From assembly GCA_964595645.1 (NCBI GenBank), contig CAZQQT010000005.1, forward strand, positions 1 to 64,000: 64,000 nt of DNA, in the 5' to 3' direction. A program made the translations under genes and the position numbers. Below the pieces are notes generated by a model, which was not told where the DNA came from, made no database searches, and saw only the letters and a list, made by a program, of their open reading frames with translations. The DNA is from an uncultured Thermococci archaeon. Its GTDB lineage: Archaea > Methanobacteriota_B > Thermococci > Methanofastidiosales > B48-G16. Every line of letters begins with the position of its first letter. Within the stretch, counting starts at the first letter, position 1. Positions 1 to 64,000 of the stretch are shown one piece after another.

Positions 1-51
1 TCGAACACCGCGTGGAGAAGTACGGGGATCCCCTCCACTCGATAAAAATCG

Positions 52-843
52 ATGGAAACAGAGCTAACTCTCTCAAATCTATCCATTGAGTACAACGAAA
101 ACGAAGTCATTCTCTCCTGTGATGCATCAAACCTTGGACCATTAAATGCTGACAACGTCACAGTACAGTTCTACAACGGAAAGCCGGAGAACACTAACGT
201 TATCGATGAGAAAACTATAACTTTAGCATCAGAAGAAACCAAACGCGTTACTGTACCGTGGACTGTGGAGGATGGGATCTATACCATCTACGCGGTCATC
301 GATCCCGACGACACTATAAGCGAAAGTGCGGAGTACAACAACACGATCTTCAACCAGTTCAGTATCGATAGAACACCGCCGGAGGCGAGGATAACCTTCA
401 ACACTGAAACACAAGGCATTGAAGTCATCGGCGTAGACAATATCGACGATAATGTGGACGTAAGCTATGAAGAGTACAACGAGAAGGGGAAATCATATAG
501 AGTTTACGAGTTGAGAGATGACACTGGGAATACACTCGAAATAACAAAGAAATACAAAAAGCGACCCAATACGTTGGATATAGAGATACTGGAACTGACA
601 TATAACAGCGAGACAACAACACCCCAAAAGAACAACTTCCACATTGTCTCCGTCTACAAAAAAGGAAAGCTTAAGAATTTAGTACAACATTTAAAAGTTG
701 CTAAAGGCAACATAAAAGTAAAGTATTTTCCAAAAAAAGATGAGTCGATGATAAGGATAAACGGAGAACAAGGGAGAAGAGATATGCTGGTACTCATTGT
801 TCTTGGAACGGAGAAAGGTACTTTAAGTTATATACTGGAGTGA
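52..843 (+). CDS. CARDB/Ig-like domain surface protein, probably the C-terminal part of a larger (possibly frameshifted) gene
   Basis: CARDB-like motifs NLGPLNADNVTVQFY and IYAVIDPDDTISESAEYNN. An in-frame stop lies at 43-45, but another frame is open from the window edge (EKYGDPLHSIKID). Confidence 0.6.
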   Translation: METELTLSNLSIEYNENEVILSCDASNLGPLNADNVTVQFYNGKPENTNVIDEKTITLASEETKRVTVPWTVEDGIYTIYAVIDPDDTISESAEYNNTIFNQFSIDRTPPEARITFNTETQGIEVIGVDNIDDNVDVSYEEYNEKGKSYRVYELRDDTGNTLEITKKYKKRPNTLDIEILELTYNSETTTPQKNNFHIVSVYKKGKLKNLVQHLKVAKGNIKVKYFPKKDESMIRINGEQGRRDMLVLIVLGTEKGTLSYILE

Positions 844-847
844 GTGT

Positions 848-1282
848 ATGGGCTTTATTCCTGAAGAGAAAGAGGAGCGGAAGTGGTTTATTAGAGTTAT
901 TCTCCTTGGGATATTGGGACTTCTAATAATCTTCCTCTTCGCCTTTGTTCTGCCCATAATAATCCCAAATGCTATTTTGTTTTACATTTTCGATTTTAGT
1001 TTGTATGGAATTCTTTTTTTTATTATAGGTCTCTTTGCGGGACTAAGTTCCAATTTAAATGAAAATAAGCTTTCTAAAATTTGTTTTAAGGGTATATTAT
1101 GTCTTGAGACACTACCCTTCCTTTTTTTGTTTTTTTTCATAGCTTTAGGAGGTTTTATCTTCATTTCTTTATTGCTGTCTTTGTTAATATTCTTTACAGC
1201 TATATCTTGTAGTGTAGGTAGCCGTTCAGGAACAAAGTTAAGGAGGAAGCGTACAGTAATCACGAAGGCAAGTGGGAAATGA
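848..1282 (+). CDS. hypothetical integral membrane protein (~4 TM)
   Basis: 144-aa ORF with long hydrophobic stretches, 4 nt after the upstream stop. Confidence 0.65.
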   Translation: MGFIPEEKEERKWFIRVILLGILGLLIIFLFAFVLPIIIPNAILFYIFDFSLYGILFFIIGLFAGLSSNLNENKLSKICFKGILCLETLPFLFLFFFIALGGFIFISLLLSLLIFFTAISCSVGSRSGTKLRRKRTVITKASGK

Positions 1283-1535
1283 TCGAAGTTTTGGTAGACT
1301 ACGACAAGTTCCAACAGAGCGGTGCAACAATAAGAAAAAGCTATCAGGACTAATCTCTGTACAAAAAGGAATTCAAGAATTCAGTGTAGCATCCAAAGAT
1401 CGGGGATGAATAACTGTTATCGAAGATAAAGGAGGAACAGAGTGCAGGTTGAGACGTATCCCTCTGCGGCGAATAAATTGGATAACACCGCTATGCAAGA
1501 ACTAACCTTTAAATTCTCATGGTGTAAGGGAGGGC

Positions 1536-2384
1536 ATGATCGGCGAACTCCTCGCGATACTCTCTGCACTGATATGGGCACTTTCCTCCGTGTTCTACAA
1601 GATAGGATTAAAGGACATGAAGCCCACAACAATCAACACAATACGCCCGCTCGTGGCACTGTGTTTTCTCACGGTGGTCTTGCTCCTCTCGGGAGATGCC
1701 GAGCAAATTCTCGATCTCTCCTTGAAGGAACTATCTTATATTCTCCTAGCCACTCTTTTTGGTCTTGTAATAGGGGATCTCCTGTACCTGTTCAGCTTGA
1801 AGGCGATAGGTATCGCCAGAGCGTATCCGGTGTCTAACACGTATCCCATTTTTACACTTGTACTGGCACCATTATTCTTGGAGGAAACGATAAGCGCGAA
1901 ACTGATCGTTGGGGCAGTCATGATCGTGGCCGCCATTTTTCTCCTTTCAGAGAAACGATTCGATCTCGAGATTAGAAAGGGTATCTTTCTCGCTGTAGGT
2001 GCTTCCTTCTTCTGGGCGACATCTATGACGATTATGAAAGTTGCAATGAGTAGTATTAGCCCCCTAGTGTTTTCAACGCTACGGATGGCGATTTTTGCCT
2101 CGTTTCTTCTCTTCTACACAGTAAAATATGAGAAAATCGAGTTTTTTCATATTACAAAAAGCTGGGGTATTGTTGCACTGGGAGGGATCTTCGATCTCGG
2201 CATTGGCATCTTGTTATTTTTAACAGCATTGAAGCACATCGATGTGTCAAAGGCGTCCCCACTCAATGGCACCGCACCGATATTTGCTGTTATGTTCGCA
2301 CTCCTTCTCACAAATGAGAAAATCACTGTGAGAATACTGTTAGGCGTCGTTCTCTCCTTTTTAGGGGTCCTGGTCATTGTGTAA
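1536..2384 (+). CDS. EamA/DMT family transporter
   Basis: 282 aa, ~10 TM, two EamA repeats (PIFTLVLAPLFLEE; PIFAVMFALLLTNE). Confidence 0.9.
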   Translation: MIGELLAILSALIWALSSVFYKIGLKDMKPTTINTIRPLVALCFLTVVLLLSGDAEQILDLSLKELSYILLATLFGLVIGDLLYLFSLKAIGIARAYPVSNTYPIFTLVLAPLFLEETISAKLIVGAVMIVAAIFLLSEKRFDLEIRKGIFLAVGASFFWATSMTIMKVAMSSISPLVFSTLRMAIFASFLLFYTVKYEKIEFFHITKSWGIVALGGIFDLGIGILLFLTALKHIDVSKASPLNGTAPIFAVMFALLLTNEKITVRILLGVVLSFLGVLVIV

Positions 2385-2473
2385 CCTCGATGAAAAAGTA
2401 GACGATTTATAGAAAAGTTTTTTAAGTAACTTGATAATAAAAAATTAAAGGAAAGATTTTTTGAGGGATACTA

Positions 2474-3577
2474 ATGGCAGAAGACAGAAATATGGAGATT
2501 GAAATTGCCAAATTAAAACAGCAGATTGAGGATCTGGCAGGGTCAATGAGATATGCTGGAGGTGATAGAGATCTCATTGAACGTCTCGACAGACTTATTG
2601 AGGTGTTGAGTGCCGCTGCTATGGAGGAAGAAGGACCCGATAAAATTAATAAGCTCATCGAGTTACTCGCGGAGGAAGCGGAGGGAGAACCGGATCTCGC
2701 TATGGATGAGATTGCCAGAAGCCTTACAGGGATTGCAGAGACGATGAGGGAAAATACAGAGCTTCTGAGAGAAACTGTTGAGCGACTGGAAAAGGTCGAG
2801 AGGGATCTTGAAGAGAGAGAACCCCCTCCAGCCAAATCTCCCGAAAGGGCTGTATCCAAAGAACCTACACCTGAGAAACCACCAGAAGAGGCTCCCAAAA
2901 GGCCGAAGGCGGACGTGTCAAAGGGCGTTCGTGGGATAGACCTCCTCGAAGAGGAAGAACGTGAGAAACCAGAAGGACCTGAGGAGGAACTAGAGAGACC
3001 TGATGTCACGGAAGGGAAGACACCGGCTGCCGATATTTTTGGAGAAGAGGTTATGCCGGAGGATATACCCAAAGGAGAGTCACTTGATGAGATCCTCTCG
3101 GAGGCAGAAAAACTTGGGATCGATACGAGTCACATCCGTGAGAAGCGAAGCACAGGTGCGGGTGGTGTTGTACTGCCCTATGTGCTTGGTGCTGTGTGGC
3201 TTGTGCTCGGTGTGTTACAGTTCTTATCTCCCTTGGAGATCTCGATGGTCACACAGATCAACGAGTTCATGATGAACAATGAAATGACGGGGATGCTTTT
3301 CAGCATATTTTTGATGGTCACCGGAATACCGATGATATTTATTGGGATGCAAGGAGAACCGGAAAAGGACTCGGCCATTTTCAACGTGATTTCCTACATT
3401 ACCGGTGCACTGTGGGTGCTTGTAGGTGTTATTTTCCTTGTGTTCATAATGCAAGGAACGGAGATAACAGAGATGGATCCCATGATACTCCTCCCCAGTA
3501 CAGGGATCATGCTCGCATCAGGAATGCTGGGTATCTTCATTGGGGTCTCGATGTCCCAGGGAAAATTTGGCATATAG
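2474..3577 (+). CDS. hypothetical protein: acidic coiled-coil/Pro-Glu-rich N-terminus, multi-TM C-terminus
   Basis: 367-aa ORF with GAGG RBS; composition pattern visible in the translation. Confidence 0.75.
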   Translation: MAEDRNMEIEIAKLKQQIEDLAGSMRYAGGDRDLIERLDRLIEVLSAAAMEEEGPDKINKLIELLAEEAEGEPDLAMDEIARSLTGIAETMRENTELLRETVERLEKVERDLEEREPPPAKSPERAVSKEPTPEKPPEEAPKRPKADVSKGVRGIDLLEEEEREKPEGPEEELERPDVTEGKTPAADIFGEEVMPEDIPKGESLDEILSEAEKLGIDTSHIREKRSTGAGGVVLPYVLGAVWLVLGVLQFLSPLEISMVTQINEFMMNNEMTGMLFSIFLMVTGIPMIFIGMQGEPEKDSAIFNVISYITGALWVLVGVIFLVFIMQGTEITEMDPMILLPSTGIMLASGMLGIFIGVSMSQGKFGI

Positions 3578-3581
3578 GGAG

Positions 3582-6500
3582 TTATGCTTCCTCAACGACC
3601 TCAAATTTTTTTCCTGTGAACTGTTGTGTTTCTTGAAGCTCTACAGCAACGATCCGGGAGATATTGTCCCTCATGGAGACACCAAAGAGCCTGTCGGCAG
3701 AGGACATCATCGCATCTCGCAGCGTGATTACAATAAACTGGGAGTTTTCTGATGCTCTTTTTATCATTTCTGCCACTTTTTTTACATTCTCATCATCCAA
3801 ATGTGCATCGATTTCATCAAAAAGGTAGAAAGGTGCTGTTTTATATCGTTGAATAGCAAAAATGAAGGCTAATGCAGTGAGTGCCTTCTCTCCTCCTGAC
3901 ATTGCGGCTGTCGTCTTCATCTCTTTTCCCTGCGGCCGCGCTTCGATCTCTACACCTCCATCAAAGGGGTCCTCCTTGTCTTCCAAGAGGAGATCACCTT
4001 CCCCTCCAGAGAGTTCAAGAAATATCTCTGAGAAGTTGTCTGCCACTTCGTTAAAGGTTTCCATGAAGACTTCTTTTTTCCGCCGTTCTATTTTGCCAAT
4101 AAACTCGAGTACTGCTTCTTTTTCCTTCTGTATCTTCTTGTACTTTGTTTTTAAGGTGAGGTACCGCTCTTCAGTTTCCTCAAACTCTTCAATGGCTCTC
4201 ATATTGATGGGTTCAAGCCCCTCCTTCTCTCTGCGCATCCGCTGTATCTTGAAACTGAGCTCCTCAATATCCTCTCGTATTTCTGTTTTTTCGTAGGCGT
4301 CTGCTTGTGCAGAAATTTCTTCGATCTTTTCTTTTAAGTCTCGAGTTCTCTGCTCCAAGAGGCTGATCCTCGTGTGCAGATTTGTGATTGTTTTTTCCCG
4401 TGCTTCTTTTTCTTTCCTGGCAGTGCTAATTTCCTCGTTTGCAGTAGATCGTCTCTTCTTCACGTCTTCTAGTTCTTCTTTTTTTCGTTCCATTGATTTC
4501 TCAACTTCATCAATACGCTCCTGTGCGGTTTTTAAGGAGGCTTCATATTGCTCAACGGTTTGTGCCATCTTTTTGGAGTACTCTTCATTTTCTGTTATTT
4601 TTTTCGATGTTTTAGCATGATCGGTGGTGAGCACATCGAGTCTGGATTTTTTCGATGCGTACTGTTTATCCAGTTCCTGGTACTGGGATCGTAGATCCTC
4701 ACGCTCTTTTTTCAGTGCATCCAGTCGTTCCAGTTCTTCCCCCGATCGCTCCATAAGCTTCGCGTACAGTGCATCTTTCTTCTGTTCCATATCTTCCAAC
4801 AGCTGTTTTCGATCCGAATATTCCTCACGGAAAAGAGAGAGTTCCGACTCTATTTCTTTTAATTTTCTTTCATCTTCCTCTATACGTTCTTTTAATTTTT
4901 TAATCTCTACCCCCTGTACGTTTTCTTCGATAGCACTTGTAAGTGTTTTTATCTCTGTTCGTATCTCCGTTTTTTTTCGCTCTTGTTCTTTCAGTTTCTT
5001 TTTCACTGTCACAAGATCTTTTTCAAGCGAGTTCTTTTCGGATTTTATCTCTTCTATTCTCCCCTGCAGTTGTTCCAACTTTTTGGTTTCCTCTTTTTCT
5101 TCGAATCCCCCCCTCGGCCTGTAGAATCCACCGGTGACTACGTTTGTTCTTTCGATGAGCTCTCCATCCAGCGTGACTCTCCTGAAGGACTCAAAATTCT
5201 TTGCGCAGTCCATGTTTTTGATCACAATGGTATCACCAAACACGTACTCAAATGCAGGGCTCAGTATTTCATCGAACTCCACGAGGTTGATGGCGTAGTC
5301 AACAAACCCTTCACGCTTCTCTACATCTCGCAGACGTCCACTCCTAATCTTATCCAAAGGGATAAATGTGGCTCTCCCAACCCTTTCTTTTTTTAGGTAC
5401 TGTACACACTCTTTCGCCGTGTCAGCTGTATCAACTACGATATAGTCAAGTCGCCTCCCCGCTGCCACCTCCAGTGCAGTACTGTACTGTGTATTCACCG
5501 TTCCTAAATTCTTTATCCTCCCGTAGATCCCTTGGATCCCCGATGTTTTCAGCTTTTTATACGGTTTATCTTTTCTTTTGTCGAGCGACTTTCGTGCCTT
5601 GATGGAAGATTTTATCTTTAAAAGCTCCTCTTTCTTGTTCCACAATTCTTTATCCAACTTATTTATCTTATTTTCTATTTTTTTTACTTCCGATTTGTAT
5701 AACGTTACACGTTCATCGATTTCATGGAGGGCGGATTGATGTTCATCAATCTGAGTTCTGATACTGGCGCGGCGGGATTTCTTTTTCTGATATTCATCTC
5801 TATTCTTCTTTATCGTTTCTTCTAAATACTCTTTTTTGTTTTTTAGAGATTCAAGTTCGTTTTTCTTCTCATAAAACTCCTCCCTCTTCTTTTCTAACTT
5901 TTTCACAAGAGTATCATGATCTTTCTTTAAAAAATCTGTATCTTCCTGGATTTTCTTTTCTAACTCATTTATTTCTTTGCGATGAGATTCTATCTTTTCT
6001 TTCAACGAACGTTTTTTTTCATCGAGATTCGTGATATCTTCTTCAATTTGTTCGATTTCATTTTGAAGCTGTGTTTTTTCCCTTTTCAGTTCTTCTGTCT
6101 CCGATCTATTTTTTTCAAGATTTTCTTTCTCATGTGCGATTTTCTGTTCCAGTTTAAGTAGTTCTCTTTTTAGTTTCTCACTTTTTTTATTCGTTTCTAT
6201 ATACTCTGCATTTTTTCTGTCTAGCTCCTCTTCCAGTTCTTTCAACTTTGTTTCTAACGTGTTGATAGAGTCGATATATGATTGGAGTGCGGATTTTTTC
6301 TCCTCGATCTTTTCTTTACACTCACGAATTTTTTCCTTCTTTTTCTTCAGCTCTTTTTTATTCTTTTCCAGTTTGCTATGCACCAGTATTCCCATATGTT
6401 CCCGAATCTTTGATTTCAGATGGTTGTATCGTATTGCATCGTTTTTCTCTTTTTCGAGCCTGTCCATCTGTTTTTTGACTTCATCCATTACTAAATGTAC

Positions 6501-7064
6501 TCTTGCCAGATTTTCCTCCGCTTCTTCCAGTTCCCGCAACCCCCGCTCTTTTTTTTCATCGAACTCTGCGATTCCGGATATCTCTTCGATGATATTCCTT
6601 CTTTCAACAGGAGTAATATTGATAAAATCCATGATTTCCCCCTGGTGAACAATATTGTATCCGTCAGGGGTCACACCTGCTTCCAGTAAGAGATCCAGCA
6701 CGTACCGTCGTGTCTCTCTCTTCCCATTGACTCTGTACGTACTTGTTCCATCATCAGAAACTTCCCGTGCAATTACTACCTCCTTTTTTTCTATTGGGAA
6801 TTTTTCATCCTCGTTGTCGAAATAGAGAGACACTTTTGCTTGATTAGTGTTATCACCGGCGTATATAAGATCTGAGAATACTTCTGCCCTCATAGCCTTC
6901 GCAGAGAGGCCACCAAGGACGAATAAAAGTGCATCTGCAATATTGCTCTTTCCTGAGCCGTTGGGCCCGATGACACAGGTAAATCCCTCGGAGAGAGGAA
7001 GAGATACCTTTTTCTTTCCGTAAGATTTAAATCCCTTCATCTCTACCTTCTTAATATACACCAT
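3582..7064 (-). CDS. smc: chromosome segregation protein SMC
   Basis: Walker A GPNGSGKSN, long coiled coils, hinge GRATFIPL, signature SGGEK, Walker B LFDEIDAHLD. Confidence 0.98.
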   Translation of the reverse strand: MVYIKKVEMKGFKSYGKKKVSLPLSEGFTCVIGPNGSGKSNIADALLFVLGGLSAKAMRAEVFSDLIYAGDNTNQAKVSLYFDNEDEKFPIEKKEVVIAREVSDDGTSTYRVNGKRETRRYVLDLLLEAGVTPDGYNIVHQGEIMDFINITPVERRNIIEEISGIAEFDEKKERGLRELEEAEENLARVHLVMDEVKKQMDRLEKEKNDAIRYNHLKSKIREHMGILVHSKLEKNKKELKKKKEKIRECKEKIEEKKSALQSYIDSINTLETKLKELEEELDRKNAEYIETNKKSEKLKRELLKLEQKIAHEKENLEKNRSETEELKREKTQLQNEIEQIEEDITNLDEKKRSLKEKIESHRKEINELEKKIQEDTDFLKKDHDTLVKKLEKKREEFYEKKNELESLKNKKEYLEETIKKNRDEYQKKKSRRASIRTQIDEHQSALHEIDERVTLYKSEVKKIENKINKLDKELWNKKEELLKIKSSIKARKSLDKRKDKPYKKLKTSGIQGIYGRIKNLGTVNTQYSTALEVAAGRRLDYIVVDTADTAKECVQYLKKERVGRATFIPLDKIRSGRLRDVEKREGFVDYAINLVEFDEILSPAFEYVFGDTIVIKNMDCAKNFESFRRVTLDGELIERTNVVTGGFYRPRGGFEEKEETKKLEQLQGRIEEIKSEKNSLEKDLVTVKKKLKEQERKKTEIRTEIKTLTSAIEENVQGVEIKKLKERIEEDERKLKEIESELSLFREEYSDRKQLLEDMEQKKDALYAKLMERSGEELERLDALKKEREDLRSQYQELDKQYASKKSRLDVLTTDHAKTSKKITENEEYSKKMAQTVEQYEASLKTAQERIDEVEKSMERKKEELEDVKKRRSTANEEISTARKEKEAREKTITNLHTRISLLEQRTRDLKEKIEEISAQADAYEKTEIREDIEELSFKIQRMRREKEGLEPINMRAIEEFEETEERYLTLKTKYKKIQKEKEAVLEFIGKIERRKKEVFMETFNEVADNFSEIFLELSGGEGDLLLEDKEDPFDGGVEIEARPQGKEMKTTAAMSGGEKALTALAFIFAIQRYKTAPFYLFDEIDAHLDDENVKKVAEMIKRASENSQFIVITLRDAMMSSADRLFGVSMRDNISRIVAVELQETQQFTGKKFEVVEEA

Positions 7065-7120
7065 CTGAAGTAAAGTATGAAGGAAGATTTATATAAATTA
7101 CTCTTCGGACCTTCTCATTC

Positions 7121-7432
7121 TCAAATATCGAGACCGAACTGCCTTTTAAGACGACGGTATTTTGCTTCCATCTCATGTTCCACATTGATTTCCATTGTGT
7201 TGGCAAGATAGAATACTCCAAGGAGGAGATCACCTACTTCCTCCTGCAGTTTCTCTCGATCTGGTTCTTTTTTCTGGTACAGTTTCGCTCCTGATCTGCA
7301 TACTTTGTTCATCTCTGATGCTACCTCCCCCAGTTCTTCTGTTACAAAGGCCAACGCTCTGTATGGGTCATCGCTGGAACCAAACTCATGCGAAAGTGCT
7401 GCAGCCAATACTTTTATTTCATCCAATTCCAT
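7121..7432 (-). CDS. MazG-like nucleotide pyrophosphohydrolase
   Basis: TEELGEVA...EEVGDLL motifs; start taken at MELDEIK. Confidence 0.8.
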   Translation of the reverse strand: MELDEIKVLAAALSHEFGSSDDPYRALAFVTEELGEVASEMNKVCRSGAKLYQKKEPDREKLQEEVGDLLLGVFYLANTMEINVEHEMEAKYRRLKRQFGLDI

Positions 7433-7517
7433 ACAGCAATATCCAATACACACCATATAATTCTTGTCATGGTTCAACAGTAAGGTTTTAAAAGGAAAAG
7501 TGATAGAACATAACTGT

Positions 7518-7591
<74 letters not shown>

Positions 7592-7965
7592 CTCGTACAC
7601 TATGTTCTGTGTCGATACTCAGCCGGAACAGAAATATGGAAAAAATATGTTATAGTTTTGTACACAAAATGAATGCATTCAGATAAACAGAATATATTGT
7701 GCAGGAAGTAACTGAATTTCTTTCAATCGAGTGTTCTTTTAAAATTATTCTTGCGAATTTTCTGCTTTCCTTCGGAGTGCTCGAATGTGAACCTCCTCCT
7801 GTAGTAGATAACTCTTTTTTTCCCTCGTTGAGCGGGATCGTGCGAACCTTTCCTTCCTCTTCGAGTTCTTCTATCAATTGTTCCAATTCTTCTTCATCCA
7901 GTACCAATCCCTTTTCCTTTGCGATGAAATGGATTCTCTTGGAGGTGAGGTGTTCAAACACATAT

Positions 7966-8076
7966 CTGCGGCTCTACGTGGCAAAACGGATCCTCGACCA
8001 CTTCGACGGGACCTTCACTCTCTACGACATGGAGGAAGGAACGAAGATCACAGCCCGCCTTCCCTATGCGGACTGA
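7966..8076 (+). pseudogene. C-terminal remnant of a histidine kinase ATPase domain
   Basis: LRLYVAKRILDHFDGTFTLYDMEEGTKITARLPYAD aligns with the end of the kinase at 60990-63386 (GLYLTKRIIESYGGSLDIEKKETGTEVVLSIPEAD); no N-terminal part. Confidence 0.6.
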
Positions 8077-8082
8077 GATTCC

Positions 8083-9852
8083 TTATTCACTCCTTGAAAA
8101 CGTGAGTGTAAAAGTGGTGCCTTCTTCCTCTGCAGATTCCCCCCCTATACTCCACCCATGTGCCTCCACAATTCTTTTCACAATGGAGAGACCTATACCG
8201 AATCCGTCTGTAGAGTAGCCCATATCAAAAATCTTATCGAGATGTTCTTCTGGGATACCCTTCCCGTTATCCTTCACGGAAATTACGGATGCGTCTTCTC
8301 CTTGTTCAGCGGTTAGTTCCACACGGGTAGCTTCGCCATGGATAACAGCATTTTCAATGAGGTTATGAAACATTTCTTTTAATCGTTGAGGATCGCCTTC
8401 AATTATAGGGAGATCTTCCCATTTCACTGCGAGGTCATGATTCTCACTTACTTCTTCGAGCAGTTTGTTGAGATCCACCTTTTCTGGCTTGCCTATCGCT
8501 TTCCCGGCATCGGCGAGTTCCAGCTGTCTCGATACGAATTTTTCCATTTTCTCCGTGATACCCACGATTTTTTTTGCATTGGTTTCGGCTGTTTCCTCTT
8601 TCATGAGTGATAACTGTGCTCTATTTTTGATTATATTGATGTAATTCTTCAGATCATGGGAGACAGTATGCGCAAACTCTGAGAGTTCTTCTTTCTGTTT
8701 TTTGAGAGCTTCTTCTGTCTCTTTACGCTCGGTGATCTCCTGCACAGCGCCCAACGCACGGACAACATTTCCCTGCTCATCGAACTCCCTCTCTGCTTTT
8801 TCTCGAACCCACTTCACTTCATCTCCCACAACAATACGATGATCTATATTGGAAGGTTCTCCCTGAAGAGCTGCCTTCCATTTGTTGTCAACATACTCTC
8901 TATCATCGGGGTGAACACACTCCAAAAAGTCCTCGTAGGTAAGTTCTGTGTCCAGGGGAATGCCGAAGATGCGGTAGACCTCATCCGTCCACATAAGTTT
9001 ATTATTTTTTACGTCCAATTCCCATGTACCAATTTTTCCGATTTCTTGGGCCTTTTCAAGGTGATTCTGCTTTTGTTTTAATTCCTGTTCTGCCTTTTTC
9101 CTTTTGGTGATATCCAAAATCTGTGCTACTGTTTTTGGCTTTCCTTCCGGGTCTTTGATTACGCTGGATCTAACTTCCACTCGTCTTTTCTCACCATCTT
9201 TCCGAATAATATTAAACTCGTATCTCGAAGGAACGTTTTCTCCCCTTTGTCTTCGACGATACCGATCTGTCACAAGTTGCGTGCTCGCTTCGTCGAGAAA
9301 CTCTCGAAAGTCATGGTCGATGATCTCATCACGAGGATAGCCCAGTATTTCGCATAACGTGTCATTCACATAAGTGAGCGTGTAATTTTCGTCTATGATG
9401 AGAATTCCACTATGAGCGTTTTCCACGATGGAACGATATTTTTGTTCACTTTCCCGCAGTTCCTCTTCCATCTTTTTTCTTTCACTGATGTCTCTGTATA
9501 TCGCAAAAATGCCTACATGTTCACCATCGACAACCACAGGGGCACCCAGTATAGACACGAACAGTTCTTTCCCCTCCTTCGTTTTTCTTACTGAGTCAAA
9601 ATGCACTACTTCCCCGTTCATCACACGGGATGTACATCGTTTTCCTTCTTCTATTAACTTTTCGGGGATAATAAAGTCATCGATATCTTTTCCTTTCAGA
9701 TCATTGTAGTCGAACATCTCTTTAAAGGTAGAATTTGTGGTGACTACTCGATGGTTTTTGTCCATTAATACAATCCCCTCAGGAATAGTCTCAAGCACTG
9801 CTTCAAAGTACTTTTCACTGCCCCCTTTTTTGGGACTTTTTCTTTCATACAT
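8083..9852 (-). CDS. multi-PAS sensor histidine kinase (cytoplasmic)
   Basis: Three PAS/PAC repeats, H-box SHDLKN, N-box NLIENA, DNGKGI and GIGLSIV G-boxes. Confidence 0.93.
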   Translation of the reverse strand: MYERKSPKKGGSEKYFEAVLETIPEGIVLMDKNHRVVTTNSTFKEMFDYNDLKGKDIDDFIIPEKLIEEGKRCTSRVMNGEVVHFDSVRKTKEGKELFVSILGAPVVVDGEHVGIFAIYRDISERKKMEEELRESEQKYRSIVENAHSGILIIDENYTLTYVNDTLCEILGYPRDEIIDHDFREFLDEASTQLVTDRYRRRQRGENVPSRYEFNIIRKDGEKRRVEVRSSVIKDPEGKPKTVAQILDITKRKKAEQELKQKQNHLEKAQEIGKIGTWELDVKNNKLMWTDEVYRIFGIPLDTELTYEDFLECVHPDDREYVDNKWKAALQGEPSNIDHRIVVGDEVKWVREKAEREFDEQGNVVRALGAVQEITERKETEEALKKQKEELSEFAHTVSHDLKNYINIIKNRAQLSLMKEETAETNAKKIVGITEKMEKFVSRQLELADAGKAIGKPEKVDLNKLLEEVSENHDLAVKWEDLPIIEGDPQRLKEMFHNLIENAVIHGEATRVELTAEQGEDASVISVKDNGKGIPEEHLDKIFDMGYSTDGFGIGLSIVKRIVEAHGWSIGGESAEEEGTTFTLTFSRSE

Positions 9853-10223
9853 TATTGCTCACCTAGAGGTACTAAGCTTGATGCCGTTCCCACTAATTAC
9901 TAGAAACTGTAACTATCTATCTTTTCATGCCGTCTGTTTTTTTGCCTGTTTTTCTCACTTCTTTATTCATTTTTTCTTATCAAAAATTTTTTCTATTCGA
10001 ATATAAGAACATATTCTTTTTTTCGAATCTATCAATTATTCTCTCTTTTGATTGTTTATAAATTTTTCCATTCATCGTCGTGCGGTATAATTTAATCTGA
10101 ATAATTTTACTTTTTTCCTTACTTCCTGATGGACGAGAAAGCCCATTCATCTCCCCATATACCATCCCCATAATATTGCCTTCCTTTTCACTGGTTTTCT
10201 CTCAAAATATAATAGTAGGAATG

Positions 10224-11138
10224 TTAAAAATACTTCTGAAGCTTTGAAAATTCTTCTCCCAATTGTTCCCTCTTAATTAAGTAAAATCCAAAAAATATCA
10301 CGACGAATCCGACTACAGTGTACAGCTCTACATCCTCATCCAGTAAGAGCCATCCTGTCAGTGCCGCGAACAGTGGAGCAACATATGACACCAAATTGAT
10401 CTCGATAGGTCCTACCTGTTCGAGGAGATCGAAGTATATGATGAACCCTATTACACCGGAGACAATGGAGAGGTATAACACAGGGATCATGGCGTCTATC
10501 GTCCAGTGGATCGATGCAATGGGTTCAGATCTGAATAGACTAATTACCGTCATTAACATAGCCCCTACAATCATCGCCCAGGAGATGAATGTTTCTTTTG
10601 GAAGTGCAGAGTCTGATCGTTTCACCAGCACGCTTCCTAGAGCAAAGGAGGCAGCGGCCAGAAAGATCAGTCCCTTGGCCAGAACGGCCCCTGAAAGAAG
10701 ATGGGAAGGATCAGGTCGGGCGATAATAATGATTCCCAGTAATCCGAGAGTTACTCCAAGAAATCCACGTACTGTTAACCGTTCCTGAGGGAGGAGGGCT
10801 CGGGCAAATGCCGTGGTAAGTAAAGGACTTAAACTTACAATGACTGCGGCAACTGCACTGGTTGTAGAAAGTTCTCCAATGTAGAGAAATGCGTGGTAGG
10901 CGGCAAACATTAATGATCCACTTATAAGCACTGTGAGTATCTCATCTCTCTCTTTTGGGCACCATCTTCCCGTGACGTAGAGGGCATAAAGAAGCATAAT
11001 AAAGCCAGCGATATAGTAACGAATGGCAGCATAGAACACCGGTGGGAAGATCGCTAAGCCTGCTTTAATGGCCATAAAGGAAACTCCCCACATGGCCGCA
11101 AGTGAAACAAACGAGATGACATCTCGGTATTGTGACAT
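10224..11138 (-). CDS. EamA/DMT family transporter
   Basis: 304 aa, ~10 TM, WGVSF start motif, duplicated EamA domains. Confidence 0.9.
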   Translation of the reverse strand: MSQYRDVISFVSLAAMWGVSFMAIKAGLAIFPPVFYAAIRYYIAGFIMLLYALYVTGRWCPKERDEILTVLISGSLMFAAYHAFLYIGELSTTSAVAAVIVSLSPLLTTAFARALLPQERLTVRGFLGVTLGLLGIIIIARPDPSHLLSGAVLAKGLIFLAAASFALGSVLVKRSDSALPKETFISWAMIVGAMLMTVISLFRSEPIASIHWTIDAMIPVLYLSIVSGVIGFIIYFDLLEQVGPIEINLVSYVAPLFAALTGWLLLDEDVELYTVVGFVVIFFGFYLIKREQLGEEFSKLQKYF

Positions 11139-11360
11139 ACGAGATCTTCTTGGGATCTGTATTAAACGTTTGGTACGCTACCACGCTCTAAACCATTTTG
11201 GATACTTTCTCATTTCACATCTGACTTTTATGGTTCTGCGTGGAATAGAGTGAGTATACGATGGAAGATCGGGGGAGTATAGTAAGCATTTTTATTTTTC
11301 TGTTGGGAGAGTTTTGTTTTTATTACATTTTATGCAAATTTACTTTTTTTACCAGTAATG

Positions 11361-11397
11361 AAATAGATTTAAATACTTCGGAAGGGAAAAAAATATA
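11361..11397 (+). promoter_or_regulatory. TATA promoter of the 11398 gene containing a putative crRNA-like target (ACT + TCGGAAGGGA)
   Basis: TTTAAATA at 11368-11375, 22 nt before the ATG. 11378-11387 is identical to the 10 nt that follow the solitary repeat on the minus strand. Confidence 0.6.
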
Positions 11398-11733
11398 ATG
11401 CTCTCCAAACAACGAATAGTACAGCTTGTGGGCATGACAGGGATTCTTCTTTCAATCGTGTACTATACGGTCATCGTCTCTTTTGTTAGTCATGGTGTCT
11501 TTACGAATGTGTCTACGTCAGAACTGTTCCAAATTCTCACTGGATTTTTCATCATGCTCTTCCTTAACCTCATTTTTGGTGTGTACTATATCTCACAGTA
11601 TGAGATCGTGAAAAAAATGGAAAGAAAGCTCCCAAAAATCGTGTCTGAGGTTAATCCTGATCTTTCGAGGGAGGAAAGAGAGGAGTATGCACAAAAAATA
11701 GCCTTAAAACTTCAGGAAATAATAAAAAAATGA
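11398..11733 (+). CDS. small 2-TM membrane protein with charged C-terminal tail (candidate CRISPR-repressed toxin or effector)
   Basis: 111-aa ORF with two hydrophobic helices and a TATA box upstream; function is inferred from context only. Confidence 0.75.
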   Translation: MLSKQRIVQLVGMTGILLSIVYYTVIVSFVSHGVFTNVSTSELFQILTGFFIMLFLNLIFGVYYISQYEIVKKMERKLPKIVSEVNPDLSREEREEYAQKIALKLQEIIKK

Positions 11734-11743
11734 TCCCTTCCGA

Positions 11744-11773
11744 ATTTCAATACTATTCTAGTTAAATGAAGAC
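11744..11773 (-). CRISPR. solitary perfect CRISPR repeat (crRNA-like unit)
   Basis: Exact copy of GTCTTCATTTAACTAGAATAGTATTGAAAT, 1.49 kb from array 1, followed on the minus strand by TCGGAAGGGATCA and T7. Confidence 0.95.
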
Positions 11774-11861
11774 TCATCCATCTCTTATCCTTCTTCATCG
11801 GTGTATGTGTCATCACTGGATCTACATCTGCTACCATAATCGCACCGTCATATACAGTTCT

Positions 11862-11890
11862 ACTTCAATGTTTAAATCATTTTCTAAGAC
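11862..11890 (-). repeat. possible degenerate CRISPR repeat (psi-repeat)
   Basis: GTCTTAGAAAATGATTTAAACATTGAAGT keeps the 5' GTCTT and the 3' ATTGAA-T of the consensus; same orientation, 88 nt upstream of the solitary repeat. Confidence 0.45.
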
Positions 11891-12536
11891 AAGGTTGGAC
11901 ATTCACACAATGTTCTACAAACAAAAAGATTGTCGAAGGCAATTTTAAAACACATTGAATTCTCCCCCAGGCTTACACTACCGTTTTATTAATATTTTTC
12001 TGCTTTATAATATACGCCGCTTGTAAGCGGGTAATGCGCGGGCGAACAGTTCGTAAACGTAAATGGAATTGTTTGACAATTGGGCTCTGAACACTCCTTC
12101 GTAACATCAAAATGTAAATGATACGTAATCGCACCTGATTTCCCACTCAATCCTACTGTATCTCCTGTATTTTTGTGATTGATCTATGTCTGTGAATAAA
12201 TCGGTATATGCGATATGGAGAATCTGAAGAAACTTATTTAAGTAGGGAGGATATTGGATAGAAGTGAACTCATGGAGGTAACGGGAGGATATTTAAAAAT
12301 AAGGTGAGAGATGAGAAGAGTAATAACAAGTGAGTTTCAGAACTCTCGCTCCCTGCACTTCTCGGTGCTATCGCACTACGTAACAACAAATGCACGACCT
12401 CGCTACACCTCGCTCAAATTCGCTGTCGATAGCTCCTTCTATCCACGAAACTTTATATCAAATGATGAGTTTAGAGATGATGAAGATGCCGTCCGTAAAC
12501 TTTATAATGAAGCTGTGATAACACTATAGTGATACT

Positions 12537-12776
12537 ATGTCTTCAATAAATGTGAAAATTCCAGAACGGTTGAAGGATGAGATAGATGATTACATCAAGG
12601 ATCATCCGTACTACCTCAGTAAGAGTGAACTGGTTCGAGATGCTATCCGCCATCTAATCCACAAAGAGCGTCGATTATCAGGAGAGGCCTTGAGAGTCAT
12701 AGCTGAGGGGAAGGAGCAGATAAAAAAAGATGAAGGAAAGACCCTCGCCGAAGTGAGGAAAGAATTGGATGGTTGA
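12537..12776 (+). CDS. ribbon-helix-helix (CopG/ParD-like) antitoxin
   Basis: INVKIP...YLSKSELVRDAIRHLI; overlaps the downstream toxin gene. Confidence 0.88.
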   Translation: MSSINVKIPERLKDEIDDYIKDHPYYLSKSELVRDAIRHLIHKERRLSGEALRVIAEGKEQIKKDEGKTLAEVRKELDG

Positions 12777-13026
12777 GATTTATTTTACTAATCCAGCGAA
12801 GGACCAGCTCGCCGACTTGGAGAAAAAAGTAAGGTTGAGAATATACTCAAAGTTAGAGGAAATAAAAGACTGGCCCGATCATTTTCTGAGACCATTGACA
12901 GGTTATCCTTATTTCCGTCTTCGAGTGGGGGAGTATAGAGTAATAATCGACTGGTATAAAGAGAGAGATCAACTATGGGTAGTAGCTGTAGGGCACAGGA
13001 AAAACATCTATGAAAACAATTTTTAA
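12769..13026 (+). CDS. relE: RelE/ParE family toxin
   Basis: FRLRVGEYRVI...VAVGHRKNIY motifs. Confidence 0.92.
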   Translation: MVEIYFTNPAKDQLADLEKKVRLRIYSKLEEIKDWPDHFLRPLTGYPYFRLRVGEYRVIIDWYKERDQLWVVAVGHRKNIYENNF

Positions 13027-13262
13027 GGAAGGTACACCATGACAACTTTATAGAAGCCTCTTCTCTCATTACCTACATTTTCGTCTTCAAGACAAAATAA
13101 CAGCGTCTATCTGGTTTTCCTCCTGAGTTCACTAATTGTCTTCGGCGAACTTCTTTTATCTGCGAAACGTTAGAAAAATAAAACAACAATCGTTCACTAT
13201 CAAATCCTTCTTAACTCAATAACGACTGGGACCTCACCTCTTTTTTTCTTTTTGGACCCCGA

Positions 13263-14551
13263 ATTTCAATACTATTCTAGTTAAATGAAGACAAACTTAT
13301 ATATGAAAGAAAAGGAAATATCATCTTCATTTCAATACTATTCTAGTTAAATGAAGACTAGAAGAAACGCGTACTCTCTATAAACATGACTTTTATTTCA
13401 ATACTATTCTAGTTAAATGAAGACGAAGTACAGCTAGAGTTTGAAGATGTAAATAGTCAAATTTCAATACTATTCTAGTTAAATGAAGACTAGGAAAAAA
13501 AATAAATCACCAAGTTATGTTTGCATATTTCAATACTATTCTAGTTAAATGAAGACAAGAAAGAAATAACCACCTTTCTGAATCACATCATTATTTCAAT
13601 ACTATTCTAGTTAAATGAAGACAAATTTTACCGTTGTCATATTATCACCTAAGATGCCATTTCAATACTATTCTAGTTAAATGAAGACGGAGTTCGAACC
13701 ATACAAAGAACTCATCGATGGAATATTTCAATACTATTCTAGTTAAATGAAGACATATCTCCTGGCTCCAGTTCCCGACATCTGTCTGCAATTTCAATAC
13801 TATTCTAGTTAAATGAAGACTGGAGAGATGAAATGACAAAGTTTATGATGCAATTATTTCAATACTATTCTAGTTAAATGAAGACCAACACCTGGCAACA
13901 CTTTTTGATGAAGGGCGAGTTCATTTCAATACTATTCTAGTTAAATGAAGACTCTACATAATTCTTTGTCGCCGCATCCTGTGCACTAGATTTCAATACT
14001 ATTCTAGTTAAATGAAGACTTGCATTATATCTGTTGCAATATTATCAGGAGTATCAATTTCAATACTATTCTAGTTAAATGAAGACAAAGTGAAAACTTA
14101 GTAAATATTTTCTTTGAAAATTATTTCAATACTATTCTAGTTAAATGAAGACTTGGTGGAGCAGGAGAATATGATACAGCCTTTGAAGATTTCAATACTA
14201 TTCTAGTTAAATGAAGACGTAGCACAAGAAAAATAGGCCCTAGTTTTGTCGCCAATTTCAATACTATTCTAGTTAAATGAAGACACGACAGGAAGCACAG
14301 CGGGCAGGACGGGTGATGCAATTTCAATACTATTCTAGTTAAATGAAGACGCGTGCTCTGGAATACTTTTTTTGAAGATAAAGATCATTTCAATACTATT
14401 CTAGTTAAATGAAGACGACTTTCTTGGGTTGCTCGCCGAGGAGTTAGAGATGGATTTCAATACTATTCTAGTTAAATGAAGACTCGAAAGGGATTCTACG
14501 AGATCCTCAATTACATAGCTGATTTCAATACTATTCTAGTTAAATGAAGAC
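13263..14551 (-). CRISPR. CRISPR array 1: 20 identical 30-nt repeats, 19 spacers (35-38 nt)
   Basis: ATTTCAATACTATTCTAGTTAAATGAAGAC repeated on the + strand. Orientation from the ATTGAAAT 3' handle and the leader on the right. Confidence 0.99.
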
Positions 14552-14665
14552 CTGCCTCACAGGCACTATACTGTAGGATTCAAGGTATATAAGGTTTCCG
14601 ATCGTGATTTGCCCAACCTCACAGATCCTCGTCATTTATAAAGGCTGGGACAGAGGAAAAATTCT
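14552..14665 (-). promoter_or_regulatory. CRISPR leader 1 with BRE/TATA (CGGAAACCTTATATA on the minus strand)
   Basis: Highly similar to 42851-42951, next to array 2. Confidence 0.9.
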
Positions 14666-14666
14666 T

Positions 14667-15677
14667 TCATTTCGATTTTTTAGAGTTGAACATCCAGATT
14701 CCGTAATCTCCGATTACTATTTCTCCACCATAATTTTCTGGATTGAATGTTTTCCCCTCTTCAACTGTTGTATTGGAAGAGTTTTTAAGAACAAATTCAG
14801 ATCCGGGTACCAAACCGATACCGCCAAAGGAAGTGTGGTGTCCTACCCCTCCGTCTTTTCCCCATTCTCTTCCCACTAATGGTTCTAAGTCACCTTTCAT
14901 AGAGGTAACCTTTCCAAAATGTTCTTTCCCATTCTCCTCTTTTATTAACAGATGCGAAAGCGTAATGAGTGCTTCTTTTCCAATTTCGATTGTCGGACGA
15001 TCCGTATCTAGATCCACGTTGATCTTGTCGAATATTCGTACTTCCCCCTCTTGTTCAGTTTCATACGGGTTATTGAACAACTCTATTCTTCCATACCCAT
15101 AATTTCGTTCCCCGCCAACTTGTAACGTCGAGGTGCTCTCGAACAGATCATCAATCACACATTTTTCATTCTCAAAAATCTCTATTCTGTCACCATTTTT
15201 TCTCACTGAGTACTTCTCTTCCTCCCCCTCCTTGACGAGTAGATACCCTACGAGTGTAACCTTTTTATTCTCAATGTTGTGTTGCAGAAGCTCTATCTCG
15301 TGGAGACTTCCATCTTCTGCTGTCCCCGATGTTTTTTCTACTGCTGTAGAAACGTAGGAAGTGATATATTTACTCTCAAACGTTGATTGTTCCTTATTTC
15401 CATATTTGATTCCCTCTTCCGTGTAGATTGGATATAGAGCATTTTTATTCTCTAGAATGAAAAAGTAGCTAAAGATCAGGTTTTTCCTGACCAGATCTTT
15501 CAACGCTTTATAATTGGGATTCTCGATGGTCCGTCCAAGCTTCGCTGTCACTGCCCCCCACATGGTCTTTCCGGGGATGTAGTACCGCGTTCTGTCCACA
15601 ATGCCAAGTCTTGCACCATAGCCTATGTGGATAGGAGAGTTCACCCTGTATGTTAGCTCATAGGCCTTCCAGCTCAT
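14667..15677 (-). CDS. cmr3: type III-C Cas5-group RAMP Cmr3
   Basis: SPIHIG, YIPGKTMWGA, G-rich loop VGGERNYGYG; last gene of the cmr1-6-10-4-5-3 operon. Confidence 0.82.
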   Translation of the reverse strand: MSWKAYELTYRVNSPIHIGYGARLGIVDRTRYYIPGKTMWGAVTAKLGRTIENPNYKALKDLVRKNLIFSYFFILENKNALYPIYTEEGIKYGNKEQSTFESKYITSYVSTAVEKTSGTAEDGSLHEIELLQHNIENKKVTLVGYLLVKEGEEEKYSVRKNGDRIEIFENEKCVIDDLFESTSTLQVGGERNYGYGRIELFNNPYETEQEGEVRIFDKINVDLDTDRPTIEIGKEALITLSHLLIKEENGKEHFGKVTSMKGDLEPLVGREWGKDGGVGHHTSFGGIGLVPGSEFVLKNSSNTTVEEGKTFNPENYGGEIVIGDYGIWMFNSKKSK

Positions 15678-15678
15678 C

Positions 15679-16065
15679 TCAATCACTCAATGCCTTCGCA
15701 TGATATCTTGCGTAGATGAGTGTTTTTTCTATCAGAGCCTTTGCAAAGAGGAGAGTAGTGATGTCGTCTGCGAGAGATTTTATACTCTCCAACTCGTATT
15801 CTATTTTTTTATCTATAATCTCATCCAATAGGCTTATTGTCTCCTTTCCAATGGTGTCTTCGTTCTCCGATTTTAAATATACATAAAATGCAAAAACGCC
15901 ATTTTCTTGCAACACTCCTAAAGATTTGTTTATAGTATTCTCTATCTTCTTGGCTTTCTCTTTTCGTTTCTCCTCATTGGAGATATCTTTCACGTCTTCG
16001 AGCATTTTTATCGCATGTGAAAAACATTCTTTGTCCACATTCTTTTGTGTCATCTCACTCACCAT
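15679..16065 (-). CDS. cmr5: type III small subunit Cmr5 (Cas11)
   Basis: Small helical protein with LGVLQENGVFAF and LIYARYHAKAL; lies between cmr4 and cmr3. Confidence 0.82.
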   Translation of the reverse strand: MVSEMTQKNVDKECFSHAIKMLEDVKDISNEEKRKEKAKKIENTINKSLGVLQENGVFAFYVYLKSENEDTIGKETISLLDEIIDKKIEYELESIKSLADDITTLLFAKALIEKTLIYARYHAKALSD

Positions 16066-17077
16066 TGTTCGCATTGAGGATCTTAAACCGTCCGAATCCA
16101 CGGGTGCTCATGCCACCTACCCCGAGCGTTTCAAACAGCTCCAATCCTTTCCGCACTGTTTTTGTTGTCATATCAACGTCCATATTTTTATCATCTATTT
16201 TTTCTGAGATATCCGGGAAATTCGCAGGGTTCAGGAACGTGACGGTAAACGACAAGATCGTTCCCCGGGGGATCGCTTCATAGGTGAACAGTGCTTTTTC
16301 CTCCGCCGCACCCGTCTCTGGATCAATGGAAACGGAGGTTCTCACCTCGAGGTTTGAATTCACGATCTGTGCGAACAAACTGTCTGAGACGACTGCCAGA
16401 CGTTGGAGTACCTCATCTATCTTTGGGAGCTCTTTCAACTTTTTTCCGTTCTCCTTTTCGTTGTACTTCCACTTTTCAGGTTGTACATTAGAATTTTCTA
16501 TAGCTTCAAGATAGATCCATCCAAGATTTATTTTTCCCTCAGCTATCCGTTCATTTAGATCATCACAGAGCCACACTTTCTCTCTTATACCGTTGCCGTT
16601 TTTTGACGATAGCTCTTTTTTCAGTTGTTTCATACTATTTTTAGTTTCAAAATTTTCTATTAGCGATGGACATGTCGCCCAGACAGGCCCGATCATTGTA
16701 TGCACCGGGAAGAACAAGATTTGTGCGTCAGAGAACTGTGCCATGCCATGGAGTGACTTTTCCCTCGTTGAAAATCCATAGGTGATGCAGATCTCACAGT
16801 TACCGCACTGTTTTGTTCCCTTCTCCTCATTACTTTTCCCTGCACAATTGAGATATTCTTCTTTCTTCTCCTTTATTGATTCATTGTCGTTAATTAAACT
16901 ATAGGCAGAATATGTCCTTGCTGTCCCCTCGATACTGGATCCAAAGACTATTGGCAAATTCGTTGCAGGATCTCGTGCTATCGTATTGTCCACCCGTCCC
17001 AGCCGGTACCCACCGGTCCCGATATGTATAGGATCTAACGCCATTGCAAACTTTTTTTCTTCGTACGGCTTACTCAT
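16055..17077 (-). CDS. cmr4: type III backbone RNase Cmr4
   Basis: DPIHIGTG, GRVDNTIARD (catalytic Asp position), LFTYEAIPRG, GVGGMSTRGFG. Confidence 0.93.
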   Translation of the reverse strand: MSKPYEEKKFAMALDPIHIGTGGYRLGRVDNTIARDPATNLPIVFGSSIEGTARTYSAYSLINDNESIKEKKEEYLNCAGKSNEEKGTKQCGNCEICITYGFSTREKSLHGMAQFSDAQILFFPVHTMIGPVWATCPSLIENFETKNSMKQLKKELSSKNGNGIREKVWLCDDLNERIAEGKINLGWIYLEAIENSNVQPEKWKYNEKENGKKLKELPKIDEVLQRLAVVSDSLFAQIVNSNLEVRTSVSIDPETGAAEEKALFTYEAIPRGTILSFTVTFLNPANFPDISEKIDDKNMDVDMTTKTVRKGLELFETLGVGGMSTRGFGRFKILNANNGE

Positions 17078-20000
17078 TTCTTCTCATCTCCTAATTTCTC
17101 TTTTAAAATCGTGTGGTACAGCTCCTTCACATCGAAAAACATCCCTGACAGCACGGAGCTGTAGATTAGCTTGAACTCTTTACTTTCTTCACTTTCTTTA
17201 TCTTCTTTTTTATCCTCAATATCCAAAATATTTTTTATAGAGAATTTTATCAGCTCTTGAAACTCTTTATACTCTTTATTCTCCTCTAATTCTTCTAATT
17301 CCAACTGCCAGTCCTCTATTTTCCCGAGGAGGAGCGATTCGAAGTTATTCAACTGAGTGTTGTCAACATTGCAGTTTTGCAGTGTCTCCCATACCTCGAT
17401 GATCGTCTCGATCTCCTCGAGGTAGTATGGCCTCGGCCCTTTCTTTTTGAAGATGGGATGCGGCCGTGTGCCGGCAACGATATCGAACCGTCTTGTGTTG
17501 GAGTCCAGGAACTGGAAGTCGAAATGATTAGTAAAGACCTGTATTTTATCTCCTTCCTTAATCTTGTTGATATGTACGCTCTTTTCTCCATTTAAAAGGA
17601 AGTAGGGGTAATAAAAATCAGTAATTTCTCCATTTCCCAGCTTATTTCGAATCTTCCAAGCTATCTCCTTATTACCTATTTTCAGTGAAATTAATTTGCT
17701 TTCATTACAATTTTGCATATTGGAAATTTTTGTTTTCTCTTTTTCTAGTTCATCAAATATATCAATGAATCTTCTTCCAGAATCGAGTATTGAAAATGTA
17801 GGTGTCTTTTTTTTAGAGTAAATGCATCCAATGTTAAGGGATATCTTACCTAGCGATTTAGTAAATTTTGATTTGAAATCCTCTTTAATAGACTCAATTA
17901 ATTTGAAAGAGCTATTTGCAGGAATTAAAAACATAAAACTCGTGGGAGAAGAAATTATTTCTCTAAATTGTTTAAAATCAACGAACCTGAATTTTTTAAT
18001 TTCGTACTTTTTTTTCTCATTCTCATTTTTAATCTCGATAGTTTTTCCTTTAAAATTTATTTTTGATATTCCCACATGTGATTTTAGATAGTCTTTTTGT
18101 TTGACATCAGATGGATTCCTTTTATCAATTCGTTCTATGGTGAAAAATTCCTTCCCGTCAAAGAACACCTCGATCGTTCCAATATCAGGTATTTCAGCCT
18201 CGTATATCTTTCCTTCTTCAAGATCATGCACTATTTGAAAAATTAACCGTTTACCCTTTGGAACTATATTTCTACTCTTTTCTATCTGTCCCCGCGAAAA
18301 ATTTTGAAGTTCTCTCCAGGTTCTGTATAGTCGAGCTGGTGAAGGTGGTTTTGTTTCTATAGCATCTAAAATTTTCTCTTCTCCAATATCCGATCCAATT
18401 CTATAGTAAAACTCTCCTACTTTGCTTTTAGCTCCAATAAAAGTGGATTCTTTATCATTGAGTTTATCAAGTTCTCTCACTTTATTTTTAAATACTCTTT
18501 CACCCTGCACGGTGTTGGGATCCGTTTCTGATAACAATTTGGCAAACTTTGCAATAGCATTATCTTTAATATTGTTATACTCTTCTTCTGAGATATTGTT
18601 AAAATGTCTCCTAGCGAAAGGGTGCTCTTCCAGATCTTTCTTAGTTCTAATTTTTTGATATTTCAAGAATTTTCCGCTTAACCATTCTTTTAACGGTTCA
18701 AATCTTCCTGTAATTAAAGCTATTTTTCCATTGCTATCTGCGAGTTCATCTATCCATCTTGTTCCTCCTTCTCTATTTTTTTCCTTATCAGTTCCTCTCT
18801 TTTTTCTTGTTTCCCAACAAAATCTACATAGATAATCACTTTCTTTTCCTTTCCACTGGGGCATTTTTCCACAGAGAATACATTTGTCTTTATTTTTTAT
18901 TCCATTCCACGTTTTAATCCATTTAGGAGTGAAATTAGGTGGGGTTTCAATAGACTTTCGTCTTGCCTCTTTTTCACCTTTTTTCCTTAAGTTAGTTAAC
19001 TCCACCCCATAATACTTTAAATCGCATGATCTGTTTGTTATTGGAATAACTAATCCCATCGTTTTATCATTGAAAATATTATCTTGGATATATCTCTTAA
19101 GGTAATTAAAAGAATCGTTTTTAATTGGAGGAACTAAAAAACATAGGTGATTTTCATCTTTATAAATGCAGTTCCCAAGCGGATAATCTACTTCAAGTAA
19201 ATTTTTGATCTCTTTTCTAACTTCGTTCATGATTGCTTTCCTTCCACTCACATCCAAAAGGTTTTCCCCTTGAGAAATAAAGTTGATACTGTCGAAGGAG
19301 ACAATCAATAAATTTAAGTCCATAGGATCTTCAAAATGATGAGTGTTTCTATCAGGTTCAAATTCTGATATTAATCTATCGTTTAAAATACATTTTGAAA
19401 CAATAGATTTTGAGATGGTACCAGTCATGAAACCGTGATCAAAAAGGGTTACATCATTGCTTGAACGATAGGTACTGGCAACTCCTTCTTTGAAAACTCC
19501 AACTGCCTTTACTATCTTTTCATGAAAATTGTTCCAGTCCACATTCTCTTTAATCTTTTCTTGAGAATCAACAATCAAAGTTTTTGAAAATAAGGCATCT
19601 AAGTTATTATATACTCCCTCTCTTTTTTCATTGAATTTCTCTTTTTTAAGCTTTTTTTCATTCCCAAAAACGGATGCTACAAATTCCTCTTGCATAGCGA
19701 TTGCTTTTCCTCTATCCTCTGAACTATCTTTCTTGTCCGCCAGATTTATTATTTCTTCTACCCAATTCTGAGGCCAATATTCTACATTTCTAGGATTGCC
19801 TTCACTATTCCACTTCCGATGGTGTCTTTGAAATCCTTTAACTTTAATTTCGCGATTTTTTACTTTTTCTAGAATATTCTCCGATATCTTGCTATTGAGC
19901 AATCTTTCAAAATCTGCATTAAATAATTTAATTATTCTCCGTGGAACGTTTACGTGAGTTCTACCATTCTCTTCTTCGCGTTCCTCTGTAAATTTCACAT

Positions 20001-20154
20001 CGCCGTCATATCTTTTATAGTGGCATTTGTGAAGTTCAGAAGATAGTTTTCCAATATCATGCAAAAATCCCATCAATTCAACCAATAAAATTAATGCTCG
20101 ATTATCTTGCAACTTTTTTAGTTCGTTTGGGATATTCTTACTCTCTGTATTCAT
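17074..20154 (-). CDS. cas10: type III-C Cas10 (Csx11/MTH326-like): HD domain, Zn finger, degenerate palm
   Basis: LHDIGK, HH and LADKKDS HD motifs; CILC...CRFC; SPARLYRTW; no GGDD (SSPTSF at the expected position). Confidence 0.88.
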   Translation of the reverse strand: MNTESKNIPNELKKLQDNRALILLVELMGFLHDIGKLSSELHKCHYKRYDGDVKFTEEREEENGRTHVNVPRRIIKLFNADFERLLNSKISENILEKVKNREIKVKGFQRHHRKWNSEGNPRNVEYWPQNWVEEIINLADKKDSSEDRGKAIAMQEEFVASVFGNEKKLKKEKFNEKREGVYNNLDALFSKTLIVDSQEKIKENVDWNNFHEKIVKAVGVFKEGVASTYRSSNDVTLFDHGFMTGTISKSIVSKCILNDRLISEFEPDRNTHHFEDPMDLNLLIVSFDSINFISQGENLLDVSGRKAIMNEVRKEIKNLLEVDYPLGNCIYKDENHLCFLVPPIKNDSFNYLKRYIQDNIFNDKTMGLVIPITNRSCDLKYYGVELTNLRKKGEKEARRKSIETPPNFTPKWIKTWNGIKNKDKCILCGKMPQWKGKESDYLCRFCWETRKKRGTDKEKNREGGTRWIDELADSNGKIALITGRFEPLKEWLSGKFLKYQKIRTKKDLEEHPFARRHFNNISEEEYNNIKDNAIAKFAKLLSETDPNTVQGERVFKNKVRELDKLNDKESTFIGAKSKVGEFYYRIGSDIGEEKILDAIETKPPSPARLYRTWRELQNFSRGQIEKSRNIVPKGKRLIFQIVHDLEEGKIYEAEIPDIGTIEVFFDGKEFFTIERIDKRNPSDVKQKDYLKSHVGISKINFKGKTIEIKNENEKKKYEIKKFRFVDFKQFREIISSPTSFMFLIPANSSFKLIESIKEDFKSKFTKSLGKISLNIGCIYSKKKTPTFSILDSGRRFIDIFDELEKEKTKISNMQNCNESKLISLKIGNKEIAWKIRNKLGNGEITDFYYPYFLLNGEKSVHINKIKEGDKIQVFTNHFDFQFLDSNTRRFDIVAGTRPHPIFKKKGPRPYYLEEIETIIEVWETLQNCNVDNTQLNNFESLLLGKIEDWQLELEELEENKEYKEFQELIKFSIKNILDIEDKKEDKESEESKEFKLIYSSVLSGMFFDVKELYHTILKEKLGDEKK

Positions 20155-21265
20155 CTTCCAGAATCTCCTCCAGCATTTTGCAGAAGTCTTTCCCGTAATC
20201 ATTACCATTTACATTAATGTTCTCTATCTCTGCCACGCCATACCCACTACTTGTTTTTGCTCCAAATCCGTATTTTGTAAGCATGTCGAAAACAGCGTTC
20301 ACGATGATGAGAATATCTTCATTCTTTTCTTCTTTGATTTTTTTCTCCTTATCTCTTAAAATATCGAAGGGGAAATAGAGCAAGTAAAATTCGCCTTTCA
20401 TTTTTTCTCCATCTTTTTCTTCAGGAACTGTTTCGAGTGTGATGGGAACAGTGCCTGTTTTTGTCTTCCTGTCATGAGGGTTAATTACATCGAGATCCAT
20501 TGAGTTGAAAAATGTGGGGTAGGTACGCAACCGTCCTCTTCTCGGTAGACTATCTCTGGAATAGCTATCAAACTCCTTTCCAAGTTCGTCTGCTTTTTTT
20601 CCAACTTTTTTACCTATAGATCGATTGAGCCAATGGCTCACATTCTCTTTCTCATCACCAAAGAGTTTCAGAAGTCTCATTCTTCTTTCCTTCCAGTTCA
20701 CTGATTTTTCATCATCATCCAAATCTTCTAAGAATTGTTTTGATGCGGCCCACCGTAGATTACCTTTCCACGACGATGCCTTGATATATGGGACTTTGAA
20801 GATCTTTTCTTTCGTCACAGGATTCTCGTGGAGATAGAACTCTTCATCCTCCTTACTCAGAAACGGTTTTGTGAGGGTGAATTTGATGTGGAGGAGAGAT
20901 GAATAGGGGAGGGTTTCCGGATCGTATTTTGGTTCTGCAATTGTTTCAAAAACTTTTGATTTATAATTCTCTCCTTCCTTCAACGCCCAGTCCTCGTTCA
21001 TCGTATACACAGCGTCTTTCTTCAAATCTAGGATATACTCATTGTACCCCACCTTTAAAAGATTTTTATTATCCCTGTTACTGTTTTCATAGAACCTTAC
21101 AAATAATGAAATTTCTTTTAATCGAGAGTACCAATTAGAAGAAAAATTATTTTCGAAGAAAGTGAGGAGTTCCTCTCTCACTTTATCTTCTTTTATCCTA
21201 TCTAATTTATTTTTTAATTTTCCAATTTTCTCATCCCACAACGCAGCATAGAAATCGTAGGTCAT
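20138..21265 (-). CDS. cmr6: type III RAMP Cmr6
   Basis: PYIKASSWKG, LDVINPH, GFGAKTSSGYG. Confidence 0.9.
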   Translation of the reverse strand: MTYDFYAALWDEKIGKLKNKLDRIKEDKVREELLTFFENNFSSNWYSRLKEISLFVRFYENSNRDNKNLLKVGYNEYILDLKKDAVYTMNEDWALKEGENYKSKVFETIAEPKYDPETLPYSSLLHIKFTLTKPFLSKEDEEFYLHENPVTKEKIFKVPYIKASSWKGNLRWAASKQFLEDLDDDEKSVNWKERRMRLLKLFGDEKENVSHWLNRSIGKKVGKKADELGKEFDSYSRDSLPRRGRLRTYPTFFNSMDLDVINPHDRKTKTGTVPITLETVPEEKDGEKMKGEFYLLYFPFDILRDKEKKIKEEKNEDILIIVNAVFDMLTKYGFGAKTSSGYGVAEIENINVNGNDYGKDFCKMLEEILEDEYRE

Positions 21266-21266
21266 T

Positions 21267-22568
21267 CTAACACATCTCCCTAGAAACTTTTCCTCCCGAT
21301 CTAAGAATTTTCTTTGGGTCAGGATCATAAACCCATTTAATCTTGTCTATATCAACAGGACAACTATTCACATTGAAGCATTGTTTCCAAAAATTTTCAT
21401 TTTTAAGTTTCTCTTTCAATATTTTTTGAATATTTTCTCGAGAAGTATTCAATTTATTTGGAATATCTGGAATCCATCCCCATATTTTCATTTCCCATTT
21501 CGATTCTTTCTCATTACTGTAAAATTTCTTATCGTACATATGAGAAACATTGATTTTAGAAGCGACTTTCTTTAGTATTTTTTCCTCTGTAATTCCCCCC
21601 TCTTGACAATTATGACACCAATATTTCCCTCTATTCTTCCTATCATTATCAATCAAATGTTGCCAACATTTTAGGTGCACTGGCCTTGGGGTTCCTTTCA
21701 CAGAAACAAACCCCATTAAGTAATGTCTTAAGACATCATTATTAGAAAATAGTCGCCTTATGCTTCTCCTCACCCACGGTGCCGACGGGATGTAAGGATA
21801 CTTCTGTTCATGGGGCCACCTCAAACTTTCTCCAGACTTTACAGCTTTCATTGTTTTATATACATTCTTACCAATCTCACTCCTAATGGTATCTACGTGT
21901 CCATCTCTGATAGGGATTCTATAAAAGAAAAAGTGATCTATCTGTGGTAGCGGTAAAGAATAGGAGACCTTCTTGGGAAATTCTAAGAATTTGGGCAATT
22001 CTTTCTTGTAACTCTTAGGTTCTCTCTTTAAAGAGGATATCCCAAAACCTCTTTGTACGATTGCACCTAATCCCCAATCAGCAGAAAGCTGGAGAGTACA
22101 GTCGATTATACCTTCGATGTCTTCTTTCTGAGCAGTTATGTCCACTTTAAGTTTTCCAAATATCCCTCCATTTTTTTCATAGGTTCTCCCAGTATTATCA
22201 TAATATCCTAAAAAGGCTTGTTTCTTAGAACTTTTAGGTTTTGCGATTACAAATGGTGCATATGAGTATCTATCTTCTGGATTGATTTCCAGTTTAAACT
22301 TTTTTCTCCACCCTGTACATCCAAAGAGCCTGCACGCCTCGCATACATCTTTCAATCCATTCTCTACGTTTTTTGTTTCTCTATAAGCGTTATAATTAAA
22401 TTCACATTCAGAATCAGTCGGATCACACGCATACCCTCCCAATCCCCTAACAAGAGCCTCGTACCACCACCGCAGAGACCCGATGATACCAGTCTCTTTT
22501 ATCTTTGTGCATTTCCCCTCAATGTCTCCTGTCCAAAGAGGGGTTAATGTCTTAAGGTGGATCTCCAT
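21267..22568 (-). CDS. cmr1: type III RAMP Cmr1
   Basis: LKTLTPLWTG, GIIGSLRWWYEAL, CEACRLFG, GLGAIVQRGFG. Confidence 0.92.
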   Translation of the reverse strand: MEIHLKTLTPLWTGDIEGKCTKIKETGIIGSLRWWYEALVRGLGGYACDPTDSECEFNYNAYRETKNVENGLKDVCEACRLFGCTGWRKKFKLEINPEDRYSYAPFVIAKPKSSKKQAFLGYYDNTGRTYEKNGGIFGKLKVDITAQKEDIEGIIDCTLQLSADWGLGAIVQRGFGISSLKREPKSYKKELPKFLEFPKKVSYSLPLPQIDHFFFYRIPIRDGHVDTIRSEIGKNVYKTMKAVKSGESLRWPHEQKYPYIPSAPWVRRSIRRLFSNNDVLRHYLMGFVSVKGTPRPVHLKCWQHLIDNDRKNRGKYWCHNCQEGGITEEKILKKVASKINVSHMYDKKFYSNEKESKWEMKIWGWIPDIPNKLNTSRENIQKILKEKLKNENFWKQCFNVNSCPVDIDKIKWVYDPDPKKILRSGGKVSREMC

Positions 22569-22709
22569 TAGATCACATACAACATAGGGAATCATCCTTT
22601 ATAAGGTTTACTAATTTTTTTGTTTCTTTCATTTCTGACTTTTCTTTTAGTGACACCCGTATACTCTGCACTCAGAGTACAAAAAGAAAATTGAACTGAG
22701 AGAACTTTT

Positions 22710-22756
22710 TCTGTCCCAGCCTTTATAAAGGACGACGATCTGCGAGGTTGGGCAAA
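22710..22756 (+). repeat. inverted copy of the distal CRISPR leader
   Basis: Reverse complement matches 14608-14654 at 44 of 47 nt. Confidence 0.9.
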
Positions 22757-22788
22757 ACGAAATGGGTAGGACAACTCTACATTTCATG

Positions 22789-23319
22789 TTAAAGTAACTT
22801 AACCGCATTGTACAGACTCCAGACGAACAATAATGTAAAAATTAATCCGAAGATCCAGGGAAGTAGTTTCATTCTTCTTGCCCACCATCCCTCCTGGTAC
22901 TTTATAGAAAATCCTGGAACCAAAGAAGGTTCTCCTGCTTCACCGGGGAGTGTTTTCCCTCTGTCTTTGAAATCATGTAGCTCCAAAAATATCTTGGGAC
23001 CGTCTTTCCAATTTTTCTCCGTTATTCGTAGCTTTCGTTCCAAATAATGTCGTTCTCCCAGGGAAATCCCTTGGGCAATATACATCTGAACACATAGTAG
23101 AACACCTGCCAGTGAGAGAATAAGTGAGACGTAATATCTAAATGTGTAGTCTTGGGCAATGAGTATTGCTATTGCGGTGATAAGAATTGAGTTGGCCGTA
23201 AGGTATGTACGGGTGAGGATATGATAATCACGAATACAGGATGATCGTAACTTCGTCAGTAGATCATAAACGCGTATACGCGTATCATCGTTTTGATTTT
23301 CTCCCTGTCCATTTTTCAT
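22789..23319 (-). CDS. 3-TM membrane protein embedded in the cas locus
   Basis: 176-aa ORF with two N-terminal and one C-terminal hydrophobic helices, between cas2 and cmr1. Confidence 0.8.
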   Translation of the reverse strand: MKNGQGENQNDDTRIRVYDLLTKLRSSCIRDYHILTRTYLTANSILITAIAILIAQDYTFRYYVSLILSLAGVLLCVQMYIAQGISLGERHYLERKLRITEKNWKDGPKIFLELHDFKDRGKTLPGEAGEPSLVPGFSIKYQEGWWARRMKLLPWIFGLIFTLLFVWSLYNAVKLL

Positions 23320-23392
23320 TGTAATCTTCTTGAATAGTGTTCCTATAAATAATTTTTTGAACCTATTTATGCCCTGAAATTACTTTAAAAAG

Positions 23393-23656
23393 TCAAAAGA
23401 TATTGGACAGCTCAGTTTTCTCGATACCCAGAATCTCTTTATCCACGTACCGTTTGTCCCGCATACGGAAGATCATGACAGAATCGTAGTCCTCGTCAAT
23501 GATCTTCTTGATTTCCTTTTTTACCTTTTTGAGTTCACTTTCGGTGAGGTTTCCCTCAAATACCGAGTTCTGGATCCAGTTCAAATACTGCCGTAAGAAC
23601 TTACAGACCTTGCTCACCCGTGACTCCTCCACATCGTAGACGAGAAGGATATACAT
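23393..23656 (-). CDS. cas2: CRISPR-associated Cas2
   Basis: MYILLVYDV, WIQNSVFEG. Confidence 0.97.
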   Translation of the reverse strand: MYILLVYDVEESRVSKVCKFLRQYLNWIQNSVFEGNLTESELKKVKKEIKKIIDEDYDSVMIFRMRDKRYVDKEILGIEKTELSNIF

Positions 23657-24642
23657 TACCACCACATCCTGAACCCTTCATACTTTTTGTCGCCAATCAC
23701 GTGTTTCACCAGTTTGTATCCCTCCAATCGTAACAGTCGCCTGTAAGAGACCTTTCTGTTCAACGTTGGGTGTTCTACAGTACGATTCATTCGTTTGTCA
23801 AACTCCTTCAACGCGATCCGTTTTCCCGCGTCGTTGAGTAGACAGGAGTTGAGATCCTTCCTGAAGTGGTCCTCCTGGATCATCCGCTTGTTCACCAACG
23901 TGAACAATGCCCTCCCGGTGATCAGCGGTTTGAACATCTCTGCGATATCGAGGGCCAAAGAGAACCGTCGCACCGAGGGCTCGTGAAGGTAGCTCACGGT
24001 AGGGTTTAGCTGTGTGTGGTAAAGTTCTGTTAAGACCGCGGTGTACAGCAATGAGTTGAAAAAGGAGATCAGACAGTTAACTTCGTTATCGGGAGGTCGC
24101 TTTGTCCTGGAAGAGAACTCGAAGAACTTGAGAATCTCCGGGAATGTCTGGTAGTACTGTTTCCATGCCTCACCCTCCTTCTGCATCACCTCCTCGATAC
24201 TTGTAGCATCGGATACTGCCTGTCCGCACTCCCGTATCGTGAGCATCTGCTGCATTACCTCTTTCTTATGTTTCCGGTAGTGTTCCAAAATACGTGAAAG
24301 GTTGTCGATTGTTGAAGTCACGATCTCTTTGGCAATAAAGAGTCGCTTCTCACGATCTAAGTAATGTTCGGCCTGACGCACGATCACATCGCCGGAGACG
24401 AGATGTTCCCGCGGATAGAAGGATCCTGTGTAGTACCCGTAGTAGTTGAAAAAGTGGGCCACGATATGTTTCTGTGAGAGGTAGGTGAGAAGCTTGGAGT
24501 TGATGTTCACCTGACCCACGCAGTAGAGCGACCGTATTTTCTCGATGGGGATGATCTTCCGCGTGTTCTCGTTGGTAAAATAGACGGTGTTCTGTTTCCT
24601 CTTTAAATCGCCGCTCTGGACGATGTAGAAATTCCGTTTCAT
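23656..24642 (-). CDS. cas1: type I-B Cas1
   Basis: FFNYYGYYTGSF, NCLISFFNSLLY, YLHEP, LDIAEMFKP, GFRMWW. Confidence 0.98.
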   Translation of the reverse strand: MKRNFYIVQSGDLKRKQNTVYFTNENTRKIIPIEKIRSLYCVGQVNINSKLLTYLSQKHIVAHFFNYYGYYTGSFYPREHLVSGDVIVRQAEHYLDREKRLFIAKEIVTSTIDNLSRILEHYRKHKKEVMQQMLTIRECGQAVSDATSIEEVMQKEGEAWKQYYQTFPEILKFFEFSSRTKRPPDNEVNCLISFFNSLLYTAVLTELYHTQLNPTVSYLHEPSVRRFSLALDIAEMFKPLITGRALFTLVNKRMIQEDHFRKDLNSCLLNDAGKRIALKEFDKRMNRTVEHPTLNRKVSYRRLLRLEGYKLVKHVIGDKKYEGFRMWW

Positions 24643-25127
24643 ACAAAACACAACTCGTAGTAACTGCATTTCTTGCAGATTTTCTTATTTTCCCGATCGG
24701 GGAGTTCTCCATTCACAATTTCATGGATTTCATCTATTACGTCCGTCAGCATCTCCTCGTTCTCCTCCGTCAATGCTACCTCCTCCTTCCTGTTGTTCTC
24801 CCTGTACTTTATCACGGCGGTAGTCTCGATTCCCTTCTGTTTCAGTACATAGAGGTAGTATAGTGCTTGATGGATACTGGCTTGCCTGTTCTTTTTGGAC
24901 TTCTTGAGCTCCCACACCCTTCCCTTCTTCATCATGTCGATCTTGATCCGATCGATCACAACTTCATCGAGATCTTCATGATACAGTTTCCCGATTTTCA
25001 CGAGGTCAGATTCCCGCTCACAATGAATGGAGTGGTGGAAAAACCAGAGTTTCCGCTGGCAGGTAAAGTAGTAGTTGATATGGGTGCCGGTGAGCGTATT
25101 TTCTTGGAGAGATGGTATTAGTGTCAT
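24639..25127 (-). CDS. cas4: Cas4
   Basis: CQRKLW, KID/ELKK nuclease motifs, CKKCSYYELC Fe-S ligands. Confidence 0.96.
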   Translation of the reverse strand: MTLIPSLQENTLTGTHINYYFTCQRKLWFFHHSIHCERESDLVKIGKLYHEDLDEVVIDRIKIDMMKKGRVWELKKSKKNRQASIHQALYYLYVLKQKGIETTAVIKYRENNRKEEVALTEENEEMLTDVIDEIHEIVNGELPDRENKKICKKCSYYELCFV

Positions 25128-25252
25128 TGACCCTCACATACTTTTATTGTTGGATATATTAATAATGTTTGTCGAAATTCGGTAATGCTGATCTCACAGT
25201 CAAAAGATTTATATAGTATATCTCTGTATACGTTGGTATACCTGGTGAGTAC

Positions 25253-25489
25253 ATGCCGACAACAATCAAGCTAAAAAGAAAAACGAAACATGAATTAGAT
25301 AAGTTTAGGGAGCATAAAAACGAAACATATGATGAAATAGTGAGGAAATTAGTATATATTGCACAAAATCTTGAGAAAAATCCTGAGCTAAGTGAAAAAA
25401 CTATACTGGAAATCGAAAAGGCCCGTGAAAGAATAAAAAAAGGAGATTTTTACACTGAAGAAGAGATACAAGAGATTTTGGGGTTGTAA
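25253..25489 (+). CDS. antitoxin (RHH/VapB-like)
   Basis: TTIKL...ETYDEIVRKL; immediately upstream of relE. Confidence 0.8.
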   Translation: MPTTIKLKRKTKHELDKFREHKNETYDEIVRKLVYIAQNLEKNPELSEKTILEIEKARERIKKGDFYTEEEIQEILGL

Positions 25490-25491
25490 GT

Positions 25492-25752
25492 GTGGGATAT
25501 TCGGTGGTGGCAGACAAGAAAGCTGTAAAAGAGCTTGAAAAGCTACCTGTAGATATACAAGAGAGAATCTTTCAAAAGATTGTCGATGCCAAAAAGAATC
25601 CGTTCAGATACTTTGAACAGTTAAGGGGGAGAAATGATTATAAGCTTCGTGTAGGAGATTATCGTATCATTGCGGATATTAATCGCACAGAGGAGAGAAT
25701 CGAGATCACCGTGATAGGTCATAGAAAGAATATCTATAAAAGGGGTAAATAA
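25492..25752 (+). CDS. relE: RelE/ParE family toxin
   Basis: YKLRVGDYRII...IGHRKNIY; GTG start. Confidence 0.9.
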   Translation: MGYSVVADKKAVKELEKLPVDIQERIFQKIVDAKKNPFRYFEQLRGRNDYKLRVGDYRIIADINRTEERIEITVIGHRKNIYKRGK

Positions 25753-25756
25753 GATG

Positions 25757-25945
25757 CTAGATCCATAACGATTCTTCCACAGCCCCCAGAGATGATCGGA
25801 GCGAGATTCCTCGCTTTCCAAGTATCTCGAGGGACTCCCAGATGGTGACCCCTGCCATCTCTGCAGCTCGCATCAACGAGACTTCACCGTCTCGATACTT
25901 CGTGACTGCCCGTTCGATTTTTCTTTTCTTCCTCATTCTACTCAC
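25757..25945 (-). CDS. UPF0175-family small HTH protein (possibly truncated)
   Basis: YRDGEVSLMRAAEMAGV pattern. Confidence 0.65.
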   Translation of the reverse strand: MSRMRKKRKIERAVTKYRDGEVSLMRAAEMAGVTIWESLEILGKRGISLRSSLGAVEESLWI

Positions 25946-25959
25946 TTCCTAAAACACTC

Positions 25960-26448
25960 TTAAAAACTTGATATAGATTTTTTAATCTTATATTTTAAAA
26001 CTATCTTATTTTTCACACACTTTTTCTTTTCCTCTTTAAGAGCTGCCGTATACGACAGTACTTGAGCAATGCTATCTGGTTTTGCAGTGCCTGCTTTCAG
26101 TTCTATTACCACAAAATTTCCTTCCTTATCTTCGACGGCAATATCTATTCTCCCCGCTTCGGTTGTCAGTTCTTTGCCCTGATCAATAACTTTTAGTCCC
26201 GATTCTAGCTGCTCGATATTGTATCGGAGTGCCTTTTGGAGATCTTTTTCAAGGCCAAAAGTTGTTTCCAAGGCATCTATTATCTCCTCAGGATCTGAGT
26301 CTGCATATGTTCCCATTGTGATGTGCGCCTTGACTGCGCTTACAGTTCCTGGTGACACACCTACTCTTTCTGTAATTTCTCTCCTCGTGAGTTTGTTCTC
26401 CTGCTGTAAGGAGATAACTTCTGATTTTTCCTCTTCGTTTATGGACAT
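25960..26448 (-). CDS. HTH + NucS/DUF91-like PD-(D/E)XK nuclease domain, apparently truncated at the C-terminus
   Basis: LEKDLQ, GRIDI, VIELK, AQVLSY; N-terminal TRREITERVGVSPGTVS helix-turn-helix. Confidence 0.72.
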   Translation of the reverse strand: MSINEEEKSEVISLQQENKLTRREITERVGVSPGTVSAVKAHITMGTYADSDPEEIIDALETTFGLEKDLQKALRYNIEQLESGLKVIDQGKELTTEAGRIDIAVEDKEGNFVVIELKAGTAKPDSIAQVLSYTAALKEEKKKCVKNKIVLKYKIKKSISSF

Positions 26449-26470
26449 GTTTGGGTTCCTCTTTGCTCAT

Positions 26471-28987
26471 TTATATCATACGTAAATCTAGTGTAGAATC
26501 AGGTATTTTAAATCCAGTTTCCTTGTCATACCAATTATTTAAGTCACTGCTTCGAATAACTCTGAAACTGTCATTACCTAAGAACGGAGGATGAGATATT
26601 TCAATTTTGTCTATAACCTTGTCACTTCCCTTAATAGATAAAGTGTACTCATTCAATTCTTTTCTCCACTTTAAGAGTTTTTCTTTTCTTTTGAATCCTT
26701 TAACTTCAACTAGCTCCTCGTCCAATTGTTGCCTTAGTTTCTTTGCTCGTTCACTATTTTCTACAAATAAAGATATAGACTTAACTTTTTCTTCAATCAA
26801 ATTAAAGTTAGCTATATTCATAAATTTCAGTTGCTCCATATCTTCTAAAACCTGCCTATCCTGAGCTTTTCTTTTTTGAATTAAATTATAATAATTTACA
26901 GCTCCTTTCAAACTGAATTCCTTCTCCATTACTTCTTCATCGAATCTCTCAATAACATCTCCCGTAGCCCCCATTATAGTTGGATCATAAATATAAGAAT
27001 TATAATACCTATGAGTTGATTCGTCTTTGAGATTGATGATCTTCGTTGTTCCTCTTTCTTCGTTAAATTCTCTGTTACACCTACCAGCAGTTTGAATTAT
27101 CGAATCTAGCGGGGCAAAATCCCGATAAATTATGTCTACACTAACATCCACACCTGCTTCAATCAACTGGGTTGTTACAACTATTTTCCTCTTTTCATCA
27201 TTTTTTATACGATTTATTCTTTTCATTCTGGTAAATGGTAAGATGTGCGTAGAAAGATTGATAAGTTCTAGATCATCGAATTGACATATTCCATCATTAT
27301 CGATTTCATGGTTCCGGTTATACAATTTGTCAAAATACTCTTTTAAATCATAATAAATTTTTTTACATGAACTGATAGTATTCATAACAATCATGACGTC
27401 TTTTTGATCCTCATCAAGAATCAGCTCCTTTAATTCATCTAATCCTTCCACTCGAAGATCGAATTTATATTTAATTCTATCAAAAAACTCAAAATATTCT
27501 TCTTTTTGAGATGCTAGTTCGTGAATTTCATCTTCATCGAAGATCAATGGTTTAGTGGCTGTCATGAATAATATCCAACAGTTGAATTTTTCAGTTAAAA
27601 TCCGCAATATGTTGTTTACCAGTTCCCAATATTTAAATGGTATAGATTGTACTTCATCTAAGATAATGATAGAGTTCGTGATATTATGGAATTTCCTTGC
27701 AGCTCTGTTTTTATTTGTGATCAGACTATGGAATAATTGTACAAAGGTTGATACAACTATCTCTGAATACCATCCTTCAGTAAGAAGAAGAGAATTTAAA
27801 AGATCTTTATAACAATATATCTCGTCTTCTTCTTTTCTTTCTCTATACTCTACATCTGCTAGATGATGATGTGTAAGCAGTAAGTTCGATGGAATACGTT
27901 CTTTCAATAATTCCTCTTTTTCTTCATCCTTCATCTCCAAGATCTCTTGCCAATCCAATCCGACTTCTTCTGCCAAAACTTCTCTAAAAACAGAGCTATT
28001 CTGATCGATGATACTGAGAAAAGGTAGAGAATAGATTATTTTTGGAGTGAAATCATATTCATTTTCTATCCTTTTTCTTAAATAGAATGCAGCAGAGAGG
28101 GCTGTTAGGGTCTTTCCAGAACCTGTAGGTAAATTTATCGATAAGAGTCTATCAACAAGTTCAATATCTTCAATTGAGTCATTCACATCAGTATAAGCTC
28201 TCTCACGAACTTTATTAATCTCCGATTTTGGTTCACCAAATTTTTTTCTCTTGTACTGATCAACTATTTTCTTTTCTAATAGTTTATCCCATCTTGAAGG
28301 AGTGGCTTCTATACCTGATGCATCTAATTTGTCCGAATCAAGAAGAACAGAATAAAAGAACATGATATCGACATACTTATCCATACATTCCTTTCTTGAT
28401 AAGTTTTTCAAAGACTGGTAAACATTGTAATAAAAATCCTCATCTAATCTTTCAAAAAAATCTTGAATTCTCAGCTCTAGATCTATTTCATTGAGCAAAT
28501 CGTCGTATATTGTTTTCACTTCATCGAGATGATTTTCTTTGATATCTCTTACTTGTTTTTCTATTATTTTTTTATTGCCACTATCTTTGATTTTATTTGC
28601 AAAATCGGATCTCCCCCCTCTGATATTCAGCAGATTTCCATGATGTTTGTTTATTACTATAAAAGATATCGCTGGAAAATTTTCAAAATCTCCTTTCAAT
28701 CCATATTGTATGAGATATTTATCTACCAAATAATATCCGAATAAGGAAGATAAGTGTCCATGTCTAGCTTTTTCGCTTCTTTTTCCTTTTTCCAGCCAAT
28801 CTTGGAAAAAAGTGGTTGATTTAGCGAAATCATGGGCTACACCGTTGAGATAGGCTGTTTTTGAATAGATGTCTTTATTTTTGAAATTTTTTGATTTTAC
28901 AATTTTCTCAGAAAGGCATGCTGAATTTTTTAGGTGGGAAAAAAGAGTTTTGTCTGGATGCGATTTAAGATGTTGCTCTTTTATCAT
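26471..28987 (-). CDS. cas3: Cas3 HD nuclease-helicase
   Basis: HDFAK and HHG (HD); PTGSGKT, DEVQ, MTAT, QTAGRCNR (helicase). Confidence 0.97.
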   Translation of the reverse strand: MIKEQHLKSHPDKTLFSHLKNSACLSEKIVKSKNFKNKDIYSKTAYLNGVAHDFAKSTTFFQDWLEKGKRSEKARHGHLSSLFGYYLVDKYLIQYGLKGDFENFPAISFIVINKHHGNLLNIRGGRSDFANKIKDSGNKKIIEKQVRDIKENHLDEVKTIYDDLLNEIDLELRIQDFFERLDEDFYYNVYQSLKNLSRKECMDKYVDIMFFYSVLLDSDKLDASGIEATPSRWDKLLEKKIVDQYKRKKFGEPKSEINKVRERAYTDVNDSIEDIELVDRLLSINLPTGSGKTLTALSAAFYLRKRIENEYDFTPKIIYSLPFLSIIDQNSSVFREVLAEEVGLDWQEILEMKDEEKEELLKERIPSNLLLTHHHLADVEYRERKEEDEIYCYKDLLNSLLLTEGWYSEIVVSTFVQLFHSLITNKNRAARKFHNITNSIIILDEVQSIPFKYWELVNNILRILTEKFNCWILFMTATKPLIFDEDEIHELASQKEEYFEFFDRIKYKFDLRVEGLDELKELILDEDQKDVMIVMNTISSCKKIYYDLKEYFDKLYNRNHEIDNDGICQFDDLELINLSTHILPFTRMKRINRIKNDEKRKIVVTTQLIEAGVDVSVDIIYRDFAPLDSIIQTAGRCNREFNEERGTTKIINLKDESTHRYYNSYIYDPTIMGATGDVIERFDEEVMEKEFSLKGAVNYYNLIQKRKAQDRQVLEDMEQLKFMNIANFNLIEEKVKSISLFVENSERAKKLRQQLDEELVEVKGFKRKEKLLKWRKELNEYTLSIKGSDKVIDKIEISHPPFLGNDSFRVIRSSDLNNWYDKETGFKIPDSTLDLRMI

Positions 28988-28997
28988 ATGATACAAA

Positions 28998-29711
28998 TTA
29001 TACAAATATTACATTATCTTCTCCAATTTCATAATACTCGGCCTTTTCCAATGGAACCGATCTACCATTGGAATCGAAGATCACTTCAGCATATTCCTTT
29101 ACAACTCTCTCCTCATCCATATACATTGGAATATTCTCGATTATCCATCTCATACCCTCTTCAATATAGCTCAAATTAATCTCAACTTTTTTTTGGGGGA
29201 GTACCGAATCAATCTTTACTCTTTCCTTTTCTTTTTTCACAGGATTAAATTCACCAACAAATTTAAAATCGGCTATATGCTCGCTAAGGCCCAGAAATGG
29301 AGTGTAAATGGTTTTATGTTTCTTTAAATTATAGATTAAGCTATCAAAGGTATCTTTATCTTTCAGTCTCAGGTAAACTCTATACTTGGGATCACTTAAA
29401 TATTCGTATGGAATCTGTGTTCTTGGATTGTTCTTATCATATAGATTAAAATATGGTGAGTTAGCTGTATTGATAAGGTTTTGATTAATTCTGGCTTTGT
29501 TAACTGGATTGAGTAATTTTACGGAAAATTCTATGTTATCTCTCGAAAAATCCTCGTAATACGAATCTCTTCTATATCCCATCATTCCAGCAATTAATCC
29601 AGCTAATGCAGTTCCAGTGGGTATAGAGTACGTCAAAGGAGATGTTGTGGTTTCGATCTCCTTGAAATGGGCGTAATCCCCCCAGATATCAAATGCAATT
29701 ACTTTTTCCAT
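28998..29711 (-). CDS. cas5: type I-B Cas5
   Basis: FDIWGDYAHF, TYSIPTGTALAG, YTPFLGLSE. Confidence 0.95.
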   Translation of the reverse strand: MEKVIAFDIWGDYAHFKEIETTTSPLTYSIPTGTALAGLIAGMMGYRRDSYYEDFSRDNIEFSVKLLNPVNKARINQNLINTANSPYFNLYDKNNPRTQIPYEYLSDPKYRVYLRLKDKDTFDSLIYNLKKHKTIYTPFLGLSEHIADFKFVGEFNPVKKEKERVKIDSVLPQKKVEINLSYIEEGMRWIIENIPMYMDEERVVKEYAEVIFDSNGRSVPLEKAEYYEIGEDNVIFV

Positions 29712-29722
29712 CTGTATCTCCG

Positions 29723-30868
29723 CTATAATTCTAAATTATTCACGTCGATTCCAATGTTAGCTATACACTTTTCTAGTTCTTCTCCTTCGGACAGATCAAA
29801 ACTAAGACTGGTATCATACTTCAACTCAACTCTTTTAATGTTATCTTTGTTTTCCTCTAGCGATTCCATCAGTTTATCTATATTCAAAATGTAGCCATCA
29901 ACACTTCTGATACTTTTTTGTTCTTCTTCATTCAACGGCTCACCATTTTTCCCAACCATCTTGATTTTTTTGTCCAAGTCCCCAATATGGTAGTTATCCT
30001 CATCATACACAACCCTTATCAACAATCTTGGGACTTGCCCCACTTTAGAACGGGTAATGAGATTCTTTGTTCCGTTCCAGATTCCATCCATTAGTAGATC
30101 TATATCTTCCTCAGTTAGCCCTGTATATCTAGCTGCATTTTCATTAACTATTCCATAAAATCCGATCAAAGAATATGGGAGTCTATATTCCTCGGAAAAT
30201 TCCGCCTGTTTTTTACCTTTTTCTCTTCCTCGTCCCGGTTCTACGGGCATAGTTATTGAACCTTTGTAAAAATCATAGTCAACTTTATGTAGTGACCTAC
30301 CGAACTTGAATTGTACTGGTCCTGTCTGCTGCACTTGTATATTTCGAACGGCCAATGTCGATCCAAACAATCTCAAGTCTATGAATTTATCAAAGACTTT
30401 TTCTTTGATTACGGTGGTTCTAAGTTCTTCAAATCTCTCATAAATCTCTTTTTTCTCTTCATCACCTCTTTCTTCAACTAAACATCCTAAAAACATCTTT
30501 TTTCTATCGTTAGCACTACTCTCTGTTAATATGGAATGAATTTTTTTCCCAAGATGCTCCTTCTCTTTGTCCTCTAATTCCTCTTCCGCAAGAAGTTCTA
30601 TTAGTTCTTCCTCTAGTTTACGACCTCTAGATTTTATAAGCTCTTCACCTTCTTCGACCACTTTTTCACTCTGAATGAATATATTTTGGTCTTTAAAATC
30701 TCTTAAGTAATCCCGTATTGTCCTTTTCAATCTCACATCAGTAACAATGTTCAAATCTGTTTGCTGGTCGATTCTAGGTTTGTCTTCATCTAACGGATCT
30801 CCATTTGGATTTGCATCACTCACATCATACAGAAATACTATCTCTGACCTATTTTTTATTTCACTCAT
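29723..30868 (-). CDS. cas7: type I-B Cas7b (Csh2) with a helical insertion
   Basis: ANPNGDP, VTDVRLKRTIRDY, DLRLFG, TGPVQF, TRSKVGQ. Confidence 0.95.
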   Translation of the reverse strand: MSEIKNRSEIVFLYDVSDANPNGDPLDEDKPRIDQQTDLNIVTDVRLKRTIRDYLRDFKDQNIFIQSEKVVEEGEELIKSRGRKLEEELIELLAEEELEDKEKEHLGKKIHSILTESSANDRKKMFLGCLVEERGDEEKKEIYERFEELRTTVIKEKVFDKFIDLRLFGSTLAVRNIQVQQTGPVQFKFGRSLHKVDYDFYKGSITMPVEPGRGREKGKKQAEFSEEYRLPYSLIGFYGIVNENAARYTGLTEEDIDLLMDGIWNGTKNLITRSKVGQVPRLLIRVVYDEDNYHIGDLDKKIKMVGKNGEPLNEEEQKSIRSVDGYILNIDKLMESLEENKDNIKRVELKYDTSLSFDLSEGEELEKCIANIGIDVNNLEL

Positions 30869-32753
30869 TTTTTTCACCTTCTACATCCTTTTCCTTCTTC
30901 TCTTTTCTTTTGAATACTCTTCCTAGGTTCAGCCCCAAAGCAAAATAATAGCTAATTTCATTCTTGTTGATGCCCCATCCATCGTTATCCGCAGCTATGA
31001 AATATTGAGAAATCATCTCTTCTAACCATGAGTAATAAGGAGCTTCATATTGTCTTAATTTTTCTGTGATCTCTGGGAACAGATTCTTGATTTTTGATTC
31101 GTCTAACCTCAATCCCCTTAACTTAGATCTAAATGGGGTAGAGTTCCTTTCTCGACTCTGTATGTCCAATAGAAACTTAGTCAGGACCCCTTCTAGAAAT
31201 ACTGCCTTTTTCGCGTTGGTATCGAAAGCTTTAGAGAAATCATCGAAAAAATTCTCTATTCTATTTTCGTTTTTATTAATTTTTTTCTTTATCTCGCTTT
31301 TTTTATTCATACAACCATCACCCCTTAGCAGTTCTAAACTTTTTATCATATCTAACACATACAATGATTTTAAAGCCAATAGCCTTTCATTCCATTCTTC
31401 TTTGACATGACTATATCTTAACTCTCTTACAAACGCTTCAATCAAAACATTTTCCTGAAATTTTTGTTTTGATAAAATATTCCCGATTACATCTAAGAAT
31501 TCCTTATCATGATTTCCAGTATTTTCAGAATCAGGAAAAAAAGTTCTAAGCATCCCCCCAAAAGACATGTATCCAGGATTATTCCCCTTATAGGTACCTC
31601 CTTTAAAACTCCCTACCCATTTATCACCAAAAATGATTTGCAGATTATCTTCTTCAAATATCTCTTTAGAGGTTGTGTTTTTAAAAACATCGATTATTTC
31701 TTTGATCCACGAAGGGGGCACATCTTCTATGTATTTTAAAATGTCAAAATTTTTTCCACCTTGTTTTACTTCGTAAAATACGAAGATTAAGTTTACTACA
31801 CCCTCATTGTTTCGCATATAATATAATATATCATCTTCTTCTGTTAGTAATGATCCCTGGTAATCCTTTTCTTTCAAATTTATAATATCTTCCATTATCT
31901 CTTTTTCTATGCCTCCGAATAAAAATTTGGGTATTACATAAAATCTATAACCATAGAAACGTTTAGAAAGATGCTCATCCATAAAATTTCTTCCTGCCAC
32001 AAGTGTGAGTGTGCATTCTGAACAGATGGGCAACTGTTTCCAAGAATCTACAACATTCAAACTCTGAGCAAAACCTTTTGGATTAACCGTATAAAATGAA
32101 AAAGGCTCTCTAGGCCTTGAAACTTCTTTTTCTTCACCACAAAGGTAACATACCCCCTCTTCTAAAGGCACATCGGGTACCCAGAATTCACTCATGCCTT
32201 CTTCCTTTAAGATACTATTAAATATTTCAAGATCTCCAATATGTTTTTGACCCCCATCCGTTTGAAAGGTAATAGTCAGTAAAGAATTTTTCTTAGAATC
32301 CGATTCAAAAGATTTGAATTTCTGTTTCACATCCGATAATATGTTCTCTTCAATTTCTTTTTCTTCCGTTAGTTTCTCTTTAAGATTTTTAATAAAGTCG
32401 TTAGAAAGATATTTATCAAATTTTCTGAACCAGTATGCTACCCTCCATGAGGTTTTTTCCAAAGTACTAATTTTGTCTGTCGGGGTAATTCTAAATCTAT
32501 GGGAGGGATGATCACGATAAAGATACTTAGTTAATTTTGAAGTATCATAATCCTCGATATGCACACCAGCGTAATCTAACTTACCATTTTCTAAATTAAA
32601 ATCTATGCATATTACTTTTGCATTTCCCTCCTCAATTACTCTTTTGTTAAGTGGCTGATCCACTATTATATTCAACGGTTCAAGGTTCTTATGATCAATT
32701 GCAAATTCTCCTATCTCTTTTACTTCCTTTAACATTTTACTTTTCATCCCCAT
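30861..32753 (-). CDS. cas8b: type I-B Cas8b (Csh1)
   Basis: CYLC...PICSEC Zn finger, FYVIP, C-terminal Cas11-like region (FLEGVL...YYFALG); upstream of cas7. Confidence 0.9.
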   Translation of the reverse strand: MGMKSKMLKEVKEIGEFAIDHKNLEPLNIIVDQPLNKRVIEEGNAKVICIDFNLENGKLDYAGVHIEDYDTSKLTKYLYRDHPSHRFRITPTDKISTLEKTSWRVAYWFRKFDKYLSNDFIKNLKEKLTEEKEIEENILSDVKQKFKSFESDSKKNSLLTITFQTDGGQKHIGDLEIFNSILKEEGMSEFWVPDVPLEEGVCYLCGEEKEVSRPREPFSFYTVNPKGFAQSLNVVDSWKQLPICSECTLTLVAGRNFMDEHLSKRFYGYRFYVIPKFLFGGIEKEIMEDIINLKEKDYQGSLLTEEDDILYYMRNNEGVVNLIFVFYEVKQGGKNFDILKYIEDVPPSWIKEIIDVFKNTTSKEIFEEDNLQIIFGDKWVGSFKGGTYKGNNPGYMSFGGMLRTFFPDSENTGNHDKEFLDVIGNILSKQKFQENVLIEAFVRELRYSHVKEEWNERLLALKSLYVLDMIKSLELLRGDGCMNKKSEIKKKINKNENRIENFFDDFSKAFDTNAKKAVFLEGVLTKFLLDIQSRERNSTPFRSKLRGLRLDESKIKNLFPEITEKLRQYEAPYYSWLEEMISQYFIAADNDGWGINKNEISYYFALGLNLGRVFKRKEKKEKDVEGEKNE

Positions 32754-33239
32754 TGGTCAAAGTGAAAGAATTTCTCATAACATTTTTTTCCTTCAGCCAC
32801 TGTTCTAACACAAATACCCTCCTTTTCAACGGTAAAAAAGGAGTACTTTCATACTCCTATTTTAAGTAGAAACACTGCTATTTAAATCTTTCGGAAAAAA
32901 CTTAATTTCTACATTTTCTAGTAGAGCCTATTAAATAGTTACATTTCATTTCTATCTATTTCACTGATAAGAGAGAGTGACTTTTTCCATACGTCTTCTT
33001 TTTCTTCTTTTCTTCTTCAAGCTTTTCCAAAGTATAACAGACAGTTGCATTTAACATCTCGCAACGTAGTGGTAGAACCGTGTGATACGCATCTGTTCAA
33101 CTATATTCTGTCGGCGTCTACTCCCTAGTAGGTTCATAGAGACATAGTTGGCGGCTTCACTATTACAGAGTATAAACTACTTCTGCTTGATATGGGATTT
33201 ATTCGTATAGATTTCTATTAAAATACTCCAGATCAATTT

Positions 33240-33791
33240 TCAATCTGATGGTGGAATAAAATCTCTTATTTTATCTATGTTAGGATTTATCTTACCATAC
33301 CTAGTCAAAGAAAACATGATATCGATGAGTTCAGGTTTTTCTCTGAGAAATTCCTTATACTCTCTTCGTATCGTATCGTAGTATTTCCTTGCTGTGGCCC
33401 AATCCTTTGCTGCAAACACTATTATCCAATCGTATGTGCCGTTCATGTAAAAGCTATCCACCACTCTCGCACTGCATTTCTCTGCTTTATGACTCACTAC
33501 CCGCTCCATGAGGAGATCAACCTGCTCTTTAGAGATAGGTTCCATCTTCATTAAAATAATGAAAGACTTCCACCCCATTTTTTCCTCATCTATGACTGCA
33601 GTATATCCCCATATCGTCCGATTTTTCTCCAATTCCTTTACTTTTCGCCATATTTTTTGTCTGTACGTATCAAACTTTTCTGCTATCTCAGAAAAGGTCT
33701 GTTTAGGGTTTTTTAACAATTCATTGATGAGATCCTCGTTCTTGTAGAGAGTTGTGTCACAACCGTTAAATTTTTCGCTCATATCTATCAC
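33240..33791 (-). CDS. Lrp/AsnC family transcriptional regulator
   Basis: N-terminal HTH with IWGYTAVID; C-terminal RAM domain with GTYDW. Confidence 0.9.
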   Translation of the reverse strand: MIDMSEKFNGCDTTLYKNEDLINELLKNPKQTFSEIAEKFDTYRQKIWRKVKELEKNRTIWGYTAVIDEEKMGWKSFIILMKMEPISKEQVDLLMERVVSHKAEKCSARVVDSFYMNGTYDWIIVFAAKDWATARKYYDTIRREYKEFLREKPELIDIMFSLTRYGKINPNIDKIRDFIPPSD

Positions 33792-33933
33792 TTTGTCACA
33801 TATAATCCTTACAAAAGTTTAAAAAGTTTACTCTTATACCCTGAACGATGGACAGATGTAACCAACGACGATAGTAAAGTTATGAGTTGCTCAAAGGTTG
33901 CGTCTGTACCAAAGAAACTATAGGAGGTGAAAA

Positions 33934-35169
33934 ATGAAAAAGAAAAGAAAGCTGATCAAAGCAGGAAAAATAATAGATGGGACAGGCCGTGACCCTATCG
34001 AAAACAAAGTGATTGCCATTGAAGAGAATGTCATCAGCTTCATCGGTGATGAAAGTGATCTTAATGAGGAATATGACACCGTTATCGACCTTTCCGAATA
34101 TACAGTGCTACCAGGACTAATAGATTGTCATCTGCACACCAGTTTCAATGGAGAGTCCGATTACTACAATATAGTGTTGGAACAGTCTGCTCCGTATCGA
34201 ACGTTGACATCTCTCCGCAATGTACAGAGCGATCTCAATGCAGGATTTACTACAATACGAGTGATGGGAGAAAAGTCGCATCTGGATATTGCCCTAAAAA
34301 ATGCTATAGAACGAGGCATTGTTGAGGGACCTCGAATAGTAGCAGCAGGACAAAATATCACCGTTACAGGAGGACATGCCGATCTTTGGCTTGCTCCAGA
34401 CATCGAGTACAAACAAGGGCTCGGTGGGATAATCGTTGATGGACCAGAAGAATTTAGAAAGGCCGCAAGAATACAACTCAAACGTGGAGCTGATGTCGTC
34501 AAACTTGTTGTGACGGGAGGAATTATGTCAGCCGGCGGCGATCCCGGAATGCCGTATCATAGCCCCGAAGAGATCAGAGCCGCTGTAGAAGAAGCTCATC
34601 GCCTAGGGAAAAAGGTAGCAGCCCACTGTCACGGCGCAAAAGGAGCAAAAATATCGGTGGAACAGGGAGTTGACACAATAGAACATGGAACATATCTCAT
34701 AGATGAACCTGCTGTAATTGATCTCATGGCCAAAAACAAAGCATTTTTGGTACCAACGTTAAAGGCTACAATACTCCATGAGGACGAAATTGACAATCTT
34801 CCCGATTTCTATGTGAGGAAAACAAAAGAAGCTCAAGGCAAGGCAATTGAAAGCGTGAAATACGCATTAAAAGCCGGCGTACGTATTGCAGCGGGTACAG
34901 ATGCAGGTTCACCCGGTAATAAGCACGGAAAAAATGCCCAAGAACTTGAGATGATGGTTAAAGCAGGGATGTCAGAGATGGAAGCGATTGTAGCCGCTAC
35001 AAAGACCTCAAGTGAGTGTGTCGGGTTGGAGAAAAAAATAGGAACTCTTGAAGAAAAAAAATATGCAGATATTATTGCAGTAAGGAGAGATCCGCTCTCG
35101 GATATCTCAGTTCTGCAGGATGTAGATTTTGTAATGAAAAATGGAGATGTATATAAGGAGGTAAAATAA
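33934..35169 (+). CDS. metal-dependent amidohydrolase (Xaa-Pro dipeptidase-like)
   Basis: PGLIDCHLH, AAHCHG, TIEHG, AGTDAG. Confidence 0.92.
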   Translation: MKKKRKLIKAGKIIDGTGRDPIENKVIAIEENVISFIGDESDLNEEYDTVIDLSEYTVLPGLIDCHLHTSFNGESDYYNIVLEQSAPYRTLTSLRNVQSDLNAGFTTIRVMGEKSHLDIALKNAIERGIVEGPRIVAAGQNITVTGGHADLWLAPDIEYKQGLGGIIVDGPEEFRKAARIQLKRGADVVKLVVTGGIMSAGGDPGMPYHSPEEIRAAVEEAHRLGKKVAAHCHGAKGAKISVEQGVDTIEHGTYLIDEPAVIDLMAKNKAFLVPTLKATILHEDEIDNLPDFYVRKTKEAQGKAIESVKYALKAGVRIAAGTDAGSPGNKHGKNAQELEMMVKAGMSEMEAIVAATKTSSECVGLEKKIGTLEEKKYADIIAVRRDPLSDISVLQDVDFVMKNGDVYKEVK

Positions 35170-36513
35170 ATGGAATTAGAGACAGTACTGTTAGATGTAT
35201 CTATAGTAGCAGCTCTTCTATTGGTAGGAGCAATAATACGTGCTAAGGTAAAAATACTACAACGATATGTAATACCTGCAGCAGTGATTGGGGGTCTCAT
35301 TGGCCTTCTATTGGGACACAACGGACTGGGTGTGCTTCCAACAACACAGGAATACTCACAGTATGCCGCTGTCTTGATTAACCTGGTGTTTGCAGGGATA
35401 TTTATTGGTAGAACGATACCACCATTAAAAAAATTAGGAGAAACTGCAGGAGCACAGACATTTTATGCCGTGTTCAGTAACTTTGGTCAAATAGCTGTAG
35501 GAATGCTAGTAGTCATCGTATTTTCAGCTCTAGGCTATGCGATACACTCTACGTTCGGGATGCAACTCATCCTCGGCTTTCAGGGAGGAGTGGGTGTTCC
35601 TTCGGCCTTCGCCCCCATGTACGAAAACCTGGGATGGACATCCGAGGCTGCTAGAGCTGTAGGAGAAACCTGTGCAGTGACCGGCCTTGTACTATCGATA
35701 GCTATTGGATTCCTTGCAATAAACCTTGGAGTCGTTCGCGGATTTACCAAGAAAAATTTCTTTAAGGAAGGTAAAAGGGTAGAATCTCGTACTTTTGTTC
35801 CCAAAAAAGAGCGTAAGTCGATTGGAAACGGAATAACGAATCCCGAAGCATTGAGTACACTGGCCTATAACTTCGGTTTTATGGCCTTGGCGATATTAGG
35901 CGGGAAGATAGTACAGTGGGCACTCGTCTCGAACTTCTCCCAGCTACGGTTCATACCGCTGTTTCCCTTCGTCCTCGTTGGAGGAATACTAGTACAGATT
36001 ATACTGCAAAAGACCGGTCTAGATGCGTACGTGGATAGAGGAACGGTTGGATCGATTTCATCGATCGCCCTCGACGTGCTGATTGTGACTGCGTTGATAA
36101 GTATACGACCCGATATGGTAGTGATGTACGTCCTCCCACTGACGGTAGTGATTGTACTGGGTATTGTGTTTAACCTATGGCAGATGACTTGGCTTGCTCC
36201 CCGGGTGCTTCCAGGTGCCTGGTTCGAGAAAGCTCTCTCTGAGTGGGGGCAGGGAACAGGATCAACGCCCTCAGCGATGCTTCTTCTCAGATCTGTAGAC
36301 CCGGAACTGGAGACAGGAGCGGCAGAAGCCTTTGGCCTGAAAATGTTCTTCACAAGCCCCACAATGGTGCCGATGCTAATGTTAATCTCGCCAGTTGTTG
36401 TTTCGAGAGGGCCGTTGTTCGTTTTGGGCATTTACCTCGCGGGAATGATCGCCATTATCGTGGGTCTTCGAGCATTCGCGTGGATAAAACGTCCTGATGT
36501 CAAATGGATATAA
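35170..36513 (+). CDS. sodium/glutamate symporter (GltS family)
   Basis: IPAAVIGG, GFQGGVG, GQGTG..LLLRSVDP; multi-TM. Confidence 0.85.
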   Translation: MELETVLLDVSIVAALLLVGAIIRAKVKILQRYVIPAAVIGGLIGLLLGHNGLGVLPTTQEYSQYAAVLINLVFAGIFIGRTIPPLKKLGETAGAQTFYAVFSNFGQIAVGMLVVIVFSALGYAIHSTFGMQLILGFQGGVGVPSAFAPMYENLGWTSEAARAVGETCAVTGLVLSIAIGFLAINLGVVRGFTKKNFFKEGKRVESRTFVPKKERKSIGNGITNPEALSTLAYNFGFMALAILGGKIVQWALVSNFSQLRFIPLFPFVLVGGILVQIILQKTGLDAYVDRGTVGSISSIALDVLIVTALISIRPDMVVMYVLPLTVVIVLGIVFNLWQMTWLAPRVLPGAWFEKALSEWGQGTGSTPSAMLLLRSVDPELETGAAEAFGLKMFFTSPTMVPMLMLISPVVVSRGPLFVLGIYLAGMIAIIVGLRAFAWIKRPDVKWI

Positions 36514-36530
36514 GAGGCTAACGCAAGAAA

Positions 36531-37881
36531 ATGAACGCAGGGAAGTGAGAACATCGGAAAAAAACTTTCGCTTTTCGATGGATGGGTAATCGGTACTGGA
36601 TCAATGATAGGTGCCGCGATATTTGTCGTGAGCGGTGCAATCATTGGAACAGCCGGACCATCCTCTTTTTTATCATTTTTGATTGCCGGAGTTGCTACAT
36701 TAACTGTTGCCCTTTCTTTCTCTAAGCTTGTAACAACATTTCCAGAGAGTAGTGGGGGAATATATGCCTATCCTAAAAAAGTAGTAAAAAAATACGGAAA
36801 ACAGCTTTCCTTCCTCGCAGGATGGTGTTTGTGGGGAGGACAGGGGTTGGGACCTGCTATCGTAGGACTGAGTTTCGCATACTATCTCACGTGGCTGTTG
36901 GATATCCTCGGCCTTTCTTTTACGATAGAAAGAAGGATCATCGCTATTCTTATTATTTTTGTACTTGGAGCTTTTAATAGCAAAGGAACAAACCTCAGCA
37001 AACGAATACAGGCGGTAACGACGTTTTCTATTGTTGTTTGTTTATTAATTTTCTGTTTAACAGGAGTTTTTCATATCGACACTTCTAATTTCACCCCATT
37101 TTTACCGTACGGAACGCAAGGACTGTTAAAAGCTTCTGCCATGGCATCCCTCACCTATGGAGCCTGGTCCACGATCCCCAATGCCTCTCAGGAGTTTTCA
37201 AATCCGAAAAGGGATGTACCACGGAGCATGATATTTTCTTTGGTCACATGTTCAGTTCTGTTTATGTTTGTTATACTGATACAATCCGGTCTCTGCCACT
37301 ATACCTCTCTTTTAAACGCTTCTGCTCCTCTAGCCACAGCCGCATACAAAATAACAAAAAATGCAGGCATTCTTATCGCTTTTGCAGGGCTCTTTGCTAC
37401 AGCTAGCACGTTAAATGGCCTGATCTTCACAGGTTCTCGACTCTTGGCTTCTATGGGTAAAAGTTCACTTCCACAATTCTTGAAAAAAAAACACAAAACA
37501 TTCCACACACCGTATATGGCAATATTATGTACAGTGGCTGGCCAGATTATTTTAGTCATCACCGGCCTCTTCTTGCTAATTGTAGAGATGGTTGTGTTCG
37601 TCACAACAGTTTCTTGGATTATCGGCTGTGTTTCTACACTCGTGCTTAACTATAAGACTGAAGGAAAGATAACGAGCTGCATTTTACCCTTCGTTGCCTT
37701 GATATTCTGTGTAATTTTATGTACTACCCTTGATACGAGGGCGATCCAATTTGGAGTCCTCTGGATTGTATTGGGCCTTGGGGTGCAACAGGTATACGAG
37801 CAAGTTGATAAAGAAAAAATAAAATCGAAGGTTATTTTTCAGGAAAAAGAAGCCTTGGAAGCAATTGATCGGGATCATTAA
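36531..37881 (+). CDS. APC family amino acid permease; N-terminus apparently frameshifted (in-frame ATG at 36604)
   Basis: GSMIGAAIF, PESSGGIY, EFSNPKRDVPR. The TM1 lead-in KKLSLFDGWVIG lies upstream of 36604, and the ATG at 36531 is out of frame. Confidence 0.85.
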
Positions 37882-37980
37882 TACCAAAATCCAGAGGGTG
37901 GTGGATATAGAATTGTCTACACGATCGAGAAGGACGTGGTGAAAGTCATTGACGTGTTCAAACGGGACAAGGGATACTGA
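37882..37980 (+). pseudogene. C-terminal remnant of a RelE-like toxin
   Basis: GGYRIVYTIEKDVVKVIDVFKRDKGY*, with no start codon. Confidence 0.6.
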
Positions 37981-38034
37981 CAGCTCGTGAGGTTAGTACC
38001 CTACGTGCGTGCCACTCACCCTTCAACGAACACT

Positions 38035-38256
38035 TCATTCCCTACTACCACATACAAAAAGCGATGATTCCCCACTCGTAACCGATGGAACTCTTTTTGA
38101 CGCCTCACCAATGATCTCAAGGTTCCTTATGACTGCATCTACAACCATGTCATTTTTTACAAATTCTTCGTAACTCCGATCTTTGATATAGCGCTCGATT
38201 TTATTCATCGCCTCCACTATGTCCTCAATGAATACCTTATATGTCCTTTCCTTCAT
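38035..38256 (-). pseudogene. truncated HEPN/DUF86 (HepT-like) toxin
   Basis: DAVIRNLEIIGEASK is present but the protein ends before the RxxxxH RNase motif. Confidence 0.8.
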
Positions 38257-38537
38257 GCGTATGTAACCTCTTCTAGAATTTTATCCTTTAGTTGTGATTT
38301 TAATGCTTTTACTGTAACTAAGTCAACCTCCCTATCTAGTTCCTTTTCAAGGAATTCTTTGAGATCAATAAATTCCCAACCTATCGGTTCAGAAAACTCC
38401 ACAAGAATATCCACATCGCTTCTTTCAGATTCCTCACCTCTCGCAACAGAACCAAAAACTCCTATCCTCTTTACTTTAAACTTCTTTCTCAGGAAGGGCT
38501 TGTGTTTTTTCAAGGTTTTTTCTATTTCTTTTTGCAT
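38253..38537 (-). CDS. minimal nucleotidyltransferase (MntA-like antitoxin)
   Basis: FGSVARGE...SDVDILV, EVDLVT. Confidence 0.92.
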   Translation of the reverse strand: MQKEIEKTLKKHKPFLRKKFKVKRIGVFGSVARGEESERSDVDILVEFSEPIGWEFIDLKEFLEKELDREVDLVTVKALKSQLKDKILEEVTYA

Positions 38538-38637
38538 ATTCTTATTGTTGTAGTTTTCTTTTTAAATTTTTTTAACAACATTAATATGTTGCACAATTCA
38601 CAGAGCTAGAGCTCATGTTATATTTGGTTAGCAGTGC

Positions 38638-41600
38638 TTCATGTTCCTATTCTAGTTAAATGAAGACATACCAGATCAGCGCAGATAATTCAACATGGGT
38701 CGAATTTCAATACTATTCTAGTTAAATGAAGACTAAGCGGCATGATCCTTATTGTCGCCCTCACCCCTGATTTCAATACTATTCTAGTTAAATGAAGACT
38801 CGCGGGTACCCACCCAGATGCCCAGTTGTGGATATATTTCAATACTATTCTAGTTAAATGAAGACCGAACTTTGCCCTTAGTTACGCCCTCCACTCTTAT
38901 CAATTTCAATACTATTCTAGTTAAATGAAGACAGAATATGCAGGCACTCTCGAAGTTTGCGCTTGGATTTCAATACTATTCTAGTTAAATGAAGACGTGT
39001 AAAAGCCTTGGTGTTTCTCCTAATTTTTCTTCATTTCAATACTATTCTAGTTAAATGAAGACCTATACAATTTAATATATAGGTTCTTCTGGTTACTTGA
39101 TTTCAATACTATTCTAGTTAAATGAAGACTCGGATCCTGGAAGACCTTGCCACGCTTCCTTAATGTTATTTCAATACTATTCTAGTTAAATGAAGACATG
39201 GGCCACGATGGCTGGCTCATCACATTAGGGATCTATTTCAATACTATTCTAGTTAAATGAAGACTCAGGGCGAGCAGTTTGTAATCACAGAAACGGATAC
39301 ATTTCAATACTATTCTAGTTAAATGAAGACTTATGGAGAGTATTACTCCATACCCTGCACTGTTAAATTTCAATACTATTCTAGTTAAATGAAGACTGGA
39401 GATCGGCACGCCGGAGATCCGCATCCCGGAGATATTTCAATACTATTCTAGTTAAATGAAGACAAGAAAAAATCCACAAAAAAGACTGCTCACGTCGGTA
39501 TTTCAATACTATTCTAGTTAAATGAAGACTTGAGTCGTTTTCACTTGGTACTTGCCACGTCGTTCCATTTCAATACTATTCTAGTTAAATGAAGACCATC
39601 GACAACGACGTCGATGTGATCTCTATGTCCTTATTTCAATACTATTCTAGTTAAATGAAGACTTGTCGTATTCCTTCGGCGATCGGTACAGAGGATGGCC
39701 ATTTCAATACTATTCTAGTTAAATGAAGACCAAATGACATTACGGGAACGGTGACATTTACAGAAGGCATTTCAATACTATTCTAGTTAAATGAAGACGT
39801 TACAAGTTTGGTCAGGTATCTCATGAGGTTGATATTTCAATACTATTCTAGTTAAATGAAGACTGGTACTGTACGGTTTTCTCTTTATTCTTCTCCTTGA
39901 TTTCAATACTATTCTAGTTAAATGAAGACCAACATTCAGAACTTGTAATTGAGTCCACAGTTCTATATTTCAATACTATTCTAGTTAAATGAAGACATAT
40001 ATGTGTCTGTCGTGGTCATCCTCACTTCAAAGATTTCAATACTATTCTAGTTAAATGAAGACCTAAAAAAAGGAGAAGTAGAGGGCTATACTGAGCCGCA
40101 TTTCAATACTATTCTAGTTAAATGAAGACTATATTCTTCCCATTCACCTTCTTCATTTAAAGCATATTTCAATACTATTCTAGTTAAATGAAGACTGTAG
40201 CACAAGAAAAATAGGCTCTAGTTTTGTCGCCAATTTCAATACTATTCTAGTTAAATGAAGACTCGATCTCTCCAATATTGATATGGTACACCATCCACAT
40301 TTCAATACTATTCTAGTTAAATGAAGACCTAAAATAGCATCGGATTCTTCAATACTACACACATCTTTATTTCAATACTATTCTAGTTAAATGAAGACTT
40401 TTAATTCATCCAATCTCTCTTTTATTTCCTTTATTATTTCAATACTATTCTAGTTAAATGAAGACATGTTACATGAGGGTGCTCCCTCGATCTGGAACAT
40501 CATTTCAATACTATTCTAGTTAAATGAAGACCCAGGTCCGCATGGCCATGGGGGTGGTCTGCGATTTCAATACTATTCTAGTTAAATGAAGACAGAGAGT
40601 TAAGAATCTAGTAGAAAAGGATATTATTACATTTCAATACTATTCTAGTTAAATGAAGACATGATTTGGGTGAGACAGAACCAACATGGACTAGTAAATT
40701 TCAATACTATTCTAGTTAAATGAAGACGAAACTATACCTGTTATAATAAATATAATGATTGATATATTTCAATACTATTCTAGTTAAATGAAGACCGTTC
40801 CGATAAGACTACAATCCAGTCCATAGACCTCATTTCAATACTATTCTAGTTAAATGAAGACGCGGGTCTTATAAACTCCAATATGCAATGACTCCGACAT
40901 TTCAATACTATTCTAGTTAAATGAAGACTTTTTGTTGTAATGGTGACTATTGGCGGAACGATACTATTTCAATACTATTCTAGTTAAATGAAGACTATTT
41001 CTTTGTTTGCTCGTTTTGCACCACGCACCCAATTTCAATACTATTCTAGTTAAATGAAGACCAGTACTATGATGAAACTGAACAGGTCGATGTATATTTC
41101 AATACTATTCTAGTTAAATGAAGACCTAACACTAGAACTCTTCTGAGTGTATTCACTCCATATTTCAATACTATTCTAGTTAAATGAAGACGGACAGGAA
41201 CAAGAAAAGAAAAAGAAGAGTATCAACATTTCAATACTATTCTAGTTAAATGAAGACCAGCACAGGCTATGGAGATTTTTAGAACAAAATTTAAATTTCA
41301 ATACTATTCTAGTTAAATGAAGACAAGAATATTGAATACTTTGCATAAATTCATTGATTTATTTCAATACTATTCTAGTTAAATGAAGACATGATATGTC
41401 CAACATAAATACAGACATCGGTCTCGGATTTCAATACTATTCTAGTTAAATGAAGACGCACATCGGAAGCAAATGGTGAAACTATAAAAGAAGATTTCAA
41501 TACTATTCTAGTTAAATGAAGACATATATGTGTCTGTCGTGGTCATCCTCACTTCAAAGATTTCAATACTATTCTAGTTAAATGAAGACAACAATTAACC

Positions 41601-42850
41601 CACTCGATGAAGAGATATTAGAAGAATTTCAATACTATTCTAGTTAAATGAAGACTTATGGCGATGCTGTATATCTTAGCGATTCTGTAGAATTTCAATA
41701 CTATTCTAGTTAAATGAAGACATAAACTATCACACAGTGAATTTGATGATAATCTTAAATTTCAATACTATTCTAGTTAAATGAAGACTTTCCCTTCCCC
41801 TTTTTGCAAGACCCCCAATTGTTCATTTCAATACTATTCTAGTTAAATGAAGACGAGCACATCATGAACCAAATATGGGATCCCAAACATCCAATTTCAA
41901 TACTATTCTAGTTAAATGAAGACATGTAGAACCAGAAATATTGGAGATAGTTGCTATTGAATTTCAATACTATTCTAGTTAAATGAAGACTCCTTTTTCC
42001 CATCACGTTACTATGTTCCTTTCCTAATTTCAATACTATTCTAGTTAAATGAAGACCTTCGAAAAATACAGCCTTTGACAATATGCCAACATATTTCAAT
42101 ACTATTCTAGTTAAATGAAGACTTTTTGTTCTTTTTCTGATTTCTTTCTTATATATACATTTCAATACTATTCTAGTTAAATGAAGACATAGTGGGGTTG
42201 ATTCTGACGATGATTCAGATTATTGATTTCAATACTATTCTAGTTAAATGAAGACAAACTCATTTATTCACCTCTTTCACTTCAACATCATCATTTCAAT
42301 ACTATTCTAGTTAAATGAAGACTACTGACCATTCCCGCATCCACCTTTACCGTTGCGGATTTCAATACTATTCTAGTTAAATGAAGACGTATTAAGGTCT
42401 TTTTAGGTTAAGGTCTTTTTAGTTATTTCAATACTATTCTAGTTAAATGAAGACTTTCGTAAACTACATAATCAAAAATTCCCGTGTATCTAATTTCAAT
42501 ACTATTCTAGTTAAATGAAGACTCAATCATCTCGGAAGCAATGAACATTCTATCTTTTATTTCAATACTATTCTAGTTAAATGAAGACCAAAAATTCTCG
42601 TAGACAAAGTATTTGTTGAAGACATTTCAATACTATTCTAGTTAAATGAAGACCATGGTGCATTATAGTAATCTACAAAACATCCATGGATTTCAATACT
42701 ATTCTAGTTAAATGAAGACACAAGAAGAAAAACTATATCAAAAAATAGGGATTTATTTCAATACTATTCTAGTTAAATGAAGACTGCTCTATCAGACAGT
42801 GAATTTGATGATAATCTTAAATTTCAATACTATTCTAGTTAAATGAAGAC
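38638..42850 (-). CRISPR. CRISPR array 2: 63 perfect repeats plus 1 degenerate trailer repeat, 63 spacers (32-40 nt)
   Basis: Same 30-nt repeat as array 1. The trailer copy keeps 21 nt (38647-38667); the leader is on the right. Confidence 0.99.
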
Positions 42851-42951
42851 CTGCCTCACAGGTACCATTCTATTGGATTCAAGGTATATAAGGTTTCCGA
42901 TCGTGTTTTGCCCAACCTCCGAAATCACGGTCATTTATAAAGACTGGGACA
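42851..42951 (-). promoter_or_regulatory. CRISPR leader 2
   Basis: CTGCCTCACAGG...GGATTCAAGGTATATAAGGTTTCCGATCGTG shared with leader 1. Confidence 0.9.
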
Positions 42952-43680
42952 TCAGTAGGGATCGACCATTCCAAATCCCATGGAGTTCTTCTCGCCGACA
43001 CCACACTCATACGCTGTTTCCAGCAGTTTCGGCGTGGCAGCAATTTTTAGCGGAATCTTGAACCCTATCACATGCCCCTCCTTGATTTTAATGGATTTTT
43101 GAGGGCTATGAGGACATTTTGTCCAGATGAGATCGATCGTGATATCTTTTTTGTACTGGGTGCCGTGGACCATGAGGTACTTTTTTCGAAGGTTCTCTGC
43201 GAGATTCTCGTAGAACTGATCCTTGTGAGGAGGAATGTAGTAAATTGTTCCATCGTTGTACGTGGACGTCACGATGGGACTCAGTGCTTTGAACTCGGCG
43301 GTATCGGTGAACTCTGGAGACTTAAGCGTCTCAATTGATTTGATTCTCAGCGTGACATCTCTGAGCGTGAGGGGATTCTCATTCACGCTGTTCAGCAGCC
43401 CTTTCACCGTGTTCCCGATGAACTCGGATCTGGGTGAGGAAAGCAATAAAGAAACGTCGTCACTCTTCGTGCGGAGACCCTTCCCTCTCACCACACGATA
43501 GTTGGGGATGAAGAGGTCCGAGAAGACAAAGAGCTTGATATCTCGGTCGAAGTGGAGTTTCTCCGAGTACTCTTCGTTGAAGGATCGGATCACATGGTAA
43601 AGCCATGAAGAAATAGCGTATTTCCTGTTGAATGGAATGAGGTTCTTCCCATTGTAGTGGAAGACCAGCTTCACTCTCAT
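42952..43680 (-). CDS. cas6: Cas6 crRNA-processing endoribonuclease
   Basis: KLFVFS, ALSPIV, GVGEKNSMGFG. Confidence 0.96.
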   Translation of the reverse strand: MRVKLVFHYNGKNLIPFNRKYAISSWLYHVIRSFNEEYSEKLHFDRDIKLFVFSDLFIPNYRVVRGKGLRTKSDDVSLLLSSPRSEFIGNTVKGLLNSVNENPLTLRDVTLRIKSIETLKSPEFTDTAEFKALSPIVTSTYNDGTIYYIPPHKDQFYENLAENLRKKYLMVHGTQYKKDITIDLIWTKCPHSPQKSIKIKEGHVIGFKIPLKIAATPKLLETAYECGVGEKNSMGFGMVDPY

Positions 43681-43834
43681 ACTACTGGTAAGTTATTGAA
43701 ATTAATAAAGTTTCTCTTTCTTCTGGAATTGTTCATCATGCTTGTTAGAACGGGGAATATACACTGTATTTTTTGCGCGGTCCCCAACTTTTTAATGTCT
43801 ACAAAAGAATGGCGTAGTAGAAGGAGGTAGTACA

Positions 43835-44401
43835 ATGAGAGTACGATGGTTAGGTAATGCGTGTCTCGAGATTTTTGGAGATGACCATATTCTGATAGAT
43901 CCACACTTCACAGTCACACCGGAGAACGAGGCAGATCTCGTGCTGGTAACCCATGAGCATGACGATCACTTCGATCCAGCGAAGTACAGGGGATACGGTG
44001 AGGACGCAGGGCTATACGCGCCGGCTACAACACTAGAGAAATTTGGTGTAGATGGTCACGCTGTGACACCGGGAGATCGTATCGGTGATGTACGTGTACT
44101 GGACTGTGACTGCTGGGGATCTGATGAGAGCGTGAGCTACTATTACCATGGACTTCTCCACGCCGGTGATTCCAACGTGTTCCCCGATGCAGAGGATGTT
44201 GCCGTGATCTTTACTGCGTGTTTCCCCGATTACTACGAGGATTACGTCTCAGCATTTACCCGGTTGAACCCAACGCGTGTTGTGCCATTCCATTACGATC
44301 CGGAAGACAACGAATCCGATGCGACGGGACTCAAAGAGAGACTCGACAGTGAAGGAATACCAAACGAAATTCTCGCACCCGGAGAGAGCATTGACGTGTA
44401 G
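43835..44401 (+). CDS. MBL-fold metallo-hydrolase
   Basis: THEHDDH, HAGD, PFHY. Confidence 0.9.
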   Translation: MRVRWLGNACLEIFGDDHILIDPHFTVTPENEADLVLVTHEHDDHFDPAKYRGYGEDAGLYAPATTLEKFGVDGHAVTPGDRIGDVRVLDCDCWGSDESVSYYYHGLLHAGDSNVFPDAEDVAVIFTACFPDYYEDYVSAFTRLNPTRVVPFHYDPEDNESDATGLKERLDSEGIPNEILAPGESIDV

Positions 44402-44426
44402 ATTTCATTTTCTCTTTTCTTTTTTT

Positions 44427-45737
44427 TTACCGACGTACCATTCCTATAACTATCAACACGATAATGGCAACGGCGGCGCCGACAATATAATATGTATTGT
44501 TACTTGTCTTTTCAGGTTCCGATGACTGTTCCACAGCAGATTCTTCTGGTGCCTTTGGTGCCTTCGTCTCTAGTTCTTCCTCTCCAAGACAGTAGAGCGT
44601 TGACTCTACAGGCACGAACACATAGCCGTTGGAAATCGCAGGCGATCCAACAACTTTTCCAAGTTTGAAATCACCAAGAAGGTTCCCTTTGTACGCATCG
44701 AGACAGTAGAAATGGCCATCCATACATCCCACACATACAAGACCGTCAGCAATCACAGGCGAGGAGAGTATCCTGTCACCAGTGAGAAATGTCCATTTTT
44801 CTTTCCCTGTCTCCGCATCCAGCGCATAGATTGTGTTGTTCCACGATCCAAAATAGACATTCTCGTATGCCGCTCCGAGAGTTGAGATGATTCTGTCCTC
44901 TCCTGTTCGGTACTGTTCCATTACCACGCTTCCCTTTGTTTCGAAGGTCCAGCTTGGTTCACCCGTGTCACTATCGATGCAGTGAACTTTTTTCTTCCCG
45001 GAACCAAAATAAATCTTGCCATTATATACGGTAGGAGATGAGGTGACGCCCTGTGTGCTCCTTACACTTATCGGAGGGATACATGCGCCCTCGGGGACCT
45101 TGACTGTTTTGTACTTCCAGACGAGTTCTCCCTCAGGGGTGAAACAGCAGAGTTCATCTGCGTAGATGTCATTCTGGAATATCACGTAGATATGGTCGTT
45201 CCATACTGAGGCAGTCGTTTTTACAGGAGAGACTGTTTCATACTCCCACTTGATTTCTCCTGTGTCAGCGTCAAGACAATAAAATTTTGGGGTTAAAGCG
45301 CCTTTTCCTATAAATACGTTTCCTTTATATACCAATGGAGCATTTCGTATCTCTTTTCCGATTTCTTGTTTCCAAATAGTCTTTCCGTCAGTATTCAGTG
45401 CGTAGACATATCCATTCCAGGTACCAACGTATACAGTATCGTTCACCACGGTGGGAGTGGACCAGAGCGTATTCATCTCTTTTTTCCACACCACGTTCCC
45501 GTTGAGATCTAACTTATAAAAATATCCTTCAGAGCCGATATAGACATTATTTTCCACGATCACGGGAGAACCACAGATTCTCCCCTCTAAATCGGTTTTC
45601 CAGATCACACTGTTGATTGTTCCTACATCTATCTCATTCAACCCTGTATTTTTTTCATCGTGCATAAACGTATTCCAGTCTGCGCATACCATCGGTAGCA
45701 GAATCAACCCAATAAGAACGAATACATATTTCTTCAT
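44427..45737 (-). CDS. PQQ-like beta-propeller surface protein with signal peptide and C-terminal TM anchor
   Basis: Repeated SP...YxGS...YALDAxTG..W motifs. Confidence 0.9.
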   Translation of the reverse strand: MKKYVFVLIGLILLPMVCADWNTFMHDEKNTGLNEIDVGTINSVIWKTDLEGRICGSPVIVENNVYIGSEGYFYKLDLNGNVVWKKEMNTLWSTPTVVNDTVYVGTWNGYVYALNTDGKTIWKQEIGKEIRNAPLVYKGNVFIGKGALTPKFYCLDADTGEIKWEYETVSPVKTTASVWNDHIYVIFQNDIYADELCCFTPEGELVWKYKTVKVPEGACIPPISVRSTQGVTSSPTVYNGKIYFGSGKKKVHCIDSDTGEPSWTFETKGSVVMEQYRTGEDRIISTLGAAYENVYFGSWNNTIYALDAETGKEKWTFLTGDRILSSPVIADGLVCVGCMDGHFYCLDAYKGNLLGDFKLGKVVGSPAISNGYVFVPVESTLYCLGEEELETKAPKAPEESAVEQSSEPEKTSNNTYYIVGAAVAIIVLIVIGMVRR

Positions 45738-45866
45738 TCAGTCACCTTTTATCTCTTTACTTCATCTCATTTTTTAAATCTTGTTGTAGATATGAGAAAG
45801 GAGTACTCAGTAGGACTACTGTGTTTCGCAGTAGTGTATTTAAACATCCAAAGCGAACTACACGCA

Positions 45867-46835
45867 ATGATCTCCCTTGGGATAGAGAGCACGGCACACA
45901 CCTTCGGTGTTGGTATTGTCACAGAAAAGGAGGTACTGGCAAATGAAACTTCCGTCTATTCAGGGAAGGGGATACATCCACGGAAGGCGGCGGATCACCA
46001 CGCCGACACCGCAAAGGATGTGCTCGACAGTGCGCTGAACACAGCGAACCACTCACTGGACGACATCGATCTCGTCAGTTTTTCCCAGGGACCGGGAATC
46101 GGGCCGTGCCTGAGGATCGGTGCTACAGTGGCAAGAACGCTTTCCCTCAGGCTCGATATACCGATTATAGGGGTAAACCACTGCGTGAGCCATATCGAGA
46201 TAGGGAAGTTTACCACCGGCGCAACGGATCCAGTAACACTTTACGTCTCCGGAGGAAATACACAGATCATCGCCTACGCCTCTCAACGGTATCGAATTTT
46301 TGGAGAAACACTCGATATCGGACTGGGAAATATGCAGGACAGCTTCGGGAGAGCGATGGGCTTGAAATTCCCCTGTGGGAAAACGATCGACGAGTTACTT
46401 GCGAAAGGACGCATGTATCTACAGCTTCCCTATACTATTAAGGGGATGGATTTCTCCTTCAGCGGCATGCTCACAGACGCACTACGGTACAAAGAAACAG
46501 AAACAATCGAGGATATCACCTTCTCCCTAATGGAAACAGCCTTTTCTACGGTGGTAGAGGCCTCCGAGAGGGCGCTGGCACATACGGAAAAGCACGAGCT
46601 GCTGTTGACAGGCGGCATGGCCGCGTCCCCACGACTGCGTGAGATGTGTACAATCATGTGCGAGGAACGGGGAGATGAATGCTATGTGCCATCCTTCGAT
46701 CTCTGCAGGGACAATGGGGCCATGATCGCGCACCATGGACTTCTCAAGCACAACAGCGGCGCGCGGATGCACCTTAAAGATACGGTAGTACGACAGAAAT
46801 GGCGCACAGATGAGGAGGAGATCACATGGCTGTGA
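45867..46835 (+). CDS. kae1: KEOPS t6A transferase Kae1
   Basis: LGIESTAHT, NHCVSHIE, YVSGGNTQ, DNGAMIA. Confidence 0.97.
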   Translation: MISLGIESTAHTFGVGIVTEKEVLANETSVYSGKGIHPRKAADHHADTAKDVLDSALNTANHSLDDIDLVSFSQGPGIGPCLRIGATVARTLSLRLDIPIIGVNHCVSHIEIGKFTTGATDPVTLYVSGGNTQIIAYASQRYRIFGETLDIGLGNMQDSFGRAMGLKFPCGKTIDELLAKGRMYLQLPYTIKGMDFSFSGMLTDALRYKETETIEDITFSLMETAFSTVVEASERALAHTEKHELLLTGGMAASPRLREMCTIMCEERGDECYVPSFDLCRDNGAMIAHHGLLKHNSGARMHLKDTVVRQKWRTDEEEITWL

Positions 46836-47500
46836 TCGGGAGGGGTGCAGAGGCGGTTCTTACCGTGGAAGATTTCAGTGATCGATACTTTCCCAGCGAC
46901 GATCTCGATATACGGGTAGTGATCAAGAAACGGATCAAGAAAGGCTACCGCAATGAGCAGATAGATCTCCATTTACGGCGATCGAGGACTGTACTGGAGG
47001 CACGGTTGATGCACGAAGCAAAAAAGTACGTGAAAACGCCAACAATCTTTGAAGTGGACACAGACGAGTGTTACATTGTGATGGAGTATATAGAAGGAGA
47101 ACGAGTCAAGGAGCTCCTTGAAAAAATTAGTCCTGAAAAGAGGAGATCAGTGTGTCATCGTATTGGAGAAATTGTGGGCAATCTGCATAGAAATGATATC
47201 ATCCATGGCGATTTGACCACCTCCAACATGATCCGTTCTTCCAGTGGGATATATCTCATTGATTTCGGACTGGGAGAGTTCTCCATAGAAATAGAAGATA
47301 AAGGTGTGGATATGCACCTTCTGAGAGAAGCACTCCAGTCCACACATTACCATCATTTTGAGGGAGACTTCAATGCAGTGATGGAGGGGTATGAAGCTAC
47401 TGTCGGTGAAAAAAGAAAAGACGAGATTATAAGAAAAATAGAAGAGATAGAGAGGAGAGGACGGTATGTCAAGAGAGATAGTATTCATCACGGGCAATAG
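46826..47500 (+). CDS. bud32: KEOPS kinase Bud32
   Basis: GAEA, HGDLTTSN, IDFGL. Confidence 0.97.
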   Translation: MAVIGRGAEAVLTVEDFSDRYFPSDDLDIRVVIKKRIKKGYRNEQIDLHLRRSRTVLEARLMHEAKKYVKTPTIFEVDTDECYIVMEYIEGERVKELLEKISPEKRRSVCHRIGEIVGNLHRNDIIHGDLTTSNMIRSSSGIYLIDFGLGEFSIEIEDKGVDMHLLREALQSTHYHHFEGDFNAVMEGYEATVGEKRKDEIIRKIEEIERRGRYVKRDSIHHGQ

Positions 47501-48017
47501 GAATAAGGTTAACGAGATACAAAAGGCTATCGATCCGTTGGACTATACGGTCATACAGAACGATCTGGACTATCCGGAAATCCAGAGTACGTCGTTAGAA
47601 GATGTAGTCCGGTACGGTATCGAGTGGATCAAAGACAGTGTCGATATCTTTTTTCTGGAGGATTCTGGGCTTTTCGTTGAGCGTTTGAACGGATTTCCCG
47701 GTGTTTACTCCAAGTTTGTGTTTGAGAGCATCGGGAACCAAGGGATTCTGAAGCTCATGGAATACGTTGAGGATAGAAACGCGGTATTTAAGACAGTAAT
47801 TGGCTTCTATGATGGCGAAGCAAAAATTTTTAAAGGGCAGTGCAAAGGAAGGATAGCCAAGAGGCCAAAGGGAGGCCATGGATTTGGCTATGATCCAATT
47901 TTTATCCCGGACGGTACCACAAATACTTTTGGCGAAATGGAAACATACCAGAAGAATGAATACTCTCATAGGGCAAAAGCCTTAAAAAGTTTCATTCATT
48001 ATTTAAAAAAGAGGTGA
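47466..48017 (+). CDS. rdgB: XTP/dITP diphosphatase (Ham1/RdgB)
   Basis: [22 protein letters not shown]. Confidence 0.96.
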
Positions 48018-48022
48018 ATCAG

Positions 48023-48478
48023 ATGGCAAGAATGCACTCGAGAAAGAAAGGAAAATCAGGATCAACTCGTCCTCATCGGACAAAATCTCCTGGATGGACA
48101 GAATATGATGCAGAAGAAGGAGAGGCATTAGTTGTCAAATTACGGAAAAAAGGACTTTCTCCAAGTCTCATCGGCTTGAAACTGCGGGATCAGTATGGAA
48201 TCCCCGATGTCAAGCTCCTCACAGGAAAAAAGATCACGGAGATCCTGGAAGCTCACGATATGGCACCTGAGTTCCCTGAGGACATGCTAAACCTCATACG
48301 GAAAGCGGTGAAGATCCGGAAGCATATGGAGGACAACAAGAAGGACTACCACACCAAACGTGGATTGCAGCTTACAGAATCGAAAATAAAGCGGCTTGCA
48401 AAGTATTATAAGAAGAAAGGAGAAATTCCTGAAGATTGGAGATACGATCCGGAAAAAGCCGAGCTCCTTATAAGGTGA
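48023..48478 (+). CDS. rps15: 30S ribosomal protein S15 (uS15)
   Basis: [14 protein letters not shown]...[11 protein letters not shown]. Confidence 0.98.
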
Positions 48479-48479
48479 T

Positions 48480-49814
48480 TTGTTGGAAAGGATTTATAAA
48501 AGGGCAGAGAAGATTGCTTCGTTTTTTTTAGAACATTCTTCTGAGTTCGAGAAGGTGTATATTGTTTCTCACAAAGATACAGATGGCATTGCAGCAGCTG
48601 CCCTTTTGCAAATTACATTCTCCCAGTTTAAAAAGGTAGAAACAAAGATAGTATCCCAGATATACATTGATACATTGGAAGAGCTGAAGGAGGAGGTAGG
48701 CGATAACCTTGTGGTGTTTTCCGATCTCGGCAGCTCCTTTTGTACCGCGATCAACGAAAAGTTCCCTTACGCGATTATTTTGGATCACCATCCTCCCGAA
48801 GACTGTGAGGACAGCTATGTGCTGAACCCCCATCTTTTTGGGTACAATGGTGCCCATGATCTTTCGGGGGCAGGAGCCGCATATTTTTTTTGCAGAGATC
48901 TTTACCCAGAGATAAAGGAGTACAGCTACCTTGCAATTGTTGGTGCAATTGGTGATAAACAGAACAATCCGTTCCAGGGTTTGAATCGTGAGATTATCAA
49001 GGAAGGAAAGGGCATATTCCATGAAAAAGATGGAAACATCATCATCGATGTGTTGGAGGGCCATCTCAGGGATGGGGAGTACTTTTCTTCCTTACTCAAT
49101 GCCTGTGGCACCTTGAATAAAACGGATTTAGGACTTCAAGCCTGTCGTGGAGACGAAGTGGCAATAAAAAAGGCCAAAAAAGTACTCAAACAATATTATA
49201 AAGAGATAAATAGTGCCCTCAGACGGATCGTGAAGAATAAGAAGAAAATAATAGAAGAAAATAAGAATAGATCTGCGTATTTTATTGTTTCCCCAGCACA
49301 GGTAGGATTGACGGGTACCCTTTCTACTCGGCTGATCGATATTTTCAACGACAAACCGGTGATTTTCATCTCAAAGAAAGATGCCTTGAAAGTATCTGTA
49401 CGGGGAACGAAACAGCTTGTATCCCAGGGTCTGCATCTTGGTGAGGCACTGAAAAATGCTGTGGGAATAAAAGGAGAGGGTGGAGGTCATGATATCGCGG
49501 CAGGGGCGAAGTACCATGGTGATATAGAGGAGTTCATTGAGAGAGTAGATTTTGAAATAAAGAAACAGATAGGAGACAGCTTCCTGATAGAGGGAGACCT
49601 CACCATTGTATATGAAGATGGGAAAAAGGCTGCGTCCATCGCGGGTGCCATCGATGTGGACAATGAAAAACCTTTAAAAGCCACCATGATAGAAAGTTAC
49701 AGTAACGAGAACGAGTTTATCACTCGTGTACAATCAGAGAGTATAGGCACCTTTAAGAATGTGTTTGATGATATACTTGTCTGTGTGAAATCATCTGAAA
49801 CGATAGAGGAATGA
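48480..49814 (+). CDS. DHH/RecJ-like phosphoesterase fused to a C-terminal Pcc1-like (KEOPS) domain
   Basis: HKDTDG, DLGS, DHH, GGGHDIAAGA. The last ~80 aa (AIDVDNE...SIGTFKNVFDDILVC) look Pcc1-like. Confidence 0.8.
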   Translation: MLERIYKRAEKIASFFLEHSSEFEKVYIVSHKDTDGIAAAALLQITFSQFKKVETKIVSQIYIDTLEELKEEVGDNLVVFSDLGSSFCTAINEKFPYAIILDHHPPEDCEDSYVLNPHLFGYNGAHDLSGAGAAYFFCRDLYPEIKEYSYLAIVGAIGDKQNNPFQGLNREIIKEGKGIFHEKDGNIIIDVLEGHLRDGEYFSSLLNACGTLNKTDLGLQACRGDEVAIKKAKKVLKQYYKEINSALRRIVKNKKKIIEENKNRSAYFIVSPAQVGLTGTLSTRLIDIFNDKPVIFISKKDALKVSVRGTKQLVSQGLHLGEALKNAVGIKGEGGGHDIAAGAKYHGDIEEFIERVDFEIKKQIGDSFLIEGDLTIVYEDGKKAASIAGAIDVDNEKPLKATMIESYSNENEFITRVQSESIGTFKNVFDDILVCVKSSETIEE

Positions 49815-49818
49815 GAAT

Positions 49819-50394
49819 ATGGCAAGAAGGAGTACAAGAAAAAAAGATCCATGGAAAATGAAAGATTGGTATACTGTTTACGCTCCAAAAATATTTGGAA
49901 ATCAAGAGATAGGCGAGGTACCTGCTAAAGAACCAGAGCAGATGGTCGGCAGGGTAATAGAAACGACACTTCGAGATCTCACCGGAGACTTCAAGAAAAA
50001 CCACGTAAAGTTGTTTTTCGAAGTGACAGATGTAAAAGGAACGAACGCGTATACGGAACTGAAACAGCAGGAGTTACTACGATCGTATATGCGATCCCAG
50101 GTGAGAAGGAATACCACGAAGGTAGAAGATGTTGTGGAAGTGGAGACAAAGGACGGCAGAAAGGCACGTATTCAAGTTGCCGCGATCACGCTGAAGAAGA
50201 TACAGCAGTCACAGGAGAGTAAGATCCGAGAGATTTTGGAAGATACGATCAAGAGTAATGCTTCGTCCAAAGATTTCGACGCATTCAGTCTTGAACTCGT
50301 CCTTGGGAAAACAGCTGCCGCGGCGTATCGAAAGGCAAAGAAGATTTACCCTCTCAAGCGGGTAGAAATTACAAAAACCAAGGTATTAGCGTAG
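49819..50394 (+). CDS. rps3ae: 30S ribosomal protein S3ae (eS1)
   Basis: WKMKDWYTVYAP, KIYPLKRVEI. Confidence 0.98.
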   Translation: MARRSTRKKDPWKMKDWYTVYAPKIFGNQEIGEVPAKEPEQMVGRVIETTLRDLTGDFKKNHVKLFFEVTDVKGTNAYTELKQQELLRSYMRSQVRRNTTKVEDVVEVETKDGRKARIQVAAITLKKIQQSQESKIREILEDTIKSNASSKDFDAFSLELVLGKTAAAAYRKAKKIYPLKRVEITKTKVLA

Positions 50395-50467
50395 GGCCCG
50401 TGGCCTAGCTGGATATGGCGTCGGCCTTCTAAGCCGAAAGTCGCGGGTTCGAATCCCGCCGGGTCCG
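50394..50467 (+). tRNA. tRNA-Arg(UCU)
   Basis: Acceptor GGGCCCG/CGGGTCC, anticodon arm TCGGC-CTTCTAA-GCCGA, TTCGAAT loop. Confidence 0.97.
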
Positions 50468-50526
50468 CTTCTGACAGTTTAAAGGAAGAGAGACTTTAAT
50501 CGAAAACAGCTCCAATTTTCTCAATG

Positions 50527-50742
50527 TCACGCCCGGGTTGTCCTCTGCAGCGTGAGGAGAAACAGTAACAGCCCTGCAACTGTGACGAGAGCGCCCATTA
50601 TTATATACAGCGGATACGTTTCTGTTGAACAGACAGAAGGGCAGAATCCTACTCCTTTCCCAAGAATACGAACTCCTATAAGGAGAATAACAATTCCTAG
50701 GAGTTCCATCCATGGAGATTTATTGTTTTCCTTTTCAGTCAT
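50527..50742 (-). CDS. small 2-TM membrane protein
   Basis: MTEKENNKSPW..., two hydrophobic helices around CPSVC; start uncertain. Confidence 0.5.
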   Translation of the reverse strand: MTEKENNKSPWMELLGIVILLIGVRILGKGVGFCPSVCSTETYPLYIIMGALVTVAGLLLFLLTLQRTTRA

Positions 50743-50896
50743 GCGTGTAGCACTCTCTCCCAGTTTAAATATTTTACTGCGCAATTATCTCTCGATTTAA
50801 CTAGAAAAAACAATGAGATGTGAAAAATAGTCTCACATCCTTGAGTAACCTTTAAAAATAGAGCATACAGTATTGAGTAACAACTGTGGTGATGAC

Positions 50897-51043
50897 ATGG
50901 AACACTGTGCTCGCTGTCAAAATCTAATAGAGAAAGGAAAAGAGATGTATATCGATAGGAATGTGTACTGTCCACAATGCTGGAAGTCTCTCATCGTTAA
51001 TGGGGACAGGCCTATTGGAAGGATTAGACATGGATGGGGTTGA
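50897..51043 (+). CDS. 48-aa zinc-finger microprotein (not in the ORF track)
   Basis: MEHCARCQNLIEKGKEMYIDRNVYCPQCWKSL..., with a GGTGA RBS. Confidence 0.7.
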   Translation: MEHCARCQNLIEKGKEMYIDRNVYCPQCWKSLIVNGDRPIGRIRHGWG

Positions 51044-51047
51044 TAGT

Positions 51048-51155
51048 ATGGATGAAGAATTTACGTGCCCGATATGTGTTCTCGCTAAAAAAATCAAAAA
51101 TGTCATCAAAAAAGATGAGGCGAAAGATACACAACCTTCCTGTCCTTGTTCATGA
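51048..51155 (+). CDS. 35-aa Cys-rich microprotein
   Basis: MDEEFTCPICVLAKK...PSCPCS, 4 nt after the previous stop. Confidence 0.45.
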   Translation: MDEEFTCPICVLAKKIKNVIKKDEAKDTQPSCPCS

Positions 51156-51234
51156 GCATCAGAGACTGACATTGCGCTGTGAACAGTCTTTTGATGTACC
51201 GAATATTTTAAAATGAGTATGGCATACTCTTTTC

Positions 51235-51597
51235 ATGAATCAGTTCACACCCGCTCCGGTTGCTCCGACGATCTCTTTTGAGATGTTTGAGAAGATCGAT
51301 GTTCGTGTGGGAACGATTGAACGTGTCGAAGATATCCCTCGTTCAACGAACCTTGTACGGTTGATTGTGGACTTCGGCGATCACACGAGGAAAATACTAG
51401 CAGGTATAAAACAGGAACGTGAGAATCCGAAGGAGATCGAGGGAAAACAGGCACTATTTGTCGTGAACATGGAGCCGAAAAAAATGATGGGAGAGGTATC
51501 AGAGGGGATGCTGTTCGATATTGGATACCCTGATGGAATTCTTCCTGTGCTCGCTGTTCCAGAAAAACCTGTTCCCAATGGAGCGCGGTTGGGGTAA
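51235..51597 (+). CDS. tRNA-binding OB-fold protein (CsaA/Trbp111-like)
   Basis: IDVRVGTI, VDFG, SEGML, PVPNGARLG. Confidence 0.9.
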   Translation: MNQFTPAPVAPTISFEMFEKIDVRVGTIERVEDIPRSTNLVRLIVDFGDHTRKILAGIKQERENPKEIEGKQALFVVNMEPKKMMGEVSEGMLFDIGYPDGILPVLAVPEKPVPNGARLG

Positions 51598-51638
51598 CAA
51601 CAGTAAACCTTTAAAGTTATCTCTCTGTTATACCACAT

Positions 51639-51890
51639 ATGAGGAAAAGTAAGCTCCTCCAGAGTATCCGGAGGGCACGGGTGAAAGGAGAAATCCCGTA
51701 TAAGTTCACACCGTTGGAACTGCGTGAATACTGTCCCGGGTTTGCCACCTCTACATATTACTCTTATTTATCACGACATACAGGAAACACGGAGTATAAA
51801 GAACATTTTGTACGACATTCACGAGGAATATATAGCTTAAAGGACGATCCCATTGTGAATGAGAGAAGTTTAGTGGAGTTTGGAATATGA
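51639..51890 (+). CDS. hypothetical basic protein (winged-helix-like)
   Basis: 83-aa ORF with ATGA overlap to the next gene. Confidence 0.6.
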   Translation: MRKSKLLQSIRRARVKGEIPYKFTPLELREYCPGFATSTYYSYLSRHTGNTEYKEHFVRHSRGIYSLKDDPIVNERSLVEFGI

Positions 51891-52711
51891 ACCTCGAAGA
51901 ATACCTCGGAACGGATACCATACAGTTTGCACCATCAGGGACCATGGCTATCTTTTCCACACTTTACCCCTCCAGGGAGAAAATGCTTGGAATACCGGAT
52001 CAGGGGGGTTTCAAAGGGATTTTAACGATCGCCAATCTTCTCGCAATGCCGTATACGTTGATAGAGACAGAGAAGGGATTAATTATTCCGGAACATATTA
52101 GGGACGTTGATCTTTTCGTCTTTTCCTCATTTTCAGGGTATATTGTAGAAAATGATGTTGATACGATAGTGTCACACTGTCACGATCACGAAATATGGAC
52201 CATTGAAGATATTTCCTCTGGATTCTCATATCCATCGTTTGGAAAAGGTGATATCGTGGTGTGCTCCACAGGACGTCCCAAAATCCTGGAGTGTGGATGG
52301 GGCGGGTTCGCCGCGTACAGAGAGGGAGAGCACTCCCCGCTTTTTAACTATATGGAGCCGCCAGAAGGATATATAGAAGGGCTCCAGCACCAGGTAGACC
52401 ATGCCGGGGCAAAACTCCAGAAACTATTGAGGTACAGCAGTCTCTTAAAGGATTTTGCATTCGATGTGCTTTTCGAGGATGATGAGGGGCCCTCAGTCTT
52501 TGTGAGAACAGAGAATCCAAAGAAGATTTTAAAAAGGTTGAATAAGAAGATACGACCGGATACAGGGTACTCCCTTTTTTCCCAGTGTCCACGGTTCGAT
52601 AGAGTACAGGAGGAGGGATTTGTGATTGAAACAATCAAGGTATGGGAAAGAGATGAAGATGAGATCCTCGAGATAGGAAGAACGATAGAGAAGGTGGTGA
52701 CCGATGTTTAA
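51887..52711 (+). CDS. PLP-dependent transferase-like fold protein
   Basis: SGTMAI, IEDIS, CSTGRPKIL..GWGG motifs. Confidence 0.6.
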   Translation: MNLEEYLGTDTIQFAPSGTMAIFSTLYPSREKMLGIPDQGGFKGILTIANLLAMPYTLIETEKGLIIPEHIRDVDLFVFSSFSGYIVENDVDTIVSHCHDHEIWTIEDISSGFSYPSFGKGDIVVCSTGRPKILECGWGGFAAYREGEHSPLFNYMEPPEGYIEGLQHQVDHAGAKLQKLLRYSSLLKDFAFDVLFEDDEGPSVFVRTENPKKILKRLNKKIRPDTGYSLFSQCPRFDRVQEEGFVIETIKVWERDEDEILEIGRTIEKVVTDV

Positions 52712-53339
52712 ACATTTAAAAACCTACCTGCTCACTGGACTCGTTATTGTGATTCCTGTAGCTGCCACTGTGTACATATTTTATTACGTGTTCAGGTGGA
52801 TCAACGCTTTTATTCAGGATCTCGCTCCAGGTTTTTTTGCCAAGTATGTTCCACATATCCCCTTTCTTAATGTAATCATTTCGGTACTGATCGTGCTCGG
52901 GATAGGCTTTTTCGCCAGCGTTTCCGTTGGAAAAACAGCGATAAACTACATGGATAAATGGATGAAAAGGATCCCCATTGTGAGCGAACTGTATTTCACA
53001 ATTAAACAGGCCTCAGAAACACTTTTAATACAACAAAAAGGATTTAAAAGGGCAGTAACTTTGGAATATCCTCGAAAAGGAGTGTATGCCATAGGATTTG
53101 TGACAGGAGATACCTATAACGAAATAAAGGAAGCCATAGGTGATAAAACCATGGTAAATGTCTTTATCCCCACATCTCCCAATCCCACGTCCGGATACCT
53201 CGTCTTCGTTCCCAAGTCTGATCTGAGGGATGTGGACCTCACCATTCAACAAGCAATAAAAATCGTGATCTCAGGTGGGTTCCTGAAAAAAGAAGAGTTA
53301 AGAAAAGGGAAAAAATTATCCGATGAACTACCTATTTAA
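52704..53339 (+). CDS. DUF502 family membrane protein
   Basis: EYPRKG, FIPTSPNPTSG, IVISGG. Confidence 0.92.
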   Translation: MFKHLKTYLLTGLVIVIPVAATVYIFYYVFRWINAFIQDLAPGFFAKYVPHIPFLNVIISVLIVLGIGFFASVSVGKTAINYMDKWMKRIPIVSELYFTIKQASETLLIQQKGFKRAVTLEYPRKGVYAIGFVTGDTYNEIKEAIGDKTMVNVFIPTSPNPTSGYLVFVPKSDLRDVDLTIQQAIKIVISGGFLKKEELRKGKKLSDELPI

Positions 53340-53579
53340 ACTCTCGTTTATAAGCTGCTCTCTCTGTATTTTTTTCTCTTTTTTGATTTTAAAGCCGTGA
53401 CCTATCTTACTTGCGAGCTCTTCCTTTGATTTTTTCTTGTCAACCACAATGAACCCTCTCTTGTGGTAGGCATCGATAAACGCTCTATAAACTACTGGAT
53501 CTGTACTGAGAGCGTACTGTATCTTTCTCGCGTCCTCAGGGGTGATGTCTTCAAGTTTAAACTCGATTCTTCTCAGCAT
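53328..53579 (-). CDS. small ferredoxin-like-fold protein (DUF3213-like), downstream of tes
   Basis: ITPEDARKIQYALS...VYRAFIDAY. Confidence 0.65.
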   Translation of the reverse strand: MLRRIEFKLEDITPEDARKIQYALSTDPVVYRAFIDAYHKRGFIVVDKKKSKEELASKIGHGFKIKKEKKIQREQLINESLNR

Positions 53580-53588
53580 CGCATCACC

Positions 53589-55343
53589 TTAAAAGAACTC
53601 CTCTATATCTGTATAGGTCTTTTTATACTGTTCGCTTTCTTTCGTTTCAGCGATGAAATCCTTCGTTCGCCGGTACTTGTCCTTTTTGTACTCCCATCCA
53701 GGATTTTTCTCTTTCCACTCCTCTGGAGTGTAGCTGAACTGTGTCTGAACTTTGTCTCTGTAGAGTTCAGGAATGACGTTGAACGCACAGAAAGGAACGA
53801 TTCTTCCATCAGGCATGGCGTAGTGAATCACGCACCGCTCAACTCGCTCGATATCGTAGTTGTAGTCATCCATGAAATGCATCATACCGAGGAACAGGGT
53901 TTTCGTATGGAACTCTCCCAGTGCTCTGTAGCTCCCCTTGATAAATGCATTCCTCATGAGATTCAGTACATTGAGACTCTCTGGTGCGTACTCCTCATCG
54001 TAAAATCTCCTGAAGTTTAAGAGTATCTCCGCCCCCACTCTTGTTTTCGAAAGTTTTTTAAGCCGTTTTATATCTTTTAGTCTTTCCGCTTTTTCATTGA
54101 GATACTCGACAAATCCCTCTACATCGATAAATCGCGGTATGGGGATTATCTCATCTTCATCCCGGAACACGTAGGTGGCAGCACCGCAGGAAAAGTGGGA
54201 TGTCATATAGTATCTCTTCCCGGTGAACACCTCAAAAAATCGTGCGATATGGCCGGCAATAGGAATAGAATACCAGTCCTCCATGGCTATCGCACCGTTG
54301 GTCTGTTCTTCTATTTTCTGTATCGCTCCTGGGACGGTGATCCTGAGCTTCCGTCTCTCCTCCTTCGGCGTTCGGCCCACCAACGAAACGGGCTGCATAT
54401 TGACACTTCGGATCACATCCATATGGTTGAATGCGAAATTAATGATATCGCCCATTCCATGATCATTCATATTTCTTATGATTGTTGGAACAAGTACAAT
54501 TCCAGGTCCTCCCGCCTTTCGTACGTTCTCCAGGATCCACGGTATCTCCCAATGATTTTTCCAGTTTGTTGTGGGGGTCATCCCATCGTAACTGAGATAG
54601 AGCGTGTTCACTCCCGCCGCCTTTAGATTTTTTGCAAGATCTGGATTATGCGCGAGATCGATGCCGTCGGTGTTTACCTGTATATGTGAGTATCCCTCCT
54701 CCTTACAGACATTCACCACATCAACCAGATCATCTCTGAGCGTGGGTTCTCCCCCGGTGAGTTGTATGGCATCTGCACCGATATCTTTCTCCTTTTTCGC
54801 GTTTCTCAGCATCATTCGTATTCGTTCAAGAGACGGTTCGTAGATAGGCTGATTTTCCTTTGCGTAGAAAAAGCAGTACCAGCAGTTGAGGTTGCACCTG
54901 TTCGTCAGTGCAATGTTTAGAAGTGCAGTGTGGCTTTTGTGTCGCGGACAGAGCCCACAGTCAAGTGGACAGTTCACCCCAGTATTCTCTACATTTGTAC
55001 TTTGCAGGTTCCAATCGTATTTTAACTTTTCAAATTGGCGATATGTGTCAGCATTCTCGTAATACAGAGCCGTCAATACATTATCAGAACATTCTTTTGA
55101 TATCCATACCATGTTATCCTTTTCCCACACCACAGCGGGGACAATTTCACGTGTTTCTGGACAGATAGAACGTGTTTCATGAGGGAGTTCACTTCCATAT
55201 TTCTTTCCAGATTCTTTAATGAGTGCTATGAATTTTTCTTTATTAATTTCAGGTATATCTATAAGATCTTTCTGTCCCCTTGTAGATTCTGCAGATTCTT
55301 TTTTTCCATCAGGGACTTCACCGTTGTCATTCACCAATATCAC
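53589..55343 (-). CDS. tes: radical SAM tetraether lipid synthase (Tes/GDGT-MAS, MJ0619 family)
   Basis: CPLDCGLCPRH auxiliary cluster, CNLNCWYC radical SAM motif, HFSCG, RCVIHY...PFCAFN. Confidence 0.88.
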   Translation of the reverse strand: MILVNDNGEVPDGKKESAESTRGQKDLIDIPEINKEKFIALIKESGKKYGSELPHETRSICPETREIVPAVVWEKDNMVWISKECSDNVLTALYYENADTYRQFEKLKYDWNLQSTNVENTGVNCPLDCGLCPRHKSHTALLNIALTNRCNLNCWYCFFYAKENQPIYEPSLERIRMMLRNAKKEKDIGADAIQLTGGEPTLRDDLVDVVNVCKEEGYSHIQVNTDGIDLAHNPDLAKNLKAAGVNTLYLSYDGMTPTTNWKNHWEIPWILENVRKAGGPGIVLVPTIIRNMNDHGMGDIINFAFNHMDVIRSVNMQPVSLVGRTPKEERRKLRITVPGAIQKIEEQTNGAIAMEDWYSIPIAGHIARFFEVFTGKRYYMTSHFSCGAATYVFRDEDEIIPIPRFIDVEGFVEYLNEKAERLKDIKRLKKLSKTRVGAEILLNFRRFYDEEYAPESLNVLNLMRNAFIKGSYRALGEFHTKTLFLGMMHFMDDYNYDIERVERCVIHYAMPDGRIVPFCAFNVIPELYRDKVQTQFSYTPEEWKEKNPGWEYKKDKYRRTKDFIAETKESEQYKKTYTDIEEFF

Positions 55344-55420
55344 CTTTATACATGATTACTCCATCCATTATATAAAAGTTTTTCTTAACGGAAATACGTC
55401 TATCTCTTTTAGGATACCGA

Positions 55421-55783
55421 TTATGTCACCTCATATTCTAAAATTTCGCCGGAATGTGAATAGAACACAAGTGTTTCTTCTGTGTAGGGATACGCGAGTA
55501 TGCCGTGATACCGTCCATATTTTGAAAAAAAGACGAGATCGGATTCGGACGGTTTCGTATTAGGGGCGGGATGGGTATGTACTGTTCCGCGTATGTCTCG
55601 ATCCAGCGGCAGTGAGTTTCGATCGATGATGCTTCCTGTCCTGCCAAAAAAAGAGATAGGAGAGAGTATTACTTCTGAGATCACACCGTTCTTTTCTTTT
55701 AAAAATGACGCGAACTCATCTGGATGCGTATTTTTTGCGGTGTTGCACAGAAACTCAATGAGCTCTTTTTCTATTTTTAACAT
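55421..55783 (-). CDS. JAB/MPN metalloprotease
   Basis: HPDE...HTHP...PSESD. Confidence 0.9.
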   Translation of the reverse strand: MLKIEKELIEFLCNTAKNTHPDEFASFLKEKNGVISEVILSPISFFGRTGSIIDRNSLPLDRDIRGTVHTHPAPNTKPSESDLVFFSKYGRYHGILAYPYTEETLVFYSHSGEILEYEVT

Positions 55784-56811
55784 TCGATCAACGTATACTC
55801 GCTCGATCCGAGGCCGATTTCCTCTCCGTGCCTGACAAAGAGTTCATAGTCCACCGAGGTAAAATCCAGATTTTCCTTTCCCACGAGGTCGATACTCGCC
55901 CTTTCCAGTGCGATTGGATCATTTGAGGCGGCGATTCCTATATCATTGGTCACGAATCGATCTGTCCATGGTGCACAGTCGCAGTGCGATGTGATATCCA
56001 TGAGAAAGTTGAAAAATGTTGCTTTTTTGTTTTTTAGTACACCGTAGCTGTACTCGTTGACCTTCCGAATAAGCTCCTCATTGGTCTGGTTGCTCTCCGT
56101 CCTCATGGCGTGCTGAGGGCAGACAGTGATACATTCCCCACATCCAATACAAAGGCTGTAATCCACTTCCGCCTTTTCTCCAACAGTGATGGCATCCTGG
56201 GGACAGTTTTCTGCGCATATGCCACACGCAATACAGTCCTCACTTGCATAGGGCTCTATATTTGCGTGCATCTGCTGTTTTCCTGCTCTGTCTGCGCATC
56301 CCATTCCGATATTTTTCAATGTGCCCCCTATTCCTGCCATAGGGTGCCCCTTGAAATGGCTCAGTGCAACGATCACATCACTTTCTGCTATCGCCGCTGC
56401 AACGCGCACCGTATCAAAGTACTCTAGATTCACCTCGACTTCGCGATACTCGTGCCCTCGCAGTCCATCGGCAATAATCATCGGTGCACCGACAACTTCA
56501 GGGACAAACCCGTTGCGTGTCGCACAGTTCATATGATCCACGGCATTTGCCCGCATTCCTCGATACAGTGTGTTCGCGTCCACAAGAAATGGCTTTCCAC
56601 CGTACTCCTTGATTTTATCGACCACTGCCCGGACGTAAACAGGCCGGAGGAATGACGTATTTCCAAGTTCCCCGACATGGAGTTTTACTGCCACAAGATC
56701 ATTATTATCTATTTTTTCCTCTAAGTTCAGGCGATCACAGAGTGAAGAGAGTTTATTGGGCATATTTTCATCTTTTGAACTTGCCTCAAATCGTGCTAGA
56801 TAGACGTTCAT
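55777..56811 (-). CDS. DUF362 Fe-S protein with 2x[4Fe-4S] domain
   Basis: KLHVGE, SHFKGH, CIACGICAENCP, CIGCGECITVCP. Confidence 0.9.
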   Translation of the reverse strand: MNVYLARFEASSKDENMPNKLSSLCDRLNLEEKIDNNDLVAVKLHVGELGNTSFLRPVYVRAVVDKIKEYGGKPFLVDANTLYRGMRANAVDHMNCATRNGFVPEVVGAPMIIADGLRGHEYREVEVNLEYFDTVRVAAAIAESDVIVALSHFKGHPMAGIGGTLKNIGMGCADRAGKQQMHANIEPYASEDCIACGICAENCPQDAITVGEKAEVDYSLCIGCGECITVCPQHAMRTESNQTNEELIRKVNEYSYGVLKNKKATFFNFLMDITSHCDCAPWTDRFVTNDIGIAASNDPIALERASIDLVGKENLDFTSVDYELFVRHGEEIGLGSSEYTLIEC

Positions 56812-56857
56812 AGTTCCATACTATTGGCGAAGAATAAAAAAATTGTGGTGATGGGCA

Positions 56858-57190
56858 TTACGTGTACGGAATCAGACACAAGAATTTCAGTATGTCTCCT
56901 GTGCACCGCAGCTGGTGCTTTTCATTTGCAGGAATGAAGATCACGTCACCCTCCAATAGCTCCTTCTCGGAGTTTTCTCCCCGAACAACACCCTCCCCTT
57001 CAAGGACAAACACCTCGTGTTCCCACGGGTGTGAATGAAACGGGCTGTATCCGTTCTTTTTTATTTCAAATAGTCGCATTGCAAAGTTCTCTGCACCTAT
57101 CTCCTCGGTGATGAGCCATCGAACAGAGGTATTCACGGTACCTTCCTCAGCTTCCTCTTTTTGAACTTTCGAGTAGTGAAATTTCTTCAT
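56858..57190 (-). CDS. cupin domain protein
   Basis: HSHPWEHEVFVLEG, PANEKH; start taken at MKKFH. Confidence 0.9.
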   Translation of the reverse strand: MKKFHYSKVQKEEAEEGTVNTSVRWLITEEIGAENFAMRLFEIKKNGYSPFHSHPWEHEVFVLEGEGVVRGENSEKELLEGDVIFIPANEKHQLRCTGDILKFLCLIPYT

Positions 57191-57262
57191 ATGTATAAGG
57201 AGGAGACGCAATTGAAAAATCTTGGGGCGAAAATTTATGTAGTTGTCTTCTGAAAGAGCAGT

Positions 57263-58702
57263 ATGGCACGAAAAAAATTCACTATTCTGCAGATGAATGA
57301 TAGCCATGGGTATCTCGAGCCACACCCTGAGCTCTACTGGAGGGGAGGACGAGAGCTATATAAAGAGGCAGGGGGATATGCACGAATTGCTACACTGTTC
57401 AAGGGTATACGAGAGGAAGCTGGAGCTGTTATCGCACTCGACAACGGAGATACCATACACGGGACCTTTCCCGCGGTCCAGAGTGAAGGAGAGGCACTCA
57501 TCCCGTTGCTCAATGGACTGGGATTTGATGGAATGACAGCACACTGGGAGTTCGCCTATGGGCCGGATCAGTTTAGACGCATTGTCGATGATCTGAACTT
57601 TCCCATGCTCGCTATCAACTGCTATAACAAAACGACAGATACATTGGTCTTTCCACCGTATACTATTGTAGAACGTGAGAATCTGCGTATCGGTGTAATT
57701 GGAATTGCTGCGACGATCGTGGATAAAACTATGCCCCCCCTTTTCAGCGAAGGGATTTATTTTACCCTAGGGAATGAAGAGCTTCCACATTATATCCAGG
57801 AACTTCGTGAAGAGGGCGTCGATCTCATTGTTGTAGTCTCTCATCTGGGATATCCCCAGGAGCTGAAACTCGCTGAAGAGATCGATGGTATCGACGTACT
57901 TCTCAGCGGCCACACCCACAACCGCCTTTATAATGCAGTAACGGTTAATGGAACAATCATCATACAGTCGGGCTGCCACGGATCGTTTATCGGCCGACTC
58001 GATCTTACTATCAACGAGAAGAAAGTACAACAGTTCCACCACCGACTTCTCAACGTGGATGATTCTATTTCTCCCGATCCTGAGATTGGTACCTTAGTGG
58101 AGGAGGCAATGGCCCCTCATCGAGAGCTACTGAATACTGTAGTGGGACATACACAGACGCCTCTAAGTAGGTACTTTCCCATGGAATCAACAATGGACAC
58201 GTTACTTCTCCAATCATTGCGTGAGACAACACACGCCGAAATGGCGTTCTCCAATGGCTGGCGCTACGGTGCTCCGGTCCTAGAAGGTCCTCTTACCGTG
58301 AACGATTTGTGGAACATCATCCCCACGAACCCACCTGTATCCACATGCGAAATCACGGGAAAAGAGCTGTGGGCAATGATGGAGGAAAACCTTGAGCGGA
58401 CATTTTCTCGGAATCCTTACCATCAGATGGGGGGCTACGTGAAACGCTGCCTCGGTATCCATATGTATTTTAAGATTGAGAATCCTGAAGGAAACCGTAT
58501 TCATGAGTTCTTCATGAACGGGACACGGCTCGATCCTTCAAAGACCTATACCGCTTGTTTTGTTACCACTCAAGGAGTACCAGCGAAATATGGGAGCAAC
58601 AGGCAGAATCTTGATATCCATGCCATCGATGCTCTACGACAGTATGTGGAGAGACACGACCCTGTTTCTGCAGAGCCGAAAAGAACGATCGTCCCTATCT
58701 AA
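57263..58702 (+). CDS. bifunctional metallophosphatase/5'-nucleotidase (SoxB-like)
   Basis: NDSHG, DNGD, HWEF, SHLG, GHTH, NGWRYG. Confidence 0.9.
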   Translation: MARKKFTILQMNDSHGYLEPHPELYWRGGRELYKEAGGYARIATLFKGIREEAGAVIALDNGDTIHGTFPAVQSEGEALIPLLNGLGFDGMTAHWEFAYGPDQFRRIVDDLNFPMLAINCYNKTTDTLVFPPYTIVERENLRIGVIGIAATIVDKTMPPLFSEGIYFTLGNEELPHYIQELREEGVDLIVVVSHLGYPQELKLAEEIDGIDVLLSGHTHNRLYNAVTVNGTIIIQSGCHGSFIGRLDLTINEKKVQQFHHRLLNVDDSISPDPEIGTLVEEAMAPHRELLNTVVGHTQTPLSRYFPMESTMDTLLLQSLRETTHAEMAFSNGWRYGAPVLEGPLTVNDLWNIIPTNPPVSTCEITGKELWAMMEENLERTFSRNPYHQMGGYVKRCLGIHMYFKIENPEGNRIHEFFMNGTRLDPSKTYTACFVTTQGVPAKYGSNRQNLDIHAIDALRQYVERHDPVSAEPKRTIVPI

Positions 58703-59040
58703 CACAAGGAACTTTTCTCTTCATAATAGGATAAGAGGAGAAAGCAAGAAGTTGCCAACTTCCAAGGAGGTCTGATGGAGTGGGCGGAAATATATGGACG
58801 AGCTTTCTCCTCTCCAAAGGGGTATATGTTCTCCATTTATTTATTATTTTTTGCTATTATAACAGGGTATTCTACCAAGATATCTAAGAAAAATATGTTA
58901 CGTTATTTTAAAAAATACAAATTATAAATTTTATATTCCAATAGAGGACATAGAGAACACAAAAAGTATATAAAAATCGCATTATCCAATGTAGAAGGCG
59001 GATCAAAAAACTTTATAAAGTTTTTAGGGTAATACAATGT

Positions 59041-59652
59041 ATGAAAAAACATTACCTCCCTTCCTCCTTTGTCTATATGATATTCGATAGTATAAAAGAA
59101 CAGTTGGGGGACCGAGGACTAACACTTTTATTGAAAAGAGCAGGTCTGGAACGATACATAAAAAATCCTCCAAAAAATGATGATACACCTTCTCTTTCCA
59201 GTAAAGAACTTGCGGAAATAGCTGCTTCCACCTACACCGTCTTTGGAGAAAAGGCAGCGAAGCCGCTCCTGCTCCGTTGGGGGAGAATGACCTTTGAGCA
59301 GTCGTTAAACGAAAATCCTACACTTTTTGGCGTTGCAGGTGCACTCACTACGTTGATGGGGCAGGAACGAAAAGAACGATTTTTTATCAAACGAATTCTC
59401 AATGAACTCGAAAAGATCTACGATACACCGCGGGTCCTGACTGAGGACGACACGTATTTCTATATAGAGATAACGGACTGTCCGTATACTGGTGGAATCC
59501 ACACCGATCATCCGATATGTTATCCCGCCGTGGGATTCTGGCGTGCAGTGATGAAATGGATCACAGGAAATAATCATGAAGTGATGGAGACAGCTTGTGT
59601 AGCCATGGGAGACGAGTCATGCATGCTTAGAATAGCGAAACACAGCCTTTAG
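59041..59652 (+). CDS. V4R domain protein
   Basis: DCPY, PICY, ETACVAMGDESC. Confidence 0.85.
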   Translation: MKKHYLPSSFVYMIFDSIKEQLGDRGLTLLLKRAGLERYIKNPPKNDDTPSLSSKELAEIAASTYTVFGEKAAKPLLLRWGRMTFEQSLNENPTLFGVAGALTTLMGQERKERFFIKRILNELEKIYDTPRVLTEDDTYFYIEITDCPYTGGIHTDHPICYPAVGFWRAVMKWITGNNHEVMETACVAMGDESCMLRIAKHSL

Positions 59653-59843
59653 AAAGAACATCGAGTTATCTTCATAGAAACTGCCATAGTATATGATCAC
59701 AAAAGTTTTTTCAGTGGTAGATGCGAGTTAACAAAGAGGAAAAAGAAGAATAACAAAAGACTCAATACTGAAAAGAGTATATAGTTTGAATTTGAGAGAG
59801 GAGTGATGTTCTCGAAATTAAAGTACTAGAGAGTGAAAAAAAG

Positions 59844-60671
59844 ATGAAGCGAATAAAGGATCGTCCTCTGACTGAGGACAATGTAAATGACATTATTTGT
59901 TGTCCGGGCGGACGTGAGATAAAAGGAAAGAACCTTGAGGGGAGGATTGAGAGGACAATTGCTTGGCGAATGAAAATGATAAAACTAGGAATGAGTGGTT
60001 TTGTTTCCTATCAAGATGGTTTAGCGAGGGGTTCCATTGAATATATGCCTGCAGAAACTGCTCCATTTCCTATCCAGGCACCTGGAGCTTGTACTCATGT
60101 GTTATCACTGGAAAACGGAGAAAGAGAATAACGAAGAGGAACATCTTGCTCAAGAAAAACGCCTCATTGATTTAGTTGTCGAGGAAACCAAAGATGAATT
60201 CGCCGGGATCGCGACGTTAGGATGGGACAATCCCACACACTTTCCTATATCGTTTTTAGAGGAGATCGGTTTCCAAGAACTGGAGAGAACTGACTACCTG
60301 GCCTTGATGTGGCTCCCCTTCGAAGAAGAAGCTACTCCCCCTGAAATTCCTCCTTCTCAATTTGAACCGCAGGATTTCTCTTCACAGGAATTACTGACAG
60401 TAGAATCTGCATCTAGTAACCGTTGTCCTTACAGCATCCATGAAACTACCCGCCTTACACGGGTGATACATAATTTGCCACAGGAGTACCGCACGCAAAT
60501 ACGTCACTTTTCACATCTTATCGATACCCACCAGGACGCTCTCACATACTCACTCTCTCCTTGGGATTGGGCTGGACGTTTTTTAACGGAAAGGAAATTA
60601 CACTCTTTAAATTAAAATCAGATCAGTTAAATCAGCTGTTACGAGACGAGATAAATAACCTGAAAGCATAA
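59844..60671 (+). pseudogene. GNAT/YoaP-like protein interrupted by two frameshifts
   Basis: Frame switches near 60085 (IEYMPAETAP -> LVLMCY) and near 60572 (WDW -> WTFFNGKEI...NNLKA*). Confidence 0.6.
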
Positions 60672-60989
60672 AAAATGTAACGCTGCTTTGCCGAATAGTA
60701 TTGGAACTACACCTCAGGTAGGCGTACTGTTAGTACGCTAGGAGGGTTATAAAGTGACCGGCGAAACAAAGGAGAGAACAAGAAATGCGCAGATGAGCGG
60801 ACGAGGATAGCTGGCAAAGAAAGAAATTGTAGTTGTGTACGTGAGAGAACTTGGATCATCTTATCTGGGAAATATATGTTTTATCCCTACCATCTCTAAA
60901 ATATATCGCATTGTTTTTTCGACTTTTCAGTTACATGAGCATTTAAGAGCCACGAAAAGGTATTTAAATATAGAAAGGAATATTCTATC

Positions 60990-63386
60990 ATGAATATTTC
61001 TGAATCTACGATTCAGAGAGTAAAGAGGTCATGCAAAAATCTAGCCATATCTCTGATCTTACTGTTTTTTCTTATATCCTTCCTTGGTATCGCAAATGGT
61101 TCAAGAGTTCTCAGAGTTGGACTGTATGAGAATGAACCCAAAATATTTACACAAAACGGAAAGGCTGTAGGATTCTGGCCTGATATCATCCAATATATCG
61201 CTTCCAAAGAGGGGTGGAAAATAGAGTGGGTCCCTGGGACATGGAGGGAATGCCAAGAAAGACTGGAGGCCGGTGAAATAGATATAATGCCAGATGTCGG
61301 ATACACAGAAGAACGAAGTAGAAAATACGCCTTTCAAAATGAGACTGTGTTTATCAGTTGGTCACGAGTCTATGTACCGACAGGATCAAAAATCCAGTCA
61401 TTACCCGATTTAAAAGGTAAAAAGATAGCAGTTCTCAAGAAAAGCGTCAACTATGTAGGAAAAGACGGAATAAAAGAATTAACTGAGAAATTTGGAATTG
61501 AATGTGTATTTGTCGAGTTAGATAATTACATCAGCGTTTTTGAAGTGGTAGAAGCAGAAAAGGTAGGTGCAGGGGTTGTCAACAAAGAGTTTGGTAATAG
61601 ACATGAGCGAAACTATCAAGTTGAAAGAACAGGGATTGTGTTCCAACCCAGTGACCTCAAATTTGCCTTTCCGAAGGATGCCCCCCTGACACCTCACTTA
61701 ATCGAACGCATCGATTACCATATAATCGAGTTAAAGGAGGACAAGGATTCGATCTACTACCAGTCAATGGAACGATATTTTGAGATGGCCATCCCGAGAG
61801 AGCCAGTTGCTCCAGGATGGACGAAGTGGGTGCTGATAGGTATTGTCGCGGTCGTTGCCCTGCTCGCCGGAGGAAATTTTATTTTGAGTCGTCGAGTTGA
61901 ATCCAGAACGAAGGAGCTTCGTGAAAGCGAGGAAAAGTATCGTCGGCTGGCGGAAAATGTTGCCGACGTACTTCTTCAAATAGATCTTGACGGGAATTTT
62001 ACGTACATGAGTAAGAATTTAGAAGAAATCACAGGATACACTCGTGATGAAGTTGAGGGAATGAATATTAAAAATTTTCTTTCCACTAAATCATACGAGA
62101 GAGCTGTCGAGCGAATAAAAAAGTGGAAAGAAGGAGCGGAGAGGTTACCCCCCTACGAAGTAGAGGTAATGACGAAGGACGGTGGAAAGGTGCCCTTCGA
62201 ATTAAACACTTCACCTGTGTTTGAAGACGGCAACCTCACCACCATACAAATAGTGGCAAGAAATATCACCGAACGAAAAAAGGCCGAGTACGAGTTGAAA
62301 AAGAGTGAAGAGAACTACCGCCAGCTCGTCGAGGCGTTGAATGAGGGCATCTGGAGGATAGACGCCGAAGGGTACACCACCTTCGTCAACCCTAAAATGG
62401 CGGAGATGCTCGGGTATACCGTGAAGGAAATGGAGGGAAAGCATCTTTTTGCGTTCATAGACGACGAATGGGTGGAAAAAGCGAAGAAAAATTTGAAAAA
62501 ACGCCGACAGGGAGTAGCGGAGCAGCACGAGTTCATGTTCAGAAAGAAAGATGGAGAGCCAGCATACATGCTGGTGAATACCTCTCCCGTTTTTGATGAC
62601 GGGGGAAGGTATGTCGGAGCCTTGGCGGGTATCACCGATATCACTGAACGCCAAAAAGCAGAAGAACAGCGGGAGGAAGCACGAGAGGAAGCGGAGTTCT
62701 ATGCAGATGTCCTCGCCCACGACATGGGCAACCTCAACCAGATCATGCTCGGATACCTCTATCTTCTCAGAGAGGCAGAAGAGAGAGAAACCATAGAGAA
62801 GAATATAGAATGTGTAAAAAAAACGATTATGGAGGCAAAACGACTGGCAGAGAATATCCAGATGCTAAAAAGAATCAAAGAAACATCTGTAGAGAGGACA
62901 AGCCTTGGCGATGCACTAGAGCGATCCATCGAACGACTGTATAAGTATTTCGATCGAGAAATCGAGATCAATATTACGTTAGATGAGCATTACGTGAATG
63001 CTAACGTCTTCCTCGATGAGGCACTCTTCAGTGTTCTTGAGAATGCGGTGGAGTACACGTTCCACGAACCAGTCACAATCGATATTTTTATCGAGGAGAG
63101 GGACGGTATATGTGACGTGCACATCCGTGACTACGGCATCGGCATCTCGGAACAAAAACGAAAAGACATCCTTGAAAATCTTGAGACACTCTCAAAACGG
63201 ACGGGGATGGGACTCTACCTGACAAAAAGAATTATCGAGAGTTACGGTGGCTCACTGGATATTGAGAAAAAAGAAACCGGCACTGAGGTCGTGCTCAGTA
63301 TCCCTGAGGCGGATACGGAAGATTCGGAAAAGGATGCCCCCCCTCAGCGTGCTGATAAACACCGTAGACAAGGGGGCGATGAGTAA
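60990..63386 (+). CDS. membrane sensor histidine kinase (extracellular substrate-binding domain + 2 PAS)
   Basis: Periplasmic-binding-protein-like domain, TM, PAS x2, AHDMGN H-box, DYGIGI, GMGL. Confidence 0.92.
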   Translation: MNISESTIQRVKRSCKNLAISLILLFFLISFLGIANGSRVLRVGLYENEPKIFTQNGKAVGFWPDIIQYIASKEGWKIEWVPGTWRECQERLEAGEIDIMPDVGYTEERSRKYAFQNETVFISWSRVYVPTGSKIQSLPDLKGKKIAVLKKSVNYVGKDGIKELTEKFGIECVFVELDNYISVFEVVEAEKVGAGVVNKEFGNRHERNYQVERTGIVFQPSDLKFAFPKDAPLTPHLIERIDYHIIELKEDKDSIYYQSMERYFEMAIPREPVAPGWTKWVLIGIVAVVALLAGGNFILSRRVESRTKELRESEEKYRRLAENVADVLLQIDLDGNFTYMSKNLEEITGYTRDEVEGMNIKNFLSTKSYERAVERIKKWKEGAERLPPYEVEVMTKDGGKVPFELNTSPVFEDGNLTTIQIVARNITERKKAEYELKKSEENYRQLVEALNEGIWRIDAEGYTTFVNPKMAEMLGYTVKEMEGKHLFAFIDDEWVEKAKKNLKKRRQGVAEQHEFMFRKKDGEPAYMLVNTSPVFDDGGRYVGALAGITDITERQKAEEQREEAREEAEFYADVLAHDMGNLNQIMLGYLYLLREAEERETIEKNIECVKKTIMEAKRLAENIQMLKRIKETSVERTSLGDALERSIERLYKYFDREIEINITLDEHYVNANVFLDEALFSVLENAVEYTFHEPVTIDIFIEERDGICDVHIRDYGIGISEQKRKDILENLETLSKRTGMGLYLTKRIIESYGGSLDIEKKETGTEVVLSIPEADTEDSEKDAPPQRADKHRRQGGDE

Positions 63387-63751
63387 TGAAGATCCTCGTT
63401 ATCGACGATGAAAAGGTGGTCCTCACTCTTTTCAAGGATATTCTCGAATCTGTGGGTCATGAGGTGCAGATCGCCATTGACGGAGAGATTGGAATCGCGC
63501 TAGTGAAGGAGGCACTAGAAAACGGAGACGCATTCGATCTTGTGGTTATGGACTACCGGATGCATGGGATGGATGGAATGGAAGTCTCCGAGGAGATCTG
63601 GGTCATGGATGATGATACCCCCATCATGTTCGCCAGTGCCGATCCCACCATCAAAAAAGAGGCACTGCATAAAGGGGCCGTGAGCTTCCTCCACAAATCT
63701 TTCAATCTCGACAAGCTTGTGGATGAAGTAGAAAGAATAATGAGGAAATAA
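63386..63751 (+). CDS. single-domain response regulator
   Basis: ILVIDDE, MDYRM, FASA, HKSF; stop-start overlap with the kinase. Confidence 0.95.
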   Translation: MKILVIDDEKVVLTLFKDILESVGHEVQIAIDGEIGIALVKEALENGDAFDLVVMDYRMHGMDGMEVSEEIWVMDDDTPIMFASADPTIKKEALHKGAVSFLHKSFNLDKLVDEVERIMRK

Positions 63752-64000
63752 TAAACAAAAGAAAGTCTTCTCCTTCCATATCTTCTGATCATGCTGCTGC
63801 ACTCGTGGATACACCTATAAATCCTAATATCTCTATACTCCACGATTGCTGGTACATAGGATCATATACAAAAAGATTTATGGAGGTAATTAAGACACAA
63901 ATGTCTTGACAATGGTTAGATGCACTCTGAGAACGCCGATCCTGTTTCTATCAAAGTAAAGGTAACGTATGGAGATACATATGATTCGCTTGAAGCGGAA

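Follow-up and report, generated by a model that had tools for sequence, protein, structure and literature searches.

Repression of promoters by Cascade under the guidance of crRNA-like RNAs is established for the CreTA modules of haloarchaeal type I-B systems (PMC8501985, PMC9458426), and a protein toxin, CreP, is repressed in a type I-F system (bioRxiv 10.1101/2024.01.05.574328). Mini-arrays whose targets are cas or cargo promoters occur most often in archaeal composite loci with a type I-B component (PMC10120712), and in type I-C systems single-repeat units are found directly behind the defence genes that they repress (bioRxiv 10.1101/2024.12.27.630466). Here we describe a solitary CRISPR repeat whose putative guide matches the promoter of the adjacent gene in a 64,000-nucleotide stretch of DNA, hereafter the window, from an uncultured member of the class Thermococci. 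The window contains a composite CRISPR locus, and its source DNA comes from microbial-mat metagenomes. The features discussed below are collected in Table 1.

Table 1. Features of the solitary-repeat locus and its surroundings (positions in the window unless a contig is named)
Feature	Position	Strand	Remarks
BRE/TATA element of the 111-aa gene, GAAATAGATTTAAATA	11360-11375	plus	13.5 bits; top 0.009% of positions
ACT at the type I PAM position (5' of the protospacer, non-target strand)	11375-11377	plus	Read directly; candidate PAM
Candidate Cascade target TCGGAAGGGA, 10-nt seed match	11378-11387	plus	At -20 to -11 of the promoter
111-aa protein gene, candidate regulated gene	11398-11733	plus	Two membrane helices and a charged C-terminal helix
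T7 tract, candidate terminator of the guide RNA	11724-11730	minus	Read directly; A7 on the plus strand
Guide segment TCGGAAGGGATCA	11731-11743	minus	First 10 nt equal the promoter site; TCA is the stop-codon complement
Solitary CRISPR repeat	11744-11773	minus	30/30 against array repeats; predicted Cas6 8-nt 5' handle AUUGAAAU
Promoter-like BRE/TATA element AGAAAATGATTTAAACATTG, would drive the repeat	11866-11885	minus	13.3 bits; exceeds the training-promoter median
RHH antitoxin gene	12537-12776		
RelE-like toxin gene	12769-13026		
Array 1	13263-14551		
Type III-C module	14667-22595		Cmr1, Cmr6, Csx11-type Cas10, Cmr4, further RAMP protein
Array 2	38638-42850		
Third array	contig C13		

The solitary repeat in its CRISPR-Cas setting

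The type III-C module of the window is followed by cas1 and cas4 and then by the type I-B genes cas3 (at 26471), cas5, cas7 and cas8b, the last of the Csh1/TM1802 family (30861-32753). Together with the single cas6 gene (42952-43680), the type I-B set is complete, comprising Cas8b/Csh1, Cas7, Cas5 and Cas3. The Cas10 protein of the type III-C module (17074-20208) belongs to the Csx11 family and carries an HD motif while lacking the GGDD cyclase motif, as in type III-C, and a Pfam search of the 10 large ORFs between 14667 and 25127 revealed no CARF-type effector. One 30-nt repeat is common to all three arrays, each of which has a conserved leader of approximately 100 nt on its high-coordinate side; this position of the leaders, together with the minus-strand repeat end ATTGAAAT, indicates that the arrays are transcribed on the minus strand.

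Two protospacers have been acquired twice, as slightly differing variants (14219-14254 and 40196-40232; 41722-41758 and 42785-42820), which points to recurrent encounters with the same elements. Within each pair the PAM-proximal end is shared and the 3' end differs by one base, confirming the array orientation. Protospacers for the 98 spacers were absent from the masked genome of the organism and from the loci of relatives, the 39 spacers of the relatives' arrays had no protospacer in the present genome, and three scans of viral contigs, with the two twice-acquired protospacers and the C7-like one, gave no matches. The only long spacer match links the newest, leader-proximal spacer of array 1 (14484-14521) to a chromosomal gene for a small winged-helix-like protein on contig C7 (G000:C7:59253-59290), with 30 of 38 positions identical and 23 of them consecutive. 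This spacer was probably derived from a mobile-element homologue of the C7 gene, and the match is too diverged for a PAM to be read from it.

The initial annotation had reported a perfect repeat outside the arrays, and we found this repeat, ATTTCAATACTATTCTAGTTAAATGAAGAC, to be identical at all 30 positions to each of the 101 array repeats. In the whole genome it is the only perfect copy beyond the three arrays. It begins 10 nt past the stop codon of a 111-aa protein gene, on the opposite strand. The nearest cas gene, of the type III-C module (14667), is reached after about 2.9 kb and the first effector gene of type I-B after about 15 kb, with array 1 and the toxin-antitoxin cargo in the intervening DNA. 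The repeat is situated neither inside nor directly beside a cas operon that it could guard, which is the position that marks an addiction module.

On the minus strand the repeat is followed, as had been described, by TCGGAAGGGA (11743-11734), TCA and a T7 tract (11730-11724), the latter being the complement of the final two Lys codons of the 111-aa gene and the preceding A. A second tract, T6, lies about 40 nt past T7, and read-through RNAs could end there at normal crRNA length. The reported recurrence of the 10-mer on the plus strand, between the TATA box and the ATG of the 111-aa gene, was likewise found, and the window contains no further exact copy. The match begins at guide base 1 and the two copies are 346 nt apart; beyond the 10-nt seed there are just three scattered matches among the next 10 guide positions. 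The adjoining ACT overlaps the final base of the TATA box. The window contains no further seed match of at least 9 nt, leaving the adjacent promoter as the sole candidate target, and its cas promoters contain no seed match of at least 7 nt, the pairing of guide with cas promoter by which CreR RNAs are recognized. Two attributes of crRNA-like regulatory RNAs are present: a repeat lies outside the arrays in a genome that encodes the matching type I effector and processing enzyme, and the guide is partly complementary, from base 1, to a promoter site.

Promoters, repeat resemblance and the likelihood of a chance match

Throughout the genome (G000), TTTAAA and TTTATA show a sharp peak 27-30 nt before the ATG of long ORFs, indicating that many genes are leaderless. 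We built a promoter matrix from the genome's own leaderless promoters (n=178) and scored the region around the solitary repeat with it. The TATA box of the 111-aa gene, TTTAAATA (11368-11375), starts 30 nt before its ATG, and TTTAAAT is kept 29-30 nt before the ATG in all 17 homologues. With a leaderless promoter, the 10-mer falls at -20 to -11, between TATA box and start site. [quoted passage not shown] In CRISPRi with the Haloferax type I-B system this was the geometry that repressed best. ACT is one of six functional PAMs of the Haloferax system (PMC3460438), its activity as a PAM being shown for Haloferax only.

The candidate promoter of the repeat, AGAAAATGATTTAAACATTG, is about as strong as that of the 111-aa gene, is correctly oriented some 100 nt ahead of the repeat and sits in the left end of the 1.5-kb cargo. 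Scores as high occur at 9e-5 of genome positions, so that approximately 0.03 would be expected in the 377 nt scanned, and the predicted start at about 11847 gives a 74-nt leader before the repeat. A degenerate repeat that had been considered at 11862-11890 was absent in an ungapped genome search allowing up to 9 mismatches; the segment overlaps the best promoter-like site and was read as a promoter. The flank of the solitary repeat showed no similarity to the three array leaders, so that it is not a mini-array with its own leader, and an Rfam search of 11100-13300 gave no match.

We next asked how often a match of this kind arises by chance. The 10-mer TCGGAAGGGA occurs 9 times on both strands of the 1.97-Mb genome, and matches to it with up to one mismatch are no commoner in the window than in shuffled sequence. 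When each genome position was taken as a mock guide start and copies of its 10-mer were sought within 450 nt, an inverted copy was found for 0.14% of positions and a direct copy for 0.51%. The match is hence an event of about 1 in 700, its position within a promoter being left out of account, and this agrees with the local chance estimate of about 0.001 in the initial annotation. The unusual feature is the closeness of the two copies.

A further aspect of the match is that the repeat itself looks like a promoter. Its 3' half (GAATAGTATTGAAAT) resembles the BRE/TATA consensus of the lineage, and in a local alignment the promoter of the 111-aa gene and the junction of repeat and guide share 22 matches in 27 columns with two gaps. 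The homologues share the TATA part of the gene promoter, which marks that part as ancestral and the 10-mer alone as new. Sequence transfer between such look-alike inverted sites is a possible non-adaptive source of the match.

Degenerate copies of the repeat also occur far from cas genes, at G000:C6:79649-79678 (23 of 30 positions) and in two related genomes (L027:1489-1524 in G004 and L026:693-727 in G005). Each precedes TATAAA(A/G)G, and the C6 copy lies about 150 nt upstream of a gene for an Sm-like protein; these copies may be promoters rather than genes for crRNA-like RNAs. We considered the C6 copy as a second crRNA-like RNA and rejected it, the best 11-nt match of its 'guide' TATAAAGGGG elsewhere being at chance level.

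The 111-aa gene family and the history of the repeat

Hydropathy analysis of the 111-aa protein revealed two hydrophobic helices followed by an extended, charged helix at the C terminus, and the predicted model has helices at residues 4-31, 40-85 and 91-110 with a mean pLDDT of 80. The protein matched no Pfam or PADLOC family, language-model and fold searches returned generic helical matches only, and a profile search of 1.8 billion representative proteins yielded just 7 relatives. Orthologues with 54-70% identity are present in all five other family genomes searched and in 13 metagenome contigs. The 111-aa protein is a member of a small lineage-specific family. Protein-alignment scans gave 13 metagenome and three genome loci, and the 17 homologous loci that we inspected comprise four orthologues in related genomes and the 13 metagenomic ones.

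The homologues are always monocistronic and have the same type of promoter, which looks equally strong in the absence of any repeat. Their neighbours are ordinary genes for an oxidoreductase, a riboflavin kinase, a UbiA prenyltransferase, an acetyl-CoA hydrolase and PAS sensor kinases. A PAS kinase gene precedes the homologue in two metagenome contigs and also lies upstream in the window (8083-9852), and the 111-aa gene is probably at its native site. At none of the 17 loci did we find a CRISPR repeat downstream of the gene or the 10-mer in its promoter, and the conservation or covariation of repeat and target sought by Shmakov et al. (PMC10120712) is accordingly not seen beyond the strain level; the arrangement looks young. 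Since the homologues stand among ordinary genes with neither repeat nor 10-mer, these loci argue against a dedicated toxin or abortive-infection gene. The suggestion of such a function in the initial annotation is thus unsupported, there being no Pfam or PADLOC family to back it and nothing else that points to a dedicated toxin.

The T7 tract is specific to this lineage. The other homologues have ATAAAA before the stop codon, and T7 is found only here, by way of an extra Lys codon that the 17 homologues lack; the present protein ends in KK, and three aligned orthologues end in a single K.

As to the repeat, a 34-nt unit of CCGA and repeat occurs as an identical direct repeat, once at 11740-11773 and again where array 1 now ends, at 13259-13292. 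These two copies bracket a 1,485-bp segment with an RHH-RelE toxin-antitoxin pair. Contigs of another mat sample match 12125-12694 at 98.8% identity, and one of them passes into unrelated sequence left of 11823, a differing junction that makes the cargo look mobile. On this sequence comparison the solitary repeat probably used to be the last repeat of array 1. In the simplest scenario the array reached to within 10 nt of the end of the gene until the cargo was inserted, apparently at the terminal repeat and with duplication of a little more than one repeat length. The repeat is thus likely to be of passive origin, and an RNA made from it may act today all the same.

Two further observations concern the cargo and the ends of arrays. 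On the minus strand at 11884-11972, a Shine-Dalgarno-like box, GGGGGAG, is followed after 8 nt by a Cys-rich ORF of 23 codons (11955-11884), and 11862-12062 is found at about 87-92% identity in contigs of another mat sample; the ORF may be a genuine small gene within the cargo. In a genome of the same genus (G001:C66; L022, minus strand 390-720), two trailer repeats are interrupted, both at one and the same internal site, by insertions of about 50 nt and about 130 nt, and the array ends in an 11-nt repeat stub. Either something inserts into repeats or repeats decay in a patterned way in this genome.

Strain-level evidence came from a 433-nt contig of an unrelated hypersaline-lake study, which spans 11313-11745 end to end with 14 substitutions, known as a count, and two indels. 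One indel drops an A from the run after the 10-mer, by itself leaving the 10-mer intact and changing the distance from TATA box to ATG to 29. Promoter, gene and 12 nt past the stop codon are thus collinear in a second population, with the contig ending 2 nt into the repeat. A second mat sample gave little or no cover over 11152-11822, a gap that by itself carries no weight as evidence.

Interpretation and comparison with known systems

The reading that we tentatively prefer, at somewhat less than even confidence and with a chance match nearly as likely, is that the locus encodes a working young Cascade-guided repressor of the CreA/crlRNA kind. We infer that the unit is transcribed and processed, that its short guide is loaded, that ACT is accepted as a PAM and that the gene is repressed as a result. 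The minus-strand unit would consist of the promoter at about 11885-11866, the 74-nt leader, the perfect repeat, the 13-nt guide and T7. Cleavage of the repeat by Cas6 would leave AUUGAAAU-UCGGAAGGGAUCA-U(n), an RNA starting AUUGAAAU-UCGGAAGGGA, and read-through forms may stop at T6 about 40 nt further. This RNA would be loaded into the resident type I-B Cascade (Cas8b/Csh1, Cas7 and Cas5), guide bases 1-10 would pair with the template strand of the neighbouring promoter, beside ACT and just below the TATA box, and the bound complex would block initiation of the leaderless mRNA for the 111-aa membrane protein. Ten bases are too few for cleavage by Cas3, so the complex would merely sit on the promoter, and the gene would be released upon loss or inhibition of Cascade, Cas6 or the RNA.

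The CRISPR-repressed toxin module originally proposed is thus partly supported. The anatomy fits a Cascade-guided repressor RNA, with Cascade and Cas6 encoded, a perfect repeat, a seed at -20 to -11 that would pair with the template strand, and a promoter-like element and a T-tract of the unit's own. The toxin part is unsupported. Some features of the unit count against repression. If T7 terminates transcription, the type I-B Cascade would need to assemble on a 13-nt guide with a U tail, and the unit is located past the trailer end of array 1 and away from the cas operons, which sets it apart from published modules.

A nearly as probable account is that the repeat is a remnant of array 1 cut off by the 1,485-bp RHH-RelE insertion, the 10-nt identity being functionless chance and any RNA a by-product. 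The identical 34-nt units that bracket the apparently mobile cargo, with its 98.8% contigs and differing junction at 11823, favour this account, as do the decaying array trailer of G001 in the same genus, with insertions inside its repeats, and the lack of any link between gene and CRISPR at the 17 homologous loci. A survey of very many windows is, moreover, bound to yield some coincidences of 1 in 1000. Chance would nevertheless have to explain both that the match begins at guide base 1 and that it falls in the core of the nearest promoter. It would also have placed the match on the strand best suited to type I-B repression, next to a trinucleotide that is a PAM of another Csh1-type system, and the strong promoter-like site upstream and the lineage-specific T7 downstream must coincide too. 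A passive origin of the repeat, furthermore, does not stop an RNA from acting once it is made.

We consider it unlikely that the locus records the birth of a CRISPR-supervised gene under dual control, in which an array-end repeat has become a transcription unit with its own promoter and a new terminator, and the gene is controlled by the type I-B Cascade at its promoter and by type III-C or antisense action at the tail of its mRNA. If this were true, any gene harmful in excess could come to serve as the 'toxin' in an addiction module.

Control at the mRNA tail without any binding to the promoter appears less likely still. Minus-strand RNA past T7 would be fully complementary to the mRNA tail and might act through convergent or antisense interference, or a Csx11-type III-C complex carrying the RNA might cut the mRNA. 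The repeat does begin just past the stop codon on the opposite strand, and the plus strand has no T-run of at least 5 after the stop codon, so the mRNA probably runs into the repeat; such a read-through mRNA carries the complement of the handle, and a type III-C complex would count it as 'self' and not trigger an immune response. A type III-C module (Csx11, Cmr4, Cmr6, Cmr1) is adjacent, with a common repeat type and a single Cas6, and RNAs that ran on to T6, about 40 nt beyond, would have guides of normal length. Against all this, T7 right after the 13th guide base should halt most archaeal transcription and leave too short an overlap, the use of such RNAs by type III-C complexes is conjectural, and the 10-nt promoter match is left wholly unexplained.

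If the promoter-repressor reading is true, CRISPR-guided gene control would reach an uncultured archaeon of the class Thermococci; it would involve a perfect repeat at an array end as against a degenerate one inside a cas operon, and its target would be a native host gene as against an imported toxin or defence system. Because the 17 relatives lack the arrangement, it would, if working, be an unusually young example. It could then be used to study how such circuits arise, whether from array ends, from a truncated self-targeting spacer or by transfer between look-alike sites, and its 8-nt handle and 13-nt guide would offer a natural minimal guide bearing on the length limits of type I-B crRNAs. 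If the match is a coincidence, the locus becomes a good calibration case, a measure of the number of 'right' features that chance alone can give an array remnant.

The circuit type is already known, and the arrangement described here is seen in one strain lineage. The novelty of layout claimed at the outset is smaller than supposed, since a gene with a single repeat whose guide is directed to a site before the gene corresponds to the published type I-C CRISIS (bioRxiv 10.1101/2024.12.27.630466), and one-repeat creA genes have already been mentioned (PMC9458426). The closest likeness is to the single-repeat crlRNA units of type I-C systems (SRU; Nezha and CRISIS; bioRxiv 10.1101/2024.12.27.630466), which share the order of target, gene and repeat unit, a partly matching guide, a PAM-flanked site before the gene and a proposed repression by Cascade without cleavage. 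Type I-C units lie inside cas operons, between cargo and cas5c, and from this operon layout are taken to be co-directional with the cargo, whereas the present unit lies outside the cas genes, at an array trailer, and is convergent with its gene. RNAs of the type I-C units mostly measure 49-50 nt and have a 3' hairpin, in contrast to a guide predicted here to end at a T-tract after 13 nt, and their targets lie 37-46 bp upstream of the start site rather than at -20 to -11. The cargo of type I-C units consists of defence systems conserved in many genomes, unlike the native small membrane protein of one lineage found here.

With CreTA (PMC8501985, PMC9458426) the locus shares a Csh1-type type I-B Cascade. 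However, in place of one perfect repeat creA usually has two degenerate ones, which keep it apart from the ordinary flow of crRNAs; CreT is a small tRNA-sequestering RNA encoded between cas genes, whereas the present target codes for a 111-aa protein and lies outside the cas operon; TTC serves as the PAM, compared to the trinucleotide ACT here; and CreTA is conserved among relatives, as the present unit is not. The CreP/CreA pair of the Acinetobacter baylyi type I-F system (bioRxiv 10.1101/2024.01.05.574328) resembles the proposed circuit in that a crRNA-like RNA and the effector complex jointly repress the promoter of a protein gene. CreP is a toxic, phage-derived protein with a KilAC domain, while the 111-aa protein has no known domain or sign of phage origin and its homologues have no link to CRISPR. 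As cited in PMC10120712, finally, a type I-B CRISPR-like RNA of Haloferax volcanii, located between an array and cas genes and directed at distant targets that include zinc-transporter genes, provides a likeness in the repression of ordinary chromosomal genes by a type I-B system.
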